A stretch of 64,000 nucleotides of DNA, from positions 333,536 to 397,535 of the forward strand of contig NZ_DASRTN010000008.1 of the NCBI RefSeq assembly GCF_035655895.1, read 5' to 3'. Shown here piece by piece: positions 1-64,000 of the stretch (position 1 is its first letter; each line of letters opens with the position of its first letter). The notes under the pieces were generated by a model. It had not been told where the DNA came from. It searched no databases and worked only from the letters and a program-made list of their open reading frames with translations. The position numbers were made by a program, and so were the translations under genes. Source of the stretch: Ramlibacter sp. (GTDB lineage: Bacteria > Pseudomonadota > Gammaproteobacteria > Burkholderiales > Burkholderiaceae_C).

Positions 1-602
1 CCTTCGGCAAGGAATCGCTCGACGCGATGAACGTCGCGATCAAGAAGCGCGGCGGCGCCCCGGTGGCCATCGCGCCGGTGCCGCGCGGCACGGTGGACGT
101 CGCCAAGGCCGTCGAGGTGATCGCCGCCTCGAATGCGCAGGCCGTCTTCTACTTCGGCCAGGCCAAGCCGGCCGCGGCGCTGATCAACGGCATCCGCGCC
201 AAGGGCTCGCGCCCGCAGTTCATCGTGACGAGCGTCGCCTCGGGACTGCACGCCGAACTGAAGGAAGCATCGGCGGGCGTGATCGTCAGCCAGGTCGTGC
301 CCTATCCGTTCACCGAACTGGGCAACCCGGTCGTCAAGGAGTACCAGGCCACCATGGCCAAGCTGGACGAGAGCAAGCCCAGCTACAACAGCATGGAAGG
401 CTTCCTGAACGCCAAGGTGGTGGCCACCGCGCTCCAGAAGACGCCGCCGCCGCTCACCCGCGCCAAGCTGATCGCCACCCTCGAAAGCCTGAACAACGAA
501 GACATGGGCGGCTTCTCCATCACCTACGGCAAGCAGAGCAACCTTGGTTCGCGCTTCGTCGCGCTGACCATGATCCGCGCCGACGGTTCGTTCGCGCGCT
601 GA
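1..602 (+). CDS. ABC transporter substrate-binding protein, branched-chain amino acid/LivJ-like (5' end outside window)
   Basis: Frame open from the window edge; periplasmic binding protein type 1 C-terminal features (VIVSQVVPYP, YNSMEGFLNAKV, DMGGFSITY). Confidence 0.8.
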   Translation, partial: FGKESLDAMNVAIKKRGGAPVAIAPVPRGTVDVAKAVEVIAASNAQAVFYFGQAKPAAALINGIRAKGSRPQFIVTSVASGLHAELKEASAGVIVSQVVPYPFTELGNPVVKEYQATMAKLDESKPSYNSMEGFLNAKVVATALQKTPPPLTRAKLIATLESLNNEDMGGFSITYGKQSNLGSRFVALTMIRADGSFAR

Positions 603-617
603 GCGGGCGCGCGCCGG

Positions 618-1277
618 TCACCGGCGCGCGAACAGCGGCTGGTCGTAGTGCCCGACGCGCGTGTCGCGCCCCGCGATGCAGACCTCGCGGAACTGGTACA
701 GCACCGCCGCGGTGGGCGCCGCGATCCAGCCGTCGCCCACCGGCATGCGCAGGATCTGCCGGGAGGGCTCCTCGGAGGGCTCCAGCAACGGCGCGTCCTG
801 GCGCATGAATTCGCGAACCGGGATGCGGTGGATGCTGGCCACCTCGGCCGGATGGGGCACCGGCGCGCGCGCCGCACCGGCCCACACCACCACCGGCGTG
901 ATCACGAACCCCGAGCGGGTGACGTAGTCGTCGAGGCGCCCGAGCACCTGCGAGGGATCGATCTCCAGCGCGACCTCCTCGGCCAGTTCCCGCAGGGCCG
1001 CCGCCTCGGCGCTCTCGCCCTCGTCCACCCGCCCGCCGGGCAGCGCCCACTGGCCGGCATGGTTGCTGAGGGTGGCCGCCCGCCGGGTCAGGAGCAGGGC
1101 GGCCTCCCGGCTCCAGCCGACCGGCGCCGCGATGCCGGCCAGCGCGGCACCCGGTCCTTCCTCCACCAGCGCCACGGCGACTGCAGCCGGCCGGTGCTGG
1201 CCGGTGTCGGCACGGTGCACCTGGAACGCGGCGAGGTTGCGCACCACGGTCTCTCGCAGCGAGGCATCCAGCAGCAT
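618..1277 (-). CDS. Nudix hydrolase, CoA pyrophosphatase-like
   Basis: Nudix box GGRVDEGESAEAAALRELAEE, preceded by LLTRRAATLSNHAGQWALPG, typical of the NudL/CoA-pyrophosphatase subfamily. Confidence 0.9.
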   Translation of the reverse strand: MLLDASLRETVVRNLAAFQVHRADTGQHRPAAVAVALVEEGPGAALAGIAAPVGWSREAALLLTRRAATLSNHAGQWALPGGRVDEGESAEAAALRELAEEVALEIDPSQVLGRLDDYVTRSGFVITPVVVWAGAARAPVPHPAEVASIHRIPVREFMRQDAPLLEPSEEPSRQILRMPVGDGWIAAPTAAVLYQFREVCIAGRDTRVGHYDQPLFARR

Positions 1278-1492
1278 GCGTCGATTGTGCAGCGCCGCGG
1301 CGCCCTTCAGACGCGCGGCGGATCGGTCTCGCGCCCGACGTCGTGGTGCGCCACGAGCGCCGACACGGACACGGGCGTGCCATCGTCGGCCTCGTCCGCT
1401 ACCGGCATGTTGCTGCCCACCGGGTCCCAGTTGCGCTGGGCGGCGCAGAACCTGACGCGATGGTGGCGGCGGCCGTCCCTATGATCCGGGGC

Positions 1493-1981
1493 ATGTCCGT
1501 CACCATCCGCCCGGCCACCGCTGCCGATGCCGACACGCTGGCCGCCTTCAACGTGGCGATGGCCCTGGAGACCGAGCACCGCCGCCTGCGCCCGGACGTC
1601 GTCGGGCGCGGTGTGCGCCGCCTGCTGGCGACGCCGGCCCTGGGCTTCTATCTCGTGGCCGAGGCAGCCGGGCAGGTGGTCGGCTCGGCGATGGTGACCA
1701 GCGAGTGGAGCGACTGGCGCGACGGCCGCTTCTGGTGGATCCAGAGCGTGTATGTGCAGCCGGCCAGCCGGCGCCAGGGCGTCTTCCGTGCGCTGCACCG
1801 GGCGATCCATGCACGCGCCGCGGACGAGCCCGATGTCTGCGGACTGCGGCTCTACGTCGAGCAGGACAACCAGGTCGCGCTGGCCACGTACCGCAGCCTG
1901 GGCATGGCATCGACCGGGTACCGGCTGCTGGAGGAGCTGCGACCCGGCCTGCGCTGGCTGGCCGACGATGAGGGGCGGTAG
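1493..1981 (+). CDS. GNAT family N-acetyltransferase
   Basis: MSVTIRPAT start; WIQSVYVQPASRRQGVF acetyl-CoA binding motif; LRLYVEQDNQVALATYRSLG. Confidence 0.9.
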   Translation: MSVTIRPATAADADTLAAFNVAMALETEHRRLRPDVVGRGVRRLLATPALGFYLVAEAAGQVVGSAMVTSEWSDWRDGRFWWIQSVYVQPASRRQGVFRALHRAIHARAADEPDVCGLRLYVEQDNQVALATYRSLGMASTGYRLLEELRPGLRWLADDEGR

Positions 1982-2062
1982 CGCTCACGCCGTTACGGGT
2001 GTTGCAACTGCCGCCTTGCATTGCCGCCGATGCGCGGCCAAGCTCAGCCATTCGAGGAACGG

Positions 2063-2308
2063 ATGGGAGGACCGGCTGTGGATCGCAAGCACGCCACCAG
2101 CACGACAACGAATCAGCAGGAGGCAGCGCCCTCCCACGGCCTGATCGCCCGGCTGCTGCGGACCTGGGGCGCCCCGGTGCTGCTGCGGGTGCGCGGGCAG
2201 CCGACGGCCGACCTGCGACCGGCCGGCTCGCGCAGCGGCCACGGCTCGGGCAGCATCGAGCCCTACCTCAGTCAGGGCCGCAGCACGCGCCCTGGCGACC
2301 TGACGTGA
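2063..2308 (+). CDS. small hypothetical protein (start uncertain)
   Basis: ORF with SD-like GAGGA before ATG 2063, co-oriented with its neighbours; no recognisable domain. Confidence 0.35.
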   Translation: MGGPAVDRKHATSTTTNQQEAAPSHGLIARLLRTWGAPVLLRVRGQPTADLRPAGSRSGHGSGSIEPYLSQGRSTRPGDLT

Positions 2309-2401
2309 TCCGCGCAGCAGCGGCAGGCCGTGGCGCCACCACCGATGTGGCTCTGCATGTCTGCCCTCGGCTGCTAGAGTTGCGTGCGAGGAAACAGACC
2401 G

Positions 2402-2773
2402 ATGCGCCCTTCGTCCACTGTCGAGCTCAAGGCAGTCGCCGTGCAGCTGCTGGCGGAACTGGATGCCTATGAGCCGGATCTGGACCGGCTGATGCGGGCG
2501 GCCGACGACGAGGCGCTCTACGCCCGCAACGCCGCGCAGTTCGACGCGATCCGTGCCTTCGCCACCTGCCTGCCCAGCGTGCAGGTCTGCTGGGTCGAAG
2601 TCCTCATCAGCCGCTTCGAGCTGATGGAGGAACTCTGGCGCAAGCACGAGGCCAAGGCTCCCCGCACCCGCACCGTTGCCCTGCACGCCAAGCACAGGGC
2701 GGCCTTGCGGATCCTGCGGGACCTCTGCGCGCGCAAGTACGCGGGCGCCGGAAGTCCCGGCGCCGCCCACTGA
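2402..2773 (+). CDS. hypothetical helical protein
   Basis: SD-like GAGGA upstream; normal amino acid composition with amphipathic helices, unlike the Arg/Pro/Gly-rich shadow ORFs. Confidence 0.7.
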   Translation: MRPSSTVELKAVAVQLLAELDAYEPDLDRLMRAADDEALYARNAAQFDAIRAFATCLPSVQVCWVEVLISRFELMEELWRKHEAKAPRTRTVALHAKHRAALRILRDLCARKYAGAGSPGAAH

Positions 2774-2885
2774 CGGATCGCGCGCGGGCGGCCCCGGCCA
2801 CTCGATGGGCGCTTCGCGCCCACCGCAGGCCCGCAAGATGGTGTGTTCCCGCCGTTGGCCGGCACGTCGCCCGCGGTGCGGCCTC

Positions 2886-2901
2886 GTAGGGGCCGTCCTA
2901 T
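2886..2901. promoter_or_regulatory. dyad motif GTAGG-N6-CCTAT (candidate regulator site, copy 1)
   Basis: GTAGGGGCCGTCCTAT; same arms and spacing as copies at 42050 and 57823. Confidence 0.4.
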
Positions 2902-2979
2902 CCCGCGGTGGGCGAACGCCTGAACGCCTGATGCGTGTCGACCGGCAACCGGGGCGCGTGCCCGCAGGTACAAAGAAGC

Positions 2980-3213
2980 ATGTCGTCGCACACCGCCCTT
3001 CTCAAGAGCATCCTGAGATTCCACGGGCGCGACCCGCAAGGCTATGACGTGCAGCTGCAGGAGGACGGCACGGTCAGCGTCCGGGGCCCGGGCGCTGCGG
3101 CGTTCTATCCGCAGCCGGCCTGGACGACGAAGTTCATCCGGCATCTGCTGCGCGGCTTCTACGATCCCGTGACGTCGCCGGCCGGCCAGGGCGCCGGAGT
3201 GACCGAGCGCTGA
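2980..3213 (+). CDS. small hypothetical protein
   Basis: 77 aa with normal composition (MSSHTALLKSILRFHGRDPQGYDVQLQEDGTVSV...); converges on the LysR gene. Confidence 0.6.
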   Translation: MSSHTALLKSILRFHGRDPQGYDVQLQEDGTVSVRGPGAAAFYPQPAWTTKFIRHLLRGFYDPVTSPAGQGAGVTER

Positions 3214-3272
3214 AAGCGCCCGCGGTCACGCGCCATCGTGCCGCGTCGCCTGTGTCCGCACCGCGTCCGCCT

Positions 3273-4178
3273 TCAGGACTGCGGAAGATGGGTGAACAGC
3301 TCCACTGCCCAATCGACGAAGGCCCGCACCTTGCCGCTCAGATGCCGGTTGGGCGGGTACACCACGTGCACGGGGATCGAGGGGCACGACCACTCCGGCA
3401 GCACGCGGACCAGCTGCCCCGACGCGAGGTAGGGTGCCGCGACGAAGGAAGCAGTCTGCGACAGCCCCAGTCCGTGCAGAAGCCCTTCGAGGTGCGCATT
3501 GCTGTCGTTGACCGAGAGCTTGTAGCGGCCGGTCCATTCGATGGTTTCGCCGTCCCGCACGAACACGTCCGGATAGAAGCGGCCGGTGCGCTCGGAGAAG
3601 TACGCCAGCATCGCGTGCCCCTGGTCCAGGTCCGACGGGTGCCGTGGGACGCCATGCCGGCGCAGGTACTCGGGTGAGGCCACCGTGATCACGTCGAGAT
3701 TGGCGATGCGGCGCGCCACCAGCGATTCGTCCACCAGGTCGCCGCCGCGGATCACGCAGTCGATGTTGTCGGTGATCAGGTTCACCGGTCGGTCACCCAC
3801 GCCCAGGTCCAGCTGGATCTCGGGATACCGTTCGTAGAACGCCGGCAGCGCCGGGATGACCACCAGCCGCGCGACCGACGCACCGACGTCCACGCGCAGC
3901 CGGCCGCTGGGCATGGCATGCGCGTTCATCATGCTGGCCTCGATGTCGTCCAGGTCGTTCAGCACGCGGGTCGCGCGCTCGTAGTACACCGCTCCGTCGG
4001 GCGTGACGCTGACGCGCCGGGTCGTGCGGTTCAGCAGCCGCACCTTCAGGCGCGCTTCCAGGTGCTGCACGAGCTTGGTCACGGTCCCCTTGGGCAGGTC
4101 CAGCGAGACCGCGGCTTTCGTGAAGCTGCCGGCTTCCACCACGCGCGCGAACACCCGCATGGTCTGAATCTGATCCAT
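3273..4178 (-). CDS. LysR family transcriptional regulator (CrgA-like)
   Basis: N-terminal HTH MDQIQTMRVFARVVEAGSFTKAA...LLNRTTRRVSVTPDG; substrate-binding domain; divergent from the efflux operon. Confidence 0.95.
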   Translation of the reverse strand: MDQIQTMRVFARVVEAGSFTKAAVSLDLPKGTVTKLVQHLEARLKVRLLNRTTRRVSVTPDGAVYYERATRVLNDLDDIEASMMNAHAMPSGRLRVDVGASVARLVVIPALPAFYERYPEIQLDLGVGDRPVNLITDNIDCVIRGGDLVDESLVARRIANLDVITVASPEYLRRHGVPRHPSDLDQGHAMLAYFSERTGRFYPDVFVRDGETIEWTGRYKLSVNDSNAHLEGLLHGLGLSQTASFVAAPYLASGQLVRVLPEWSCPSIPVHVVYPPNRHLSGKVRAFVDWAVELFTHLPQS

Positions 4179-4217
4179 CCATCCTCCTCCTCGGCTGGTG
4201 GTCCAGCCCGGCCGCAT

Positions 4218-4236
4218 TGTTCACGGACTTGAAACA
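4218..4236. promoter_or_regulatory. LysR recognition box (T-N11-A with dyad arms)
   Basis: TGTT-CACGGACTTGA-AACA between the divergent LysR and hydrolase genes. Confidence 0.65.
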
Positions 4237-4292
4237 GAGAACTGGTCGAACACGGCTTTATCCGCTCCCGGCGCGTGCCTATAGTCGTCGCC

Positions 4293-5138
4293 ATGTCACA
4301 ACCTGCCCTTGCTCCGAACGCGCCCGGCGCGATCGCCGAGAAGCCGGCCAGCATCGCCGTGGACGGCTTCGGTCCGGTGGAGGTCCGCATCTACGGCCGC
4401 AAGCGGCCGGGGGCTGCGGCGCCGCTGGTGCTGCATTTCCACGGGGGCACCTTCGTCAGCGGCGGCCTGGACAACGGGGCCTGGATGGCGCGGATGCTGG
4501 CGCAGCTGGGCGCGGTGGTGGTGTCCGTCGCCTACCCGCTGGCGCCGGCGCATCCGTTCCCCCAGGCCGTCGAGGCCGGCTACGCAGCCCTGGCCTGGAC
4601 CTACAAGCAACGCACCCGGCTGGCTGGCGCCGGCGCCAAGGTCTACCTGGCCGGCGAGGAAGCCGGCGGCAACCTGGCCGCGGCCGTCGGCATGGTGGCG
4701 CGCGACCGCGGCCACCCGCCGCTCGACGGCCAGGTGCTGGTCGCGCCCATGCTCGACCCGTGCGTGGGCACCGCGTCGCTGCGCCAGCGCCAGGCGAGCG
4801 ACACCGTCTGCAAGTGGGCCGATGGCTGGCAGCAGTACCTGCGCAGCCCGCGTGACGCCGAGCATCCCTACGCGGTGCCGGCGCACGCGACGCGGCTGGC
4901 GGGGCTGCCGCCCGCGCTGGTGCTCACCGGCCAGGACGATCCGATGCGCGACGAGGCGTTGGCCTATGCGCAGCGCCTGCGCGATGCCGGCATCCCGGTC
5001 ACCACCGGCGTCCTGGGGACGACCACCGGCTGGCCGGACGCGCTCGCCGAGGTGCCGCCCCCGCCGTGCCCGTGCGAGGCCGCAGTGAAGCGTCACCTGC
5101 ACGCGTTCCTCTATCCGGCGACGCCACCGCCTTCGTAG
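4293..5138 (+). CDS. alpha/beta hydrolase fold protein (HSL/esterase family, LlpE-like), with GEEAGG instead of GDSAGG
   Basis: HFHGGTFVSG oxyanion motif, YPLAPAHPFP, GQDDPMRDE; first gene of the RND operon, as llpE is in Burkholderia ceo/bpe loci. Confidence 0.85.
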   Translation: MSQPALAPNAPGAIAEKPASIAVDGFGPVEVRIYGRKRPGAAAPLVLHFHGGTFVSGGLDNGAWMARMLAQLGAVVVSVAYPLAPAHPFPQAVEAGYAALAWTYKQRTRLAGAGAKVYLAGEEAGGNLAAAVGMVARDRGHPPLDGQVLVAPMLDPCVGTASLRQRQASDTVCKWADGWQQYLRSPRDAEHPYAVPAHATRLAGLPPALVLTGQDDPMRDEALAYAQRLRDAGIPVTTGVLGTTTGWPDALAEVPPPPCPCEAAVKRHLHAFLYPATPPPS

Positions 5139-5257
5139 AGGCTCCCCTTCCACCTCCAGACCGGTCGGCGGCCCGCCGTGCGACCTCCCCGGTGTCGACC
5201 CGCGCGGTCGGCGCCATGGCCCCCTTTTGCCCGAAAACAACGTCCAAGGAAGAAACC

Positions 5258-6487
5258 ATGACCACCGACCGCCAACATGTTCGCCACCGCAAGCTCTGGA
5301 CCGCGGTGGGCTCCCTCACCGCCCTGGCTGCCGTCGCCTCCGCGCTGTTCGCCACCGCCGGCAGCAAGGCCGGCAGCCCCGCCGATGCCGGCGTGCCGCC
5401 GCCCACGCCCGTGTCCGTCGCCGCAGTCGCCGAGAGCGAGGTCACCGTCTGGGACGAGTTCTCCGGACGCCTGGAGGCGGTCGAGCGCGTCGACGTGCGC
5501 TCCCGCGTCGCCGGCGCCGTGCAGGCCGTGCACTTCCGCGAAGGCGCGCTGGTGCGCAAGGGCGACCTGCTGGTGACCATCGATCCGGCGCCCTACGCGG
5601 CCGAGGTCGACCGCGCCGAGGCGCAGCTGGCAGCCGCCCAGGCGCGGCTGACGCACGCGCAGAGCGACCATTCGCGCGCGCAGCGGCTGTGGAACGAGCA
5701 GGCCATCTCGCAGCGCGAGTACGAGGACAGGACCAATGGTCTGCGCGAGGCCGAGGCCAACGTGCGCGCCGCGCAGGCGCAGCGCGACGTCGCCCGCCTG
5801 AACCTGGGCTATACCCAGGTGCGCGCCCCGGTCGCAGGCCGCATCGGCCGCATCGAGGTCACCGCCGGCAACCTGGTGGCGGCGGGGCCGGGCGCGCCGG
5901 TGCTGACCACGCTGGTGTCGGTCTCGCCGATCTACGCGAGCTTTGACACCGACGAGCGCATCATCACCCGCGCCCTGAAGGACATCGGCAGCCCGGGGCA
6001 GGGCGCCCGCGCCCTGATCGAGCGCATCCCCGTGCAGATGGGCACCTCGGGCGGGGAGCTGTCCCACCTCGGCCGGCTCCAGCTGATCGACAACCAGGTC
6101 GACGCCAGGAGCGGCACCGTGCGCGTGCGGGCGGCCTTCGAGAACAAGGACGGGGCCCTGATGCCGGGCCAGTTCGCGCGCATCCGCATGGGCCAGCCGC
6201 AGCCGGTGCGCGCGCTGCTCGTGAACGAGCGCGCGGTCGGCACCGACCAGAACAAGAAGTTCGTGCTGGTGGTCGGCGAGGGCAACAAGGTCGAGTACCG
6301 GGAGGTGGCGCTCGGGGCCGCGGTCAACGGCCTGCGCGTGGTGCAGGACGGCCTCAAGCCGGGCGAGCGCATCGTGGTCAACGGCCTGCAGCGCGTGCGC
6401 CCGGGCAGCGTGGTGCAGCCGCAGGCGGTGGCGATGGACGCCAAGCCGGAGCTCGCCGCGGCCAAGCCGGCCGGCGGCAAGTCCTGA
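5258..6487 (+). CDS. RND efflux periplasmic adaptor subunit (MFP; CeoA/BpeE/MexE-like)
   Basis: WDEFSGRLEAVERVDVRSRVAG, lipoyl-like VRKGDLLVTIDP, helical hairpin, YTQVRAPVAGRIG; SD AAGGA upstream. Confidence 0.95.
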   Translation: MTTDRQHVRHRKLWTAVGSLTALAAVASALFATAGSKAGSPADAGVPPPTPVSVAAVAESEVTVWDEFSGRLEAVERVDVRSRVAGAVQAVHFREGALVRKGDLLVTIDPAPYAAEVDRAEAQLAAAQARLTHAQSDHSRAQRLWNEQAISQREYEDRTNGLREAEANVRAAQAQRDVARLNLGYTQVRAPVAGRIGRIEVTAGNLVAAGPGAPVLTTLVSVSPIYASFDTDERIITRALKDIGSPGQGARALIERIPVQMGTSGGELSHLGRLQLIDNQVDARSGTVRVRAAFENKDGALMPGQFARIRMGQPQPVRALLVNERAVGTDQNKKFVLVVGEGNKVEYREVALGAAVNGLRVVQDGLKPGERIVVNGLQRVRPGSVVQPQAVAMDAKPELAAAKPAGGKS

Positions 6488-6509
6488 ACGGCGGTCCGGA
6501 GACCTCGCC

Positions 6510-9500
6510 ATGAACCTGTCCAAGTTCTTCATCGACCGGCCGATCTTCGCCGGCGTGCTCTCGCTGCTGATCTTCCTCAGCGGCCTCATCGCCCTGCGGG
6601 GCCTGCCGATCTCGGAATACCCCGAGGTGGTGCCGCCCACGGTGGTGGTGCGCGCGACCTATCCCGGCGCCAACCCGAAGGTGATCGCCGAAACCGTGGC
6701 GACGCCGCTGGAGGAGGCCATCAACGGCGTGGAAGGCATGCTCTACATGGGCAGCCAGGCCACGACCGACGGCCTGATGACGCTCAGCGTCACCTTCCGG
6801 CTCGGCACCGATCCTGACAAGGCGCAGCAGCTGGTGCAGAACCGGGTGGCGCAGGCCGAGGCGCGGCTGCCGGAGGAGGTGCGCCGGCTGGGCATCACCA
6901 CCATCAAGAGCTCGCCCGACCTCACGCTGGTGGTGCACCTGCTGTCGCCCGGCAACCGCTACGACATGACCTACCTGCGCAACTACGCGGTCCTGAACGT
7001 GAAGGACCGGCTGGCGCGCGTGCAGGGCGTCGGCGACGTGCAGCTGTTCGGCTCGGGCGACTACTCGATGCGGGTCTGGCTCGATCCGCAGAAGGTGGCG
7101 CAGCGCGGCCTGTCGGCCGGCGACGTCGTGCGCGCGATCCGCGAGCAGAACGTGCAGGCGGCCGCCGGGGTGGTCGGCGCCTCGCCGGGGCTCAAGGGCG
7201 TGGACCTGCAGCTGTCGGTGAACGCCCAGGGACGCCTGCAGAGCGAAGAGGAGTTCGGCGACATCATCGTCAAGTCGGGCGCGGAAGGCGCGGTCACGCG
7301 GCTGCGCGACGTGGCGCGCCTCGAGCTGGGTGCCGCCGGTTATTCGCTGCGCTCGCTGCTGGACAACAAGGACGCCGTGGCCGTGCCGATCTTCGCCGCG
7401 CCCGGCTCGAACGCGATCGAGATCTCGAACGGCGTGCGCGCCACCATGGCCGAGCTCAAGCAGTCGATGCCCGAGGGCGTGGACTACGAGATCGTGTACG
7501 ACCCGACGCAGTTCGTGCGGGCGTCGATCGAGTCGGTGGTGCACACCCTGCTGGAGGCCATCCTGCTGGTCGTGCTGGTGGTCATCCTGTTCCTGCAGAC
7601 CTGGCGTGCCAGCGTGATCCCGCTGCTGGCCGTGCCGGTGTCGGTGGTGGGCACCTTTGCCGTCATGCACCTGCTGGGCTTCTCGATCAACGCGCTCAGC
7701 CTGTTCGGGCTGGTGCTGGCGATCGGCATCGTGGTGGACGACGCCATCGTGGTCGTCGAGAACGTGGAGCGCAACATCGAGGCCGGCCTGTCGCCGCGCG
7801 ACGCCACCTACCGCGCGATGCGCGAGGTGTCGGGGCCGATCATCGCCATCGCGCTGGTGCTGGTGGCCGTCTTCGTGCCGCTGGCCTTCATCAGCGGCCT
7901 GACGGGCCAGTTCTACCGCCAGTTCGCGGTGACCATCGCGATCTCCACCGTGATCTCCGCGGTCAACTCGCTCACGCTCTCGCCGGCGCTCGCGGCGCTG
8001 CTGCTCAAGGGCCATGACGCGCCCCGGGATGCGCTGACGCGCGGGATGGACCGGGTGCTCGGCGGCTTCTTCGCGCGCTTCAACCGCGCCTTCGGCCGTG
8101 CCTCGGAAGGCTACTCGAGCGGGCTCAAGGGCGTGGTCTCGCGCAAGGCGCTGGCGCTGGGCGTCTACCTGGTGCTGGCCGCCGCCACGCTGGGGCTGTT
8201 CAAGCTGGTGCCGCACGGCTTCGTGCCGGCCCAGGACAAGCAGTACCTGATCGGCTTCGCGCAGCTGCCCGACGGGGCCACCCTGGACCGCACCGAGGAC
8301 GTGATCCGCCGCATGAGCGAGATCACGCTCAAGCAGCCGGGCGTGGAGCACGCGGTGGCCTTCCCCGGCCTGTCGATCAACGGCTTCACCAACAGCTCCA
8401 ACTCGGGCATCGTGTTCGCGACGCTCAAGCCGTTCGACGAGCGGCGCGGCGCCGGCCAGAGCGCCGACGCCATCGCGGGGCAGTTGAACGCGCAGTTCGG
8501 CCAGCTGCAGGACGCGTTCGTGATGATGTTCCCGCCGCCGCCCGTGCAGGGCCTGGGCACCACGGGCGGCTTCAAGCTGCAGCTGGAAGACCGCGGCTCG
8601 CTCGGCTACGAGGCGCTGGACGGCGCGCTCAAGGCGTTCATGGCCAAGGCGTCGCAGGCGCCGGAGCTGGCCGGGCTGTTCTCGAGCTTCCAGCTGAACG
8701 TGCCGCAGCTGTATGCCGACATCGACCGCACCAAGGCGCGCCAGCTGGGCGTCTCGGTGACCGACGTGTTCGACACGATGCAGATCTACCTGGGCAGCCT
8801 GTACGCGAACGACTTCAACAAGTTCGGGCGGACCTACTCGGTGCGGGTGCAGGCCGACGCGCCGTACCGCGCGCGGGCCGAGGACATCGGGCTGCTCAAG
8901 GTGCGGTCGAGCACCGGCGAGATGGTGCCGCTGTCGGCACTGATGGCGGTCCGCCCGAGCTTCGGGCCGGAGCGCGCGATGCGCTACAACGGCTACCTCA
9001 CCGCCGACATCAATGGCGGGCCGGCGCCCGGCTACTCGTCGGGGCAGGCGCAGGACGCCGTCGTGCGCATCGCCGCCGAAACGCTGCCGCCCGGCATCCG
9101 CTTCGAGTGGACCGACCTGACCTACCAGGAGATCCTGGCCGGCAACTCGGCGGCGTGGGTGTTCCCGCTGGCCATCCTGCTGGTGTTCCTGGTGCTGGCG
9201 GCGCAGTACGAGAGCCTGGCGCTGCCGCTCGCGATCATCCTGATCGTGCCGATGGGCCTGCTGGCCGCCATGACCGGCGTGTGGCTCTCGCGCGGCGACA
9301 ACAACGTCTTCACCCAGATCGGGTTGATGGTGCTGGTGGGGCTGTCGGCCAAGAACGCCATCCTGATCGTGGAGTTCGCGCGCGAGCTGGAGTTCGCCGG
9401 GCGCACCCCGGTGCAGGCCGCGCTGGAGGCGAGCCGCCTGCGCCTGCGGCCGATCCTGATGACGTCGATGGCGTTCGTGATGGGCGTGCTGCCGCTGGTG

Positions 9501-9737
9501 CTGTCCACCGGCGCAGGCGCCGAGATGCGCCAGGCGATGGGCGTCGCGGTGTTCGCCGGGATGATCGGCGTGACCGCGTTTGGCCTGTTCCTCACGCCGG
9601 TCTTCTACGTGGTGCTGCGCGCCCTGGCCGGCAACCGCCCGCTCAAGCTGCACGGCGAGGTGCCGCACGTCGAAGGCTTCGCCTCGGGCGGTGGCGGCTC
9701 GTTCAAGCCGCTGCCCGCCGCCCCGCGCCAGGACTGA
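6510..9737 (+). CDS. RND efflux permease, HAE1 family (CeoB/BpeF/MexF/OqxB-like)
   Basis: 1075 aa; MNLSKFFIDRPIFA start, GIVVDDAIVVVENVER, AKNAILIVEFA, RLRPILMTS. Confidence 0.97.
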   Translation: MNLSKFFIDRPIFAGVLSLLIFLSGLIALRGLPISEYPEVVPPTVVVRATYPGANPKVIAETVATPLEEAINGVEGMLYMGSQATTDGLMTLSVTFRLGTDPDKAQQLVQNRVAQAEARLPEEVRRLGITTIKSSPDLTLVVHLLSPGNRYDMTYLRNYAVLNVKDRLARVQGVGDVQLFGSGDYSMRVWLDPQKVAQRGLSAGDVVRAIREQNVQAAAGVVGASPGLKGVDLQLSVNAQGRLQSEEEFGDIIVKSGAEGAVTRLRDVARLELGAAGYSLRSLLDNKDAVAVPIFAAPGSNAIEISNGVRATMAELKQSMPEGVDYEIVYDPTQFVRASIESVVHTLLEAILLVVLVVILFLQTWRASVIPLLAVPVSVVGTFAVMHLLGFSINALSLFGLVLAIGIVVDDAIVVVENVERNIEAGLSPRDATYRAMREVSGPIIAIALVLVAVFVPLAFISGLTGQFYRQFAVTIAISTVISAVNSLTLSPALAALLLKGHDAPRDALTRGMDRVLGGFFARFNRAFGRASEGYSSGLKGVVSRKALALGVYLVLAAATLGLFKLVPHGFVPAQDKQYLIGFAQLPDGATLDRTEDVIRRMSEITLKQPGVEHAVAFPGLSINGFTNSSNSGIVFATLKPFDERRGAGQSADAIAGQLNAQFGQLQDAFVMMFPPPPVQGLGTTGGFKLQLEDRGSLGYEALDGALKAFMAKASQAPELAGLFSSFQLNVPQLYADIDRTKARQLGVSVTDVFDTMQIYLGSLYANDFNKFGRTYSVRVQADAPYRARAEDIGLLKVRSSTGEMVPLSALMAVRPSFGPERAMRYNGYLTADINGGPAPGYSSGQAQDAVVRIAAETLPPGIRFEWTDLTYQEILAGNSAAWVFPLAILLVFLVLAAQYESLALPLAIILIVPMGLLAAMTGVWLSRGDNNVFTQIGLMVLVGLSAKNAILIVEFARELEFAGRTPVQAALEASRLRLRPILMTSMAFVMGVLPLVLSTGAGAEMRQAMGVAVFAGMIGVTAFGLFLTPVFYVVLRALAGNRPLKLHGEVPHVEGFASGGGGSFKPLPAAPRQD

Positions 9738-9742
9738 AGGAG

Positions 9743-11146
9743 ATGCCGATGAAAACGATGCACATGCTGCCCCTGCTGGCCGCCCTGGTGCTGGCCGGCT
9801 GCGCCACCGCGGTGCCGGACCTGCCCGCCGAGCCTGCCGCCCCCGCCAAGTTCAAGGACGCGGGGCCGTCCTGGACCGTGGCCGCGCCCGCCGAGGCGCA
9901 GGACCGCGGTGCCTGGTGGAAGGTGTTCGCGGACCCGGGCCTGGACGCGCTGGTCGAGCGCGCGGCGCTGCGCAACACGGGCTTGCAGGACGCCGCGGCG
10001 CGGCTGGCCCAGGCGCGCGCGATCGCGCGCAGCGTCGACGCCGACCGGACCGTGCAGGCCGGGCTGGGCGGCGGGGTGGTGCGCCAGGCCGGGGCCAACA
10101 CCCCCAATGGCGCCCGCCCGGCGACCCTCACCACGGCCGGCGCGAGCCTGGCCTACGAGGTCGATCTGTTCGGCCGCCTCTCGCGCGCGAGCAGCGCGGC
10201 GGCCCTCGACGTGCGGGCGCAGGAGGCCCTGCTGCAAAGCGCACGGCTGCTGGTGCAGTCCGAGGTGGCGCAGACCTACCTGGCCCTGCGGACGCTCGAC
10301 ACCGAGCGGGCGCTGGTGGCCGAGACCGTGGCGGCCTACCGCTCGACGTTGGACCTGACCCGGCGCCGGCACCGCGCCGGCGACATCGCCGAGCTCGACG
10401 TCGCGCGGGTGGAGACCGAGCTGGCCGCCACCGAGGCCGATGCGCTGGCGCTGGAGCGCCAGCGCGCGCAGCTGGAACACGCGCTGGCCGTGCTGGTGGG
10501 CGAGCCGGCCTCGGCGTTCTCGGTGCCGCCGTCCGAGCGGCCGGTCGCGTTGCCGCAGATCCCGGCGGGCATCCCGGCGACGGTGCTGGCCCGCCGACCC
10601 GACGTCTCCGCGGCCCAGAGCGCCATCCTGGCGGCACAGGCCCGCGTCGGCGTCGCCCGCGCAGCGTGGTTCCCGAGCCTGTCGCTCACGGCCGACGGCG
10701 GCTATGCATCGCCGGAACTGGGCGACCTGTTCAAGTGGTCCGCGCGGGCCTGGAGCGTCAGTGCCCTGCTGTCGCTGCCGCTGTTCGATGGTGGCCGCCG
10801 GGAGGCGTCGGTGCAAAGCGCGACGGCCCAGCTCGACGCCGAGCTCGCGCGCTACCGCGGCCAGGTGCTGGCGGCCTTCCGCGACGTGGAGGACCAGCTG
10901 TCGGCGCTGCGCCTGCTGCAGCAGCAGGCCGAGACGCAGGCCCGCGCCGTGAGCTTCGCGACGCGCGCGACCACCCTGTCGGAATCGCGCTACCGCAACG
11001 GCATGGACAGCCAGCTCGAACTGCTGGACGCCCGCCGCAGCGAGCTGCGCAACCGGCGCGACGCCCTGCACGTGCGCGGCAGCCAGTACCAGGCCACGGT
11101 GGGCCTGATCCGGGCGCTCGGTGGGGGCTGGGGTCCGGGCACCTGA
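9743..11146 (+). CDS. outer membrane efflux lipoprotein (NodT/OprN/OpcM family)
   Basis: Lipobox LVLAGC; YEVDLFGRL, LARRPDVSAA, LIRALGGGW C-terminus. Confidence 0.95.
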   Translation: MPMKTMHMLPLLAALVLAGCATAVPDLPAEPAAPAKFKDAGPSWTVAAPAEAQDRGAWWKVFADPGLDALVERAALRNTGLQDAAARLAQARAIARSVDADRTVQAGLGGGVVRQAGANTPNGARPATLTTAGASLAYEVDLFGRLSRASSAAALDVRAQEALLQSARLLVQSEVAQTYLALRTLDTERALVAETVAAYRSTLDLTRRRHRAGDIAELDVARVETELAATEADALALERQRAQLEHALAVLVGEPASAFSVPPSERPVALPQIPAGIPATVLARRPDVSAAQSAILAAQARVGVARAAWFPSLSLTADGGYASPELGDLFKWSARAWSVSALLSLPLFDGGRREASVQSATAQLDAELARYRGQVLAAFRDVEDQLSALRLLQQQAETQARAVSFATRATTLSESRYRNGMDSQLELLDARRSELRNRRDALHVRGSQYQATVGLIRALGGGWGPGT

Positions 11147-11256
11147 CGCGGCGGCGGCCGACCGCTTCGGGCCGGCCCGCCGGTCCGACGCCGGCGACAT
11201 GTGCGACGGCGTCAGGTGAGCAGCCGCTTCGGGGAGCAGCCCTCTCGCGCCCGCCT

Positions 11257-13449
11257 TCAGACGGGCGCCAGCGTCCCTGTCGTGCTTTTGACCAGTGCTT
11301 GCGAGATCGACGCCATCAGCGCGTCCGGCCCGATCGGCTTGGGAAGCACGGTGAAGCCCGCTTCGGTGGCCTGCGAGAGCCGATCCGTGTAGCCGGTCAT
11401 CAGCAGGATCGGGAGATCGCGCCGCTGCTGCGCGACACGCAAGGCCAGGTCCACGCCGGTCATCGGGCCTGCCAGGGAGATGTCGCTCAGGAGGATGTCG
11501 CAGGGACGGCCTTGCTGCAGGTGCTCCCACGCCGCCTCCGCGTGGTCGTAGCGCTGCACGCGCAGGCCAGCGTCGGCCAGCAGCACCGACAGCGACCGAG
11601 CGATCTCGTCGTTGTCCTCCACGAGGAGCAGGTCGCCTTGCAGCTTGAGTTCTGCCATCGGGGCACGCTCGGGTCTGCTCGCGCTGCGTGTTCCCGCCGG
11701 CAAGGTGAGGATCACCGTGGTTCCCTTCCCGGGCTCGGTGTCCAGGCGCAGCTCCCCGCCTGCCTGTTCGACGCAACTCTGAACCTGGCTCAACCCGAGC
11801 CCCGTGCCTTTCCCGACCGGCTTGGTGGTGAAGAATGGCTGGAGCACCTTGTCCACGAGCTCCGGAGGAATCCCGTGGCCGTGGTCCCGGACGCAGATGC
11901 GCACCCGCTCCTGGTGGCCAGGGGCACCTTCGGTGCACGGACTGGCGGCGATCGACATCCGGCCACCATCCGGCATCGCATCTCTCGCATTGATGCAGAG
12001 ATTGATCAGGGCCAGCTCCAGTTCGGCTTCGTCTGCGCGCACGGCCGGAAGGTCCGGCTCCAGGGAGACCTCGATCTCGTAGTTGCGCCCCAGGCTGCTT
12101 TTCAGGAGATCCGCGACTGCGGGGATGAGCCCCTGGAGCGAGACGTTGCTCACCTGCAGGGGCTGGCGCCGGGCGAACGCCAGGAGTTGCCGCGTGAGCT
12201 GGGCGCCCGTGGCGACCGCCCGCTGGATGGGAGCCAGTGCGGGTGTGGTGGGTTTGCCCCGCTGTTCCAGCTTCTGCGCCAGCACGGCGCTGTTTTGCAC
12301 CACCATCAGAAGGTTGTTGAAATCGTGCGCCACGCCGGCAGTGAGTCGACCGAGCGCCTCCATCTTCTGGGACTGTCGCAGGGCCCGCTCTGCCCGCAAG
12401 CGGTGTTCGTACTCCTGCGCATGGATCCTGGCCATCGCGTGTTCCCCCCGCACGCGCCGGATGGCGTACCAGCAGAGACCGGCCAGCAGGAGGGACAGCG
12501 GAATCGTGAAGGACGCCAGCAGCCATGTCGCGCGCCGCCAGGGTGCCAGCACCAGGTCACGGTCGGCGGTGGCGGCAACGTACAAGGGCAAGGCACCCAC
12601 CTTGCGGAACGCGACGAACCGGAACCGGTTGTCGATGGTGCTCACGCCGGCATGTTCTCCGCTCAGCAGGCCGGCGCGCATGTCTCGCAGCGTCGGGCTG
12701 GCAGGACCGAGGCGGGCACTCATCTCCACGTCGGGGTGGCGGGAGATGATGACGCCGTCGGAGCGCAGGAGGACCACGGAGAAGGCTTCGTCCTGCTGCA
12801 CCAGCTCCCTGAAGAGCTTGCCGAAGTAGCTGGGAAAGAGCGAGATGGACAGCACGCCTGCAAAGCGGCCGTCCGGTCGCGAGAGCCGCTTGGTGAAGTC
12901 GAAGAACGGCTCGCCCGTCAACTTGCTTCTCAGCGGCTCGCTGACGTACCAGTCGCGGCTGTCGGTGGTGGTGGCCCACTGGAAATACTCACGGTCCTGC
13001 ACGCTGAGGCTGGCCGGCGGATCCGGCCGGATGCTGCTGGCCACCGGATGGCCACTCTCATCCCAGATCCAGATCGACTGGAACTGCTGCAGGTCTCCGG
13101 CCAGTCCCCGCAGGGTGCCGTGCAGTTCGGCCCGGTGCTGCCGCAGCGTCGCGCTGGACCGGCCACCGACCACGCCGACGACCGCGCGCGACACGACCTC
13201 GTTGGTCTCGACGACGCGTGCCGACTGCTCCTGGGCGATCTGCGCTACCCGGGCCAGTCGCAGGCGGCTGTCGCGCACGGCAGCCTGGTAAGACGTTGCC
13301 GCGACGTAGGCCAGCAAGACCGTAGGCCCGACCAGGGACGCGAGGAGCGCCCATCGCAGCCACTTCGTTGCCGTCGAGGGAGCCTGCTGCACGGCAGGAG
13401 CAGGGGTACTCTGGTGCGCGGTGCCGTCTTCATCAACGGAGGATGTCAT
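11257..13449 (-). CDS. hybrid sensor histidine kinase/response regulator (periplasmic Cache-like sensor; start may be 13497)
   Basis: Two TM segments, H-box GVAHDFNNLL, NLCINARDAM, FFTTKPVGKGTGLGL, C-terminal REC domain (LLVED...LLSDI). Confidence 0.92.
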   Translation of the reverse strand: MTSSVDEDGTAHQSTPAPAVQQAPSTATKWLRWALLASLVGPTVLLAYVAATSYQAAVRDSRLRLARVAQIAQEQSARVVETNEVVSRAVVGVVGGRSSATLRQHRAELHGTLRGLAGDLQQFQSIWIWDESGHPVASSIRPDPPASLSVQDREYFQWATTTDSRDWYVSEPLRSKLTGEPFFDFTKRLSRPDGRFAGVLSISLFPSYFGKLFRELVQQDEAFSVVLLRSDGVIISRHPDVEMSARLGPASPTLRDMRAGLLSGEHAGVSTIDNRFRFVAFRKVGALPLYVAATADRDLVLAPWRRATWLLASFTIPLSLLLAGLCWYAIRRVRGEHAMARIHAQEYEHRLRAERALRQSQKMEALGRLTAGVAHDFNNLLMVVQNSAVLAQKLEQRGKPTTPALAPIQRAVATGAQLTRQLLAFARRQPLQVSNVSLQGLIPAVADLLKSSLGRNYEIEVSLEPDLPAVRADEAELELALINLCINARDAMPDGGRMSIAASPCTEGAPGHQERVRICVRDHGHGIPPELVDKVLQPFFTTKPVGKGTGLGLSQVQSCVEQAGGELRLDTEPGKGTTVILTLPAGTRSASRPERAPMAELKLQGDLLLVEDNDEIARSLSVLLADAGLRVQRYDHAEAAWEHLQQGRPCDILLSDISLAGPMTGVDLALRVAQQRRDLPILLMTGYTDRLSQATEAGFTVLPKPIGPDALMASISQALVKSTTGTLAPV

Positions 13450-13597
13450 GGCGGCTCGAAGGTAGGAGGGCCCTGATTCTGGCTCATCTGGCGTCATTCT
13501 TCACCGGCGGACCTGACGGCACACCGAACCCGCAACGACCACCTGTCTCGACCGCTTTGCCGCAGCTGGCAATCTCTCAACGGTCCCAGGTCAGGGC

Positions 13598-13603
13598 TAT
13601 AAT
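13598..13603 (+). promoter_or_regulatory. sigma70 -10 element of the tRNA gene
   Basis: Consensus TATAAT ending 10 nt before the tRNA 5' end. Confidence 0.7.
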
Positions 13604-13613
13604 CGCCCGCTAC

Positions 13614-13689
13614 GCCGGAATAGCTCAGTTGGTAGAGCAGCGCATTCGTAATGCGAAGGTCGGGGGTTCGACTCCTCTTTCCGGCACCA
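13614..13689 (+). tRNA. tRNA-Thr (anticodon CGT)
   Basis: 76-nt cloverleaf GCCGGAA...TTCCGGC-A-CCA; D arm GCTCAGTTGGTAGAGC; anticodon loop TTCGTAA; T arm GGTTCGACTCC; CCA is encoded. Confidence 0.97.
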
Positions 13690-13724
13690 ACGAATCGCCG
13701 TCTCGCGGATGTCCCGCGCATCCA

Positions 13725-13752
13725 GGCCGCCAAGCACCATGGCGGCTTTTTT
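13725..13752 (+). terminator. Rho-independent terminator after tRNA-Thr
   Basis: Stem GCCGCC / GGCGGC with a 9-nt loop, followed by TTTTTT. Confidence 0.8.
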
Positions 13753-13825
13753 GTGTCGGCTCCGTCGCCACTTGCGGATCCCACCGCACGGCAGCCACAC
13801 ACACCAATGCTGCTGCCCGATCGAC

Positions 13826-16024
13826 TCAGCTGGCAGTGGGTCGACGGTCCAGCAGCTGTTCGACCAGGAGCAGGAGCTCCGAAGGCTGTGCAGGCTTGGT
13901 GAGGTGCGCGGCAAAACCCGCTTGCGCAGCCTTTGCCTTGTCGACGGCGCGTCCGTAGCCTGAGAGAGCGACGAGGCTGCCGGACCAGTCGATGCCGTTT
14001 CCGCGCGCAGCCCTGGCCAGCTCGTAGCCGTCCATCCCCGGCATCCCGATGTCGAGGATGGCGATCTCCGGCTGGAACGTCTCCAGGAGCCGCAAAGCTT
14101 CCGAAGGGTCGGCCGTGATCGTCACGTCGTAGCCGGCGATCTGCAGGATGTCGCCCACGGTCTGCAGGGCGTCCAGATTGTCGTCGACCACGAGGATCCG
14201 GCCTGACTTGCGCGACGCCGCGGGCACCGGATTCGCAGGCGATGTTTGCGGAGCGTCGATGGTGGGCAGGGTGATGTTGAAAACGCTTCCCAGACCCAGC
14301 CCGTCGCTCGAGGCCGTGACCCGGCCGCCATGCAGTTCGACGACGCTGCGCACGATGGCAAGGCCCAGCCCGAGGCCGCCGTCCGACCGGGCAAGCGGCT
14401 GGGGCGATTGGTAGAACGGTTCGAACACGTGCGCCAGCATGTCCGCCGCGATACCGATGCCCCGATCGCGGACTTCGATCTGCACCTCGCGCGACGCCGG
14501 GGTCACGCGCAGGACCGTTGGCGCCTCGCCACCGAATCGCAGAGCGTTGGTCAGGAGGTTCGAGACTGCCTGGACCAGACGGGTCTCGTCGCCTTCCACC
14601 CAGACCGCAGCCGGGGGGAGCTCGACGCGCAGGTCTCGATTCCTGTCCTCGAACGCCGGCTGGAGGGCCTCCAGGCACCGTTCGATGACCGTGAACACGT
14701 TGACGGGGCCCCTGTCCATCTGCAGCTTGCCGCGGCTGATCCTGGAGATGTCGAGCAGGTCGTCCACCAGCCGCCGCAGGTGGTCGACCTGGCGGCGCAG
14801 CACCTTCCGCTCCCGTGCGGTTGTCGCGTCCGCCTTCAGATCCAGGAGGTGCAGGACGTTGACCATCGGGGAGAGAGGGTTGCGCAGTTCATGACCGAGC
14901 ACGGCAAGGAACTGGTCCTTGGCCTGGGCCGCTTCGTCGGCTCTGGCGAGCGCGTCGCGCATGGATGCACTGCTGTCGCTCAGGCGTTCGGACGCGGCGC
15001 GCAGTGCCTGGGAGAGCTCGTCGAGTTCGACGATCCGGCTGCGCGGCACGTGCGTGGACCTGCCGTCCCCGATCTGAACCGCCGCGTCGCGGATGCGGGA
15101 GATGGCGCGCGCGATTCCGGCGGACAACCGGTAGGCGAGCAAGGCGCAGATCAGGATGGAGCCGAGGACGCCGGCGAGGTACCAGGCCAGGCTGCGTGCC
15201 AGGGCGCGATGCGCTTCCTCGACCGGCGCTCCGACCACCACCGTCCAGCCATGAGGCTTGAGCCTGGTGAAGCTGGTGAGAAGTTGGTCTCCTTCCAGCG
15301 AGGAGGTCTTGCCTGTCCCGCCGTCTCCATTCGATTCGATCAGTCTGGCGACCGAGGGATGGGCGCTCCCGCCGAGCGTGCTGTTCTGATTCTTCGAACG
15401 TGCGACACGGCGCCCGGAACCGTCGAAGACAGAGACGACCCAGGAGCCGGGAACCTGCTGCTTGCGCACGACGTCGAGAATCCGGTCGGGCTTGACCGCT
15501 GCCGTCAGGACATAGGCCAGCTTCCCGTCGACCTCGACCGGCCATCGGACCGGGAACGCCGCCCCCTCGACCTGTCCCGGCAGGACGGCGCCAACCGCGG
15601 GGCGACGCGTGGACAGCACGGCTTCGAGGCTCCGTGGATCCACCACGCGTGCATCGGCCGCACCGAAGGGGAACGCGGTCTTGAACAGGACGCGGCCCTG
15701 CGCGTCGACGAGCACCACGCCAGACCATTCGGGCCGGGCCGCCACTTCGCCCTTCATCTGCTCATAGAAGGCGGGCAGGTCGCCTGCGAGGAGCCGTGGC
15801 GACCGCCCCGCGGTGGCGAGGCTGCGGAAGGTCCAATCGATCTCGGATTCGACGGCGGATGCCAGGGCCCGGGAAAGCTCGAACGTGGAGCGCTCCAGTT
15901 GCGCTTGCTGCCCTTGCACCGCCTCCCAGATGGCCCATGCCGCCATGAGCGACATCGGCACCAGGCCGAGCGCGGCGAGTCGAAGCAGCAGCTGGCGCAG
16001 GCTCTTGGGGGAAAGGGAAGGCAT
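13826..16024 (-). CDS. hybrid sensor histidine kinase/response regulator (periplasmic Cache-like sensor)
   Basis: Two TM segments, H-box LGHELRNPL, NLLTNA, DGGLGLGL, REC domain (ILVVDDN...ILDIGMPGMDG). Confidence 0.92.
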   Translation of the reverse strand: MPSLSPKSLRQLLLRLAALGLVPMSLMAAWAIWEAVQGQQAQLERSTFELSRALASAVESEIDWTFRSLATAGRSPRLLAGDLPAFYEQMKGEVAARPEWSGVVLVDAQGRVLFKTAFPFGAADARVVDPRSLEAVLSTRRPAVGAVLPGQVEGAAFPVRWPVEVDGKLAYVLTAAVKPDRILDVVRKQQVPGSWVVSVFDGSGRRVARSKNQNSTLGGSAHPSVARLIESNGDGGTGKTSSLEGDQLLTSFTRLKPHGWTVVVGAPVEEAHRALARSLAWYLAGVLGSILICALLAYRLSAGIARAISRIRDAAVQIGDGRSTHVPRSRIVELDELSQALRAASERLSDSSASMRDALARADEAAQAKDQFLAVLGHELRNPLSPMVNVLHLLDLKADATTARERKVLRRQVDHLRRLVDDLLDISRISRGKLQMDRGPVNVFTVIERCLEALQPAFEDRNRDLRVELPPAAVWVEGDETRLVQAVSNLLTNALRFGGEAPTVLRVTPASREVQIEVRDRGIGIAADMLAHVFEPFYQSPQPLARSDGGLGLGLAIVRSVVELHGGRVTASSDGLGLGSVFNITLPTIDAPQTSPANPVPAASRKSGRILVVDDNLDALQTVGDILQIAGYDVTITADPSEALRLLETFQPEIAILDIGMPGMDGYELARAARGNGIDWSGSLVALSGYGRAVDKAKAAQAGFAAHLTKPAQPSELLLLVEQLLDRRPTAS

Positions 16025-16149
16025 GAAGGAGCAGTCGGGCAAGCGAGTCTATCTCTCAGCCCCGACCTGGGTTCCATCAGTGGCGGCGCCCGGCTTCGGC
16101 ACCGATCGCCTGCGCTGGAGATGGCCGCGGGCGACAGGCCTGCCGTTGC

Positions 16150-17994
16150 CTAGGCGCTCGGGCGCATCGGGCTCAGCCAGGCGTCCGCCTCGCCGCCGGC
16201 CTGCACGCCGGGCTGGGCGGGCAGGCGGGCATCCAGGTAGCGCAGCAGCAGGGGCAGCACGATCTCCTGGTTGCCCGGACGCGAGAAGGTGTGGTCGGCG
16301 TCGGGCACGTAGGCCATGCGAAAGCGCGGTGCGCCCTGCAGGCGGCGGCCGTCGCGGCCGAAGTGGAACTCGACGTAGTCGCGGCCATCGTCGGCGTCGG
16401 CCACCAGCATCAGCACGTCGGTGCCGCGCGCGCACAGGCGCTGCATCTTCGCGAGCAATGGTTCCTCGGCGCGGCCGAAGGCCAGCCAGCGCCGCAGCCG
16501 GGCCGCGGCCAGCGCCAGGAAGCGGCGGGCGATCAGCCGCACGTTGACCTGGCCACGCAGCACCCGGCGCCACACCGCGGGCTTGAAGAGGGCACGGCGG
16601 TAGTGGTCGCTCGACTTCGCGTACTGCTGCATCGAATCCTGCCAGCGGTCGCCGGCCCGGCCGGGCGTCCATTCAAGCAGGCGTGAGTTCATCAGCACGA
16701 TGCCGCCGACCCGCTCGTCGACCAGCGCCGTCTGGAACGCCACGTACGAGCCCGAGCAGATGCCCATGAGCACGACGTCGCGGCAGCCGCGCTGCGCCAG
16801 CGCGTCGATCGCGGCGCGCACGTCCTGCGTCGACGTCTTGGCGTAGAGATCGGCCCACGGCCGCCCCGGCGCGGGCGGACTGTCGCCGATGCCGCCCAGG
16901 TCGAGCCGCAGCACCGGATAGCCGTTGTTGGCCAGCGAGCGGGCGATGCTGGTGTAGATGCGATGCGGTCCCACGCGGTGGTTGCCGCCCACGTTCAGCA
17001 GCAGCACGCCGGTCTGCCCGCGTCGGTCCTGCCCGGTGCCGCCCGCTGGTTCGGCCAGCACGCCGACCAGGGAGGCGCCGGGGCCCGCGCGCACCACGGT
17101 CTCGCGCACCGCGCCGGTGCTGCGCCACTGCAGCTGTTCGACAGGCGCGGGTGCCGGGTCCTGGCGCACGCCGGCGGCGGGCGACGCGGCCAACCAGCCG
17201 GCCACGGCCTGCAGCGTCGGCGCGTCCAGCACGCCGGCACGCGGCTCGTCGACCATCGCGGCGTAGCCGGGCAGCACGCGGTGCTCGACCTCGGCGCCCA
17301 GCGCGCGCAGCGCCTTGGGCAGCGGGCCCTCGCCCGGCAGGTCGTCGCGCCCGACCACCAGCACCCGCTGGGCGGGCCGGCACTGCGGGCGGGTCGCGTC
17401 CAGGGCGAGCAACTGTTCCACCGTCTCGGCGGCATGCGCATGGCCCATCGCGTGCAGCGTGCCGTCCGCCTCCTGCACGCCGGCGGCCCGCAGTTCGCGC
17501 ACGAAGGCCTTGCCGGTCGGGCAGGGCGCCCACAGCAGCAGGCTGTCGACACCGCCCAGGCGCGCGGCGGTCTCGACGGCGAGCGTCGCACCCAGGCGGA
17601 TCCCGAGCAGCGCGACCTGCCGCGCCTGCGATCGCGCGCGCACCTGCGCGACCGCCGCTTCGGCGCCGGCAAGCCAGGCCTCCACCCGGCCCGGGGGCAG
17701 CGCGTCGTCGCCCGCGTCCCCGGTGCCGGGGTAGTCGAAGCGCAGGACCGGGAATCCGGCCCGCGCCAGCGCGGTGGCCAGCTGCACCTGGGTCGGGTAG
17801 CTGCAGGTCGCCTCGTGGCCGACCGGGCTGCACAGCACGACGGCCAGGTCGCGCCAGGGCAAGGCCGGCGCGTGGTACCAGCCGAAGCACCAGCCACCGC
17901 CGACGTCGAAGGTCAGGCTCGCAGGGGGCGGCGCGGCAGCAGATGCCTCGGTGGAGTCGGCGGCGGGTGCGGCGGCAGCGGGAGACGGAGTCAT
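16150..17994 (-). CDS. tandem alpha/beta-hydrolase fusion (resembles exosortase-A-associated hydrolase 2 + hydrolase 1)
   Basis: Two repeated cores: VLRFDYPGTGD...GIRLGA and VLRLDLGGIGDS...GICSGS...DADHTFS; start overlaps the GH2 stop codon (ATGA). Confidence 0.8.
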   Translation of the reverse strand: MTPSPAAAAPAADSTEASAAAPPPASLTFDVGGGWCFGWYHAPALPWRDLAVVLCSPVGHEATCSYPTQVQLATALARAGFPVLRFDYPGTGDAGDDALPPGRVEAWLAGAEAAVAQVRARSQARQVALLGIRLGATLAVETAARLGGVDSLLLWAPCPTGKAFVRELRAAGVQEADGTLHAMGHAHAAETVEQLLALDATRPQCRPAQRVLVVGRDDLPGEGPLPKALRALGAEVEHRVLPGYAAMVDEPRAGVLDAPTLQAVAGWLAASPAAGVRQDPAPAPVEQLQWRSTGAVRETVVRAGPGASLVGVLAEPAGGTGQDRRGQTGVLLLNVGGNHRVGPHRIYTSIARSLANNGYPVLRLDLGGIGDSPPAPGRPWADLYAKTSTQDVRAAIDALAQRGCRDVVLMGICSGSYVAFQTALVDERVGGIVLMNSRLLEWTPGRAGDRWQDSMQQYAKSSDHYRRALFKPAVWRRVLRGQVNVRLIARRFLALAAARLRRWLAFGRAEEPLLAKMQRLCARGTDVLMLVADADDGRDYVEFHFGRDGRRLQGAPRFRMAYVPDADHTFSRPGNQEIVLPLLLRYLDARLPAQPGVQAGGEADAWLSPMRPSA

Positions 17995-20513
17995 GCGGGA
18001 GCGTCCACCGGCACGCCGGTGCTCAGGTTGAGGGCGTGAAGGCTGCCGGCCAGCGCCGCGCCCGGCTTGCTCCGGCGCAGGCGCAGCTCGCGGCTCTCGC
18101 CGGGCGCCAGATGGAAGTGGTCGTCGTCGGGCAGCCAGCCCGGCACATCGAGGTGGACGTCGATCGCCCATTGCCGGCAGGCGACGGCGAGCACGGCCTC
18201 GTCGTCGCCGTGCAGGGACAGCCGCGCGGTCAGGCCGATGTCCGCCGCGGGGCGTGCTGCCAGCAGCGGCGCGAGCCCGATCGGGAAGTGGAGGGCGCGG
18301 GCCAGCTCGCCGCCCTGGGCATCGAGCAGGCGCACCCGGACCAGCTCGCAGGCCGGCGGGCCGAACCGCCAGGCGTGGTTCAGGTCCAGGAAGTGCTCGA
18401 GCAGCTCCGCCAGCGCCACGCTGCAGCCCGTGCGCGGCGCGAGGTCGAGGGGGCGCCGGCCACTGGCGACCAGCACCTGGCCGTCACGCCACGCGCTCAG
18501 CTCCAGGCTGGCGGCATGGGCGTGCGGCGTCTCGTTGACGACGTGCGCCACCAGCCCGTCGCCGCCTTCGTCGGTGACCAGCACCGCGAGCGGCTGCAGC
18601 ACGCGCCGCAACGCCTGCCACGACGCCTTCGGCTGGCCCGTGTCGTCGAGCACACCCCAGCCGGCGCCGGCCCACAGGTCGCGCAGCAGGAGCAGCAGGG
18701 CGCCGTCGCAGGACGATCCCGGCCGCCGCCACTCGCTGTAGGCGGCCGCCATCACCTCGGCCGTCGCCAGCCGGCCGAACGCCAGGTAGCGGTCGTGGTC
18801 CGAGTGGCGCAGCCGGGCCGGATCGACGCCGAACAGTTCGCGCACGTAGTGGTCGCGCACGTCGTCGAAGTCCCAGCCGGCGCCCAGGTCGCGCGGCGAA
18901 CGCTGCTTCCAGGCCGGGTGGTGCACGCGGGTGGCCAGGCCCCCCGGCAGCCGTTCCAGCGCCGACGGCGAGGGGATGTTGGCGAAGGCCAGGCATTCCG
19001 TGGCGAAGCGCAGTCCGCTGCGCCGCGCGTCGTCGAGCCCGCGCTCGTAGGCCCCCACGCCGTAGTAGGAGGTCGTGCCGGCGCCGGCCTGGTGCGGGAA
19101 TGCGCCGCCGTGTGCGCTGGACGGCCAGTAGACGGCCTCCGGCGCGAGTTGCCCGCACAGCGCCGGCAGCACCTGATGGAAGAACGCCGGCTGCCAGGTG
19201 TCGCGCGGCGCTCCCCACATCGCCGCCTGCTGCTCGACCTCGCTGTTGCCGCACAGGACCGCCACGCTCGGATGCGGCGCCAGGCGCTGCAGCTGCTGGC
19301 GCGCCTCGGCCACCGCACCCGCGGCGAAGCCCTCCTCGCCGAACGGATAGTCCATGTTCGCGAACATGAAGTCCTGCCAGACGAGCAGCCCGAGCGCGTC
19401 GCAGGCCCGGTAGAAGTGGTCTTCCTCGTACACCAGCGTGCCGGCCAGGCGCAGCATGTTCATGCCGGCGTCGCGCACCTGGCGCAGGGCCGACTCGCAG
19501 GCCTGCGGCGTGGAGCGCAGGCTCACCACGTCCAGCGGCGTCCAGCCGGCGCCGCGGCAGAACACCGGCGCGCCGTTGACGCGCAACTGGAAGCCGCCGC
19601 GGCTGCGGTCCACCTCGATCCGGCGAAACCCGACCGACCCCAGCGGCAGCTCCTGCCGCGTGCCGTCGCGTGCGACGAGTCGCAGGCCCGCGCGGTACAG
19701 CGCCGCCTCGCCGTGCGTGTGCGGCCACCACAGGGCCGGTTGCGCGACCTCGACGATGGCCACCGCCTCGTGCGCCGTCGCGCCGCGCACGAGGGTTTGC
19801 GCATGGCAGCGGCCCTCGGGCGCGTGCAGCACCAGCTCCGCCGATTCGAGGTCGCGCGACCAGGAGGTCGGCGGTCGCAGCCGGAGTTCGCACCGCCCGC
19901 GTCCGTCCACCAGCGACGCGCGCAGCGAGGGCTGCAGGGCCGCCCCGTCGCTCCACCAGATCCCGCGCCAGGGGCCAACGGGTGCCGCCGGAGGCGACCA
20001 CCCAGGCGTGCGGCCCAGGAGTGTTGTGCGCTGCCAGCGCAGCTGCTGGTGCGCCACCATGGGGGTGCGCCAGCGAGGACGCGGCCGGCGGCGATCGAGC
20101 TCCGGCGCGAGGGCGGCAAACCGCAGCAGGAGCTCGTTGTCGCGTTCGTTCAGCAGGTCGGCGACCGCCGCCTCGTGGGCCACGAACATGTTGTCGGACC
20201 ACAGCAGCGGCCGCCCGTTCAACCAGACCTGGGCGCGCGTGGCCAGTCCGTCGAAGCCGAGCCGGGCGGCGGCGACGCCGGGCCGGTCGAACCGCGCGCG
20301 GAACCACCAGTCCTGGGCGTCGAAGTCGCGCGGCGGCGCGTCCAGCGACCACTGGCCGAGTTCACGCAGGGCGGCGGCCACGGTCTGGGCGCACGAACTC
20401 GCCTGCCATCCGTCCTGCGGCGCCGCCTCCGTGCCGCCGGGTTCGGCCCCGCAGAACTCCCAGCGCGCCGCGAGCGGCTGCCGCGCCGGGAGGGCGGGAT
20501 GCGCCTCGCCCAT
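17991..20513 (-). CDS. glycoside hydrolase family 2, beta-mannosidase-like
   Basis: FQLRVNGAPVFCRGAGW, GMNMLRLAG, GLLVWQDFMFA, HPSVAVLCGNSE (acid/base Glu), RFATE (nucleophile Glu); no signal peptide seen. Confidence 0.9.
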   Translation of the reverse strand: MGEAHPALPARQPLAARWEFCGAEPGGTEAAPQDGWQASSCAQTVAAALRELGQWSLDAPPRDFDAQDWWFRARFDRPGVAAARLGFDGLATRAQVWLNGRPLLWSDNMFVAHEAAVADLLNERDNELLLRFAALAPELDRRRPRPRWRTPMVAHQQLRWQRTTLLGRTPGWSPPAAPVGPWRGIWWSDGAALQPSLRASLVDGRGRCELRLRPPTSWSRDLESAELVLHAPEGRCHAQTLVRGATAHEAVAIVEVAQPALWWPHTHGEAALYRAGLRLVARDGTRQELPLGSVGFRRIEVDRSRGGFQLRVNGAPVFCRGAGWTPLDVVSLRSTPQACESALRQVRDAGMNMLRLAGTLVYEEDHFYRACDALGLLVWQDFMFANMDYPFGEEGFAAGAVAEARQQLQRLAPHPSVAVLCGNSEVEQQAAMWGAPRDTWQPAFFHQVLPALCGQLAPEAVYWPSSAHGGAFPHQAGAGTTSYYGVGAYERGLDDARRSGLRFATECLAFANIPSPSALERLPGGLATRVHHPAWKQRSPRDLGAGWDFDDVRDHYVRELFGVDPARLRHSDHDRYLAFGRLATAEVMAAAYSEWRRPGSSCDGALLLLLRDLWAGAGWGVLDDTGQPKASWQALRRVLQPLAVLVTDEGGDGLVAHVVNETPHAHAASLELSAWRDGQVLVASGRRPLDLAPRTGCSVALAELLEHFLDLNHAWRFGPPACELVRVRLLDAQGGELARALHFPIGLAPLLAARPAADIGLTARLSLHGDDEAVLAVACRQWAIDVHLDVPGWLPDDDHFHLAPGESRELRLRRSKPGAALAGSLHALNLSTGVPVDAPA

Positions 20514-20520
20514 CGGGATC

Positions 20521-20778
20521 TCAGCCGGCGATGAGTTCGCGCAGCGCCCGCTCGATCGACGCGATGCTGCGGAAGACGTTCCGCTTGAGCATGTGGTCGG
20601 GGAACTCGACTTCGAACTCGCCTTCCAGCGCCAGCATGACGTTCACGCTGGCGTGCGAGGTCATCCCGGACTGGTACAGATCGTCGTCGTTGGACAGCTT
20701 GTCGACGTCGACACCAAGGCGAGCATGGTCGCGCAGGATGCGGCGGATCGCGGTTTCAGCATGAAGCAGGGTCGTCAT
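20521..20778 (-). CDS. acyl/aminoacyl carrier protein
   Basis: 85 aa; DDDLYQSGMTSHASV with the phosphopantetheine Ser; LEGEFEVEFPD. Confidence 0.92.
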   Translation of the reverse strand: MTTLLHAETAIRRILRDHARLGVDVDKLSNDDDLYQSGMTSHASVNVMLALEGEFEVEFPDHMLKRNVFRSIASIERALRELIAG

Positions 20779-20793
20779 GCATGGGAATTTTGA

Positions 20794-21210
20794 TCAGCGC
20801 CCTAGCTCGTCCCTGTCGGACAGCGCCGCAACCACGGCCGCAGCGTAGTCGCCGTCATGGCTCAAACAGACTATGCAGCGCGCAATGCCTGCCGCGCGCG
20901 CCGCCTGCGCCGCGACACCATGCAGCACCAGCTCGCAGCTGCCGTCCGCGTGCCGTCGCACTTCCATCTCGCGCCAGTTCACGCCGGCCTCGCTCAGGCC
21001 CACTGCCTTGATGGTCGCTTCCTTCGCCGCGAAGCGGGCTGCCAGCCGTTGTGCGTGCTGGTCCGGTGCGCTGCGTGAATAGGCGATCTCGCCCGGCGCG
21101 AACAGCCTGCCTTCGAACCGCTCGCCGAACGCGCGCAGCGATTCGGCGATGCGCGGGATGTGCACGATGTCGATGCCGAGTCGGACGACGCCCGACAGGT
21201 CTGAAGGCAT
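20794..21210 (-). CDS. acpS: holo-[acyl-carrier-protein] synthase (AcpS-type PPTase)
   Basis: LGIDIVHIPRI, LAARFAAKEATIKA, CLSHDGDYAAAVV. Confidence 0.9.
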   Translation of the reverse strand: MPSDLSGVVRLGIDIVHIPRIAESLRAFGERFEGRLFAPGEIAYSRSAPDQHAQRLAARFAAKEATIKAVGLSEAGVNWREMEVRRHADGSCELVLHGVAAQAARAAGIARCIVCLSHDGDYAAAVVAALSDRDELGR

Positions 21211-21333
21211 TCCGCCCGTGAGAGATTCGATGAGTTGGTGGCTGTGCAAATTGCCCATTCGATCGCCCCACGAGCGTGCAACGCGGTGCTATTGTCCTTC
21301 GCACATTCTCATGCATGGGAGACCAAGGCAGTC

Positions 21334-22506
21334 ATGGAATCTCACTCTGCACCGGCGTTCGCCGAGCTCATCGAAGCTGTGCGCAAGGTGGCCACGGAAG
21401 TTGCATCGGCGCACGCCGCCGACGTCGACGCGAAGGCACGCTTTCCCATCGAGACGCTGGCCGCCTTGCGCGAGGTCGGCGTGCTCGCGGCGGCCGTCCC
21501 GCGAGCGCTCGGCGGCCCCGGCTGCAACGTGCAGGAGCTCGCGCAGATCTGTTCCACGCTGGCGCAGGCCTGTGGGTCCAGCGCGATGGTGCTGGCGATG
21601 CACTACATCCAGCTGGCCTGCCTGGCGCGCCACGGAATGCACAGCGCGTTCTTCCGCGGCTACCTGAAGGACCTGGTGCGCCGGCAGGACCTGCTGGCCT
21701 CGATGACGTCCGAGGTCGGCACGTTCGGCGACACGCGCTCGAGCATCTGCGCGGTGCGCCGCAGCGACGGCCGCTTCCAGCTCGACAAGGATGCGACCAC
21801 CGGCTCCTACTGCGCCCACGCCGACGCCATCCTCGTGACCTGCCGGCGCGACGAGGACGCGGCCCGCAGCGACCAGGTGCTGGTGCTCGTGCGGCGCGAG
21901 GACTGCACCCTCACCCAGACCACCAGCTGGGACACGATGGGCATGCGCGGCACCTGCAGCCCCGGCTTCAAGCTGGCCTCCAGCGGACGCGAGGAGCAGA
22001 TCCTCCCTGGTGCCTTCGCGGACAGCTCGGCCCAGACCATGGTGCCGTACTCGCACATCCTGTGGGCCTCGCTGTGGTGGGGCATCGCCGCGGGCGCCGT
22101 GGCCCGCGCCGCCAGCTTCGTGCGCGGCCAGGCCCGCCAGACACCCGGCAGCGTGCCGCCCACCGCCGCGCGCCTGGCGCAACTTCAGGTGCAGTTGCAG
22201 GCGGCCAGGCAGAACTGGCTCGGTGCCGCGCGCGATTTCGACGCGGTGGCGGAGGACCGCGACGAGCTGATGGGCATGGGCTGGGCCCTGCGACTGAACA
22301 ACCTGAAGATCGCCGCGTCGGAGGCCACGCCCCAGATCGTGCACGGCGCGCTGCAGATCGTCGGCATCCTGGGCTACAAGAACGACAGCCCGTTCAGCCT
22401 GGGCCGCCATTACCGCGACGCCCTGTCGGGCTCGCTGATGATTTCCAACGAGCGCATCGCCGCCAAGAACGCATCGATGCTGCTGGTCTACAAGGACGCC
22501 GCCTGA
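21334..22506 (+). CDS. acyl-CoA dehydrogenase family protein (probably acts on carrier-bound substrate)
   Basis: AADVDAKARFPIETL, SMTSE, WDTMGMRGTCS, ALQIVGILGY; coupled to the ligase gene by TGATG overlap. Confidence 0.88.
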   Translation: MESHSAPAFAELIEAVRKVATEVASAHAADVDAKARFPIETLAALREVGVLAAAVPRALGGPGCNVQELAQICSTLAQACGSSAMVLAMHYIQLACLARHGMHSAFFRGYLKDLVRRQDLLASMTSEVGTFGDTRSSICAVRRSDGRFQLDKDATTGSYCAHADAILVTCRRDEDAARSDQVLVLVRREDCTLTQTTSWDTMGMRGTCSPGFKLASSGREEQILPGAFADSSAQTMVPYSHILWASLWWGIAAGAVARAASFVRGQARQTPGSVPPTAARLAQLQVQLQAARQNWLGAARDFDAVAEDRDELMGMGWALRLNNLKIAASEATPQIVHGALQIVGILGYKNDSPFSLGRHYRDALSGSLMISNERIAAKNASMLLVYKDAA

Positions 22507-23420
22507 TGGACACCCGCACCTACGACATCGACAGTTTCTCCGCGAGCCTGGTCGAGCACGGCCTGATCGTGCCCACCGGCATCCGCGGTGCCTACGGGCG
22601 GGGCCCGGCCTTCGAGGACATCCTGCGCCGCTTCGACGACCTGGTCACGCGCACCGCGGCCCCGGACGGCGCCCGCGAGCTGATGTTCCCGCCGATCCTG
22701 GCCCGCGCCATGATCGAGAAGGTCGGCTACATGGACAACTTCCCGCAGCTCGCGGGCTCCATCCACAGCTTCACGGGCACCGACGCGCAGGCCCGCGAGC
22801 TCTCGGCCAGGGTGCACGCCGGCGAGCGCTGGGAGGACATGCTCGCGCCCACCGACGTGATGCTCACGCCGGCGGCGTGCTATCCGGTGTATCCGACCTT
22901 CAGCGGCACCCTGCCGGAGGGCGGGCGGCTGGTCACGGTGATGAACTGGGTGTTCCGCCACGAGCCGTCGGACGAACCGACCCGGCTGCAGCACTTCCGC
23001 ATGCGCGAGTACATCCGGGTCGGCCGCCCCGACGACGTGGTGGCCTGGCGCGACGCCTGGCTGCAGCGTGGCCTGCGGCTGCTCGAGGGCCTGGGCCTGC
23101 CGGTGCAGAGCGACGTGGCGTCCGATCCGTTCTTCGGGCGCGCCGGCAAGATGATGGCCGCCAACCAGGTCGACCAGCGCCTGAAGTTCGAGATCCTGTG
23201 CCCGGTGATCTCGCGCGAGAAACCCACCGCGATCTGTTCGTTCAACTGGCACCAGGACCACTTCAGCTCCAAGTTCGGCATCCGCAACGCCGACCAGACG
23301 GCGGCGCACACTGCCTGCCTGGGCTTCGGGCTGGAGCGGGTGACGCTGGCCCTGATCAAGGCGCACGGCTTCGATCCGGCTGACTGGCCGCAGAAGGTGC
23401 GCGCCCAGCTGTGGCCCTGA
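22506..23420 (+). CDS. amino acid:[carrier protein] ligase (class II aaRS / atypical SerRS homologue lacking the tRNA-binding domain)
   Basis: 304 aa; class II motif 2 FRHEPSDEPTRLQHFRMREY and motif 3 HTACLGFGLER; candidate Zn ligands in PAACY, MREY and HTAC. Confidence 0.9.
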   Translation: MDTRTYDIDSFSASLVEHGLIVPTGIRGAYGRGPAFEDILRRFDDLVTRTAAPDGARELMFPPILARAMIEKVGYMDNFPQLAGSIHSFTGTDAQARELSARVHAGERWEDMLAPTDVMLTPAACYPVYPTFSGTLPEGGRLVTVMNWVFRHEPSDEPTRLQHFRMREYIRVGRPDDVVAWRDAWLQRGLRLLEGLGLPVQSDVASDPFFGRAGKMMAANQVDQRLKFEILCPVISREKPTAICSFNWHQDHFSSKFGIRNADQTAAHTACLGFGLERVTLALIKAHGFDPADWPQKVRAQLWP

Positions 23421-23445
23421 CCACGCCCGCCATCGGACCCCTGCC

Positions 23446-24438
23446 ATGAGCACCATCGCCGTCCTGCCCGGGCTGACCCCCGAGAGCTACCGCCGGCACC
23501 CGCTGCACGGCGACAGCGCCGCGTGGCCCGAGAAGAACTGCTACGCCGACCTCTGGATCGGCTTCCTGCACACGCTCGGCCTGGAGCCGCTCGCGATGCT
23601 GGCGTTCACGGTGGCCGTCGATTTCGAGGGCGACCAGTGGACGTTCTTCAAGCCGCCGCTGGACGAACTGCGCGCGCTGTTCGGCGTCGACGTGCAGGAG
23701 CTCACCGTCTGGCGGCCGCTGGTCGAGCACGCGAAGGAACACCTCGCGGCCGGCAAGTTGATCAGCACCGAGTCCGACGCGTTCTGGCTTCCCGACACGG
23801 CGGGCACCGACTACCGGCGCAGCCACACCAAGACAACCATCCTCCTGGCCGACCTCGACCTGCAGCGCGAGCGCCTGGGCTACTTCCACAACGCCGGGTA
23901 CTACGAGCTGGCAGGGGAGGACTTCCGCCAGCTGTTCCGGCTCGATGCCGGCCCGGACCCGGCCTTCCTGCCGCTGTTCGCGGAGGTGGTGCGCATCGAC
24001 CGCATCGTGCGCCGGTCGTCGTCGGACCTGTCGGACATCTCGTTCGAGCTGCTGCGCAAGCACTTCGCCTGGCGGCCGCGCAGCAATCCGTTCTCGCGCT
24101 TCGCCGCCCGGATGCTGCAGGACCTGCCGGCACTGCAGGAGCGGGGACTCGCGCACTACCACCAGTGGGCGTTCGCCTCCATCCGCCAGGCCGGCGCCGC
24201 CTTCGAGCTGCTGGCGGCCCATCTGCGGTGGCTCGCCACCCAGGGCTATCCGGAGGTGGGCGAGTCGGCCCAGCGCTTCGAGGCGATCGGCCAGGCGAAC
24301 AAGACACTGATCCTCAAGGGCGCCCGGGCGGTGAACTCGGGCAGGGCTCTGAACGCCGACGACCTGCTGCAGGCCATGGCGGCCGACTGGGAGCGCGGCA
24401 TGGCACTGCTCGGTCCGCTGCTGGCCGAGCCGTGCTGA
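23446..24438 (+). CDS. DUF1839-like protein
   Basis: EKNCYADLW, DFEGDQWTFFKP, DAFWLPDTAGTDY, LGYFHNAGYY; I recall this family as the usual neighbour of aa:CP ligases. Confidence 0.75.
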   Translation: MSTIAVLPGLTPESYRRHPLHGDSAAWPEKNCYADLWIGFLHTLGLEPLAMLAFTVAVDFEGDQWTFFKPPLDELRALFGVDVQELTVWRPLVEHAKEHLAAGKLISTESDAFWLPDTAGTDYRRSHTKTTILLADLDLQRERLGYFHNAGYYELAGEDFRQLFRLDAGPDPAFLPLFAEVVRIDRIVRRSSSDLSDISFELLRKHFAWRPRSNPFSRFAARMLQDLPALQERGLAHYHQWAFASIRQAGAAFELLAAHLRWLATQGYPEVGESAQRFEAIGQANKTLILKGARAVNSGRALNADDLLQAMAADWERGMALLGPLLAEPC

Positions 24439-24459
24439 GCGCCCGGCGGGACGCCGGGG

Positions 24460-26145
24460 TCAGAACGACCAGCCGGCCTGCAGCAGCAGGCGGCCGCGCG
24501 AGGCCTCTTCGCTGCGCGCCTCCTGGCCCTGCAGCCGGTAGGCCCACCAGGCCTTGACGGTCAGCCCCTGCGGGTGCGCGGCCGACCAGCCGAGGCCGAC
24601 GTCGCTCAACGTGCGCGACGGATCGGACTTCACCGCGCGGGCGGTGGCGACATTGGTGAACGCCAGCCATTGCTGCTGGAAGCCGCCCACGACCGGCAGT
24701 GGCCGGCCCAGCTCCAGCCGCAGCGCCGTGGCATCGCTGCCACTGAGTTCGCCGGGCGGATAGGCCATCACGCCACCGGCACCCGCCACCGACAGGCGCT
24801 CGCTGGAATCGAGGTTCTTGCCGCCCAGTGCGGTCTGGTGGCGCAGGCCCGCCGTCAGCGTGAACTGGTGCGGCAGCATGGTCAGCCGCGACAGCGACAG
24901 GTTCAGCTTGCTGAAACGGCCATCGGTGTCGGGCCCGCCGGCGGCCTGGTCGAACTGCAGGGCGGTCTCGCTGCGGATGTCCAGCACACCTGCGGTCAGC
25001 GTGGCGCTGGCCTGCGTGAGGCCTTCGCGGCCCAGCAGCTTGCGGTCGTCACGCAGGCCCAGCGTGGCGCTCAGCGCGTCGGAGCGCTTGGGCGTCACGG
25101 TCGACGTGCTGCGGATCTCGTCGCGCAGGTCCTTGTGCGACAGGGCCAGGCCGGCCTCCACGGTCTGCGCCTCGGTGCGCTTGACGGGGTAGCTCAGGGC
25201 CAGGTCCACCGCGTCGGCACGCCCCACCACGCCTAGCGGCGCGAACACGCCGGCCAGCTCGTAGGTCGTGCGCGACACGGCGGCCTCGCCGCGCAGGCCG
25301 TTCGGTGCCAGGCTCGCCGAGTAGGCCAGGCGGCCGTTCAGCAGGTCGCCCGACCGGGTGGCGAGACCCGAAGCCGACAGCCGGTCGCCGCGTCCGCTGG
25401 GGGAGTTCCAGTCCCAGCGCGCGCTCAGGCGCTCGCGGCCGGTGTAGCGCGAGCCGTGGTTGTCGACCAGCACGTAGCCGGTGTGGCGGCGGGTGGCGGC
25501 CGTCTCCACGGCGAAGTCCGAGGTGCCGACTGCCTGGCCTGGCATCACGTCGGCGCGGACGACGCGCACCCCGGGCGTGTCGTTGATGATGAGCATGGCG
25601 CGCTCGAGCGTGTCGGTCGAGACGATGTCGAACTTCTTCACGTCGTCGAGCATCGCCTGCACGATGTCGTCCGCCACCAGCGAGCCGTTCTTCAGGACGA
25701 AGCGGCCGTAGTTGCCTTCGACCGCGCGCAGCGTCACCACGCCGTCCTTGATCTCCTGCTGCGGCACGTAGACGCGTGCGACGAAGTAGCCGCGTGCGCG
25801 GTAGAAGCGGGTCAGGCGCGTGGCGACCTCCTCGATCTGCGCCAGCGTCAGCGGCTTGCCGGCGGCGCCGGCAATCTCCGCCTGCAGGCTGGCAGTGTCG
25901 ATCTCGCGGTTGCCCACGAGCTCGAAGCGCTGGACGGCGATCTCGCGGCCGCCGCGCGGCAGGGCCGCCATCGGCGGCTCGGTCGGCTTGCCGCCCAGCG
26001 CGGGCAGCGGTGCGGCGGGGCGGCTGGGCAGCGGCTGCGGCAGCTGCTGCAGCACGGTGCCGGCGTCGGGCACGGCCTGCGCGTGCGCCAGCTGGAAGGC
26101 CGACAGCACGGCCAGCGAGAGGGTGGTTCTTCGGACGAGGGACAT
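24460..26145 (-). CDS. two-partner secretion transporter TpsB (ShlB/FhaC/HecB family)
   Basis: Signal peptide (AHA-QAVPDAG), POTRA region (YRARGYFVARVYVPQQ), DNHGSRYTGRERL, C-terminal barrel strand LLLQAGWSF. Confidence 0.92.
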   Translation of the reverse strand: MSLVRRTTLSLAVLSAFQLAHAQAVPDAGTVLQQLPQPLPSRPAAPLPALGGKPTEPPMAALPRGGREIAVQRFELVGNREIDTASLQAEIAGAAGKPLTLAQIEEVATRLTRFYRARGYFVARVYVPQQEIKDGVVTLRAVEGNYGRFVLKNGSLVADDIVQAMLDDVKKFDIVSTDTLERAMLIINDTPGVRVVRADVMPGQAVGTSDFAVETAATRRHTGYVLVDNHGSRYTGRERLSARWDWNSPSGRGDRLSASGLATRSGDLLNGRLAYSASLAPNGLRGEAAVSRTTYELAGVFAPLGVVGRADAVDLALSYPVKRTEAQTVEAGLALSHKDLRDEIRSTSTVTPKRSDALSATLGLRDDRKLLGREGLTQASATLTAGVLDIRSETALQFDQAAGGPDTDGRFSKLNLSLSRLTMLPHQFTLTAGLRHQTALGGKNLDSSERLSVAGAGGVMAYPPGELSGSDATALRLELGRPLPVVGGFQQQWLAFTNVATARAVKSDPSRTLSDVGLGWSAAHPQGLTVKAWWAYRLQGQEARSEEASRGRLLLQAGWSF

Positions 26146-26180
26146 GGGGATTCGGAAAGGTTCGGGACTGCCGGGGCGCA

Positions 26181-29100
26181 TCACTTGCGGATCACGAAGA
26201 GCTGCTGCTCGACGCCACCGGGCAGGCGCACGCCGCCGTTGACGATGTGCACGCGGCTGTTGCGGCTGGCGGGAACGCGCACCTCGGCGCTGGCGCCGGG
26301 CATGCGGTCGGAGCCGGCGACGGTGCCTTCGGACGCGGACCCCTGCGACGCCGTGCCCGACGAAGCGGACGAGGTCGCGGAACCGGTCGAAGCCGAGGCA
26401 GGCGACGAGGACGTGGAGGACGGGGAGGCACCGGCACCCTCCTGGCCGGCGCCGAGCATCTCGCGTGCCTGGCTCAGGCTCACAGCGGTGTTGGGCGTGT
26501 CGCCGTCCAGCGTCGGCGTGACGAGCAGGTCGCCGGCGGCGCCGGGCAGCTGCGGGGCGCCGTGGGGCAGGGACACCACCTGGCCGGGCACCGGGCCGGC
26601 GGTGCGGACCGGCTCGGGCGCGGCGGGCAGGGCGGCCGGGAGGCTGACGGTGATGGTCTGCGCCACCACGTTCTCGATCACCGGCGACACCGGCACCGGG
26701 ACCGGGACGGGCGGCTGGGCGACCACCACCGGAGCCGGCGGCGTGCCCGGCACGGTGACCACGGTCGGCGCCACGATCTCGGTGCCGCCGCCGGCGACGA
26801 CCTGGTCGACCAGCGTGCCGATCGCCGACAGCGGGGCGGCGCCGTAGTACCAGGTGACCTGCCGGGTGGCCCCGGCCGCCATCGAGCCGTAGTTCATGAA
26901 GATGCCGTAGGAGCCGTCCTGGACCGGGGTGACGACCTGCGACACGCGCGGGTCCTTGTTCACCACGTTGCCGAAGCTGCAGCAGCGGTCGGTCACCGTG
27001 TCGGCATCGATGTTGGTCGAGTGGAACAGCACCGCCGAGCCGGGCGTGCCGGCGGTCGACGGGTTGAACTCCGAGATGATGATCGAGCGCGCCTGCTGCG
27101 ACGCCGTGGTGATCGCCTCGAAGCCGTTGGCGGTGATGTTGCCCTTGGTCTTGACGTTGGCGTCGCTGATGGCGACGTAGTCGTCGCGGGTGCCGACCCA
27201 CATCCGCACGTTGTCGGCCGCGGCCGCGCCGGTGTTGATGGTGCGGGTGACCGCCTTGACGAAGCGGTCGCCGGCGGCCAGCGAGTAGTCGTGCGTCATG
27301 CGCAGCGTCTCGCCCGTCACCGGCGCGGTGACGTCGTACGCCACCCGGACCACGCCCACGCCGTTGCCCAGTCCGGAGGCATCGACCGACAGGCCCGATA
27401 TCGCGGGCGCCAGGCTGGTGTTGCCACGGTCGGTGGACAGGACCGTGCCGGCGTTGTTCCAGCCGCTGGTGGATGAGCCGCCCACGCCGACGGCCATGTC
27501 CATGTCGTAGTTCCAGTAGGTCAGCTTCATCCACTGGGCCAGGGTGGGATCGAAGTAGAACGGCTGGCGCAGGTTGCCGGCCGCGTTGACCGAGTCGGTC
27601 AGGCCGTTGCCGATCGCCAGCAGACCGTTGTCGATCGTGTTCGTGGTGACCTGGGTGAGGGCCGTGTCGCTGTAGACCTGCAGCTTGTAGCCGCCACCGG
27701 CCAGGCCGAAGTGCGAGCCGTCGACGTTCAGGCCATCGGCCGCCTGCGCCACGTCGTACAGGCTGGCCTGGTGCGCGTCGCGGTAGGCCGCCACGGTGGT
27801 GGTGGCCGGATCGACATTGGCCAGGTCGGACTGCGTCGCGTTCTGCTTGACCAGGATGCGCAGGTCGGCCCGGCCGGCAAAGGCGACCGAGCTGTCCTCG
27901 ACGGTGACCGCGTCGCCGGCGCGCAGCGTCAGCGCGTTCGGGCCGGCGGCGTTCGTCAGGCGGATCGCTGCGCTGTTGATGTTCAGCGAGTCGGCGGCCT
28001 CGATCGTCATCGTGTTGCCCGCGTTCACGCTGGTCTGGCTCGCGGGCGTGATGTAGGCGCTGCCCGCCGGCGGCCGGTAGGCACCGCTCAGGTTGACCTG
28101 GCCCGTCGCCCGCACGGCCACGGCATCGGTCGCGGTCCACTGGATGCCGGGGTTGTTGCCGAAGGACAGGTTCGCGACGTCGGCCGTGATCCGGGCCGCA
28201 TCCACATGGGTGTTGGCGCCGACGTCGACGTCCTTGCCGAACAGGTCGACGCGGCCGCCGTTCGCGGCCAGCGCGACGCCGGTGCCCAGCGTGATGTCGA
28301 CCAGCCGGTCGTTGGACGGCACGCCGGCGGCGAGTGCGCCGCCCAGCACCAGGTTGCCGCCGTTGGTGGCGACCGCCGCGTCGGCGGCCAGCGTGATCGA
28401 GGCCGCATTGCCGCCGCCGTTGTTGGCGGACAGCAGGACGTCGAGCTTGCCGGCCGTCGAGCCGATGGACACGCCGGCGTCGAGCACGATGCTGTTGTGC
28501 GCCTTGAGCGTGAGGGAGGTGTCGCCGCCGGCAGTCTTGGCGATGCTCTCGCGCACCAGGATGTCGCCGTTGCCGGCGGTGCCGGCACCGCAGCCGGCCA
28601 CGCCGGTGCAGGAGGCGCCGCCCACGGCGGTCTCGATGGTCACGTTGCCGTTGGCCAGCGCGGCGCCGAGCGCGGCGCCGCTGATGTCGCCGCCGGCGCC
28701 GATGACGAAGTCCTCGGGGTCGATCAGCCACTGGCCGTGCGTGCCGGCGGCGGCGCGGGTGGTGACCGTCGCGTCGGCGGCGATGCCGACGCGGGCGGCG
28801 CTGGTCTCGACGAAGCCGCCGTGGCCGCCCTGCGGTGCGCTGGCGTCCAGGCGTCCGCCCACCTGGATGGCGTCGGATTGCAGTCCGCCGAGCAGGTAGA
28901 TGCGGCCTTCCTTGTCGGCGACGGTCTGCGCGCGGATCTCGCCGGTGTTGTTCACCACGGTCGACATCACGTCGTCGAGGCCGCGCGCCGTCAGCACCAC
29001 CAGGCCGCCGTCGGCCAGGATGGCCTGCTTGTTCGCGACCATCGCGTCGAGCACGCCACGGTCGACCGTCACGCCCACCAGGGACGAGCCGTTGAAGTTC

Positions 29101-29786
29101 AGGCTCACCTTGTCGCCGGCGGCCAGCACGGCGGCGCCCAGGCGGGCGGTGATCACGCCTTCGTTCACCACCTGGCTGCCCAGCAGCGCGACGTGGCCGG
29201 CATCGGCGGCGCGCAGCTGGCCCAGGTTGATCACGCCGGCCCGGCTGCCGTTGGCGCTGAACTGGCTGCGGCCGGCCATGAAGTCGGCGTCGCTGATGTC
29301 GAGGGTGCTGGCCACCAGGCCGGCGGCGTCGACCTGCGCCGTGCGGCCGAACAGGATGCCATTGGCGTTGAGCAGCCAGACCTGGCCGTTGGCACGCAGC
29401 GCGCCGTCGATCACGGAGCGCTCGGTGCCGACCACCCGGTTGAGGATGACCGCGGCGGCGTCGGGCTGGGCGAAGGTCACCGAGGCGCCGCTGCCGATGC
29501 TGAAAGACTGCCAGTTGATGGCGGCGCGCTGCGAGCCCTGGGTGACCGTCAGGGCGTTGCCCTGGGCCTGGATGCTGGCCTGGCCGGCGGTGACCGTGCC
29601 GCCGGTGGGCAGCACGCCCGGTGCCTGCTGGGCGGCCGCGGCGATCGCCGTCAGCGCGAAGGCCGCCACGGCGGCCCGGGCGGCGGTGGTGGCGCTGCTG
29701 GACCTGCCGCGGCCGGGAGCGGCTTCGGAGACGGCGACGTGTGCACCCAGGCGGGCGTTCCAGAGGGTCTTGTGGATGCGGTTCAT
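26181..29786 (-). CDS. TpsA filamentous haemagglutinin-family exoprotein/adhesin
   Basis: Extended signal peptide MNRIHKTLWNARLGAHVAVSE; secretion domain (INWQSFSIG, ILNRVVG, ANGQVWLLNANG); GGFVETSA, QWLIDPEDF; Pro- and Ser-rich C-terminal linkers. Confidence 0.92.
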   Translation of the reverse strand: MNRIHKTLWNARLGAHVAVSEAAPGRGRSSSATTAARAAVAAFALTAIAAAAQQAPGVLPTGGTVTAGQASIQAQGNALTVTQGSQRAAINWQSFSIGSGASVTFAQPDAAAVILNRVVGTERSVIDGALRANGQVWLLNANGILFGRTAQVDAAGLVASTLDISDADFMAGRSQFSANGSRAGVINLGQLRAADAGHVALLGSQVVNEGVITARLGAAVLAAGDKVSLNFNGSSLVGVTVDRGVLDAMVANKQAILADGGLVVLTARGLDDVMSTVVNNTGEIRAQTVADKEGRIYLLGGLQSDAIQVGGRLDASAPQGGHGGFVETSAARVGIAADATVTTRAAAGTHGQWLIDPEDFVIGAGGDISGAALGAALANGNVTIETAVGGASCTGVAGCGAGTAGNGDILVRESIAKTAGGDTSLTLKAHNSIVLDAGVSIGSTAGKLDVLLSANNGGGNAASITLAADAAVATNGGNLVLGGALAAGVPSNDRLVDITLGTGVALAANGGRVDLFGKDVDVGANTHVDAARITADVANLSFGNNPGIQWTATDAVAVRATGQVNLSGAYRPPAGSAYITPASQTSVNAGNTMTIEAADSLNINSAAIRLTNAAGPNALTLRAGDAVTVEDSSVAFAGRADLRILVKQNATQSDLANVDPATTTVAAYRDAHQASLYDVAQAADGLNVDGSHFGLAGGGYKLQVYSDTALTQVTTNTIDNGLLAIGNGLTDSVNAAGNLRQPFYFDPTLAQWMKLTYWNYDMDMAVGVGGSSTSGWNNAGTVLSTDRGNTSLAPAISGLSVDASGLGNGVGVVRVAYDVTAPVTGETLRMTHDYSLAAGDRFVKAVTRTINTGAAAADNVRMWVGTRDDYVAISDANVKTKGNITANGFEAITTASQQARSIIISEFNPSTAGTPGSAVLFHSTNIDADTVTDRCCSFGNVVNKDPRVSQVVTPVQDGSYGIFMNYGSMAAGATRQVTWYYGAAPLSAIGTLVDQVVAGGGTEIVAPTVVTVPGTPPAPVVVAQPPVPVPVPVSPVIENVVAQTITVSLPAALPAAPEPVRTAGPVPGQVVSLPHGAPQLPGAAGDLLVTPTLDGDTPNTAVSLSQAREMLGAGQEGAGASPSSTSSSPASASTGSATSSASSGTASQGSASEGTVAGSDRMPGASAEVRVPASRNSRVHIVNGGVRLPGGVEQQLFVIRK

Positions 29787-29964
29787 GGCAAGGCGATGGC
29801 GGGCGCAGGCGCCCGGAGAGGAGAAGCACCAAGTGTCACGAGATGCAACTCATCCGGATGCCAGGAAAAGCTGGCGCGCCCTCGGGCATTTCCTCCTCAA
29901 GTTCCGGCCGGTGCTGCCGGGGGCTGGAGGCGCGTCGCGACGCCGCGACGGCCGTCGCGAACGG

Positions 29965-29978
29965 TTGATCCGGATCAA
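29965..29978. promoter_or_regulatory. FNR/Anr/Dnr-type binding box
   Basis: TTGAT-CCGG-ATCAA, a perfect TTGAT-N4-ATCAA consensus, about 180 bp upstream of tpsA. Confidence 0.65.
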
Positions 29979-30102
29979 TGCCGGCTGCGCCCGGCCATGG
30001 TTGCGAAAGCAGGCGTTTCGCGCCTGCCGACCCGCCATGACAAAGCCGCCGGTGGTGCCGGCGGCTTCGAGGGGGGAGACGGGCGGCCGGTGCCGCCCGG
30101 GA

Positions 30103-31122
30103 TCAGCCCTGGGGCGGGGCCGACTCGCGGTGGTAGGCCGTGACGCGCTCGACCTCGTTGCGCGACCCGAGGATCACGCTCACGCGCTCGTGCAGCTTGG
30201 TCGGCTGGATGTCCAGGATGCGCTCGCGTCCGTTGGTGGCCGCGCCGCCCGCCTGCTCGACCAGCCAGCCCATCGGGTTGGCCTCGTACAGGAGGCGCAG
30301 CTTGCCCGGCTTGTCCGGATCGCGCTTGTCCCAGGGGTACAGGAACACGCCGCCGCGGGTGAGGATGCGGTGCACGTCCGCCACCATGGACGCGATCCAG
30401 CGCATGTTGAAGTCCTTGCCGCGCGGACCTTCCTTGCCGGCCAGGCACTCGTCGATGTAGCGCTTCACCGGCGTGTCCCAGTGGCGCATGTTCGACATGT
30501 TGATGGCGAACTCCTTGGTGTCCTCGGGAATGCGCACGTTCTCCTGCGTGAGCACGAAGGAGCCCTGCTCGCGATCGAGGGTGAACATCGCGACGCCGTC
30601 GCCGACGGTCAGCACCAGCGTGGTCTGCGGTCCGTAGACGCAGTAGCCGGCCGCCACCTGCTTGGCACCGGCCTGCAGGAAGTCCTGCTCGCTCACGCCG
30701 GGGGTGCCCTCGGGCTTGCGCAGCACGCTGAAGATGGTGCCGATGCTCACGTTGACGTCGATGTTCGAGGAGCCGTCCAGCGGGTCGAACAGCAGCAGGT
30801 ACTCGCCCTGCGGGTAGCGGTTGGGCACCACGTAGATGCCGTCCATCTCCTCGCTGGCCATCGCGGCGAGGTGGCCGCCCCACTCGTTGGCTTCGATCAG
30901 CACCTCGTTGGCGATGATGTCCAGCTTCTTCTGGACCTCGCCCTGCACGTTCTCGCTCTCGGCCGACCCGAGCACGCCGCCCAGGGCGCCCTTGTTCACG
31001 GCGTGGCTGATGCTCTTGCAGGCGCGCGCGACCACCTCGATCAGCAGCCGCAGCTGCGACGGGATGTGGCCTTCGTTGCGCTGCTGCTCGACGAGGTAGC
31101 GGGTGAGGGATATGCGACTCAT
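30103..31122 (-). CDS. fbp: fructose-1,6-bisphosphatase class 1
   Basis: [45 protein letters not shown]. Confidence 0.97.
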
Positions 31123-31134
31123 GGGACTCCTGCT

Positions 31135-33780
31135 TCAGTCGGCCAGCGCGCGGGTGACGACCTCGCGCACGTCGTTGGAAAGATCGGGCTTGGCCGCCAC
31201 GCGCGCGATCGCCTCGCGGGCGGCGCTGCGCATGGGCTCGGCCAGCTTGCGCCAGCGGTCCAGGGCGCGGGCCAGCCGCGCCGCCACCTGCGGGTTCAGG
31301 CCATCCAGCTCCATCACCCGCTCGCTCCAGAACACGTAGCCGGCGGCATCGGGCCGGTGGAAGGCACCGGGGTTCGCGCTGCAGTAGCTGAAGATCAGGC
31401 TGCGCGCGCGGTTCGGGTTGCGGATGTTGAAGTCGGGGTGCTGCATCAGCTGCCGCACCATCGGCAGGATGTTGCCGCCGCGGTCCGGGGCGGCCGCCTG
31501 GAGCGCGAACCACTTGTCCAGCACCAGCGCCTCGTCCTTGAACATCGCATGGAAGCGCTGAAGGGCAGGGCGGGCCAGTTCCTGGCCGCTGACGACCAGG
31601 GCCGACAGCGCATTGAAGCGGTCGGTCATGTTCGAGGCGTCCTTGAAGCGCTGGTAGGCCTTGCCGGGCCACACCGTGTCGCCCGAGCGGCGCGCCGCGA
31701 TGCACAGGTGCGTGAGCGCCAGCCCGGCCAGCGCGCGGCGGCCCGAGGAGACCGGATCGGGGCTGTAGGCGCCGGTGGCCTGGTGGTGCTCCCAGGCCCA
31801 GGCCCAGTCGTCCACCAGCGCGCTGGCCAGCTGCTCGCGCATCGCTTCGCGCACCGCGTGCACCCGTTGCGGATCCACCTCGTCCAGCTGCTCGGCGATG
31901 TACGCCTCGGCGGGCAGCGTGAGCACCAGCTCCTTGAAGGCGGCGTCCAGCGTCGGGTGGCGCAGGATGCTGCGCATCGCCTGCAGGTACGGTTCGTCCA
32001 ACGCGGCCGGCGCGCCGCCGCCGCGGATGGCCGCCAGCGCGCGACGCACGGCCAGCCGCTGCGCCGCCTCCCAGCGGTTGAAGGGGTCGGTGTCGTGCTC
32101 CAGCAGCGCGAGCAGCTGCTCGTCGGTGTACTCGTGCTCCAGGATCACCGGCGCGGAGAAGCCGCGCAGCAGCGAGGGCACGGGCTGCGAGGCCAGGCCG
32201 GTCACGGTGAAGGATTCGCTCGCCTGCGTGAGCACGTGCATGCCGTTCGCGACCTCGCGCCCGTCGGCCACGATCAGGCCCCAGGCGATCGGGATCACGA
32301 ACGGTTCCTTGGCGGGCTGGCCGGGCGTCGGCGGGCAGCTCTGGGCCAGCGTGAGCTCGTAGCTGCCGGCAGCGGCGTCCCAGCGGCCGGTGGCCTGCAC
32401 GCGCGGCGTGCCGGCCTGGCTGTACCAGCGCTTGAACTGCGGCAGCAGCTCGGCCAGCCGCGAGCCGGGATTGGCGTCGGCGATCGCCTGCGCGAAGTCG
32501 TCGCAGGTCACGGCCTGGCCGTCGTGGCGCTGGAAATACAGCGTCATGCCGCGCGCGAAGCCGTCGCGGCCGACCAGCGTCTGCATCATGCGCACCAGCT
32601 CGGCGCCCTTCTCGTACACGGTGACCGTGTAGAAGTTGTTGATCTCCAGGTACTGGTCGGGGCGCACCGGGTGCGCCATCGGGCCGGCGTCCTCGGGGAA
32701 CTGCGCGGTGCGCAGCACGCGCACGTCCTCGATGCGCTTGACGGCCCGGGCCGAGGCCTCGCCGGCCAGGTCCTGGCTGAATTCCTGGTCGCGGAAGACG
32801 GTCAGGCCTTCCTTGAGCGACAGCTGGAACCAGTCGCGGCAGGTGACGCGGTTGCCGGTCCAGTTGTGGAAGTACTCGTGGCCGACCACCGACTCGATGT
32901 TGCCGAAGTCGGTGTCGGTCGCGGTCGCCTGGCTGGCCAGGACGTACTTCGTGTTGAAGATGTTCAGGCCCTTGTTCTCCATCGCGCCCATGTTGAAGTC
33001 GCTGGTGGCGACGATCATGAAGCGCTCGAGATCCAGCGGCAGCCCGAAGCGGGCCTCGTCCCAGGCGACCGAGGCGATCAGCGAGTTCATCGCATGCTCG
33101 GTCTTGTCGAGATCGCCCGGGCGGACGTACACCTGCAGCAGGTGCGGCTGGCCGCTGCGCGAGGTGATGCGCTGCTCGCGGCAGACCAGCTGGCCGGCCA
33201 CCAGCGCGAACAGGTAGCAGGGCTTGCGGTGCGGGTCGACCCACCTGGCGAAATGGCGGCCCTCGGGCAGGTCGCCCTGTTCGACCAGGTTGCCGTTGGA
33301 CAGCAGCACCGGGTAGCGCGCCTTGTCGGCGCGCAACGTGACGGTGTAGCTGGCCATCACGTCCGGCCGGTCCAGGAAGTAGGTGATGCGCCGGAAGCCC
33401 TCGGCCTCGCACTGCGTGAAGAACGAGTCGTTGCTCACGTACAGGCCCATCAGCTTGCTGTTCTTGGCCGGTGCGCAGGTGGTGAAGATCTCCAGGTCGA
33501 ACGGCTGCTCGCCCTCCGGCAGGTTCTCCAGCACCAGGCGGTCGCCTTCCATGCGGAACGAGGTGCCCTGGCCGTTGACCAGCACGCGGGCGAGGTTGAG
33601 CTCGTCGCCGTCGAGCTTGAGCGCCTGCGCCGGCACGGCCGGATTGCGCCGCACGCGCATCTTGTTGAGCACGCGCGTCTTGACCGGGTCGAGGTCGAAA
33701 CACAGGTCGACCGTGTCGATCCAGTAGGCGGGTGCCTGGTAGTCGGCGCGGTAGATGACCGCGGATTGTCCTTCTCTCAT
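31135..33780 (-). CDS. pepN: aminopeptidase N (M1 family)
   Basis: GAMENKGLN, HEYFHNWTGNRVT (HEXXH), LKEGLTVFRDQ, YEKGAE. Confidence 0.97.
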   Translation of the reverse strand: MREGQSAVIYRADYQAPAYWIDTVDLCFDLDPVKTRVLNKMRVRRNPAVPAQALKLDGDELNLARVLVNGQGTSFRMEGDRLVLENLPEGEQPFDLEIFTTCAPAKNSKLMGLYVSNDSFFTQCEAEGFRRITYFLDRPDVMASYTVTLRADKARYPVLLSNGNLVEQGDLPEGRHFARWVDPHRKPCYLFALVAGQLVCREQRITSRSGQPHLLQVYVRPGDLDKTEHAMNSLIASVAWDEARFGLPLDLERFMIVATSDFNMGAMENKGLNIFNTKYVLASQATATDTDFGNIESVVGHEYFHNWTGNRVTCRDWFQLSLKEGLTVFRDQEFSQDLAGEASARAVKRIEDVRVLRTAQFPEDAGPMAHPVRPDQYLEINNFYTVTVYEKGAELVRMMQTLVGRDGFARGMTLYFQRHDGQAVTCDDFAQAIADANPGSRLAELLPQFKRWYSQAGTPRVQATGRWDAAAGSYELTLAQSCPPTPGQPAKEPFVIPIAWGLIVADGREVANGMHVLTQASESFTVTGLASQPVPSLLRGFSAPVILEHEYTDEQLLALLEHDTDPFNRWEAAQRLAVRRALAAIRGGGAPAALDEPYLQAMRSILRHPTLDAAFKELVLTLPAEAYIAEQLDEVDPQRVHAVREAMREQLASALVDDWAWAWEHHQATGAYSPDPVSSGRRALAGLALTHLCIAARRSGDTVWPGKAYQRFKDASNMTDRFNALSALVVSGQELARPALQRFHAMFKDEALVLDKWFALQAAAPDRGGNILPMVRQLMQHPDFNIRNPNRARSLIFSYCSANPGAFHRPDAAGYVFWSERVMELDGLNPQVAARLARALDRWRKLAEPMRSAAREAIARVAAKPDLSNDVREVVTRALAD

Positions 33781-33789
33781 CTGTCGTCC

Positions 33790-34894
33790 TTAGACGCCCT
33801 GCTTGAGCGAGGCTTGGATGAAGGGATCGAGATCGCCGTCCAGCACCTTCTGGGTGTTGGAGATCTCGACGTTGGTGCGCAGATCCTTGATGCGGCTCTG
33901 GTCCAGCACGTAGCTGCGGATCTGGTGGCCCCAACCGACGTCGGTCTTGGTGTCCTCCAGCTTCTGCTGCTCTTCCATGCGCTTGCGCATCTCGTGGTCG
34001 TACAGCCGCGAGCGCAGGCGCTGCCAGGCGACGTCGCGGTTGCTGTGCTGGCTGCGGCTGTCCTGGCACTGCACGACGATGCCGGTGGGCACGTGCGTCA
34101 GGCGCACGGCGGAGTCGGTCTTGTTGATGTGCTGTCCGCCGGCGCCGGAGGCCCGGAAGGTGTCGACCCGCACGTCGGCCGGGTTGATGTTGATCTCCAC
34201 GGAGTCGTCGACCTCGGGGTAGACGAACACGCTGGCAAAGCTGGTGTGGCGGCCGCCCGCGGAGTCGAAGGGCGACTTGCGCACCAGGCGGTGCACGCCG
34301 GTCTCGGTGCGCAGCAGGCCGTAGGCGTAGTCGCCCTCGACCTTGATGGTGGCGCTCTTGATGCCCGCCACGTCGCCCGGCGTCTCGTCCTCCACCGAAT
34401 ACTTGAAGCCCTTGCGCTCGGCGTACTTCAGGTACTGGCGCAGCAGCATGCCGGCCCAGTCGCAGGCCTCGGTGCCGCCGGCGCCGGCCTGGATGTCCAG
34501 GAAGGCATTCATCGGATCGGCCGGCTTGTCGAACATGCGGCGGAACTCGAGGTCCTCGACCAGCCCGGTCAGCTTGGCGGTCTCGCCCTCGATGGTGGCC
34601 AGCCCGGCTTCATCGCCATCCTCCTTGCTCATCTCGTAGAGCTCGAGGTTGTCGGCCAGTTCGCGGTCGAGCTCCTGCAGCGTCAGCACCACGCCGTCGA
34701 GCTCCTTCTTCTCCTTGCCCAGCTGCTGGGCCTTCTTCGGATCGTTCCAGACCGCCGGATCTTCCAGCGCGGCGTTGACGGTCCTCAGGCGCTCCGATTT
34801 GGCATCGAAGTCAAAGATACCTCCGGAGATCCACGGTCCTCGCCTGGAGGTCCGTGAGGGTGGTGCCGATGAGGTTGATGCGTTCTGCGTCCAT
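33790..34894 (-). CDS. prfB: peptide chain release factor 2, with programmed +1 frameshift (34894-34814 joined to 34812-33790)
   Basis: N-terminus [10 protein letters not shown]...LRRYL, then CTT-TGA-C; the +1 frame continues DFDAKSERL; SPF and GGQ motifs present; about 367 aa total. Confidence 0.97.
34810..34824 (-). promoter_or_regulatory. prfB +1 frameshift site with internal SD
   Basis: Minus-strand GGAGGTAT-CTTTGAC. Confidence 0.93.
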
Positions 34895-34926
34895 GGTCGT
34901 CGTGCTTTCGTAAACGTTCGATTTTC

Positions 34927-36057
34927 TCACGCGCCCGCTGCCGGCAAGGGCAGTCGCATGGTGAACTCGGCGCCTTCGCCTGGGGCGCTGCGCAGATCCA
35001 GGCGGCCCCCGTGCGCCTCCATGATCTGCCGGCTGATGTACAGGCCCAGGCCGAGGCCGGGCACGTTGCGCGTGCTGGTGCCGCGCTCGAACTGCTGGAA
35101 GATGCGGTCCTGGTCCGCCGGTGCGATGCCGGGGCCGGCGTCCTGCACCGACAGGGCCGCTTCGCTGCCCTCGACCTGCAGCCGCACGGCCACCGGCTTG
35201 CCGGCGCCGTAGCGCAGCGCATTGGTGAGCAGGTTCAGGAGCACCTGCTCCAGCCGGAATTCGTCGGCCGTCACGGGCAGCGACCCGGGTGCGGCCAGCG
35301 TCAGCGGGGTGCCGGCCGCGCGGGCCTGCTCCTGCATCGACTCCACGCCCCGCCGCGCGATGGTCGCCAGGTCGGTGGGGCCGGGCTTCATCGCCAGCTG
35401 GCCGGTGCGGGCGCGCGACACGTCGATCATGTCGTCGAGCAGGCGGATCATGCTGCGGATCTGGTGCTCGTCGCGGGTCACCAGCTGCCGGAATCCCTCG
35501 GGATCGGGCACCTGGCCCTTGGCCGCCATGCGCAGCCGCAGCTGCGCCTGCAGGTACAGCGTGTTGAGGGGATTGCGCAGCTCGTGCGAGACCATCGAGA
35601 GGAAGTCGTCGCGCATGCGCACCGCGCGTTCCAGCTCGGACTGCATCTCCAGCAGGTGCTGGCGCTGGCGGAACAGGTCGACGAACACGTCGACCTTGTT
35701 GCGCACCGCGTGCGGGTCGAGCGGCTTGTGCAGGAAATCGACCGCACCCGATTCGTAGCCGCGGAACGCGTAGTTCAGCTCGCGCCCGGCGGCGCTGACG
35801 AACACGATCGGAATGCCGCGGGTGCGGTCGGTGCCACGCATCAGCTCGGCCAGCTCGAAGCCGTTCATCGAGGGCATCTGCACGTCGACGATGGCCAGGG
35901 CGAACGGGTGCTCGAGCATGAGCGACAGCGCCTCCTCGCCCGAGCGGGCGCAGAAGATGCGGCGGCCAGGCCCGCGCAGCAGCGCCTCCAGGGCGACCAG
36001 GTTCTCCTGCAGGTCGTCGACCAGCAGCACGTTGGCGTCGGGCAGGGCTTGGCTCAT
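34927..36057 (-). CDS. REC-histidine kinase (N-terminal receiver, HisKA, HATPase)
   Basis: VLLVDD...AIVDVQMP, SHELRNPL, NLLTNALRY, GLGLGLYIS. Confidence 0.93.
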   Translation of the reverse strand: MSQALPDANVLLVDDLQENLVALEALLRGPGRRIFCARSGEEALSLMLEHPFALAIVDVQMPSMNGFELAELMRGTDRTRGIPIVFVSAAGRELNYAFRGYESGAVDFLHKPLDPHAVRNKVDVFVDLFRQRQHLLEMQSELERAVRMRDDFLSMVSHELRNPLNTLYLQAQLRLRMAAKGQVPDPEGFRQLVTRDEHQIRSMIRLLDDMIDVSRARTGQLAMKPGPTDLATIARRGVESMQEQARAAGTPLTLAAPGSLPVTADEFRLEQVLLNLLTNALRYGAGKPVAVRLQVEGSEAALSVQDAGPGIAPADQDRIFQQFERGTSTRNVPGLGLGLYISRQIMEAHGGRLDLRSAPGEGAEFTMRLPLPAAGA

Positions 36058-36650
36058 GGGCAAAGGATGGATTGCAGCTGCTCGCGCAGCTGGGCCAGCG
36101 GCAGCACGTGGTCCGGGCCGGCTGCCTCGATCGCCGCCAGCGGCATGGCCGCGTGCGCGGCTTCGGCGGGGTCCTGCACCGCCGTCCAGCCGCCGTGCTG
36201 CCGGACGGCGGCCAACCCGGCGGCGCCGTCGTGGTTGGCGCCGGTCAGCACCACGCCGGCGAGCGCGGCGCCGTAGACGTCGGCGCAGGCTTCCAGCAGC
36301 ACGTCGATGGACGGCCGCGAGAACAGGACGGGGGGCTCGCAGCTGAGCGCGAACGTGCGGTCCGCCTCGACCAGCAGATGGTAGCCGGGCGGCGCGAAGT
36401 AAAGGCGCCCGGGCACCACCGGCGCGCCCGGGCGCGCTTCCTCCACGGTCACCCGGATGCGGTGCGCGAACACCTCGACCAGGCGGCTCTCGTGGTCGTC
36501 GGGCAGGTGCAGCACCACCAGAACCGGCACGCGCCAGGGACCCGGCAGGCCGACCAGCAGCTGCAGCAGCGCGTCGATGCCGCCAGCCGAGGCGCCGATC
36601 GCGACTGCCTCGATGGCGGCCCGGTGCATGGAAGCGGGCGTGCCGCTCAT
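36054..36650 (-). CDS. CheB-type methylesterase without REC domain
   Basis: IGASAGG (Ser), VLHLP (His), LTGANHDG (Asp) catalytic triad; FSRPSIDVL. Confidence 0.92.
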   Translation of the reverse strand: MSGTPASMHRAAIEAVAIGASAGGIDALLQLLVGLPGPWRVPVLVVLHLPDDHESRLVEVFAHRIRVTVEEARPGAPVVPGRLYFAPPGYHLLVEADRTFALSCEPPVLFSRPSIDVLLEACADVYGAALAGVVLTGANHDGAAGLAAVRQHGGWTAVQDPAEAAHAAMPLAAIEAAGPDHVLPLAQLREQLQSILCP

Positions 36651-37464
36651 GCGAGCCTCCGGTACAGGCGCTCGGCCCGGCTGACCGGCTCGAAGCGCGC
36701 GGCGTAGGCCGAGAAGTCGAGCGTTTCCTTGGAGCCCAGGCCGAGGAAGCCGCGGTGCGACAGCGAGTCGTGGAACAGCCCGAGCGCGCGGTCCTGCAGG
36801 CGGCGGTTGAAGTAGATCAGCACGTTGCGGCACGAGACCAGCTGGGTCTCGGAGAACACCGCGTCGGTGGCCAGGCTGTGGTCGGCGAAGGTGATGCTGT
36901 CGCGCAGCGACTTGTCGAACAACGCGCCGCCATACGCCGCGGTGTAGTACTCGCTGAAGCTGCGCAGCCCGCCCGCACGCTGGTAGTTGCGGGTGAAGGC
37001 CTGCATGTGCTCGAGGCTGAAGATGCCCTGCCGGGCCTTGTCCAGCGAGGCATGGTTGATGTCGGTGGCGTACAGGATGGTGCGCTCGAGGAGGCCCTCC
37101 TCGCGCAGCAGGATGGCCAGCGAGTACGGCTCCTCGCCGGTGCTGCAGCCGGCGACCCACACCTTGACCGACGGGTAGGTGCGCAGCACCGGCACCACGT
37201 GGCGGCGCAGGGCCAGGAAGTAGTCCGGGTCGCGGAACATCTCGCTGACCGGGACCGTGAGGTACTGCAGCAGGACCGCGAACTGCCCGGCGTCGTGCAG
37301 CACGCGCTCCTGCAGCGCCGAGACCGACGGCGCGTCCATCTTCTTCTGCGCCTGCAGCACGCGCCGCTTGAGCGATGCCGGCGCGTAGTCGCGGAAGTCG
37401 TGGCCGTAGCGCAGGAACACCGCCTCGACGAGAAGGCGGATCTCGATGTCTGCCACCGACGCCA

Positions 37465-37465
<1 letters not shown>
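36647..37465 (-). CDS. CheR-type methyltransferase
   Basis: VSEMFRDP, VWVAGCSTGEEPYS, LYATDIN, VSCRNVLIYF. Confidence 0.93.
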
Positions 37466-40950
<3,485 letters not shown>

Positions 40951-41094
40951 GGACGGCAGGGCCCGGGCTCCGGCCCGGGCAACCGGCAAGTGTGCCGGAA
41001 ACCGTCCAGCCAGTGGGCCGCCAGGCGGGCCGGCGGCGCGGGCAGCGAGGGCCGCTGCCCGCAGGGGCGCGTCAGGCGCGTGGCGCGCCCGGAC

Positions 41095-42015
41095 TCAGCG
41101 GGTGCCGCCCAGGTACGACTGGGCGCGCCGGTTGCCGGCGCTGGCGGCGCGTTCGAACCAGCCCAGCGCCTGCTTCTGGTCGGCCGGGACGGTCGCGCCC
41201 TCGAAATAGGCGATCCCGAGGAAGTAGCTCATCTCGCTGCGACCCCGGCGGATGCCTTCCTCGGTCGATTTGCCCGAGCGCTTGACGATCGCCGGGATGT
41301 CGCCGCGGCCGGCGGCGTAGGCTTGCATCTGCTCGACCGTGGTGGAGAAGAAGCGGTCGCGCGCCTGGATGGCCGCGGCCCTGTCGGGCATGGTGCCGAT
41401 CAGTTCGTCGGCCAGCACGGGCAGCGCCTCGAACGGCGTCATGCCGCCCTTCATGCGCGGCGAGTACCAGGCGCGCAGCATCACCCGGTCGAGCGGCAGC
41501 AGGCCGTCGACCTTGATCGGGAAGTAGCTCAGCACGGTCTTGCCGGCCGGATGGCCGCGCACGCCCATCAGGTGCATGGCCTCGTGGTACGCGCAGCGCC
41601 ACGCGTCCTTGCTGCGCATCTGGATGGTCGCGTTCTCGACCCGGTCCTCGGTGCGGAAGTCCAGGTAGGTCACGCAGGGCTGGTTGTCCTCCAGCGCGGT
41701 GTCGGGCGTGATCTCGACCTTCAGGTTGGCCACCTGCTCGGCATTGGGCTGGTCGCTCACGTCCACCAGCTTCACGCCCGCTTCGTCGGTCACGGTGCGC
41801 AGCGCCTTCAGCACGTGGTCGCGGTGCTGGGCGAGGTCGACGCCCGTCATCCGCATGCGGATCTCGTTCTCCCAGCGCACGATGCGCGTGGGCGTCCCGC
41901 TCTGGTGCCACAGCACTTCCCAGAGCGTTCCCAGGCCTTGCTCAGTCTCATCCGCAGCGAGCGCGGCGCAAGGGGCGAGCAACGCTGCCACCAGCGTCCA
42001 GAACTTCCTGCTCAT
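41095..42015 (-). CDS. exported protein with HEXXH metalloprotease-like motif (DUF2927-like) and C-terminal Sel1 repeat
   Basis: Signal peptide; CAYHEAMHLMGVRGH; LDRVMLRAWYSPRM; YFLGIAYFEGATVPADQKQALGWFERAASAGN (Sel1). Confidence 0.7.
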   Translation of the reverse strand: MSRKFWTLVAALLAPCAALAADETEQGLGTLWEVLWHQSGTPTRIVRWENEIRMRMTGVDLAQHRDHVLKALRTVTDEAGVKLVDVSDQPNAEQVANLKVEITPDTALEDNQPCVTYLDFRTEDRVENATIQMRSKDAWRCAYHEAMHLMGVRGHPAGKTVLSYFPIKVDGLLPLDRVMLRAWYSPRMKGGMTPFEALPVLADELIGTMPDRAAAIQARDRFFSTTVEQMQAYAAGRGDIPAIVKRSGKSTEEGIRRGRSEMSYFLGIAYFEGATVPADQKQALGWFERAASAGNRRAQSYLGGTR

Positions 42016-42049
42016 CCGAGTCACCTCAACGTTTCGGGTGAGTCTACGA

Positions 42050-42065
42050 GTAGGAGCGCTCCTAC
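42050..42065. promoter_or_regulatory. perfect 16-bp palindrome GTAGGAGCGCTCCTAC (candidate regulator site, copy 2)
   Basis: Perfect dyad 35 bp upstream of the Sel1/metalloprotease-like gene. Confidence 0.5.
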
Positions 42066-42186
42066 GACAGCATCAGGCCGTCGTCCGACAGACAAGCCGG
42101 CAGGATGCCAATTTTTTCCAGCAGCTGAGGCGCCGGCGCGTCAGACGCGCCACAGTGCGGCCGCCGCGATCGGGCGCCGGGCGGCC

Positions 42187-43095
42187 TCAGGGCGCGTCGA
42201 GGAAGGACTCGATGTGCTGGGCCAGTGCCAGCGGCTGGTCGTGGTGCAGCATGTGGCCGGTGTCCTGCAGCACGGCCTTGCGCACCTGGGGCACGGCCTG
42301 CAGCCGCTCGTGGAATTCGGCGCGGGTGAAGCGGCCCTCCCACCACTGGCCCAGGCTGTCGTCGCTCGCCTCCACCCACAGCGTGGGACAGGCGATGCGC
42401 GCGTACAGGGCCAGCACCTCGTCGACACGGAACAGCTGGGCGTTGGTGATCTTGTGGGCGGCGTCGCCCAGGATGCGCCAGCGGCCGTCGGCCTGCGGCC
42501 GCGCCCACTGGCGGGCCAGCCAGTCCGCCTTGTCCTGCGACAGCCGCCGGTTGGTCTTCATCAGGCGTCGCGCCACGCCGTCGGCCGACTCGTAGGTCTT
42601 CAGCTCGAGCGTGCCGCGGTGGAAGGCCTTGAGTTCGTCCATCCACTTCGCATAGCGGCCGGGCGCCTGGGTGGGGCGGGCGGCGGGCATGCCGAAGCCC
42701 TCCAGGTTCACCAGCCGCCGGATGCGCTGCGGCCGCGAGCCGGTGTACAGCATCGCCACGTTGCCGCCCATGCTGTGCCCCACCAGGTCGACCGGCTGCT
42801 CGCCCGCATAGTGGTCGAGCAGGAAGTCGAGGTCGGCCAGGTAGTCGGGGAACCAGTAGTTGTCGGTGCCGGGGGCCTCGGTGTCGCCGTAGCCACGCCA
42901 GTCCGGCGCGATGACGTAGTGGTCGCGCGAGAACGCGTCGACCATGAACTGCCAGGAGGCCGCGACGTCCATCCAGCCGTGCACCAGCACCAGGGGGACC
43001 TTGCCCGGCCCCGGCTCGCCCCAGAGGCGGACGTGGTAGCGCAGCTGGCGGATCGGGACAAACTCGCTGCGCGACGTGCGTTGGGGTTGGTACAT
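42187..43095 (-). CDS. alpha/beta hydrolase
   Basis: LVHGWMD, PDWRGYGDT, GHSMGG nucleophile elbow, GHMLHHDQP. Confidence 0.92.
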   Translation of the reverse strand: MYQPQRTSRSEFVPIRQLRYHVRLWGEPGPGKVPLVLVHGWMDVAASWQFMVDAFSRDHYVIAPDWRGYGDTEAPGTDNYWFPDYLADLDFLLDHYAGEQPVDLVGHSMGGNVAMLYTGSRPQRIRRLVNLEGFGMPAARPTQAPGRYAKWMDELKAFHRGTLELKTYESADGVARRLMKTNRRLSQDKADWLARQWARPQADGRWRILGDAAHKITNAQLFRVDEVLALYARIACPTLWVEASDDSLGQWWEGRFTRAEFHERLQAVPQVRKAVLQDTGHMLHHDQPLALAQHIESFLDAP

Positions 43096-43122
43096 TGCCG
43101 CGGAATGATAGGAGGCCCCGGG

Positions 43123-45018
43123 ATGAGCGTCAGTCAAGGCAGCGACAAGACCGACCACCACGCGCGCATGCACGCGCAGTTCCGCTGGGCGGTGCCGGCG
43201 CAGTTCAACATCGCCCAGGCGTGCTGCACGCGGTGGGCCCGCGGCGCCGACGGCGCGGCGCGGATCGCGGTGCGGGCGCACGGCGCCGGGCGCGAGGGCG
43301 GGCTCCTGACCTTCGCGTCGCTGCAGGCGCAGGCCGATCGCCTGAGCAACGTGCTGGTCTCGCTGGGCGTGCGCCGCGGCGACCGGGTCGCGATCGTCAT
43401 GCCGCAGCGCTTCGAGACCGCCATCGCCTACATGGCGGTGTTCCAGATGGGCGCGGTGGCGATGCCGCTGTCCATGCTGTTCGGCCCGGAGGCCCTGGCG
43501 TACCGCCTCCAGGACAGCGAGGCCGGCGTGGCGATCTGCGACGAGAGTTCCATCGGCAGCCTGCTGGCCGTGCGCGATGACTGTCCCTCGCTGCGCACGC
43601 TGGTGGGCGTGGGTGCGGCCGCCCTGCGGGCCGACCTCGACTGGGGCGTCGAGCTGGCGCGGCATCCGGCCTCGTTCACCGCCGCCAGGACCAAGGCCGA
43701 CGAGGGCGCCGTCCTGATCTACACCAGCGGCACCACCGGCCCGCCCAAGGGCGCGCTGATCCCGCACCGCGCCCTGATCGGCAACCTGCCGGGGTTCGTC
43801 TGCAGCCAGAACTGGTTCGGCTTTCCGCCCGGGGCGGTGGCGCTGACCGACCCGTCCCCGGTGCGCGAACGGGCCGGGGAGCGGACCGGCCAGGACGTGG
43901 CACGGCCGCCCGGGGCGGACCAGAACAGCGCGGTGTTCTGGTCGCCGGCGGACTGGGCCTGGACAGGCGGGCTGATGGACGCGCTGCTGCCCTCGCTCTA
44001 CTTCGGCCGGCCGATCGTGGCCCACCAGGGCCGCTTCAGTCCCGAGCTGGCGTTCGCGCTGATGCAGGAGCACGGGGTCACGCACACCTTCCTGTTCCCG
44101 ACGGCGCTCAAGGCGATGATGAAGGCCTTCCCGCAGCCGCGGCGGCAGTTCCGCCTCAAGCTCCAGGCGATCATGAGCGCCGGCGAGGCCGTCGGCGACG
44201 CGGTGTTCGCGTACTGTCGCGACGAGCTGGGCGTGGTGGTCAACGAGATGTTCGGCCAGACCGAGATCAACTACGTGGTCGGCAACTGCAGCATGGAATG
44301 GGGCGCGCCGTCCGCCGCGCGCGGCCCGGCGCCGGTCGATGGGGCGCAGCCCGGCCCGGGGCGGCCTGCTGCGGGCGTGGCGGTCTCGCGCGACGCTGTC
44401 GGCTGGCCGGCGCGGCCCGGCAGCATGGGGCGGCCCTACCCCGGGCACCGGGTCGCGGTGATCGACGAGGACGGCCACGAGTGCCCGGTCGGCGTGCCGG
44501 GGGACGTGGCGGTGAACCGCTTCGACGTCCACGGCGACCCCGACCCGATCTTCTTCCTGGGCTACTGGCGCAACGAAGCCGCGACCCAGCGCAAGTTCAC
44601 CGGCGACTGGTGCCGCACGGGCGACCTTGCCGTGCGCGACGCCGACGGCTATCTCTGGTACCAGGGGCGGGCCGACGACGTGTTCAAGGCCGCCGGCTAC
44701 CGCATCGGGCCGAGCGAGATCGAGAACTGCCTGGTCAAGCACCCGGCGGTCGCGAACGCCGCGGTGGTGCCCAAGCCCGACCGCGAGCGCGGCGCCGTGG
44801 TCAAGGCCTACGTGGTGCTCGCGCCGGGACGCACCGGCGACGACGCGCTGGTGGCCGAGCTGCAGCAGCACGTGAAAGGCCGGCTCGCGCCCTACGAGTA
44901 CCCGAAGGAGATCGAGTTCATCGACGCGCTGCCCATGACGACCACCGGCAAGGTGCAGCGGCGGGTGCTGCGGCTGCGCGAGGAGGAGCGGGCACGCGCG
45001 GCGGACGGACGTTCCTGA
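43123..45018 (+). CDS. acyl-CoA synthetase / AMP-binding protein
   Basis: YTSGTTGPPKG, EMFGQTE, TGDLA, GRADDVFKAAGYRIGPSEIE, TTTGKVQR; SD GGAGG upstream. Confidence 0.95.
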   Translation: MSVSQGSDKTDHHARMHAQFRWAVPAQFNIAQACCTRWARGADGAARIAVRAHGAGREGGLLTFASLQAQADRLSNVLVSLGVRRGDRVAIVMPQRFETAIAYMAVFQMGAVAMPLSMLFGPEALAYRLQDSEAGVAICDESSIGSLLAVRDDCPSLRTLVGVGAAALRADLDWGVELARHPASFTAARTKADEGAVLIYTSGTTGPPKGALIPHRALIGNLPGFVCSQNWFGFPPGAVALTDPSPVRERAGERTGQDVARPPGADQNSAVFWSPADWAWTGGLMDALLPSLYFGRPIVAHQGRFSPELAFALMQEHGVTHTFLFPTALKAMMKAFPQPRRQFRLKLQAIMSAGEAVGDAVFAYCRDELGVVVNEMFGQTEINYVVGNCSMEWGAPSAARGPAPVDGAQPGPGRPAAGVAVSRDAVGWPARPGSMGRPYPGHRVAVIDEDGHECPVGVPGDVAVNRFDVHGDPDPIFFLGYWRNEAATQRKFTGDWCRTGDLAVRDADGYLWYQGRADDVFKAAGYRIGPSEIENCLVKHPAVANAAVVPKPDRERGAVVKAYVVLAPGRTGDDALVAELQQHVKGRLAPYEYPKEIEFIDALPMTTTGKVQRRVLRLREEERARAADGRS

Positions 45019-45021
45019 AGG

Positions 45022-45858
45022 TCAGCGCTCGGCGCCCATCACCAGTCCCTCGATCTGGTGCTTCTGGGTGATCGGCACCAGCTCGTCGACGACGCGGCAG
45101 ACCAGGTGGTCGCGCGCCAGCGGCGGCAGCGCGGCGTGGTAGTCCCGCGTCACCATCACGTCGTGCAGCGCGGCGTGGCCGGCGCCCGGGGCGTCGACAC
45201 CCAGCACCAGCACCGGTCGCGAGATCGGCGACAGGTGTTCGGTGCCGCGGTGCATGGTCAGCGCCGAGCGGCAGCTCACGTCGCCTGCCTGCGGGTACTT
45301 GCGCACGGCCCGCTGTGCGTAGCGCGGCGATTCCGAGGCGGGCGGGAACATCCCGTGCCGCCACTCGCGCCCGTCCTCCCACTGCGTGCCGTGCGCGACT
45401 TCCAGCGGCCCCATGTCGGGCGTCACGTCGACGCCGGTCACGTTGAACGCCAGCGAGGTGATCCGCCGGTCGTTCCAGGTCTCGCGCGGCGAGGCAAAGT
45501 CGCGGTGCCAGGGCTGGTACTTGGCCCCCTGCACCGGCACGTCGAAGCCGATCTCCACGATCTCGTAGCGGGGACCCAGCACGGCCTCGCACATGCCGGC
45601 GACCCACGGATGGGTCACCAGGTCGACGAAGCCGCGGAAGGCCTGCGGATGGGCCTCGACGTACCAGCGCCGCGGCCCGCGGCCCACGGCGCCGCCGGGC
45701 CGCTGGATCGCCTCCCAGAACGCGGTCATCATGTCCTCGCGCAGCGCGTCGACCCAGTCGCGGGTGAACGCGCCCTTGCAGGCGGTGATGCCGTCCTCGT
45801 GCAGGGCCTGGAGGCTGGCACCGAGGTCGGCGGCGGAGAGCGGGTGGGCGGGCGTCAT
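45022..45858 (-). CDS. phytanoyl-CoA dioxygenase (PhyH) family Fe(II)/2OG oxygenase
   Basis: QPWHRDF (HxD) and TMHRG (distal His) facial triad; DMGPLEVAHGT. Confidence 0.85.
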   Translation of the reverse strand: MTPAHPLSAADLGASLQALHEDGITACKGAFTRDWVDALREDMMTAFWEAIQRPGGAVGRGPRRWYVEAHPQAFRGFVDLVTHPWVAGMCEAVLGPRYEIVEIGFDVPVQGAKYQPWHRDFASPRETWNDRRITSLAFNVTGVDVTPDMGPLEVAHGTQWEDGREWRHGMFPPASESPRYAQRAVRKYPQAGDVSCRSALTMHRGTEHLSPISRPVLVLGVDAPGAGHAALHDVMVTRDYHAALPPLARDHLVCRVVDELVPITQKHQIEGLVMGAER

Positions 45859-45969
45859 AGGGCCGGCACCGTAGCAGCGGCCTGTCGGGCTACGAAGGCT
45901 GAGCTTCGATTGCGCGCGGGTTCGTGAATTCCGGCGCGCCGGTGTGCGTTCCAGCGCGGCCGTCCAGGT

Positions 45970-46707
45970 TCAGTCGTGGCGGCGCTGGCAGTTCTCGCAC
46001 CAGAAGCTGCGCCGCTGGGTGACGCCCAGGTGCCCCTTGTGGAACGGGATGTCGCACCGCGGGCAGATGCGCTTGGTGTGGGCGAGCCAGTGCTGGCGCA
46101 GCACGAACGCCTTCTTCCATTCCAGGAAGTCGAAGCTGTACTGGCGGGCCTGCGCCACCAGTTCGCGCAGCTTGGCCGGCGGCAGCGCCCCCACGCGCGA
46201 GAGCGGGTGCACGCGGATGCGGAACAGCACCTCGTTCTTGATGATGTTGCCCACGCCCGCGAAGATGCCCTGGTCCAGCAGCGCGTCGCACACCAGCGCG
46301 TCCGGGTCCTCGCACAGCCGGCGGCGGGCCTGCCTTGGGTCCCAGTGGTCGGACAGCACGTCCGCGCTCCAGTCGTACAGCAGGTCGAGGGGCTCTTCCA
46401 CCAGGCGCGCCGCGCAACTGTAGAAGTTGAGCTCGCGCCCCTTGGCGAACCCGAGTCCGATGCGAAGCGGCTTGTCCGGCTTGCGCGCATCGATGCAGTA
46501 GCTGCCGAACATCAGCAGGTGGATGCGCAGGGCGACGTCGGGCAGCTCCAGCAGGAAGTGCTTGCCCCAGGTGCGCACGGCCTGCACGGTGCGGCCCTTC
46601 AGGCGCGACGCATCCAGCGTGGCGTTGCCTTCGACCCGCAGGATGCGCCGGCCCTCGAACACCTGCGCCTGCTCGCGCAGGATGACGAGGGAGGGGCCTT
46701 CGGGCAT
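45970..46707 (-). CDS. Fpg/Nei family DNA glycosylase (endonuclease VIII-like)
   Basis: N-terminal PEGP, WGKHFLL, HLLMFG, H2TH LLDQGIFAGVGNIIKNE, zinc finger CPRC...WCENCQ. Confidence 0.92.
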   Translation of the reverse strand: MPEGPSLVILREQAQVFEGRRILRVEGNATLDASRLKGRTVQAVRTWGKHFLLELPDVALRIHLLMFGSYCIDARKPDKPLRIGLGFAKGRELNFYSCAARLVEEPLDLLYDWSADVLSDHWDPRQARRRLCEDPDALVCDALLDQGIFAGVGNIIKNEVLFRIRVHPLSRVGALPPAKLRELVAQARQYSFDFLEWKKAFVLRQHWLAHTKRICPRCDIPFHKGHLGVTQRRSFWCENCQRRHD

Positions 46708-46781
46708 GGGTGGCGGGGTGCGGGGGGACAGTTGGTTTATTCTGCGCAGCTTCGTTTTTGCGGCCCTGTCATCCTTCTTCC

Positions 46782-47843
46782 ATGAACCTCGTCCAACTCG
46801 GCGCCAGCGACCTGCGCGTCACCCCGATCTGCCTGGGCACCATGACCTTCGGCGAGCAGGTCGGCCAAGCCGACGCACACGCCATCCTCGACCGGGCCCT
46901 CGCCCGCGGGATCAACTTCCTGGACACGGCGGAGATGTATTCGGTGCCGGCGCGCGCCGAGACCTTCGGCGCCACCGAGACCATCCTGGGCCACTGGTTC
47001 CGCAAGACACCGGGCGCGCGCGGCAAGGTGGTGCTCGCCACCAAGGTGGCCGGCCCGTCGCGCGGCATGCCCTGGATCCGCGAAGGCGCCGGCATGACGG
47101 CGGCCGACATCGTGGCCTCCTGCGAGGGTTCGCTGCGCCGCCTGCAGACCGACGTGATCGACCTCTACCAGATCCACTGGCCCGAGCGCAACGTGCCGAT
47201 GTTCGGCTCGCTCTACTACGAGCCCGCCAAGGAGCGCACCCAGACGTCGATCCACGAGCAGCTGGAGGCGTTCCAGAAGCTGGTGCGCCAGGGCAAGGTC
47301 CGCCACATCGGGCTGTCCAACGAGACGCCGTACGGCGTGCACGAGTTCGTGCGGCTGGCCGAGCAGCACGGCCTGCCGCGCGTGGCCACCGTGCAGAACG
47401 TCTACTGCCTGGTCAGCCGCGCGCTGGAGAACGGGCTGGACGAGACCATGCACCGCCTGAACGTCTCGCTGCTCGCGTATTCGCCGCTCGCCTTCGGCCT
47501 GCTCACCGGCAAGTACGACGAGGCCGGCATCGACGGGCCGGGCACACCGCGCGAGGCGCGCATCGGCAGGTTCGAGTCGGTGCGCAAGCAGCGCTGGGGC
47601 CGCCCCGAAGCGCTGGAGGCCGCCAGGCGCTACAACGCGCTGGCCCGCCGCCATGGCCTGACGCCCACGCGGATGGCGCTGGCCTGGTGCTACACCAAGT
47701 GGCAGGTGGCCAGCACCATCATCGGCGTGCGCACGCTGGCCCAGCTCGACGAGGACCTGGACGCCTGGGGCACCACGCTGCCGCCCGAACTGCTGGCCGA
47801 GATCGACGCGATCCGCTGGAACCTGCGCGACCCCGCCAACTGA
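46782..47843 (+). CDS. aldo/keto reductase (Tas-like)
   Basis: ICLGTMTFGEQ, FLDTAEMY, LATKV, IDLYQIHWP, IGLSNET, AYSPLAFG. Confidence 0.93.
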   Translation: MNLVQLGASDLRVTPICLGTMTFGEQVGQADAHAILDRALARGINFLDTAEMYSVPARAETFGATETILGHWFRKTPGARGKVVLATKVAGPSRGMPWIREGAGMTAADIVASCEGSLRRLQTDVIDLYQIHWPERNVPMFGSLYYEPAKERTQTSIHEQLEAFQKLVRQGKVRHIGLSNETPYGVHEFVRLAEQHGLPRVATVQNVYCLVSRALENGLDETMHRLNVSLLAYSPLAFGLLTGKYDEAGIDGPGTPREARIGRFESVRKQRWGRPEALEAARRYNALARRHGLTPTRMALAWCYTKWQVASTIIGVRTLAQLDEDLDAWGTTLPPELLAEIDAIRWNLRDPAN

Positions 47844-47865
47844 ACCCGACCGGACGCCTGCACCC

Positions 47866-49167
47866 ATGGCCCACCTCGTCGTCCACGGCGGAACGCCCCT
47901 GGCCGGACGCATCGTCCCGTCCGCCAACAAGAACGCGGTCCTGCCGATCCTGTGCGCCACCCTGCTGACGCGGGCGCCGGTGCGACTGCACGGCATCCCC
48001 GACATCACCGATGTGCGCCGCATCCTCGACATCTTCGAGCAGCTGGGCAGCGACGTGCGGGTCGACTTCGCCGCCGGCGTGGTCGACCTGCACCACGCGC
48101 GCACCGCGTTCGATCCGCGGCGGCACCACCTGCCCGAGGAGATGCGTTCGTCCATCATGCTGGTGCCCGGGCTGCTGGCCCGCTTCGGCGTGGCCCGCAT
48201 CGAGCAGGACGTGCAGGGCTGCACGCTGGGCGTGCGCGAGATCGATCCGCATGTGGAGGTGATGGAGCGGTTCGGCGCCCGCGTGGAGCGGCTGCCCGAC
48301 GCACTGCTGATGCGCACTGAAGGGCCGCTGCGCGCCAGCGCCCACTGGCTCGACTACGCCAGCGTGACCACGACCGAGAACTTCGTGCTCTGCGCCGCGC
48401 TGGCGCGGGGCACCAGCACGCTGGTGAACGCCGCGAGCGAGCCGCACGTGCAGGAATTCTGTGCCTTCATGCAGCGGCTGGGCGCGCAGATCGAGGGCGT
48501 GGGCACCAGCCGGCTGACAGTCCACGGCGTGGACGCCCTGGGCGGCGCCGAGTTCCGGTTCACCGAGGACTTCCACGAGGCCGTGACCTTCATGGCCCTT
48601 GGCGCCGTGACCGGGGGCTGCATCGAGGTGAAGAACTCGGCGCCGGAGCAGTTTCCGCTGATCGACCGCACCTTCGCCAAGTTCGGCGTCGAGGTGCTGC
48701 ATGAGGGCGGCTGGTCGCGCGCGGTCGCGGCCGGCGGCCTGCGGGTGCGCGAGCCGTTCACGCGCAACATCCTGCAGAAGGTCGAGGCCGCGCCCTGGCC
48801 CTACCTGCCGGTCGACCTGTTGCCGATCTTCGTGGCGCTGGGTGTGCGCGCCGAGGGGAGCGTGATGTTCTGGAACAAGGTGTACGACGGTGCCATGGGC
48901 TGGACCAGCGAGCTGTCCAAGTTCGGCGCCCACACCGTGCTGGCTGATCCGCACCGGGTCATCACCTTCGGCGGCAAGCCGCTCGTGCCGGCCGAGGTCG
49001 ACAGCCCCTACATCATCCGGGTGGCGATCGCGCTGCTGATGCTGGCCGCGAGCATCCCCGGCCGCAGCGTGATCCGCAATGCCTCGCCCGTGCGGCGTGC
49101 CCATCCGCGCTTTGCCGAGAACATCCGCGGCCTGGGCGCCCAGGTCGAGTGGGTGGAGGCCGACTGA
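47866..49167 (+). CDS. UDP-N-acetylglucosamine enolpyruvyl transferase-like (divergent MurA paralogue)
   Basis: SANKNAVLPIL, MRSSIML, QGCTLGVREID (active-site Cys), SVTTTEN, NAASEP. Confidence 0.8.
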   Translation: MAHLVVHGGTPLAGRIVPSANKNAVLPILCATLLTRAPVRLHGIPDITDVRRILDIFEQLGSDVRVDFAAGVVDLHHARTAFDPRRHHLPEEMRSSIMLVPGLLARFGVARIEQDVQGCTLGVREIDPHVEVMERFGARVERLPDALLMRTEGPLRASAHWLDYASVTTTENFVLCAALARGTSTLVNAASEPHVQEFCAFMQRLGAQIEGVGTSRLTVHGVDALGGAEFRFTEDFHEAVTFMALGAVTGGCIEVKNSAPEQFPLIDRTFAKFGVEVLHEGGWSRAVAAGGLRVREPFTRNILQKVEAAPWPYLPVDLLPIFVALGVRAEGSVMFWNKVYDGAMGWTSELSKFGAHTVLADPHRVITFGGKPLVPAEVDSPYIIRVAIALLMLAASIPGRSVIRNASPVRRAHPRFAENIRGLGAQVEWVEAD

Positions 49168-49170
49168 TCC

Positions 49171-49662
49171 ATGGCGAGGAAGGAACACGTCAGCGAGACG
49201 CCGGCCACCGCGCTGCTGCGGGCGCATGGCGTGGCCTTCACCGAGCACCCGTACGAGTACGTCGAGCACGGCGGCGCCGAGCACAGCGCGAAGGTGCTCG
49301 GCCTCGATCCGTTCACCGTGGTCAAGACGCTGGTGATGGAGGACGAGAAGGCCCGTCCGCTGATCGTGCTCATGCATGGCAACCGCAAGGTGTCCACCAA
49401 GAACCTGGCGCGCCAGATCGGCGCCAAGTCGGTCGAGCCCTGCAAGCCCGAGGTCGCCAACCGGCACAGCGGCTACCTGGTCGGCGGCACCTCGCCGTTC
49501 GGCACGCGCAAGCAGATGCCGGTGTACGTGGAGGCGTCCATCCTCGCGTTGCCGCGCATTGTGCTCAACGGTGGCCGGCGCGGCTACCTGGTGGGCATTG
49601 ATCCGAGGGTTTGCGTCGAGCTGCTGTCGGCCCGGCCGGTGCACTGCGCCCTGGAAGAGTAG
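49171..49662 (+). CDS. ybaK: YbaK/EbsC aminoacyl-tRNA deacylase
   Basis: VVKTLV, SGYLVGGTSPFG, NGGRRG. Confidence 0.88.
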   Translation: MARKEHVSETPATALLRAHGVAFTEHPYEYVEHGGAEHSAKVLGLDPFTVVKTLVMEDEKARPLIVLMHGNRKVSTKNLARQIGAKSVEPCKPEVANRHSGYLVGGTSPFGTRKQMPVYVEASILALPRIVLNGGRRGYLVGIDPRVCVELLSARPVHCALEE

Positions 49663-49758
49663 GGCGCCGCCAGCCGCCGCGCACTGTCAGCCAGCGTCAG
49701 CCGCGGCACGCGGCCCCGTGCCCACAATCCGGCTCTCACAACGACACGGGAGACGCGC

Positions 49759-51420
49759 ATGCCTTGGCAACAGATCTACGACCCGATGGGCAGCATGGTG
49801 CTGTCCACCCTGCTGGCCGCCATTCCGGTGGTGGTGATGCTGGTGGGGCTGGGGTTCCTGCACATGAAGGCGCACGTGGCGGCGCTGGCCGGCCTGGTGG
49901 CGGCGCTGGTGATCGCGGTGGTGGCCTTCGGCATGCCCGCCGGCATGGCCGGACGCGCCGCCTGGCTCGGGGCGCTCACGGGGCTGCTGCCGATCGGCTG
50001 GATCGTGCTGAACATCATCTTCCTGCACCAGCTCACCGAGCGGAACGGCTCGTTCAAGATCCTGCAGGACTCGATCGCCGGCATCACCGAGGACCGTCGG
50101 CTGCAACTGCTGCTGATCGCCTTCTCGTTCGGCGCGTTCTTCGAGGGCGCCGCCGGCTTCGGCACGCCGGTGGCGGTGACCGCGGCGATGCTGATCGGCC
50201 TGGGCTTCTCGCCGCTGGCCGCGTCAGGCCTCTCGCTCATCGCGAACACGGCGCCGGTCGCGTACGGCGCACTGGGCACGCCCGTCATCACGCTGGCCAA
50301 GGTGCACGGCTACGACGTGATGGCGGTGTCGGCGATGGTGGGCCGCCAGCTGCCGTTCTTCTCGCTGCTGGTGCCGTTCTGGCTGATCTGGGCGTTCGCC
50401 GGCTTCCGCGGCATGCTGCAGATCTGGCCGGCCATCCTGGTGACGGGCCTGTCGTTCGCGATCCCGCAGTTCCTGGTGTCCAACTACATCGGCCCCGAAC
50501 TGGTGGACGTGATCGCCGCCGCGGTGTCCATGGTCACGCTGGCGCTGTTCCTGCGCGTGTGGAAGCCGGCCCAGGTCTGGACGTCGGTGGTGCCGCGCGG
50601 CCACGAGGCGCACGCCGGCACCGCCGGCGCGGTGGCGGCCCGCACCGTCCATGCGCGTGGCGACGTGCTGCGTGCCTGGATGCCCTGGGTGCTGCTCGCG
50701 GTGTTCGTGTTCCTCTGGGGGCTGCCGCAGGTCAAGGCCTGGCTGAACGGCATCTTCGCGCCGAACTACCCGATCGCCGGCCTCGACAAGCTGATCGAGA
50801 AGGTCCCGCCGGTGGTGCCGCAGCCCACGCGCGAAGGCGCCGTCTATGCGTTCACGCTGCTCTCGGCCACCGGCACCGGCATCCTGCTGGCTGCGCTGGT
50901 GGGCGGGCTGCTGATGAAATACAACCCGGTCGAGATCTTCCGCGTCTATGGCGCGACGTTCTGGAAGGTGCGCTACTCGCTGCTGACCATCGCGCTGATG
51001 CTGGCGCTCGGCACGGTCACGCGCTACTCGGGCCTGGACACCACGCTGGGCCTGGCCTTCGCCGCCACCGGCCCGCTCTATCCGTTCTTCGGCACCCTGA
51101 TGGGCTGGCTGGGCGTGGCCCTCACCGGTTCCGACACCGCGTCCAACGTGCTGTTCGGCGGCATGCAGAAGGTGGCGGCCGAGCAGCTCGGGCTGCCGGC
51201 CAACCTGATGGGGGCGGCCAACAGCTCGGGCGGCGTGATGGGCAAGATGATCGACGCGCAGTCGATCGTGGTGGCCTCCACCGCCACCGGCTGGATGAAC
51301 AAGGAAGGCGAGATCCTGCGCTACGTGTTCTTCCACTCGATCGCGCTGGCCGCGCTGGTGGGCATCCTGGTCACGCTGCAGGCCTACGTGTACCCGTTCA
51401 CCGAGATGGTGATCCGCTAG
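49759..51420 (+). CDS. L-lactate/glycolate permease (LctP family)
   Basis: FFEGAAGFGTPVA, NTAPVAYGALGTP, LTGSDTASN, GKMIDAQSI. Confidence 0.93.
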   Translation: MPWQQIYDPMGSMVLSTLLAAIPVVVMLVGLGFLHMKAHVAALAGLVAALVIAVVAFGMPAGMAGRAAWLGALTGLLPIGWIVLNIIFLHQLTERNGSFKILQDSIAGITEDRRLQLLLIAFSFGAFFEGAAGFGTPVAVTAAMLIGLGFSPLAASGLSLIANTAPVAYGALGTPVITLAKVHGYDVMAVSAMVGRQLPFFSLLVPFWLIWAFAGFRGMLQIWPAILVTGLSFAIPQFLVSNYIGPELVDVIAAAVSMVTLALFLRVWKPAQVWTSVVPRGHEAHAGTAGAVAARTVHARGDVLRAWMPWVLLAVFVFLWGLPQVKAWLNGIFAPNYPIAGLDKLIEKVPPVVPQPTREGAVYAFTLLSATGTGILLAALVGGLLMKYNPVEIFRVYGATFWKVRYSLLTIALMLALGTVTRYSGLDTTLGLAFAATGPLYPFFGTLMGWLGVALTGSDTASNVLFGGMQKVAAEQLGLPANLMGAANSSGGVMGKMIDAQSIVVASTATGWMNKEGEILRYVFFHSIALAALVGILVTLQAYVYPFTEMVIR

Positions 51421-52634
51421 GGCTGCGGCTGTTCGCGCAGGCGGGTGCGCAGGGCCCGCGCGAACGCGATGCCGGCAGCCGGCAGGGCCAGCGCCGAGGC
51501 GGTCAGCACGGCCAGCGGCCCGAACCGGTCGAAGGCGCCGCCGGCCAGCGTGACCCCCAGCGCCTGGCCGGTGAACAGGCAGAACGCGAACAGCGACACC
51601 GAGGTGCCACGCGCGCTTGGTGCCATCTGCGTGGCATGCGTCTGCAGGGTGTTGTGGTACAGGTAGGTGCCGAAGCCCACCAGCAGGGCGACGGGCGCCG
51701 CCGTCCACACCACTGGCGAGGCCAGCCAGCCCAGGTAGCCCAGCCCCATCAGCCAGCCACCGGCCAGCACCATGCGCTCCTGGCCCATGCGCCGCACCAG
51801 CATGCGGGCCGACATCGCGTACACCAGGCCGCCGACCGCGTAGAGCGCGAGCATGCCCGAGGCCGCCGACAGGCTCAGGCCGAAGCGCTGGTGCAGCATC
51901 GCCGGAAGGTAGGCCATCGGCCCCAGCAGGAATGCGCCTTCGGCCGCCGCCGCCCCCAGCACCTTCCAGCTCCACGGCGACGAGAGCACCAGCCGCCATT
52001 GCCGGTGGACCGGCACCGGATCGGCCGGCGCCGGCGACGACGCGGCCGAGATCGCCCGCAGCCGCGCCAGCAGCAGGGCGCCGACGACGGCGTAGCCGGC
52101 CGCCATGGTGACGAAGGCGCCGCGCCAGCCGAACGCGCTGTCGCCGAACAGGCCGCCCACCAGCTGGCCGGCCATGATCCCCGAGAGCGTGCCCGTGAGC
52201 AGCCGCGCCAGGGTCGGCTGCCGCTCCTCGATCGGCACGGCGTCGCCGATCCAGGCCATGGCCAGCGGGATCACGCCCGCCGCCGCCATGCCCCAGCCCA
52301 CCCGCGCCGCCAGCAGCGTGGGAAAGCCGGGCGCCAGGGCCGCCACCAGCGCCAGCGCCGCGCACCCGAACACGGCGATGCAGACCATCCGCGCCTTGCC
52401 GAAGCGGTCGCCCAGCGGCCCGAACACCAGCTGCATGACGCCGTAGGCGATGGAGAAGGTGATGACCACCTGGCCCGCGACGCCCGCCGTCACCTGGAAG
52501 TCGCGTGCCAGGCGTGGCAGCAGGCCATCGCAGATGCGCAGCGCGGCGCCGCCCAGGAAGGCGGCGATCGCGAGCAGGTTGACCGTGCGGTGGGTGGCGC
52601 GCAGCGCGGCGGCGTCGGAGGCGGGAGGGGTCAT
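51417..52634 (-). CDS. MFS transporter
   Basis: About 12 hydrophobic segments; GPLGDRFGK MFS motif A. Confidence 0.9.
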   Translation of the reverse strand: MTPPASDAAALRATHRTVNLLAIAAFLGGAALRICDGLLPRLARDFQVTAGVAGQVVITFSIAYGVMQLVFGPLGDRFGKARMVCIAVFGCAALALVAALAPGFPTLLAARVGWGMAAAGVIPLAMAWIGDAVPIEERQPTLARLLTGTLSGIMAGQLVGGLFGDSAFGWRGAFVTMAAGYAVVGALLLARLRAISAASSPAPADPVPVHRQWRLVLSSPWSWKVLGAAAAEGAFLLGPMAYLPAMLHQRFGLSLSAASGMLALYAVGGLVYAMSARMLVRRMGQERMVLAGGWLMGLGYLGWLASPVVWTAAPVALLVGFGTYLYHNTLQTHATQMAPSARGTSVSLFAFCLFTGQALGVTLAGGAFDRFGPLAVLTASALALPAAGIAFARALRTRLREQPQP

Positions 52635-52927
52635 GCGAGGCGGCGAGCTTGCCACAAGGCCAGCCGACGGCCCGGAGGAAGACTCCGCCCGGTCCCGCAC
52701 GGGCGCCGCGTGCGGGCCGACCGCTGGGCGGCGGCTCGCCCGGCTGTTCCTGCCTGAGGCGGCGATGGCGGCGTGCCCGCCGCAGGCCCCGGCCCGGCGC
52801 CTCCAGCGGCATTCGGTCACGGAACGCGGGGCCCGCGTCGCGTCCGGGCCGCGTCGCAGCGCCGCCGCACGCACGGAGGCCGGCGCGGTGGGCGACTGCT
52901 GCGGTCGAGCTGGCAGAATCGCCGCCC

Positions 52928-53569
52928 GTGGACACGCTCACTCCCTTCCTCGCCGCGATCGCCGCCTACCTGGTGGGATCGCTCGCCTTCGCCGTCATCG
53001 TCAGCCGGGCCATGGGCCTGGCGGACCCCCGCACCTTCGGCAGCAAGAACCCCGGCGCCACCAACGTGCTGCGCTCGGGCAGCAAGGCCGCCGCCATTGT
53101 CACGCTGCTGCTCGATGCGATGAAGGGCCTGGTGCCCGTGCTGCTGGTGCGCGCCCACGGTCCGCGTTGGGGCCTGGAGGACGGCACGGTGGCGATGGTC
53201 GCGCTCGGTGCCTTCCTTGGCCACCTGTACCCGGTGTTCTTCCGCTTCCAGGGCGGCAAGGGCGTCGCCACCTTCCTTGGCGCGGTGTTCGGCATCCACT
53301 GGCTGCTGGGCGTGTTCACCGGCCTGACCTGGCTGGTCATCGCCTTCTTCTTCCGCTACTCGTCGCTGGCGTCGCTGGTCGCCGCTGCGTTCGCGCCGGC
53401 CTACTACCTGCTGGCCGACCGGGTCGGCTGGTACGCCGAGGCGCCGGTCGCCGTGGCGCTGTTCGCCATGGCCGCGCTGCTGGCCTGGCGCCACCGCGAG
53501 AACATCAAGCGCCTGCTGGCCGGCACCGAATCGCGCCTGGGCGCGAAGAAGACCGGTTCGGCGGGATAG
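52928..53569 (+). CDS. plsY: glycerol-3-phosphate acyltransferase PlsY
   Basis: YLVGSL, GSKNPGATNVLR, GHLYPVFFRFQGGKGVAT, HRENIKRL. Confidence 0.95.
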   Translation: MDTLTPFLAAIAAYLVGSLAFAVIVSRAMGLADPRTFGSKNPGATNVLRSGSKAAAIVTLLLDAMKGLVPVLLVRAHGPRWGLEDGTVAMVALGAFLGHLYPVFFRFQGGKGVATFLGAVFGIHWLLGVFTGLTWLVIAFFFRYSSLASLVAAAFAPAYYLLADRVGWYAEAPVAVALFAMAALLAWRHRENIKRLLAGTESRLGAKKTGSAG

Positions 53570-53683
53570 GGCGGCCGGTCCGCCCGGCGCCCCGCCGCGC
53601 CCGTCACGGCCGCAAGGCCGGCCGGCAACTTCCGCGCGGCCGGCGGATCGAAGCGGGATGGCCCGCCTGCCCCCGCCGCCCGC

Positions 53684-53902
53684 ATGACCCCGTATCGCAA
53701 CCTCAGCGGCCACTCCGGTGTCGTCGCCTACGAGGTGCGTCCGGGCGCCATCGCGGTGCGTTTCCGGGGTGGCCACACCTACCTGTACACGCAGGCCAGC
53801 GCCGGCGAGGAGGCGGTGGCGCAGATGCAGCGCCTGGCCCGCGCCGGCCGCGGACTGAGCACCTTCATCGCGCGGCGGCAGCCGGGTTACGTGCCCACGT
53901 GA
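53684..53902 (+). CDS. small KTSC-like protein
   Basis: 72 aa: SGVVAYE...VRFRGGHTYLY...GRGLSTFI pattern reminiscent of KTSC domains. Confidence 0.6.
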   Translation: MTPYRNLSGHSGVVAYEVRPGAIAVRFRGGHTYLYTQASAGEEAVAQMQRLARAGRGLSTFIARRQPGYVPT

Positions 53903-53938
53903 CCGCGACCTGCGCGGCGTGGTGGCAGCCGCCCGCCT

Positions 53939-55543
53939 TCAGTCCTGGACGATCACGAACCGGCTCACGACGGGCGGCTCGGCACCGACATGGAACGCCA
54001 GCCGGCGGTCGCGCAGCTGCGCATCGGCCGCCGTGATGCGGTCGAAGCGCCGCAGGTGCTCGGTCCAGGATTCGTCGGTGATCTGCTCGACGTAGCGGCC
54101 CGGCTCCGAGAGGTCGTGCAGCAGCTGCCAGCCCAGCGCGCCCTGGCGCAGACGGCTGCGCCGGGTGTCCTGCATCAGCGCCTCGAACTCGGTGGCGCGC
54201 GTCGGATCGATCAGGTACTCCACGTGCACCTGGATCCGGCCTTCCTGCGGCAGCACCGACATGTGCGGCGCCTGGATGCCGCTGGAGGGCGACAGGTCCT
54301 CCTCGCTGCCGCGGTCGGCCATCAGCCGCTGCACCACCAGCATCAGGAACACGCCGGTGAAGGCGGCCACCGTGAGCGCGTCGCGCACGCTGCTGGAGGT
54401 GGCCACCTGGCCCCAGAAGGCGGCCCCGGTGGCGGTCGACCCCATCAGGCACATCTGGTAGATCGACATGCCGCGGGCCCGCACCCAGTCGGGCAGCGCC
54501 ATCTGGGCGGCCACGGTGAGCGAGTTGGCCACCGTGATCCAGGCCATCCCCGAGACGAACATCGCGGGCACGGCCAGCCAGGTGGCGGGCGCGTAGGCCA
54601 CCGCCAGCGTGCCGGCGGCCTGCAGCGCGGTGCCCACCAGCACCAGCCGCTCCAGCGGCAGCCAGGTGCGGATGCGCGGCATCTGCAGCGCAGCGAAGAT
54701 GGCGCCGGCGCCCATTGCCGCCAGCAGCGCGGTGTAGGTGCCGGCGGCGCCGCCCGGCAGCGCGCGCGCCACCAGCGGCAGCAGCGCCAGCTGGGCGGTG
54801 GAGTGCAGGAAGAACACCGAGATGCGCAGCAGGATCCCGCGCATGCGGCTGGACTGGCGCACGAACTGCAGGCCCACGCGCATCGCGCTGGTCAGCCGCT
54901 CGCGGCCCAGCGGACTTTCGCGGTGCTCGCGGCGCCAGCGCATGATCACGAAGCCGGCGGTCAGCGACAGCAGCGCGTTCAGCACGAACACCCAGGCGCT
55001 GCCGGCGCCGGCGATCAGGGCGCCGGCGATCAGCGGGCCGATGATGCGCGACGCGTTCATCGCCACGCCGTTGAGCGCCAGGGCCTGCGCCAGCTGCGGC
55101 CGCGGCACGATCTCGGGGATGATGGCCGCGAACACGGGCCAGCGCATCGCCAGCCCGACGCCGTTGGCGAAGGTCAGGGCCAGCAGCAGCGCGGGGCTGA
55201 TCGCGTCGAGCAGCACCATCGTGCACAGCACCGAGGCGATCCCGGCCACCCAGAACTGGGTCACCATGAAGTAGCGGCGCCGGTCCAGGATGTCGGCCAG
55301 CGCGCCGCTGGGCAGCCCCAGGAAGAACACCGGCAGGGTCGAGGCCGACTGCACCAGCGCCACCCACAGCGGCGACGGCGCGATCGACGTCATCAGCCAG
55401 GCGGCCGCGACGTCGTTCATCCACATCGTGGTGTTGGCGGCCAGCCAGGTGAACCACAGCATGCGGAACACCGGGATGCCGAGCGGCCCGAAGGCGGACA
55501 CGCGCGGCGGCAGGGCGGTCGGCTCCCGCTCGTGGTCGGGCAT
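53939..55543 (-). CDS. MFS transporter (MFS_3 type) with C-terminal soluble ferredoxin-like domain
   Basis: FRMLWFTWLAAN, LPSGALADILDRRR, soluble tail VEYLIDP...WTEHLRRFDR. Confidence 0.9.
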   Translation of the reverse strand: MPDHEREPTALPPRVSAFGPLGIPVFRMLWFTWLAANTTMWMNDVAAAWLMTSIAPSPLWVALVQSASTLPVFFLGLPSGALADILDRRRYFMVTQFWVAGIASVLCTMVLLDAISPALLLALTFANGVGLAMRWPVFAAIIPEIVPRPQLAQALALNGVAMNASRIIGPLIAGALIAGAGSAWVFVLNALLSLTAGFVIMRWRREHRESPLGRERLTSAMRVGLQFVRQSSRMRGILLRISVFFLHSTAQLALLPLVARALPGGAAGTYTALLAAMGAGAIFAALQMPRIRTWLPLERLVLVGTALQAAGTLAVAYAPATWLAVPAMFVSGMAWITVANSLTVAAQMALPDWVRARGMSIYQMCLMGSTATGAAFWGQVATSSSVRDALTVAAFTGVFLMLVVQRLMADRGSEEDLSPSSGIQAPHMSVLPQEGRIQVHVEYLIDPTRATEFEALMQDTRRSRLRQGALGWQLLHDLSEPGRYVEQITDESWTEHLRRFDRITAADAQLRDRRLAFHVGAEPPVVSRFVIVQD

Positions 55544-56184
55544 CAGTAGCGTCGTTCGAGCACGAGCTGGTCGTTGTCGCGCCGCATCTGGAAACGGTTG
55601 AGGAAGCTGTTGCCCAGCAGCACGAACGGCATGGCGCGCTGGCCGACCACCGCGTCGACCTCGCGCACTTCGACGTCGCCCACGCGCACGCTGGACAGCT
55701 TGATGCGCCAGCCCATGGCCACGCCGTTGGCTGTGCTCATCTGGACCGGCTGGCCCGACTTGTAGTCCAGGCCCATGCGCTCGGCGTCGGGCACGCCGAG
55801 GCTGACCACCGAGGCGCCGGTGTCGACCATGAAATAGGCGGCGCGCCCGTTGATGCTGCCGTCGGTCATGAAATGCCCGCCGCTCTGGGCCGACAGCACG
55901 ATGCGGCCCGAGGAGGAAGGCCCGGCCCCACCGCCCACGCTGGCGGGCGCCTCGCCGACCCGCAGGGTGAAGCGCCGGCCCTCGGTCTCCAGCACGGCCT
56001 CGTCGCCGCGGGTGGAGACCACCTTGACGCCCTTCCAGGTCTCGCCGGGGGCGACCGACCGGGGCGGTCCACCGTCGACGATCAGCAGCGCCTTGCTGCC
56101 CAGCATGCCCTGCAGCGCGACGGCCTGCGCGCAGGCGGCCGTCCAGCCCGCCAGCAGGGCGCACGCGAGCACGAGGTAACGCAT
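55543..56184 (-). CDS. retropepsin-like aspartic protease (TIGR02281 type)
   Basis: Signal peptide; GGHF, FMVDTGASVV, STANG, LLGNSFLNRF. Confidence 0.9.
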   Translation of the reverse strand: MRYLVLACALLAGWTAACAQAVALQGMLGSKALLIVDGGPPRSVAPGETWKGVKVVSTRGDEAVLETEGRRFTLRVGEAPASVGGGAGPSSSGRIVLSAQSGGHFMTDGSINGRAAYFMVDTGASVVSLGVPDAERMGLDYKSGQPVQMSTANGVAMGWRIKLSSVRVGDVEVREVDAVVGQRAMPFVLLGNSFLNRFQMRRDNDQLVLERRY

Positions 56185-56189
56185 GCGGC

Positions 56190-56675
56190 TCAGTCGCGGA
56201 AGTTGTTGAACGACAGCGGCAGGTCGCTGATCTCCTTGCGGATCAGCGCCATCGCGGCCTGCAGCTCGTCCTTCTTGGCGCCGGTGACGCGCACCGCATC
56301 GCCCTGGATCGCCGCCTGCAGCTTGAGCTTGCTTTCCTTGATCAGCTTGGTGACCTTCTTGGCCTGCTCGGACTCGATGCCGCTGCGCACCTTGACCACC
56401 TGCTTGACCTTGTCGCCGCCCATCTTCTCGACCTTGCCCTTGTCGAGGAAGCGCACGTCGACGTTGCGCTTGGCCAGCTTGTTGGTGAGGATGTCCTCGA
56501 CCTGGCCGAGCTGGAACTCGGCGTCGCCGAAGAGGGTGATCTCCTTGTCCTTGATCTCGATGGCCGCCGAGGTGCCCTTGAAGTCGAACCGGGTCGCGAT
56601 CTCCTTGGCCGTGTTGTCCACGGCGTTCTTCACCTCGACCAGGTTCGGTTCGCAGACGGTGTCGAAAGACGGCAT
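56190..56675 (-). CDS. yajQ: YajQ family nucleotide/c-di-GMP-binding protein
   Basis: [37 protein letters not shown]. Confidence 0.95.
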
Positions 56676-56720
56676 TCGCAACTCCCCCGTGCATCAGTTC
56701 GCTTGGGCGACAATTCTCCC

Positions 56721-57782
56721 ATGATCGTGGAGCAGAACGTCGCGCTCGCGCCGCACAACAGCTTCGGCATCGTTGCCAAGGCGCGCGAGCTGGTGCGCGT
56801 GCGCAACGAAGCCGACGTGGCGGCCGTGCTGGCCGACCCGCAGCTGGCGCAGCGGCCGAAGTTCGTGCTGGGCGGTGGCAGCAACATCGTCCTGACGGGT
56901 GACGTCAAGCCGCTGGTGCTGAAGGTCGAGGTGCCGGGCCGCCGCGTCGTGGACGACGGCCCCCGGGCCACCATCGTCGAGGCGGGCGCGGGCGAGAACT
57001 GGCACGAGCTGGTCGCCTGGACGCTGGAGCACGGCTTGCCGGGGCTGGAGAACATGGCGCTGATCCCGGGCACGGTCGGCGCATCGCCGGTGCAGAACGT
57101 CGGCGCCTACGGGGTCGAGCTGCAGGACCGCTTCGAGTCGCTCGACGCGATCGACCTGCAGACCGGCCGCGTGTTCACGCTCACGGCGGCGCAATGCGCC
57201 TTCGGCTACCGCGATTCGGTGTTCAAGCATCCGGCCCCCGAAGGGGAGGCGACCGCCGCCGACCCGCGCGGGATGGGCTTGGCCGGGCGGGCCCTGATCC
57301 TGCGCGTGCGGTTGCGCCTGCCCAAGCCCTGGAAGCCGGTGCTGGGCTATGTCGACCTGGAACGCAAGATGGCCGAGACCGGCGTGCGCGAGCCCTCGGC
57401 CCGGCAGATCTTCGACTGGGTCTGCGCGATCCGCAGCGCCAAGCTGCCCGACCCGCGCGTGATCGGCAACGCGGGCAGCTTCTTCAAGAACCCGACGGTG
57501 ACGCCCGAGCAGTGCACCGACATCATCGCCCGCGAGCCCGGCATCGTGCACTACCCGATGCCCGACGGCACCGTGAAGCTGGCCGCCGGCTGGCTGATCG
57601 ACGCGTGCGGCTGGAAGGGCAAGTCGGTCGGCAACGCCGGCGTCTACGAGAAGCAGGCGCTGGTGCTGGTCAACCGCGGCGGTGCCACCGGCGGCGAGGT
57701 GGTCACGCTCGCCCGCGCGATCCAGACCAGCGTCTACGAGCGCTTCGGCATCCGGCTCGAGCCGGAGCCGGTGGTGGTCTGA
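56721..57782 (+). CDS. murB: UDP-N-acetylmuramate dehydrogenase
   Basis: HNSFGI, LGGGSNI, IPGTVGASPVQNVGAYG, GNAGSFFKNP, LEPEP. Confidence 0.96.
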   Translation: MIVEQNVALAPHNSFGIVAKARELVRVRNEADVAAVLADPQLAQRPKFVLGGGSNIVLTGDVKPLVLKVEVPGRRVVDDGPRATIVEAGAGENWHELVAWTLEHGLPGLENMALIPGTVGASPVQNVGAYGVELQDRFESLDAIDLQTGRVFTLTAAQCAFGYRDSVFKHPAPEGEATAADPRGMGLAGRALILRVRLRLPKPWKPVLGYVDLERKMAETGVREPSARQIFDWVCAIRSAKLPDPRVIGNAGSFFKNPTVTPEQCTDIIAREPGIVHYPMPDGTVKLAAGWLIDACGWKGKSVGNAGVYEKQALVLVNRGGATGGEVVTLARAIQTSVYERFGIRLEPEPVVV

Positions 57783-57822
57783 CCGGCCATCCGGCCGGGC
57801 CGCGCATCCCGGCCGGGCTTGT

Positions 57823-57838
57823 GTCGGCCTGCACCTAC
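57823..57838. promoter_or_regulatory. dyad motif GTCGG-N6-CCTAC (candidate regulator site, copy 3)
   Basis: GTCGGCCTGCACCTAC about 74 bp upstream of tamA. Confidence 0.4.
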
Positions 57839-57911
57839 GCGGCTGAGCCGCCGTCCTCTTCATCATCCGGTGTGGCGTCCATGCCGGGCGCCTGAGAGCT
57901 GAACGACAACG

Positions 57912-59726
57912 ATGAGCGTGTGGCGCCGGCGGCTAGGCTGCCTCCTGCAGATCCTGGGATGGCTTGCCTGCCTGGCGGGCACGTCCGCCTGGGCGCAGGA
58001 CGACCGGTCGGCGGGCTCGTTCCGCATCGAGGTGCGGGCGCCGTCGCAGGTGCGCGAGCTGCTGGAGCGCCACCTGGAGCTGCAGCGGTACCGCGAGGTG
58101 CCGGATCTCGAGGAGGCCGAACTCGAGCGGCTGCTGCGGCTGGCCGAGCGCGACACCCGGGAACTGGTGGGCACCCTGGGATTCTTCTCGCCACGCCTGG
58201 ACATCCGCCGCGAGCCCGGCGCGCCGGGCCCGGTGCCGCTGGTGGTGGTGGAGGTCGATCCGGGCCCGAAGGCCACCGTGGCCGCCGTCGACATCGCCTT
58301 CGAGGGCGACATCCAGCAGTCCGAAGTGCCGGACGCGATCATCCAGCGCTCGCGCATCCGGGAGAACTGGACGCTGCCGGCCGGCCGGCCCTGGACGCAG
58401 GATGCGTGGGACGACGCCAAGACGCAGGCCCTGCGCGACCTGGTGGCGCGCCGCTACCTCGCCGGACGGGTGAGCGACAGCCTGGCCGGGGCGGACGCCG
58501 GCGCCAACCGCGTGCGGCTGGGGCTGAAGCTGGATTCGGGGCCGGTGTTCCGGCTCGGGCCGATGCACGTGAGCGGCATGCAGCGCTACGACCCCCTGCT
58601 GGCGCCCCGCCTGGCGCGGCTGGCGCCCGGCACCATCTACGACCAGGACCAGATCCAGCGCGCGCAGCTGCGGCTGGTGGGCAGCGGCTACTTCGACTCC
58701 GCGTTCATCTACGTCGACCCGGCCAGCGACCCCGCCGCGGCGCCGGTCCAGGTGAACGTGCGCGAGGCCCCGCTGCACCGGCTGGTGCTGGGCGTCGGCG
58801 TGTCGACCGACAGCGGCCCGCGCGGCACGGTGGAGTACACGCAGAACCGGCTGCCGGGCATCGGCTGGCGGGCGGTCACGCGGCTGCAGCTGGAGCGCCG
58901 AACGCCGTTCATCGAGACCGAACTGAACGCCATCCCGGGCGAGGACCTGTGGCGCTGGGGCGGCTCGGCCCGCATCGAGCGCGCCGACGACGGCTCGCTG
59001 GTCACCAACAGCCAGCGGCTGCGGTTCGGCCGCAGCCGCAGCGACGACCGGATCGACCGCAATGCCTACCTGCAGTTCGACCGCTCGACGGTCCAGGCCG
59101 AAGCCGGTGCGGCGCTCCCCGAGGACACCGGCGACGGCACCGCGCTCAGCGCCAACTTCCTCTGGAACGGCCGCTACTTCGACCGCGTGCCGTTCCCCAG
59201 CAGTGGCTTCTCGGTCGGGGCCGAGATCGGCGGCGGCCTCACCCTGGTGGGCAGCAAGTCGCCGTTCCAGCGCACGGTGCTGCGCGGGCTGGCGTTGCAG
59301 CCGCTGGAGCGCGGGCGCATCCAGTGGCGGGGCGAGGCCGGCGCCGTGCTCGCCTCGCGGCAGGCGCGGGTGCCCGCGAGCCAGCTGTTCCGCACCGGCG
59401 GCGACACCTCGGTGCGGGGCTACGGGCTGCGCGACATCGGCGTGGAGCGGTCCAACGGGATCGTCGCGCCGGGCCGCTACCTGGCCGTGGGCAGCGTCGA
59501 ATGGCAGCGGCCGATCCGCCGCAACGGCGTCGAGACGCCGTTCGAGAGCGCGCTGTTCGTCGATGCGGGTGCCGTGGCCGACGACCTGGCGCGGCTGCGC
59601 CCCTCGTACGGCGTCGGCGCGGGCGTGCGCTACCGCAGCCCGCTCGGGCCGCTGCAGGCCGACCTGGCGTACGGCGTGCAGCCGCGCCGGTTCCGGCTGC
59701 ACATCACCCTGAGCACGACCTTCTAG
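57912..59726 (+). CDS. tamA: translocation and assembly module outer membrane protein TamA
   Basis: Signal peptide, POTRA domains, FRTGGDTSVRGY, GVRYRSPLGPLQADLAYG. Confidence 0.92.
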   Translation: MSVWRRRLGCLLQILGWLACLAGTSAWAQDDRSAGSFRIEVRAPSQVRELLERHLELQRYREVPDLEEAELERLLRLAERDTRELVGTLGFFSPRLDIRREPGAPGPVPLVVVEVDPGPKATVAAVDIAFEGDIQQSEVPDAIIQRSRIRENWTLPAGRPWTQDAWDDAKTQALRDLVARRYLAGRVSDSLAGADAGANRVRLGLKLDSGPVFRLGPMHVSGMQRYDPLLAPRLARLAPGTIYDQDQIQRAQLRLVGSGYFDSAFIYVDPASDPAAAPVQVNVREAPLHRLVLGVGVSTDSGPRGTVEYTQNRLPGIGWRAVTRLQLERRTPFIETELNAIPGEDLWRWGGSARIERADDGSLVTNSQRLRFGRSRSDDRIDRNAYLQFDRSTVQAEAGAALPEDTGDGTALSANFLWNGRYFDRVPFPSSGFSVGAEIGGGLTLVGSKSPFQRTVLRGLALQPLERGRIQWRGEAGAVLASRQARVPASQLFRTGGDTSVRGYGLRDIGVERSNGIVAPGRYLAVGSVEWQRPIRRNGVETPFESALFVDAGAVADDLARLRPSYGVGAGVRYRSPLGPLQADLAYGVQPRRFRLHITLSTTF

Positions 59727-59734
59727 GCACGACG

Positions 59735-62700
59735 ATGCGGACGCTGCGCTGGATCCTCGGGGGCTTGTCGGTGCTGGTCGGGCTGGTGCTGCTGGCCGTG
59801 GCCGCCGCCTGGGTCTGGTCGGGCACCGAGGGCTCGGCACGCTGGGTGCTGGAGCAGGTCGCGCGGCGCCAGCCGCTGCAGGCCGAAGGCGTGCGCGGGT
59901 CGCTGCGCCAGGGGGTGCAGGCCGAGCGGCTGGCCTGGAACCAGGACGGGCTGCTGGTCGAGGCGCATGCCGTGCAGCTGGAGTGGCAGCCGCTCGCGTT
60001 GCTGCGCCGCCAGCTGCGCGTCGACCAGTTGCGCGCCGCCCGGATCCGGATCGACGACCGGCGGCCCAAGACCGGCGAGAAGCCGCAGCCGCCGGCGTCG
60101 CTCGCGCTGCCGATCCAGGTGGCGGTGGGAGAGCTGGTCGCCGGCCGCATCGACTGGGTCGGTCCGCCGGCCGTGGCGCTCGAAGACCTGGCGGCGGCCT
60201 ACGACTACGACGGTGCGACCCACCATCTCTCGCTGCGCAACCTGGTGGTGCAGGGCGGCCACTACCGGGGCGACGCGCGCCTGGGCGACCGGGGCGAGTT
60301 CCCGCTGCAGGCCCGCGTGCAGGGCCGGTTCGCCGCACCGCTGCCCGGCGCGCCCGATCCGCTGCCGCTGGTGTTCGAGGCGCGCGCGGCCGGGCCGCTG
60401 GCCGGTTTCGACCTGACGGCGCGCATCGAAGGCGAGCCGGGGGCGGGCGCCACCAGCGCGACCCGGGCCAACGCCAGCGCACGCGTCACGCCGTGGGCCG
60501 CGCTGCCGCTGGCCTCGGCGCGTGCCGACTTCGAATCGCTGGACGTCGGGGCGCTGTGGCCGCAGGCGCCGCACACCCTGCTGGGCGGCAGGGTGTCGCT
60601 GCAGTCGCAGGGACCGTCGGCCTGGGCAGTCAGTGCCGACGTCCGGAACGCCCTCGCGGGGCCATGGGACCGCCGGCGGCTTCCGGTCGCCCGGCTGCGC
60701 GCCGAAGCCGACTGGCGCCAGCCCCGCGCCGTGCTGGTGCGCGAGCTGGAGGCCGAGGTCGGTGGCGGCCGCGTGCAGGCGCGCGGGCGCTGGGAGGGCG
60801 AAGACGCCTGGGCGCTCGACGGCACGCTGGCGCGCATCGACCCGGCGGCCGTGCACAGCGCCATGGCGCCGGTGCCCTTGAGCGGGCGGGTGGGGCTGCG
60901 AGGCGCCGGCCCGGCGGTCGCCTTCGACACCGAACTGTCGGCCGGCGCGGCGGCTGCGGCGCCTGCGGCCGGATCGGAGCTTGCCGCCGCGGTCGGGGCG
61001 CTGGAGCTGCGGACGCTCACGGCCCGGGGGCGCTGGTCGGGCCAGGAGCTCTCGCTGCCGCTGCTGGTGGTGCGCACGGCGGACGCCCGGCTGGATGCCG
61101 CGTTCGACCTGAAGCCGTCCACCCGGACCGGCCGCGGCCGCGCCGACCTGGAGGCCCCGGGCCTGCGTCTGCGTGCCGTCGGCTCCCTCGCCCCCGCGGC
61201 TGGTGGCGGCACCGCGCGCCTGGCGGCCGGCGACCTCGCGCAGGCGCAGCGCTGGCTCGCGAAGCTGCCGGCCATGCCGGCCATCGTGGCGGGAACGCCC
61301 GTGGCCGGCCGCGGGGAACTGCAGCTGGGCTGGCAGGGCGGCTGGGACGACCCGACCGTGCAGGCCACGCTGGCATTGCCGTTGCTGGAAGCGTCGGGCG
61401 CGCAAGCCTCCGCCTGGTCCGTGCACGACGTCACCGCCAGGCTCGACGGCCGCCTGGCCGATGCGCGGCTCGACCTGCGCGGGCGGGGCCGCTGGGCCGG
61501 CCGGGACGGCGCGCTGGAGATCGCCGGCCGCGGCGGCCGGCGGGGGGCCGATGCCTGGCAGGGCGAGGTCGCCTCGCTGGCGGCATCGGTGCGCGACCCG
61601 CAGATCGCACCCGGGCCCTGGCGGGTGACGTTGCGCTCGCCCGTGGCCTGGCGCTGGGCCGGTGGCCAGCTGGCGCTCGGCGCCGGCCAGGCGACGCTCG
61701 CCGCGCCGGTGGCCCGGCCCGCGGAGCCGGCGCTGTTCGCCTGGGATCCGCTGCACTGGCGCAGCGGGCAGCTGCGCACGGCCGGCCGCCTGACCGGCCT
61801 GCCGCTTGCCTGGATCGAGCTGGTCGCCGGCCCGCAGCGCACCGGCGCCGCGCTGGCCGGCGACCTGGTGTTCGATGCGCAATGGGACGCGCAGCTGGGC
61901 GACAGCTTGCGGCTGCGCGCCTCGCTCGCCCGCAGCCGCGGCGACATCTCCGTCCTGGCCGAAACCGCCGAGGGCGCGCCGGCGCGGGTGCAGGCGGGCG
62001 TGCGCGAGGCGCGCCTGGCGCTGGAGAGCGAAGGCGACGGCGTCACGCTGTCGCTGCGCTGGGACTCCGAGCGCGCCGGCACGGCCGAGGCGCGCGTGGC
62101 CAGCCGCCTGGCGCGGACCGATGGCACCTGGACCTGGCCCGAGACCGCGCCGCTGGACGGGATGCTGCGCGCCCAGCTGCCGCGGCTCGGGGTGTGGTCG
62201 CTGCTGGCGCCGCCCGGGTGGCGCCTGCGCGGATCGCTCGCGGCGGACCTGGCGGTCGCAGGCACCCGCGGCGATCCGGCCCTGAGCGGCACCCTGCGCG
62301 CCGACGACCTCGCGCTGCGCTCGGTGGTCGACGGCGTGGCCCTGCAGGATGGCCGGTTGCGCGCGCGCCTGGCCGGGCACCGGCTGGTGGTGGAGGAACT
62401 GTCGCTGCGTGGCGCCGGCCCGGAGGGCGGCAGGCTGGCGGGCAGCGGCGAGGGCGAGTGGACGCGCGAGGGCGTGCAGGTGCGCGTGGCCGCTACGCTG
62501 GACCGGCTGCGCGCCAGCGCCCGGTCGGACCGCGAGCTGACCGTTTCGGGACAGGTCAGCGCGCGCATGGACGGCCGCGCGGCCGAGGTGCGTGGCGACC
62601 TGCGGGTCGACCGGGCGCGCATCCGGCTGCCCGACGAGGCGGCGCCGCGGCTCGGCGACGACGTCGTGGTGCGCAACCTGCCGCCCGGCGTGGCCATCGG

Positions 62701-63451
62701 GGACGACCGTCGCACGTCGGATCCGCAGGGCGGGCCGTCCGCCCGACCGCTGACGCTGGCGGTGAACCTGAACCTGGGCGACGACTTCCGCGTCCAGGGG
62801 CGCGGCATCCAGACCCGGCTGGCGGGCACGCTGGTGGTGTCCGGCGATTCGCTGGCGGCGCCGCGGCTGGTGGGCGTGATCAACACCGTCGGCGGCGAAT
62901 ACCAGGCCTATGGCCAGCGGCTGGACATCGAGCGCGGCGTGCTGCGGTTCACGGGCCCCGTCGACAACCCCGCGCTGGACGTGCTGGCGATCCGCCCGCG
63001 GCTCACCCAGCGGGTCGGGGTGCAGGTCACCGGGACCGCGCAGGCGCCGTTCGTTCGCCTGTACGCGGAGCCCGATCTGCCCGAGGCCGAGAAGCTGTCC
63101 TGGCTGGTGCTGGGGCGTCCGGCGGCCCAGGGCGGGGCCGAGACCGCGCTGCTGCAGCAGGCGGCCGTGGCGCTGCTGGCCAGCCGCTCGGGCCGCAGCG
63201 GCAGCGGCAAGGGCGTGGCGGGCCTGGTGGGGCTGGACGAGCTGTCGTTCAGCCGCTCGGGCGCCGAGGGCCCGGCCGTGACGCTGGGCAAGCGGCTGGG
63301 GCGCAACCTGTACGCCGCCTACGAGCGCAGCCTGTCGGGCGCGGTGGGAACGCTGTTCGTCTTCTACGACCTGTCGCGGCGCGTGACCGTGCGGGCGCAG
63401 GCCGGGGAGCGCGCCGCGCTCGACCTGATCTTCACGTTCGCGTACGACTGA
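59735..63451 (+). CDS. tamB: translocation and assembly module TamB
   Basis: N-terminal TM anchor, long beta-rich body, C-terminal DUF490-like region (AYGQRLDIERG, LSWLVLGR, TLGKRL, DLIFTFAYD); follows tamA. Confidence 0.92.
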   Translation: MRTLRWILGGLSVLVGLVLLAVAAAWVWSGTEGSARWVLEQVARRQPLQAEGVRGSLRQGVQAERLAWNQDGLLVEAHAVQLEWQPLALLRRQLRVDQLRAARIRIDDRRPKTGEKPQPPASLALPIQVAVGELVAGRIDWVGPPAVALEDLAAAYDYDGATHHLSLRNLVVQGGHYRGDARLGDRGEFPLQARVQGRFAAPLPGAPDPLPLVFEARAAGPLAGFDLTARIEGEPGAGATSATRANASARVTPWAALPLASARADFESLDVGALWPQAPHTLLGGRVSLQSQGPSAWAVSADVRNALAGPWDRRRLPVARLRAEADWRQPRAVLVRELEAEVGGGRVQARGRWEGEDAWALDGTLARIDPAAVHSAMAPVPLSGRVGLRGAGPAVAFDTELSAGAAAAAPAAGSELAAAVGALELRTLTARGRWSGQELSLPLLVVRTADARLDAAFDLKPSTRTGRGRADLEAPGLRLRAVGSLAPAAGGGTARLAAGDLAQAQRWLAKLPAMPAIVAGTPVAGRGELQLGWQGGWDDPTVQATLALPLLEASGAQASAWSVHDVTARLDGRLADARLDLRGRGRWAGRDGALEIAGRGGRRGADAWQGEVASLAASVRDPQIAPGPWRVTLRSPVAWRWAGGQLALGAGQATLAAPVARPAEPALFAWDPLHWRSGQLRTAGRLTGLPLAWIELVAGPQRTGAALAGDLVFDAQWDAQLGDSLRLRASLARSRGDISVLAETAEGAPARVQAGVREARLALESEGDGVTLSLRWDSERAGTAEARVASRLARTDGTWTWPETAPLDGMLRAQLPRLGVWSLLAPPGWRLRGSLAADLAVAGTRGDPALSGTLRADDLALRSVVDGVALQDGRLRARLAGHRLVVEELSLRGAGPEGGRLAGSGEGEWTREGVQVRVAATLDRLRASARSDRELTVSGQVSARMDGRAAEVRGDLRVDRARIRLPDEAAPRLGDDVVVRNLPPGVAIGDDRRTSDPQGGPSARPLTLAVNLNLGDDFRVQGRGIQTRLAGTLVVSGDSLAAPRLVGVINTVGGEYQAYGQRLDIERGVLRFTGPVDNPALDVLAIRPRLTQRVGVQVTGTAQAPFVRLYAEPDLPEAEKLSWLVLGRPAAQGGAETALLQQAAVALLASRSGRSGSGKGVAGLVGLDELSFSRSGAEGPAVTLGKRLGRNLYAAYERSLSGAVGTLFVFYDLSRRVTVRAQAGERAALDLIFTFAYD

Positions 63452-63482
63452 AGGGGGCCTCCGCGAGCGCGGAGGCCGGCGG

Positions 63483-64000
<518 letters not shown>

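Follow-up and report, generated by a model that had tools for sequence, protein, structure and literature searches.

Known carrier-protein systems

The amino acid:carrier protein ligases (aa:CP ligases) Bll0957 of Bradyrhizobium and Atu2573 of Agrobacterium were reportedly described together with their neighbouring carrier proteins by Mocibob et al. in 2010 and 2013 (PDB 3mey and 4h2s). They share fold and family with the ligase of the locus described here, at ~45-50% identity, and likewise have zinc ligands, no tRNA-binding domain and an adjacent cognate carrier protein. Small amino acids are also placed on dedicated carriers for surface modification by AlmEFG (Vibrio lipid A glycylation) and DltABCD (D-alanylation). 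Unlike the present locus, these two systems use loaders that are ANL-type adenylating enzymes and membrane transferases that are absent here, and a flavoprotein, a GH2 and a papain-like ligase are all missing from them. Gly or Ala is the substrate of those aa:CP ligases that have been characterised (PMC5370406), and their physiological role has been an open question since 2010 (PMC9437257).

The butirosin system (BtrI/J/K/O/V/H/G) resembles the proposed organization of the locus in that its carrier protein stands alone, its loader is not an NRPS, the tethered group is oxidised by a flavin enzyme with a partner reductase, and a papain-like enzyme makes the transfer to the amine of a sugar. It differs in its ATP-grasp enzyme BtrJ and luciferase-like BtrO, and in having neither a GH2 nor a hydrolase pair. 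CcbD and CtaG are papain-like, carrier-protein-dependent amide ligases; BtrH was placed in the CtaG class by the CtaG paper, and AsbE has also been assigned there in the literature. CcbD transfers a carrier-bound prolyl group to an amino sugar by Cys-His-Glu ping-pong catalysis (PMC12945683). In the lincosamide system to which CcbD/LmbD (carriers CcbZ/LmbN) belong, the loader is an NRPS A domain, whereas the loader in the window is derived from an aminoacyl-tRNA synthetase (aaRS). The XrtA/PEP-CTERM module (TIGR03098-03101), consisting of an acyl-CoA ligase, an ACP, a PLP decarboxylase and hydrolases 1 and 2, is similar in having a hydrolase 2-then-1 pair beside a loader and a carrier protein. 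The present cassette differs from it in its aaRS-like loader, the lack of a decarboxylase, a hydrolase pair that is often fused and the lack of XrtA context in the window.

Gene content and arrangement

The window, a stretch of 64,000 nucleotides from a Ramlibacter sp. contig, contains seven coding genes at 16150-24438, supported by third-position GC periodicity and family matches. They are arranged in two divergent arms, as follows.

16150-17994, minus strand: tandem alpha/beta-hydrolase, 614 aa
17991-20513, minus strand: GH2-like protein, 840 aa
20521-20778, minus strand: carrier protein (ACP), 85 aa; NF005480, 105 bits against a cut-off of 72; PP-binding match
20794-21258, minus strand: AcpS; TIGR00556, 84.8 bits against a cut-off of 45.4
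21259-21333: divergent spacer between the arms, 75 bp
21334-22506, plus strand: ACAD-like protein; Pfam Acyl-CoA_dh_N, _1 and _2
22506-23420, plus strand: aa:CP ligase; NF005479, 412.4 bits against a cut-off of 357
23446-24438, plus strand: DUF1839 protein; Pfam E 3e-106

The gaps and overlaps given in the initial annotation matched the sequence exactly. In the AcpS arm, acpS and ACP are separated by 15 bp and ACP and GH2 by 7 bp, and the GH2 and hydrolase genes meet in an ATGA overlap; in the other arm, the ACAD and ligase genes meet in a TGATG overlap, followed by a gap of 25 bp before DUF1839. The spacer at 21259-21333 yielded neither a sigma-70-like site nor a terminator nor an Rfam family. 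The promoter and terminator scan returned no promoter-like site and one terminator-like site, a yield no higher than that of shuffled sequence. Scanned with Rfam at an E-value limit of 1, the region from 13 to 27 kb gave a tRNA only, and no riboswitch that might point to the amino acid. Among public sequencing runs, the locus sequence was present in one DNA run, an algae metagenome, and in no RNA run.

The claimed absence of NRPS/PKS genes was borne out, in that no C, A, KS or AT domain was detected by Pfam among the products scanned in the 64-kb window, which lie outside the stretches at about 34.9-37.5 kb and 42.1-45.0 kb. The flanking histidine kinases, ShlB and TpsA were considered as parts of the cassette and rejected, because they are not conserved as neighbours.

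Loading module

The product of 20794-21258 matched Pfam ACPS (E 1.3e-16) and TIGR00516 (61.1 bits against 59.8), its gene was found in 27 of 37 long related loci, and from its family matches it is classed as a dedicated holo-ACP synthase, an AcpS-type PPTase. The first ~24 residues show no conservation, so the real start may be Met17, at 21210, which would lengthen the spacer from 75 to 123 bp; this is the only uncertain start among the seven genes. The predicted phosphopantetheine site of the carrier protein is Ser41 (20656-20658), within a G-M-T-S motif that is kept across 67 orthologues.

The ligase, of 304 aa, aligns to residues 50-328 of Bll0957, its best solved relative (E 1e-78), and to the core of SerRS only. 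It is a SerRS-type class II core of the methanogen-type SerRS catalytic kind, without a tRNA-binding domain, and its zinc ligands C125, E153 and C271 (Cys/Glu/Cys) are conserved in 81 sequences. The pairing of ligase and ACP proposed in the initial annotation agrees with the curated models NF005479 and NF005480, which are cognate, and with the presence of these ligands. The ligase is accordingly predicted, from adjacency and the cognate ACP model, to aminoacylate the phosphopantetheine arm of the neighbouring carrier protein rather than tRNA.

In the amino acid pocket, Gly273 stands at the position of an Ala in the Gly-specific Bll0957. The pocket motif C-[VIL]-G-F-G is found in all ligases of this cassette type, where Bll0957 has C-V-A-F-G. 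Because of this replacement, Ala, Gly and Ser are the candidate amino acids. An A281G change in Bll0957 is said to widen specificity to Ala and Ser, an effect on which a literature search yielded nothing.

ACAD-fold flavoprotein

The ACAD-fold gene overlaps the ligase gene and is described as translationally coupled to it. Its product lacks the canonical Glu base at the position of either MCAD E376 or IVD E254, the former being occupied by Ile370 or a variable residue and the latter by Ser240-His241. The invariant residues are Ser240-His241, Met369, Asn372 and Arg374. The sequence is equidistant between short-chain ACADs on the one hand and the nitrososynthases DnmZ, KijD3 and ORF36 and DszC on the other, and sequence or profile ranking against solved structures did not separate dehydrogenase from oxygenase. 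A flavin reductase of the HpaC/C1 type was found at most 535 bp from the cassette in 5 of 80 loci, in two arrangements; none is adjacent to the cassette in the window. These adjoining reductases suggest that the flavoprotein is the oxygenase component of a two-component flavin system. The simple dehydrogenation with a loss of 2 Da that the initial annotation expected is probably wrong, given the missing Glu base and the abutting flavin reductases.

DUF1839 protein

The AF2 model of the DUF1839 protein (pLDDT 91) consists of a papain-like N-terminal domain and a helical-bundle C-terminal domain. Foldseek matched it to AziU2/U3, CtaG and CcbD with TM scores of 0.5-0.63 and a probability of 1.0. 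Cys32 (23539-23541), with which helix 32-43 of the model begins, is the predicted nucleophile; of 67 orthologues, at least 97% have it. The direct matches to CcbD and CtaG, both papain-like, carrier-protein-dependent ligases, strengthen the initial proposal of a butirosin-like logic.

The match to CcbD covers the full length at a TM score of ~0.5-0.56, at an identity of ~15%, and the DUF1839 active site has been modelled as a permuted C-(T/S)-H rather than a canonical triad (PMC10318531). CtaG (closthioamide) and AsbE (petrobactin) share the bipartite papain-like and helical architecture with an N-terminal Cys; they differ in their aryl donors, in the carrier-bound acceptor of CtaG and in a triad unlike that of DUF1839. 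The protein gives no Pfam BtrH_N match, which sets it apart from BtrH; indeed, neither BtrH_N nor DUF6005 was matched in 36 DUF1839 proteins at E up to 10. DUF6005 has been reported as a remote homologue of DUF1839 (PMC10318531), and the neighbouring genes described for it suggest that it is AsbE.

GH2 protein and tandem hydrolase

The best solved relatives of the GH2 protein are beta-mannosidases, led by 5n6u (E 4e-56) and followed by 6byc and 2vjx. Its acid/base residue Glu425 lies in a C-G-N-S-E motif and is kept in at least 85% of sequences, and the nucleophile Glu506 is invariant. The motif departs from WxGNNE in having an invariant Ser424 where Asn is usual, and the substrate may therefore carry a different C2 substituent. 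The protein has no signal peptide. It is not obvious where a biosynthetic route would need a GH2 in the cytoplasm, and this counts against the pathway favoured below.

The AF2 model of the tandem hydrolase (pLDDT 85) contains two hydrolase folds, for which Foldseek returned generic esterases and lipases only. The N-terminal half scored 95 bits against TIGR03101 (hydr2_PEP; cut-off 203) and the C-terminal half 157 bits against TIGR03100 (hydr1_PEP; cut-off 168). Scores below the cut-offs were repeated in five other lineages, and the pairing, with hydr2_PEP followed by hydr1_PEP, was kept in every lineage tested. Since both scores fall below the curated cut-offs, the protein is placed, on its sequence profile, as a sister clade of the exosortase-A-associated hydrolase 2/hydrolase 1 pair. 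Fusion of the two was seen in 26 loci, the others having them as separate genes. A literature search on exosortase-associated hydrolases returned nothing relevant.

The two halves differ in their predicted active sites. The N-terminal half has an invariant Gly131-x-Arg133-x-Gly135, placing Arg at the nucleophile elbow, and no Ser/His pair, while the C-terminal half has an invariant Gly411-x-Cys413-Ser-Gly415 and Asp567-His568. The initial annotation needs correcting in this respect: only the C-terminal half looks catalytic, with Cys in place of Ser.

Conservation and genomic neighbourhood

Co-occurrence was counted in those related loci, 36 in number and not phylogenetically independent, that had 7.5 kb or more of sequence on both sides: ACAD was present in 35, DUF1839 in 34, GH2 in 32 and both hydrolases in 30. 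GH2 accompanied DUF1839 in 32 of 34 cases and never occurred without it. The related loci show at least four gene orders and are hosted by Beta-, Gamma- and Alphaproteobacteria, Myxococcota, Chloroflexota and Gemmatimonadota, representing at least four phyla; the same gene set was found on Azospirillum, Mycetohabitans and Rhizobium replicons. The inclusion of the GH2 and hydrolases in the ligase unit, as first annotated, is upheld by this co-occurrence across phyla and shuffled gene orders, and the interpretation of the seven genes as one functional unit is supported by their conserved association. The description of the pathway as complete and self-contained was overstated, because no acceptor-making or export gene is conserved among the related loci.

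Some Gammaproteobacteria have the cassette embedded in exopolysaccharide loci of the XrtA/PEP-CTERM type. In two of the loci (L022 and L078) it adjoins PrsR (TIGR02915, ~600 bits against 503) and a glycosyltransferase of the XrtA system (TIGR03013, ~565 bits against 393). An exopolysaccharide linkage was observed in 6-10 of 80 loci and is not seen in the window.

A neighbourhood of GH2, DUF1839, ligase, ACAD and ACP was already listed in the supplement of a 2023 paper (PMC10318531). The locus in the window is therefore a typical member of a known cassette, with most of its gene set in the earlier literature. No product name for the cassette was found in the literature searched.

Proposed pathway and alternative explanations

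What the analysis shows is the identity of the genes, the conservation of catalytic residues and of the neighbourhood, and the relationship in fold; the amino acid, oxidation chemistry, acceptor, order of steps and product are those that we infer. In the reading that we favour, with about an even chance of being correct, the cassette encodes a cytoplasmic, NRPS-independent, carrier-protein-based tailoring pathway running from AcpS through the ligase, the flavoprotein and DUF1839 to the GH2 and hydrolases. AcpS would convert the 85-aa carrier protein to its holo form, and the SerRS-derived, Zn-dependent ligase would adenylate a small L-amino acid (Ala, Gly or Ser) and thioesterify it to the carrier. 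The flavoprotein would then alter the tethered aminoacyl group, most likely as a two-component oxygenase performing hydroxylation or N-oxygenation, with classical alpha,beta-dehydrogenation being less likely. DUF1839 would take the acyl group onto Cys32 and, in a ping-pong reaction, hand it to an acceptor with a free amine. On the precedent of CcbD and BtrH, this acceptor would most probably be an amino sugar or glycoside, which the beta-mannosidase-like GH2 would make or trim. The Cys413 half of the hydrolase may form a second acyl-thioester, off-loading or relaying the acyl group or clearing mis-loaded carrier, with the Arg133 half binding to it without catalysing anything itself. The product of certain lineages may feed XrtA/PEP-CTERM exopolysaccharide. 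AT3 acyltransferases adjoining or within the cassette in ~10 loci also speak for this reading. Against it stand the permuted DUF1839 site and the missing BtrH_N match, the equal closeness of the flavoprotein to true short-chain ACADs, reductase neighbours limited to 5 of 80 loci, the lack of a conserved gene for acceptor synthesis or export, the minority of loci with an exopolysaccharide linkage and the phylogenetic dependence among the related loci.

A rather unlikely alternative retains the same cassette with the flavoprotein as a true ACP dehydrogenase, which before transfer would turn alanyl-S-ACP or seryl-S-ACP into a thioester of the dehydroalanyl, iminopyruvoyl, pyruvoyl or amino-oxo type. 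Among solved structures, the profile of the flavoprotein best matches those of butyryl-CoA dehydrogenase and short-chain acyl-CoA dehydrogenase (E 1e-26 and 8e-24), its gene is tightly coupled to the ligase gene, and in a Priestia plasmid variant the ACP-ACAD-ligase core lies beside an alanine permease and an alanine racemase. Against this alternative are the Glu base missing from both known positions and the flavin reductases adjoining the cassette in five loci. We consider it quite improbable that the cassette yields a small metabolite able to diffuse, for example a short peptide or an N-acyl amine, that has nothing to do with glycans, with the GH2 serving only in pro-drug activation or self-protection. 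The regular company of GH2 and DUF1839 (32 of 34, GH2 never alone), the absence of both a signal peptide on GH2 and a conserved exporter, and the embedding of the L022 and L078 cassettes in XrtA/EPS loci all argue against such a product. It would nevertheless fit the small-molecule pathways in which CtaG and AziU2/U3 (solved relatives) and AsbE (by literature assignment) act, the lack of a conserved glycosyltransferase, and variants in which DUF1839 and GH2 are replaced by an ATP-grasp enzyme and a DMT transporter or by a formyltransferase-A-LLM-T protein.

Envelope aminoacylation in the manner of AlmEFG/DltABCD, in which lipid A, some lipid or a polymer of the surface would receive Gly or Ala from the ACP, is very improbable. 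It would be in keeping with the Gly/Ala specificity of characterised aa:CP ligases (PMC5370406), with membrane AT3 acyltransferases that adjoin or sit within the cassette in ~10 loci and with an adjoining gene in Mycetohabitans annotated only as an acyltransferase. It would leave the flavoprotein, GH2 and DUF1839 unexplained, however, and no AlmG, DltB or DltD homologue or other membrane protein is conserved among the related loci or adjacent to the cassette in the window. That the genes are chance neighbours, or that the GH2 and hydrolases form a separate catabolic unit, is barely credible, being contradicted by a gene content kept through at least four gene orders across phyla and by gene junctions that overlap or nearly do so.

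Implications

Three links make this gene list assayable: that of DUF1839 to the CcbD/CtaG ligases, of the flavoprotein to two-component oxygenases and of the hydrolase pair to XrtA-associated hydrolases. A possible outcome is a thiotemplated route of aminoacyl transfer not described before, together with functions for DUF1839 and hydr1/hydr2, both widespread families. A more far-reaching proposal, which we regard as unlikely, is that an aaRS-derived loader in place of an NRPS A domain, an ACAD-fold oxygenase acting on N or C of the tethered amino acid, a DUF1839 Cys-ligase amidating an amino sugar and an Arg/Cys hydrolase off-loader together place an oxidised aminoacyl group on exopolysaccharide, which would supply the missing physiological context of the aa:CP ligases. 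If true, such a modification would be a Gram-negative counterpart of D-alanylation, and XrtA/PEP-CTERM systems would share with the cassette, in the Arg/Cys hydrolase 2/1 pair, a general means of off-loading carrier proteins.

Soil, plant-associated and symbiotic bacteria carry the cassette on chromosomes as well as on megaplasmids, and the ligase family comprises more than 6,600 database clusters at 90% identity.

Gene content of the cassette

The G+C content of the window is approximately 71 %, which crowds mechanical ORF lists; the coding frame for each stretch was chosen by third-position GC periodicity. Seven genes between 16150 and 24438 were supported in this way and, together with family matches, confirmed the seven-gene observation of the initial annotation:

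16150–17994, −, 614-aa double alpha/beta-hydrolase (ABH), with a hydr2_PEP-like N-half and a hydr1_PEP-like C-half
17991–20513, −, GH2-like protein, supported by GC periodicity; nearest solved relatives are beta-mannosidases
20521–20778, −, acyl carrier protein (ACP), NF005480 at 105 bits against a cut-off of 72
20794–21258, −, AcpS, clear family match
21334–22506, +, acyl-CoA dehydrogenase (ACAD)-like flavoprotein
22506–23420, +, aa:CP ligase (LIG; aa:CP, amino acid:[carrier protein]), NF005479 at 412 bits against a cut-off of 357
23446–24438, +, DUF1839 protein, E 3e-106

Family assignment was strong for four of the proteins, namely the ligase, ACP, AcpS and DUF1839. The junctions described earlier (15-bp and 7-bp gaps and an ATGA overlap in one arm, a TGATG overlap and a 25-bp gap in the other) were borne out on the sequence, and a Pfam scan of gene products from the window gave no match to an NRPS or PKS domain.

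The locus typifies a widespread cassette that had been noted before and is still uncharacterised. The supplement to a 2023 survey of papain-like enzymes records that proteobacterial DUF1839 genes adjoin GH2, aa:CP ligase, ACAD and ACP genes, with no mention of AcpS or of the paired hydrolases (PMC10318531). Characterised aa:CP ligases load Gly or Ala (PMC5370406), and their role is described in review as unknown (PMC9437257). No product name for the cassette was found in a literature search.

Conservation of the cassette

Ligase matches numbered more than 6600 clusters at 90 % identity (E up to 1e-10), the closest being named Ramlibacter (Comamonadaceae). A scan with the ligase alignment, limited to one genome per species, gave 80 loci with ligases 55–87 % identical to the query, from Beta- and Gammaproteobacteria and Myxococcota, with a single genome each from Chloroflexota and Gemmatimonadales. 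Comparison of the window proteins with these loci by tblastn revealed at least four gene orders for one gene set:

Gene orders of the cassette among related loci
Order 1: divergent, as in the window
Order 2: AcpS-ACP-ACAD-LIG-DUF1839-GH2-ABH
Order 3: ACAD-LIG-DUF1839-AcpS-ACP-GH2-ABH
Order 4: ACP-GH2-(ABH)-ACAD-LIG-DUF1839

Co-occurrence of GH2 and the tandem hydrolase with the ligase core, on which the seven-gene reading had been staked beforehand, was found across these orders. Of the 36 loci whose flanks both reached at least 7.5 kb, 35 had the ACAD gene, 34 had DUF1839, 32 had GH2 and 30 had the hydrolase pair, these loci being mutually related and the counts not independent events; GH2 was never seen in this set without DUF1839. 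The shuffling of gene order is a stronger argument for a single unit than the locus counts. Other gene families recurred in at most 10 of the 80 loci. Annotation of Azospirillum brasilense Sp7 plasmid p2 and of Mycetohabitans rhizoxinica pBRH01 shows the full set, the hydrolase being fused (603 or 616 aa), and a Rhizobium plasmid carries a five-gene version.

Two ligase copies (4753–5649 and 6751–7656) flank DUF1839 in L043, and the Chloroflexota locus has an in-frame stop in its ACAD gene (8793–9950), the gene being a pseudogene or the assembly erroneous. In L004, from a MAG, GH2 (5415–7879) and DUF1839 (10906–11869) each aligned as two adjacent pieces, which suggests frameshifts in the MAG.

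Proposed mechanism and candidate ligase substrate

From homology, structure prediction and gene context, we propose a thiotemplated, NRPS-independent mechanism in which the ligase would load an amino acid onto the carrier protein, the flavoprotein would oxidise the tethered group and the DUF1839 protein, as a putative Cys ligase, would transfer it to an amine, probably that of a sugar. The only step shown biochemically is the ligase/carrier-protein reaction, in relatives.

The best solved relative of the window ligase was the Gly-specific Bradyrhizobium enzyme Bll0957 (E 1e-78), and the Zn ligands were kept among ligase homologues. All ligases of the cassette type, including those from alphaproteobacteria, Burkholderiaceae and Priestia, have C-[VIL]-G-F-G at the site where Bll0957 has C-V-A-F-G; an A281G change in Bll0957 reportedly makes room in the pocket for Ala and Ser. 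A variant on Priestia aryabhattai plasmid p-LAD4 (7133–15692 of that locus) reads acpS-ACP-ACAD-ligase-DMT transporter-ATP-grasp-hydrolase-AlaP-alanine racemase, without DUF1839 and GH2. Its alanine permease (AlaP) and alanine racemase hint at alanine as substrate in this variant, and its composition at different downstream chemistry. Its retention of AcpS-ACP-ACAD-ligase marks the ACP, ACAD and ligase as a deeper core. DUF1839 and GH2 are also missing from some Ramlibacter and Stagnimonas loci (L006, L007 and L077), where the ligase is followed by a large protein (3366–7937 in L007) with formyltransferase, AMP-binding, luciferase-like monooxygenase and carrier protein domains, which may be an alternative acceptor module.

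Proposed oxidation and transfer

The flavoprotein sequence was equally distant from two groups, the short-chain ACADs and the oxygenases of ACAD fold (DnmZ, KijD3, ORF36 and DszC), and a true dehydrogenase is a less likely alternative. An invariant Ser240-His241 occupies the base position of isovaleryl-CoA dehydrogenase, and Ile370 lies seven residues past the conserved R-D-A motif; the canonical Glu base is absent. Five gammaproteobacterial loci carry an HpaC/C1-type flavin reductase no more than 535 bp from the cassette, in two arrangements. The missing Glu base and these reductases favour an oxygenase, which we infer would act on aminoacyl-S-ACP as a functional analogue of butirosin BtrO/BtrV. 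The activate–oxidise–transfer reading of the initial annotation was partly supported, in the single conserved unit and in a predicted fold shared with CcbD, and was refined in its oxidation step, for which an oxygenase is favoured.

An AlphaFold2 model of DUF1839 built from 36 homologues had a pLDDT of 91. Searched against the PDB with Foldseek, it gave full-length matches only to AziU2/U3, CtaG and CcbD (probability 1.0, TM 0.5–0.63). CcbD/LmbD pass a carrier-protein-bound prolyl group via a Cys to an amino-sugar amine (PMC12945683). In the model, the first core helix of DUF1839 has the conserved Cys32 at its N-terminus. The active site has been modelled as C-(T/S)-H (PMC10318531), a permuted triad. 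The model leads us to propose a common fold and a similar way of working. There was no sequence-level match to BtrH_N, and for this reason and the permuted triad DUF1839 is not assigned to the sequence families of these enzymes.

Glycosidase, hydrolase pair and exopolysaccharide context

The nearest solved proteins to GH2 were beta-mannosidases. Glu506, the nucleophile, is invariant and Glu425, the acid/base residue, is conserved; no signal peptide was found. Activity in the cytoplasm is therefore likely. Glu425 is preceded by an invariant Ser where Asn is usual, and the substrate may differ at C2.

The hydrolase halves best matched hydr2_PEP and hydr1_PEP, hydrolases associated with exosortase A (XrtA)/PEP-CTERM systems, both below curated cut-offs; the same order of matches was obtained in the window and five other lineages, whether the pair was fused or split. 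The predicted model contained two hydrolase folds, with generic Foldseek matches only. An invariant Gly-x-Arg133-x-Gly forms the nucleophile elbow of the N-half, which in the window protein lacks a catalytic His. The C-half has an invariant Gly-x-Cys413-Ser-Gly and Asp567-His568; its predicted Cys nucleophile would imply a thioester intermediate, which argues for transfer or carrier-protein clearing over plain ester hydrolysis.

In L022 and L078, from Steroidobacteraceae and another gammaproteobacterium, the cassette adjoins two XrtA-system genes, for a PEP-CTERM-box response regulator (TIGR02915, 594–608 bits against 503) and a priming glycosyltransferase (TIGR03013, 560–572 against 393), and lies near genes for a sugar aminotransferase, GT2 and GT4 enzymes and a UDP-sugar dehydrogenase. 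In about 10 loci, AT3 membrane acyltransferases adjoin the cassette or lie within it. These contexts and the kinship to hydr2/hydr1 point to glycan decoration in some lineages; no exopolysaccharide context was seen in the window.

Window flanks

Around the cassette, the window encodes a LysR regulator, an RND efflux system, a ShlB/TpsA pair and two hybrid histidine kinases with a tRNA-Thr between them. The tRNA-Thr (anticodon CGU; 13614–13689, +) lies between paralogous hybrid histidine kinase/response-regulator genes (11257–13497, −, and 13826–16042, −), the second separated by 107 bp from the hydrolase gene, downstream of it and on its strand. The two-partner secretion pair (24460–26145, −, and 26181–29786, −) lies on the strand opposite to DUF1839, 21 bp from where that gene ends, and comprises a transporter of the ShlB/FhaC type and a TpsA exoprotein whose domains are ESPR and TPS. 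By tblastn, neither the kinases nor this pair recurred beside the cassette in related loci, the pair being found in 0 of 80. A free-standing aminoacyl-tRNA editing-domain protein of the YbaK/ProX type (49168–49662, +) lies 26 kb from the cassette, with no link to it found. An Omp85-family gene (57903–59726, +) is followed by a stretch of 75–79 % G+C (59723–64000), whose long ORFs had no Pfam match; the two may represent a TamA/TamB-like pair that continues past the window edge.

Follow-up and report, generated by a model that had tools for sequence, protein, structure and literature searches.

A tandem Arg/Cys alpha/beta-hydrolase related to exosortase-A hydrolases 2 and 1 co-occurs with an amino acid:carrier-protein ligase and is a candidate for unloading its carrier protein

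Amino acid:carrier-protein ligases (aa:CP ligases) are homologues of aminoacyl-tRNA synthetases that charge carrier proteins with amino acids. The Bradyrhizobium and Agrobacterium systems have their ligase family (NF005479) and dedicated acyl carrier protein (ACP) family in common with the locus described here, and the work of Mocibob et al. (2010, 2013) on them is said to deal with the ligase and the ACP. The biological role of these ligases and the fate of the amino acid are still stated to be unknown (PMC9437257), and a neighbourhood note of 2010 mentioned an ACP, a redox enzyme, a conserved ORF, a glycosidase and "other" polysaccharide genes, without the tandem hydrolase that is our subject (PMC2922099). 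The polysaccharide loci associated with exosortase A carry genes for hydrolase 1 (hydr1, TIGR03100) and hydrolase 2 (hydr2, TIGR03101); no biochemical characterisation of either family, or of the tandem hydrolase, was found in the literature searched. CmaE, SyrC and CouN7 adopt the alpha/beta-hydrolase fold, and the nucleophile of CmaE and SyrC is an active-site Cys. CmaE and SyrC are aminoacyl-carrier-protein shuttles, in which an active-site residue accepts the acyl or aminoacyl group from the phosphopantetheine thioester before it is passed onward, and CouN7 transfers an acyl group from an ACP to a sugar (PMC8748450).

We analysed a stretch of 64,000 nucleotides from Ramlibacter sp., hereafter the window, in which the tandem hydrolase gene lies beside the following genes:

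16150..17994, minus strand: tandem alpha/beta-hydrolase gene (614 aa, P0003; translation and Pfam Hydrolase_4)
17991..20513, minus strand: GH2-like glycosidase, adjoining the hydrolase upstream and translationally coupled to it (Pfam Glyco_hydro_2_N2, 66 bits)
20521..20778, minus strand: dedicated ACP, with Ser41 as phosphopantetheine site (NF005480/PRK07081, 105 bits against 72)
20794..21210, minus strand: AcpS-type phosphopantetheinyl transferase, PPTase (TIGR00556, 85 bits against a cut-off of 45)
21235..22506, plus strand: flavoenzyme of the acyl-CoA-dehydrogenase (ACAD) fold, in the divergent operon (Pfam Acyl-CoA_dh_N/_1/_2)
22503..23420, plus strand: amino acid--[acyl-carrier-protein] ligase, SerRS-like (NF005479/PRK07080, 412 bits against a cut-off of 357)
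23446..24438, plus strand: DUF1839 protein, papain-like Cys fold, optional cluster member (PF08893, 356 bits)

The start ATG of the hydrolase gene shares 4 bases (ATGA) with the stop of the GH2-like gene. DUF1839 has been classed as papain-like (PMC10318531), and the best NCBIfam matches of the flavoenzyme are all well under their cut-offs. Two hybrid histidine kinase genes downstream of the hydrolase (11257-13497 and 13826-16042) were also weighed as possible members of the cluster and dismissed, as they are not found in related loci, where the sole histidine-kinase trace is one match of 25% identity several kb off (locus L043). The only sequencing run listed with this DNA is its probable source sample, labelled "algae metagenome"; no RNA run was listed.

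The hydrolase reaches 59 bits with Pfam Hydrolase_4 (PF12146), above the cut-off of 27, and its Foldseek matches are alpha/beta hydrolases throughout. It is built of two fused, paralogous alpha/beta-hydrolase domains that are kin to the exosortase-A-associated hydrolase 2 and hydrolase 1. By BLASTP its halves share 34% identity over 123 aa (E 3e-9), with R133 of the first aligned to C413 of the second. The main features of the protein are:

17170..17925, minus strand: N-domain, a hydr2-like pseudo-nucleophile domain, residues ~24-275 (TIGR03101, 65 bits; conservation)
17596-17598, minus strand: codon of R133, in the N-domain elbow GIRLGA
17494-17499, minus strand: R166-E167, in an invariant helix of the N-domain
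16225..17109, minus strand: C-domain, a hydr1-like Cys-His-Asp domain, residues ~296-590 (TIGR03100, 122 bits; invariant residues)
16756-16758, minus strand: codon of C413, in the elbow GICSGS
16390-16392, minus strand: codon of D535, in the C-domain
16291-16293, minus strand: codon of H568, in the motif DADHTF

About 400 full-length homologues were found, and conservation was measured on 141 fused representatives, one from each 50%-identity cluster, aligned with mafft. Strong purifying selection acts on both domains. In the C-domain, C413 is present in 141/141 representatives, H568 in 139/141 and D or E at position 535 in 137/141. The AF2 model of the protein (pLDDT 85, pTM 0.86) places C413 between strand 406-412 and helix 414-425, and D535 and H568 after strands 526-532 and 558-563, the canonical positions of the acid and the His by AF2 secondary structure; a helical cap is formed by residues ~450-522. 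HMMER aligns C413 to the nucleophile Ser of the solved structures 9pjb and 8b4u.

The N-domain repeats this arrangement around an Arg. R133, between strand 126-132 and helix 134-145 of the AF2 model, stands at the position of the Ser nucleophile of solved serine hydrolases (HMMER alignment). It is kept in 129 of the 141 representatives and gives way to His, Gly or Gln in the other 12, and both elbow glycines, G131 and G135, occur in all of them. The acid loop bears D217/D218, and Y244 occupies the place of the catalytic His; since Tyr or Phe is found there in 130/141, there is no His at this position. E61, R85, D87, R133, R166, E167 and R216 are near-invariant polar residues of the domain. The mean frequency of the top residue is 0.52 in the Arg domain and 0.47 in the Cys domain, so that the former, conserved at least as well as the latter, is no decaying remnant. 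The preliminary description of this DNA had read from the letters a fused double hydrolase, with an Arg elbow and no obvious catalytic His in its first domain, and GICSGS and DADHTF, the Cys lying at a nucleophile elbow, in its second; BLASTP paralogy, HMMER alignments, the model and conservation confirm each of these points.

The closest solved chains by sequence, 9pjb, 8b4u and 9pir (E 2e-10 to 3e-9), are generic S33/Hydrolase_4 esterases of the same fold, whose elbows align with those of the tandem hydrolase; they are single-domain Ser hydrolases, in contrast to the tandem Arg/Cys protein. PDB sequence and Foldseek searches returned generic single-domain alpha/beta hydrolases and no solved tandem Arg/Cys structure. 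Soluble epoxide hydrolases, which came up among the structural matches, were rejected as two-domain matches at an rmsd of ~20 Å.

We then compared the two halves with the exosortase-A families. TIGR03100 is the best match of the C-half, with 122.2 bits over residues 290-614 (157.3 for the entire protein), against a curated cut-off of 168.45 and scores of 187-373 for sampled true members. TIGR03101 is the best match of the N-half, with 65 bits over profile positions 10-143 only, against a cut-off of 202.75. Both halves being under the curated cut-offs, they are relatives of these families and not members, so that the assignment first proposed stands as to nearest family and fails as to membership. 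Neither of the two outcomes that the preliminary description named as fatal to it, halves unlike these families or a Cys away from the nucleophile elbow in the model, came about. The C-half has a Cys elbow, GICSG, and the His motif DADHTFS of hydr1, while the N-half has the Arg elbow GIRLG and Y244 in place of the catalytic His, as in hydr2. By structure, an Atlas protein named "Exosortase A-associated hydrolase 2" matches the N-domain with a TM of 0.81, and a two-domain match has a TM of ~0.8. Among sampled true hydr1_PEP proteins, 30/30 have a G-L-C-D-(A/G) elbow and (D/N)HTF, and all 20 aligned ORFs upstream of true hydr1 genes have a G/A-x-R-x-G elbow without the His, which bears out the earlier statement that the two elbow types typify hydrolase 1 and hydrolase 2 genes. 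The tandem hydrolase and the hydr2/hydr1 pair thus have in common two paralogous domains in identical order, Arg and Cys elbows, and a (D/N)HTFS His motif with a hydr2 part lacking the His; their Cys elbows differ, GICSGS here and GLCDAAS in hydr1.

The likeness extends to the genes around them. A true hydr1/hydr2 locus (G170) reads ACP-hydr2-hydr1, and a TIGR03098 ligase lies within ~5 kb of hydr1/hydr2 in 3/4 genomes checked, in line with the ACP and acyl ligase that had been ascribed to such loci. An ACP upstream and an adenylating ligase nearby are also found with the tandem hydrolase: the window reads ACP-GH2-hydrolase, and related loci without the GH2-like gene read ACP-hydrolase. The loading enzymes are different, a class II aminoacyl-tRNA-synthetase-like aa:CP ligase here versus an ANL-type acyl-CoA ligase in exosortase-A loci, and, unlike the exosortase-A pair, the tandem hydrolase has an ACAD-fold flavoenzyme, DUF1839 and a GH2-like protein as partners. 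Exosortase A (XrtA) itself is absent from this 99.9% complete genome, where the top TIGR03109 match has 17 bits against a cut-off of 208. The actual partners are those of the surrounding aa:CP-ligase, ACP and flavoenzyme cluster and not of an exosortase system. The tandem hydrolase is a variant of a kind already known from bioinformatics. A literature search for characterised TIGR03100/TIGR03101 proteins or exosortase A-associated hydrolases yielded no more than a table of annotations and a paper on an N-acyl synthase, which is unrelated.

The tandem hydrolase gene co-occurs with the aa:CP ligase and its ACP, and lies nearby. Among 30 related loci, every one on a sufficiently long contig preserves the core PPTase-ACP-(GH2)-hydrolase // ACAD-ligase, apart from a second copy in a Ramlibacter genome (L069). 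The GH2-like gene is optional: it is found with DUF1839 in most related loci having enough flank, and both are missing in six, which still keep the hydrolase with the ACP, the PPTase, the ACAD-fold enzyme and the ligase. In a sample of 401 genomes of the phylum, the ligase (at the NF005479 cut-off) was present in 24 and the tandem hydrolase (at E<=1e-40) in 16. All 16 carry the ligase, and the hydrolase was found in 0/377 ligase-negative genomes; it is absent from 8/23 ligase-positive genomes other than the Ramlibacter source. In 11/15 genomes besides that source, spread over 6 GTDB families, hydrolase and ligase share a contig, at a distance of 2-22 kb. The aa:CP-ligase operon core recurs in distant genomes of the phylum, where operons read ACP-ACAD-ligase-DUF1839-GH2-...-hydrolase at ~30% identity.

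Its association with an amino-acid-loading system makes the tandem hydrolase a good candidate for unloading the carrier. We infer that it is most likely an ACP-unloading transacylase or thioesterase that forms acyl-S-Cys413 as an intermediate, the Arg domain being the carrier dock. In the mechanism that we propose, the aa:CP ligase would charge the dedicated ACP with an amino acid, in thioester linkage to the phosphopantetheine arm, where the flavoenzyme may alter it. The loaded ACP would then dock at the active-site face of the Arg133 domain, a non-catalytic receptor for the carrier protein in this scheme, and the acyl group would pass by transthioesterification to Cys413 of the Cys-His-Asp domain. 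The acceptor that next receives it would most likely be a sugar or glycan precursor, by way of a hydroxyl or amino group, and otherwise a further carrier protein or water; since the thioester energy is retained on a Cys nucleophile, transfer would be favoured over hydrolysis. Taken from ligase to acceptor, we hold this series of steps to be somewhat better supported than not. DUF1839, the second Cys enzyme of the cluster, might carry out the unloading transfer as well (PMC2922099), so that the two may share the work otherwise than proposed. A similar carrier-protein-dependent transfer is made by CmaE, SyrC and CouN7, which are single-domain proteins of NRPS pathways without an Arg pseudo-domain. 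The analysis offers a conserved, strictly co-occurring enzyme with an invariant Cys nucleophile as a concrete candidate for the next step after the aa:CP ligase, and the puzzling "dead" Arg domain gains a testable role in ACP docking.

Docking was modelled with the ACP of the window. The hydrolase-ACP complex scored 0.76, against 0.01 for the best of 3 controls, and thereby passed a mark that 58/80 solved complexes and 2/110 mismatched pairs reach, a rough guide, as other alignments were used here. The runs had at least 87% of contacts in common and a partner pLDDT of at least 85. Solved complexes of ACPs or PCPs with alpha/beta hydrolases exist, and the pass may partly reflect likeness to these. 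The predicted interface (residues 60-61, 166-173, 182-183, 218-220 and 248) consists of loops on the active-site face of the N-domain only, the invariant R166-E167 among them, and the ACP Ser41 contacts residues 171-172/182-183. Interface residues are weakly, non-significantly more conserved than the rest of the N-domain (permutation p ~0.08).

Concerning the acceptor, the hydrolase module is fused elsewhere to a Wzx-like flippase, a CE4 polysaccharide deacetylase or a GNAT domain, and its neighbours in other genomes include GT4, flippase, CE4, ATP-grasp, GH5 and GH8 genes, the distant and fused representatives lying on short contigs with little flanking context. These glycan-related fusions and neighbours point to a sugar and lend indirect backing to the polysaccharide decoration suggested in the preliminary description. 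A second cluster variant, in which a cassette including the hydrolase is joined to NRPS/PKS genes, argues against sugar as the universal acceptor.

That variant also bears on the first alternative, in which the enzyme would be a hydrolytic thioesterase that frees the finished amino acid, or edits a mis-loaded ACP in a type II-like manner, without transfer to an acceptor. Trans-acting thioesterases are common in NRPS/PKS settings, where the hydrolase is kept; the fold with its complete triad and the tight linkage to a free-standing ACP and ligase would suit such an enzyme, and in that case DUF1839 might be the protein that makes the transfer (PMC2922099). We nevertheless consider it unlikely. 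Such enzymes are normally Ser-based, as is LgnA with its GHSxG (PMC8748450), and type II thioesterases are single-domain proteins with a GxSxG Ser, whereas the tandem hydrolase has two domains and a Cys in 141/141 representatives. An obligatory, highly conserved second domain is no thioesterase feature, and the flippase, CE4 and GNAT fusions suggest a glycan substrate.

A glycan or small-molecule esterase or deacylase, a DLH-like Cys enzyme working with the GH2-like glycosidase and having no contact with the ACP, is quite improbable. It would account for the translational coupling to the GH2-like gene and for the GH5, GH8 and CE4 neighbours, and Pfam DLH (PF01738), a Cys-His-Asp family, gives 27.9 bits against 21 around the elbow, its best stretch covering profile positions 30-125 of 217 only. 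The hydrolase stays with the ACP, the PPTase, the ACAD-fold enzyme and the ligase in the six loci without GH2, and across genomes it is the ligase with which it co-occurs; ACP binding is supported by the predicted complex, and neither sequence nor model has a visible signal peptide or other secretion signal in the disordered, Ala/Pro-rich N-terminus.

The Arg domain could itself be catalytic in a non-hydrolytic way on the ACP-bound substrate, for instance with Arg133, D217 and Y244 binding or activating a carboxylate or enolate, and the Cys domain would serve some other purpose. In the predicted complex the ACP Ser41 sits over the Arg-domain pocket, away from the Cys domain, and the many near-invariant polar residues of the N-domain are in keeping with such chemistry. 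If the phosphopantetheine arm, of ~20 Å, were out of reach of Cys413 in this predicted geometry, the Arg domain must have its own chemistry or the docking must be wrong. With R133 replaced in 12/141 representatives, and as we know of no precedent for an Arg acting catalytically at the nucleophile position of this fold, we rate this reading as very unlikely. Least probable is a PhaC-like condensing or polymerising enzyme, its Cys domain holding a growing chain and its second domain replacing the synthase-dimer partner: the GxCxG lipase box, the Cys-His-Asp triad, the alpha/beta fold, thioester substrates, a pseudo-dimer-like tandem (pTM 0.86) and a faint class III PhaC match at residues 396-452 (E 0.36) recall it, against a PhaC (TIGR01836) score of 9.8 bits for a cut-off of 365.3, no PhaC among the structural matches listed, and no phasin-like or polymer-related genes seen nearby.

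Returning to carrier unloading through Cys413, the same argument reaches the uncharacterised hydrolase 1 and hydrolase 2 genes of exosortase-A polysaccharide loci. Tentatively, and with less confidence than for the mechanism itself, the hydr2 Arg domain might be a pseudo-enzyme turned carrier receptor, and hydr2 plus hydr1 a general ACP-unloading module that delivers acyl or aminoacyl groups to surface glycans or to an NRPS/PKS line. Such a module would be the downstream step so far missing from the aa:CP-ligase pathway, the role of which has been obscure since 2010. One putative unloading module would then be reused behind two unrelated loading enzymes, the ANL ligase in exosortase-A EPS loci and the tRNA-synthetase-like ligase here. 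Natural hydr2::hydr1 fusions are present in two sampled genomes; the N-halves of these two fused forms were scored with TIGR03101 together with three ORFs upstream of hydr1, and all reached 291-355 bits, above the cut-off.

Translation of the ORF at 16150-17994 (-) gave a 614-residue protein, hereafter the tandem hydrolase, in which all three motifs claimed by the preliminary description for a fused double hydrolase were found: GIRLGA, GICSGS and DADHTF.

16150-17994, -, tandem hydrolase ORF, 614 residues
17596-17598, -, codon of R133, GIRLGA elbow
16756-16758, -, codon of C413, GICSGS elbow
16390-16392, -, codon of D535
16291-16293, -, codon of H568, DADHTF

Aligned with one another, the two halves are 34% identical over 123 residues (E 3e-9) and R133 stands opposite C413; both residues fall on the Ser nucleophile in alignments to solved serine hydrolases, while DHTFS aligns with the GDHTFS of 9pjb. 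In the AlphaFold2 model, built from an alignment of 30 homologues (mean pLDDT 85, pTM 0.86), R133 and C413 each lie between strand and helix, so that the Cys is placed at a nucleophile elbow as had been proposed. D535 and H568 follow the seventh and eighth strands, the domain 1 equivalents being D217/D218 and Y244. The window has about 72% G+C, and the nearest homologues are from Ramlibacter and other Comamonadaceae. Public records name homologues merely "alpha/beta fold hydrolase" or similar, Pfam returns generic alpha/beta-hydrolase families alone, and neither Pfam nor NCBIfam has a model specific to the family.

G131/R133/G135, G411/C413/G415, D535 and D567-H568 are invariant in 30 close homologues. 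An exhaustive profile-free search, with E<=1e-30 as the limit, returned 1,971 cluster representatives, and most of the best 150 have about 600 residues and cover both domains. Among 141 fused representatives taken from these 150 and aligned (33-53% identical to the query), Cys413 is present in 141, His568 in 139, Asp/Glu535 in 137 and Arg133 in 129 (otherwise His in 7, Gly in 3 and Gln in 2), with Tyr or Phe at position 244 in 130. Mean top-residue frequency is 0.52 in domain 1 against 0.47 in domain 2, the former being if anything more conserved; judging from these alignments, the "dead" domain 1 is under selection.

The preliminary description had assigned the two halves to the exosortase A-associated hydrolases 2 and 1. 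Each half does have the expected family as its best NCBIfam match: TIGR03101 (hydrolase 2) for residues 1-290, with 65 bits (cut-off 202.75), and TIGR03100 (hydrolase 1) for residues 290-614, with 122 bits (cut-off 168.45). Matches to the other half's family are far weaker (38 and 33 bits). Because both scores stay below the curated cut-offs, the halves are classed by sequence as relatives of these families and not as members. An Atlas structure search points to the same two families: the entire two-domain model is matched (TM about 0.8) by a cluster of 593 aa named "hydrolase 1, exosortase A", and residues 16-275 by one named "Exosortase A-associated hydrolase 2".

We then find TIGR03100 matches above cut-off in 55 of 301 sampled Burkholderiales genomes, a tally that takes in one unpublished genome (G294), which enters no other result given here. 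At 30 of the 55 loci inspected, all 30 hydrolase 1 proteins have G-L-C-D-(A/G) and (D/N)HTF. An alignable ORF lies directly upstream at 20 of the 30, and all 20 carry a G/A-x-R-x-G elbow and GxPFWxTQE at the His-loop position; the three that were scored reach 291-355 bits for TIGR03101. The earlier attribution of the Arg elbow to hydrolase 2 and the Cys elbow to hydrolase 1 thus holds, as does the presence of an ACP and an acyl ligase in such loci: the order ACP-hydrolase 2-hydrolase 1 occurs in one complete genome, and three of four genomes checked have a TIGR03098 acyl-CoA ligase no more than about 5 kb away. The tandem hydrolase and the exosortase-A pair share Arg and Cys elbows, paralogous domains and their order. 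Two genomes belonging to a single genus (G037 and G092) encode true fusions of hydrolase 2 to hydrolase 1, both halves above curated cut-offs, so the tandem hydrolase family is not alone in having this fusion order.

L018:1495-3372, fusion in G037, and L023:517-2346, fusion in G092 (about 610-626 aa)

True hydrolases 1 and 2 were not found in the present genome (99.9% complete), and exosortase A is absent from it (best match 17 bits), which extends genome-wide the lack of an exosortase reported for the window. Instead, the tandem hydrolase lies in the following cluster; the last two genes listed are beyond its right border.

17991-20513, -, GH2-like (glycosidase-like) protein
20521-20778, -, ACP, above the PRK07081 cut-off
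20794-21210, -, AcpS-type phosphopantetheinyl transferase (PPTase)
21235-22506, +, flavoenzyme of acyl-CoA-dehydrogenase (ACAD) fold, divergent
22503-23420, +, amino acid--[ACP] ligase, above the PRK07080 cut-off, divergent
23446-24438, +, DUF1839, Cys enzyme, divergent
24460-26150, -, TpsB-type transporter gene, FhaC/ShlB-like by eye (signal peptide, then POTRA/beta-barrel-like sequence)
26181-29849, -, TPS/ESPR exoprotein gene, followed by the TpsB-type gene in a different frame

The tandem hydrolase starts with an ATG that shares bases with the stop codon (TGA) of the 840-aa gene upstream, as ATGA, and the two genes are therefore probably translationally coupled. The ligase is the sole copy in the genome. 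The end of the TpsB-type gene, 22 bases from that of DUF1839, marks the right border. Two downstream hybrid kinases were discarded as cluster members, as they are not conserved neighbours in related loci. The best NCBIfam matches of the ACAD-fold protein are flavin enzymes of Rv1679/FadE16, SfnB, DszC and HsaA type, all far below cut-offs; it may be of oxygenase rather than dehydrogenase type.

Among 30 related loci drawn from species-representative genomes, the arrangement PPTase-ACP-(GH2)-hydrolase // ACAD-ligase-(DUF1839) is kept wherever the contig is long enough, with one exception. This is L069, a second copy in Ramlibacter sp. MMS24-I3-19, a paralogue of 43% identity with none of the cluster neighbours. 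The cluster copy of the same strain (L052) is annotated with 404 aa (P0080), yet tblastn matches residues 24-587, pointing to a possible frameshift or miscalled start. GH2 and DUF1839 are jointly absent from six loci of Ramlibacter-like MAGs (L049, L054, L055, L056, L059 and L061; e.g. L059:1-7131). The constant part is thus PPTase-ACP-hydrolase // ACAD-ligase, and the hydrolase belongs to this cassette, not to the glycosidase. In all six, a PKS KS-AT module adjoins the ligase region; most also have a formyltransferase/adenylation (luciferase-like insert)/PCP protein, one locus being cut short, and GH5 and GH8 genes follow the hydrolase in those extending far enough.

In a survey of 401 sampled genomes of the phylum, in which the top candidates per genome alone were scored, the ligase was above cut-off in 24 genomes. 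The tandem hydrolase (E<=1e-40) was found in 16, all of them ligase-positive, and in 0 of the 377 others. The 16 genomes fall in 11 genera and are therefore not 16 independent events. Apart from the present genome, ligase and hydrolase lie 2-22 kb apart on the same contig in 11 of 15 genomes, across 6 GTDB families. Seven distant loci read ACP-ACAD-ligase-DUF1839-GH2-...-hydrolase, with a hydrolase about 30% identical to the query. As eight ligase-positive genomes have no tandem hydrolase, it is a frequent, not universal, partner of the ligase.

Complex prediction of the tandem hydrolase with the cluster ACP, both given as alignments, scored 0.76, against 0.01 for the best of three controls. 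Among solved complexes 58 of 80 reach this score mark, as do 2 of 110 mismatched pairs; these counts hold roughly here, our own alignments having been used. At least 87% of contacts are common to the runs, with a partner pLDDT of at least 85. All confident hydrolase contacts in the model are in domain 1 (60-61, 166-167, 169-173, 182-183, 218-220 and 248), on loops ringing its pseudo-active site, and Ser41, the phosphopantetheine serine, touches residues 171-172 and 182-183. R166 (99%) and E167 (91%) are near-invariant; at the corresponding place, an FLRL(K/R) helix is conserved among true hydrolase 2 proteins. The prediction supports ACP binding, although likeness to solved complexes of ACP or PCP with alpha/beta hydrolases may account for some of the score. 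A correct pose would make the Arg domain a carrier-protein receptor and would explain the constant pairing of hydrolases 2 and 1.

We propose that an aminoacyl group, possibly modified by the flavoenzyme, would move from the ACP thioester onto Cys413 and then be handed to an acceptor. CmaE, SyrC, LgnA and CouN7 presumably share the alpha/beta-hydrolase fold, and we take CmaE and SyrC to have an active-site Cys. These four are characterised carrier-protein-dependent transferases performing such transfer (PMC8748450). Alternatively, the tandem hydrolase could serve hydrolytic release or editing, act as an ACP-independent glycan esterase or a PhaC-like condensing enzyme, or perform chemistry inside the Arg pocket itself.

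Hints to the acceptor in the proposed transfer come from fusions and neighbouring genes. One lineage (G541 and its relatives) has a 1,103-aa protein (L075:12386-15694) that ends in the tandem module and whose N-terminal 500 residues form a Wzx-like Polysacc_synt_3 membrane domain; GT4 glycosyltransferase genes flank the gene of this protein. P0249 has a CE4 polysaccharide deacetylase at its C-terminus, P0199 a GNAT Acetyltransf_6 domain at its N-terminus, and P0139 is a duplicated tandem. In other genomes a flippase, a CE4 deacetylase, a sugar-transfer ATP-grasp and a GH5 are among the neighbours. The glycan-related cases fit, indirectly, the 2010 prediction (PMC2922099) that a cell-surface sugar receives an amino acid from the amino acid:carrier protein system. 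They also fit the polysaccharide decoration suggested initially, but given the NRPS/PKS variant cluster, sugar need not be the sole destination.

In its kinship to hydrolases 1 and 2, its elbow residues (Arg and Cys) and its fusion, the tandem hydrolase extends a kind known from bioinformatics alone. Apparently new in the searchable literature are the strict link to the ligase, whose role is still called unknown (PMC9437257), a cassette that combines with either of two partner sets, and the Arg-domain docking predicted for the ACP.

The sole public run with DNA of window 16150-21300 is labelled "algae metagenome"; because the run probably represents the sample of origin, the organism may be a Ramlibacter-like bacterium associated with algae.
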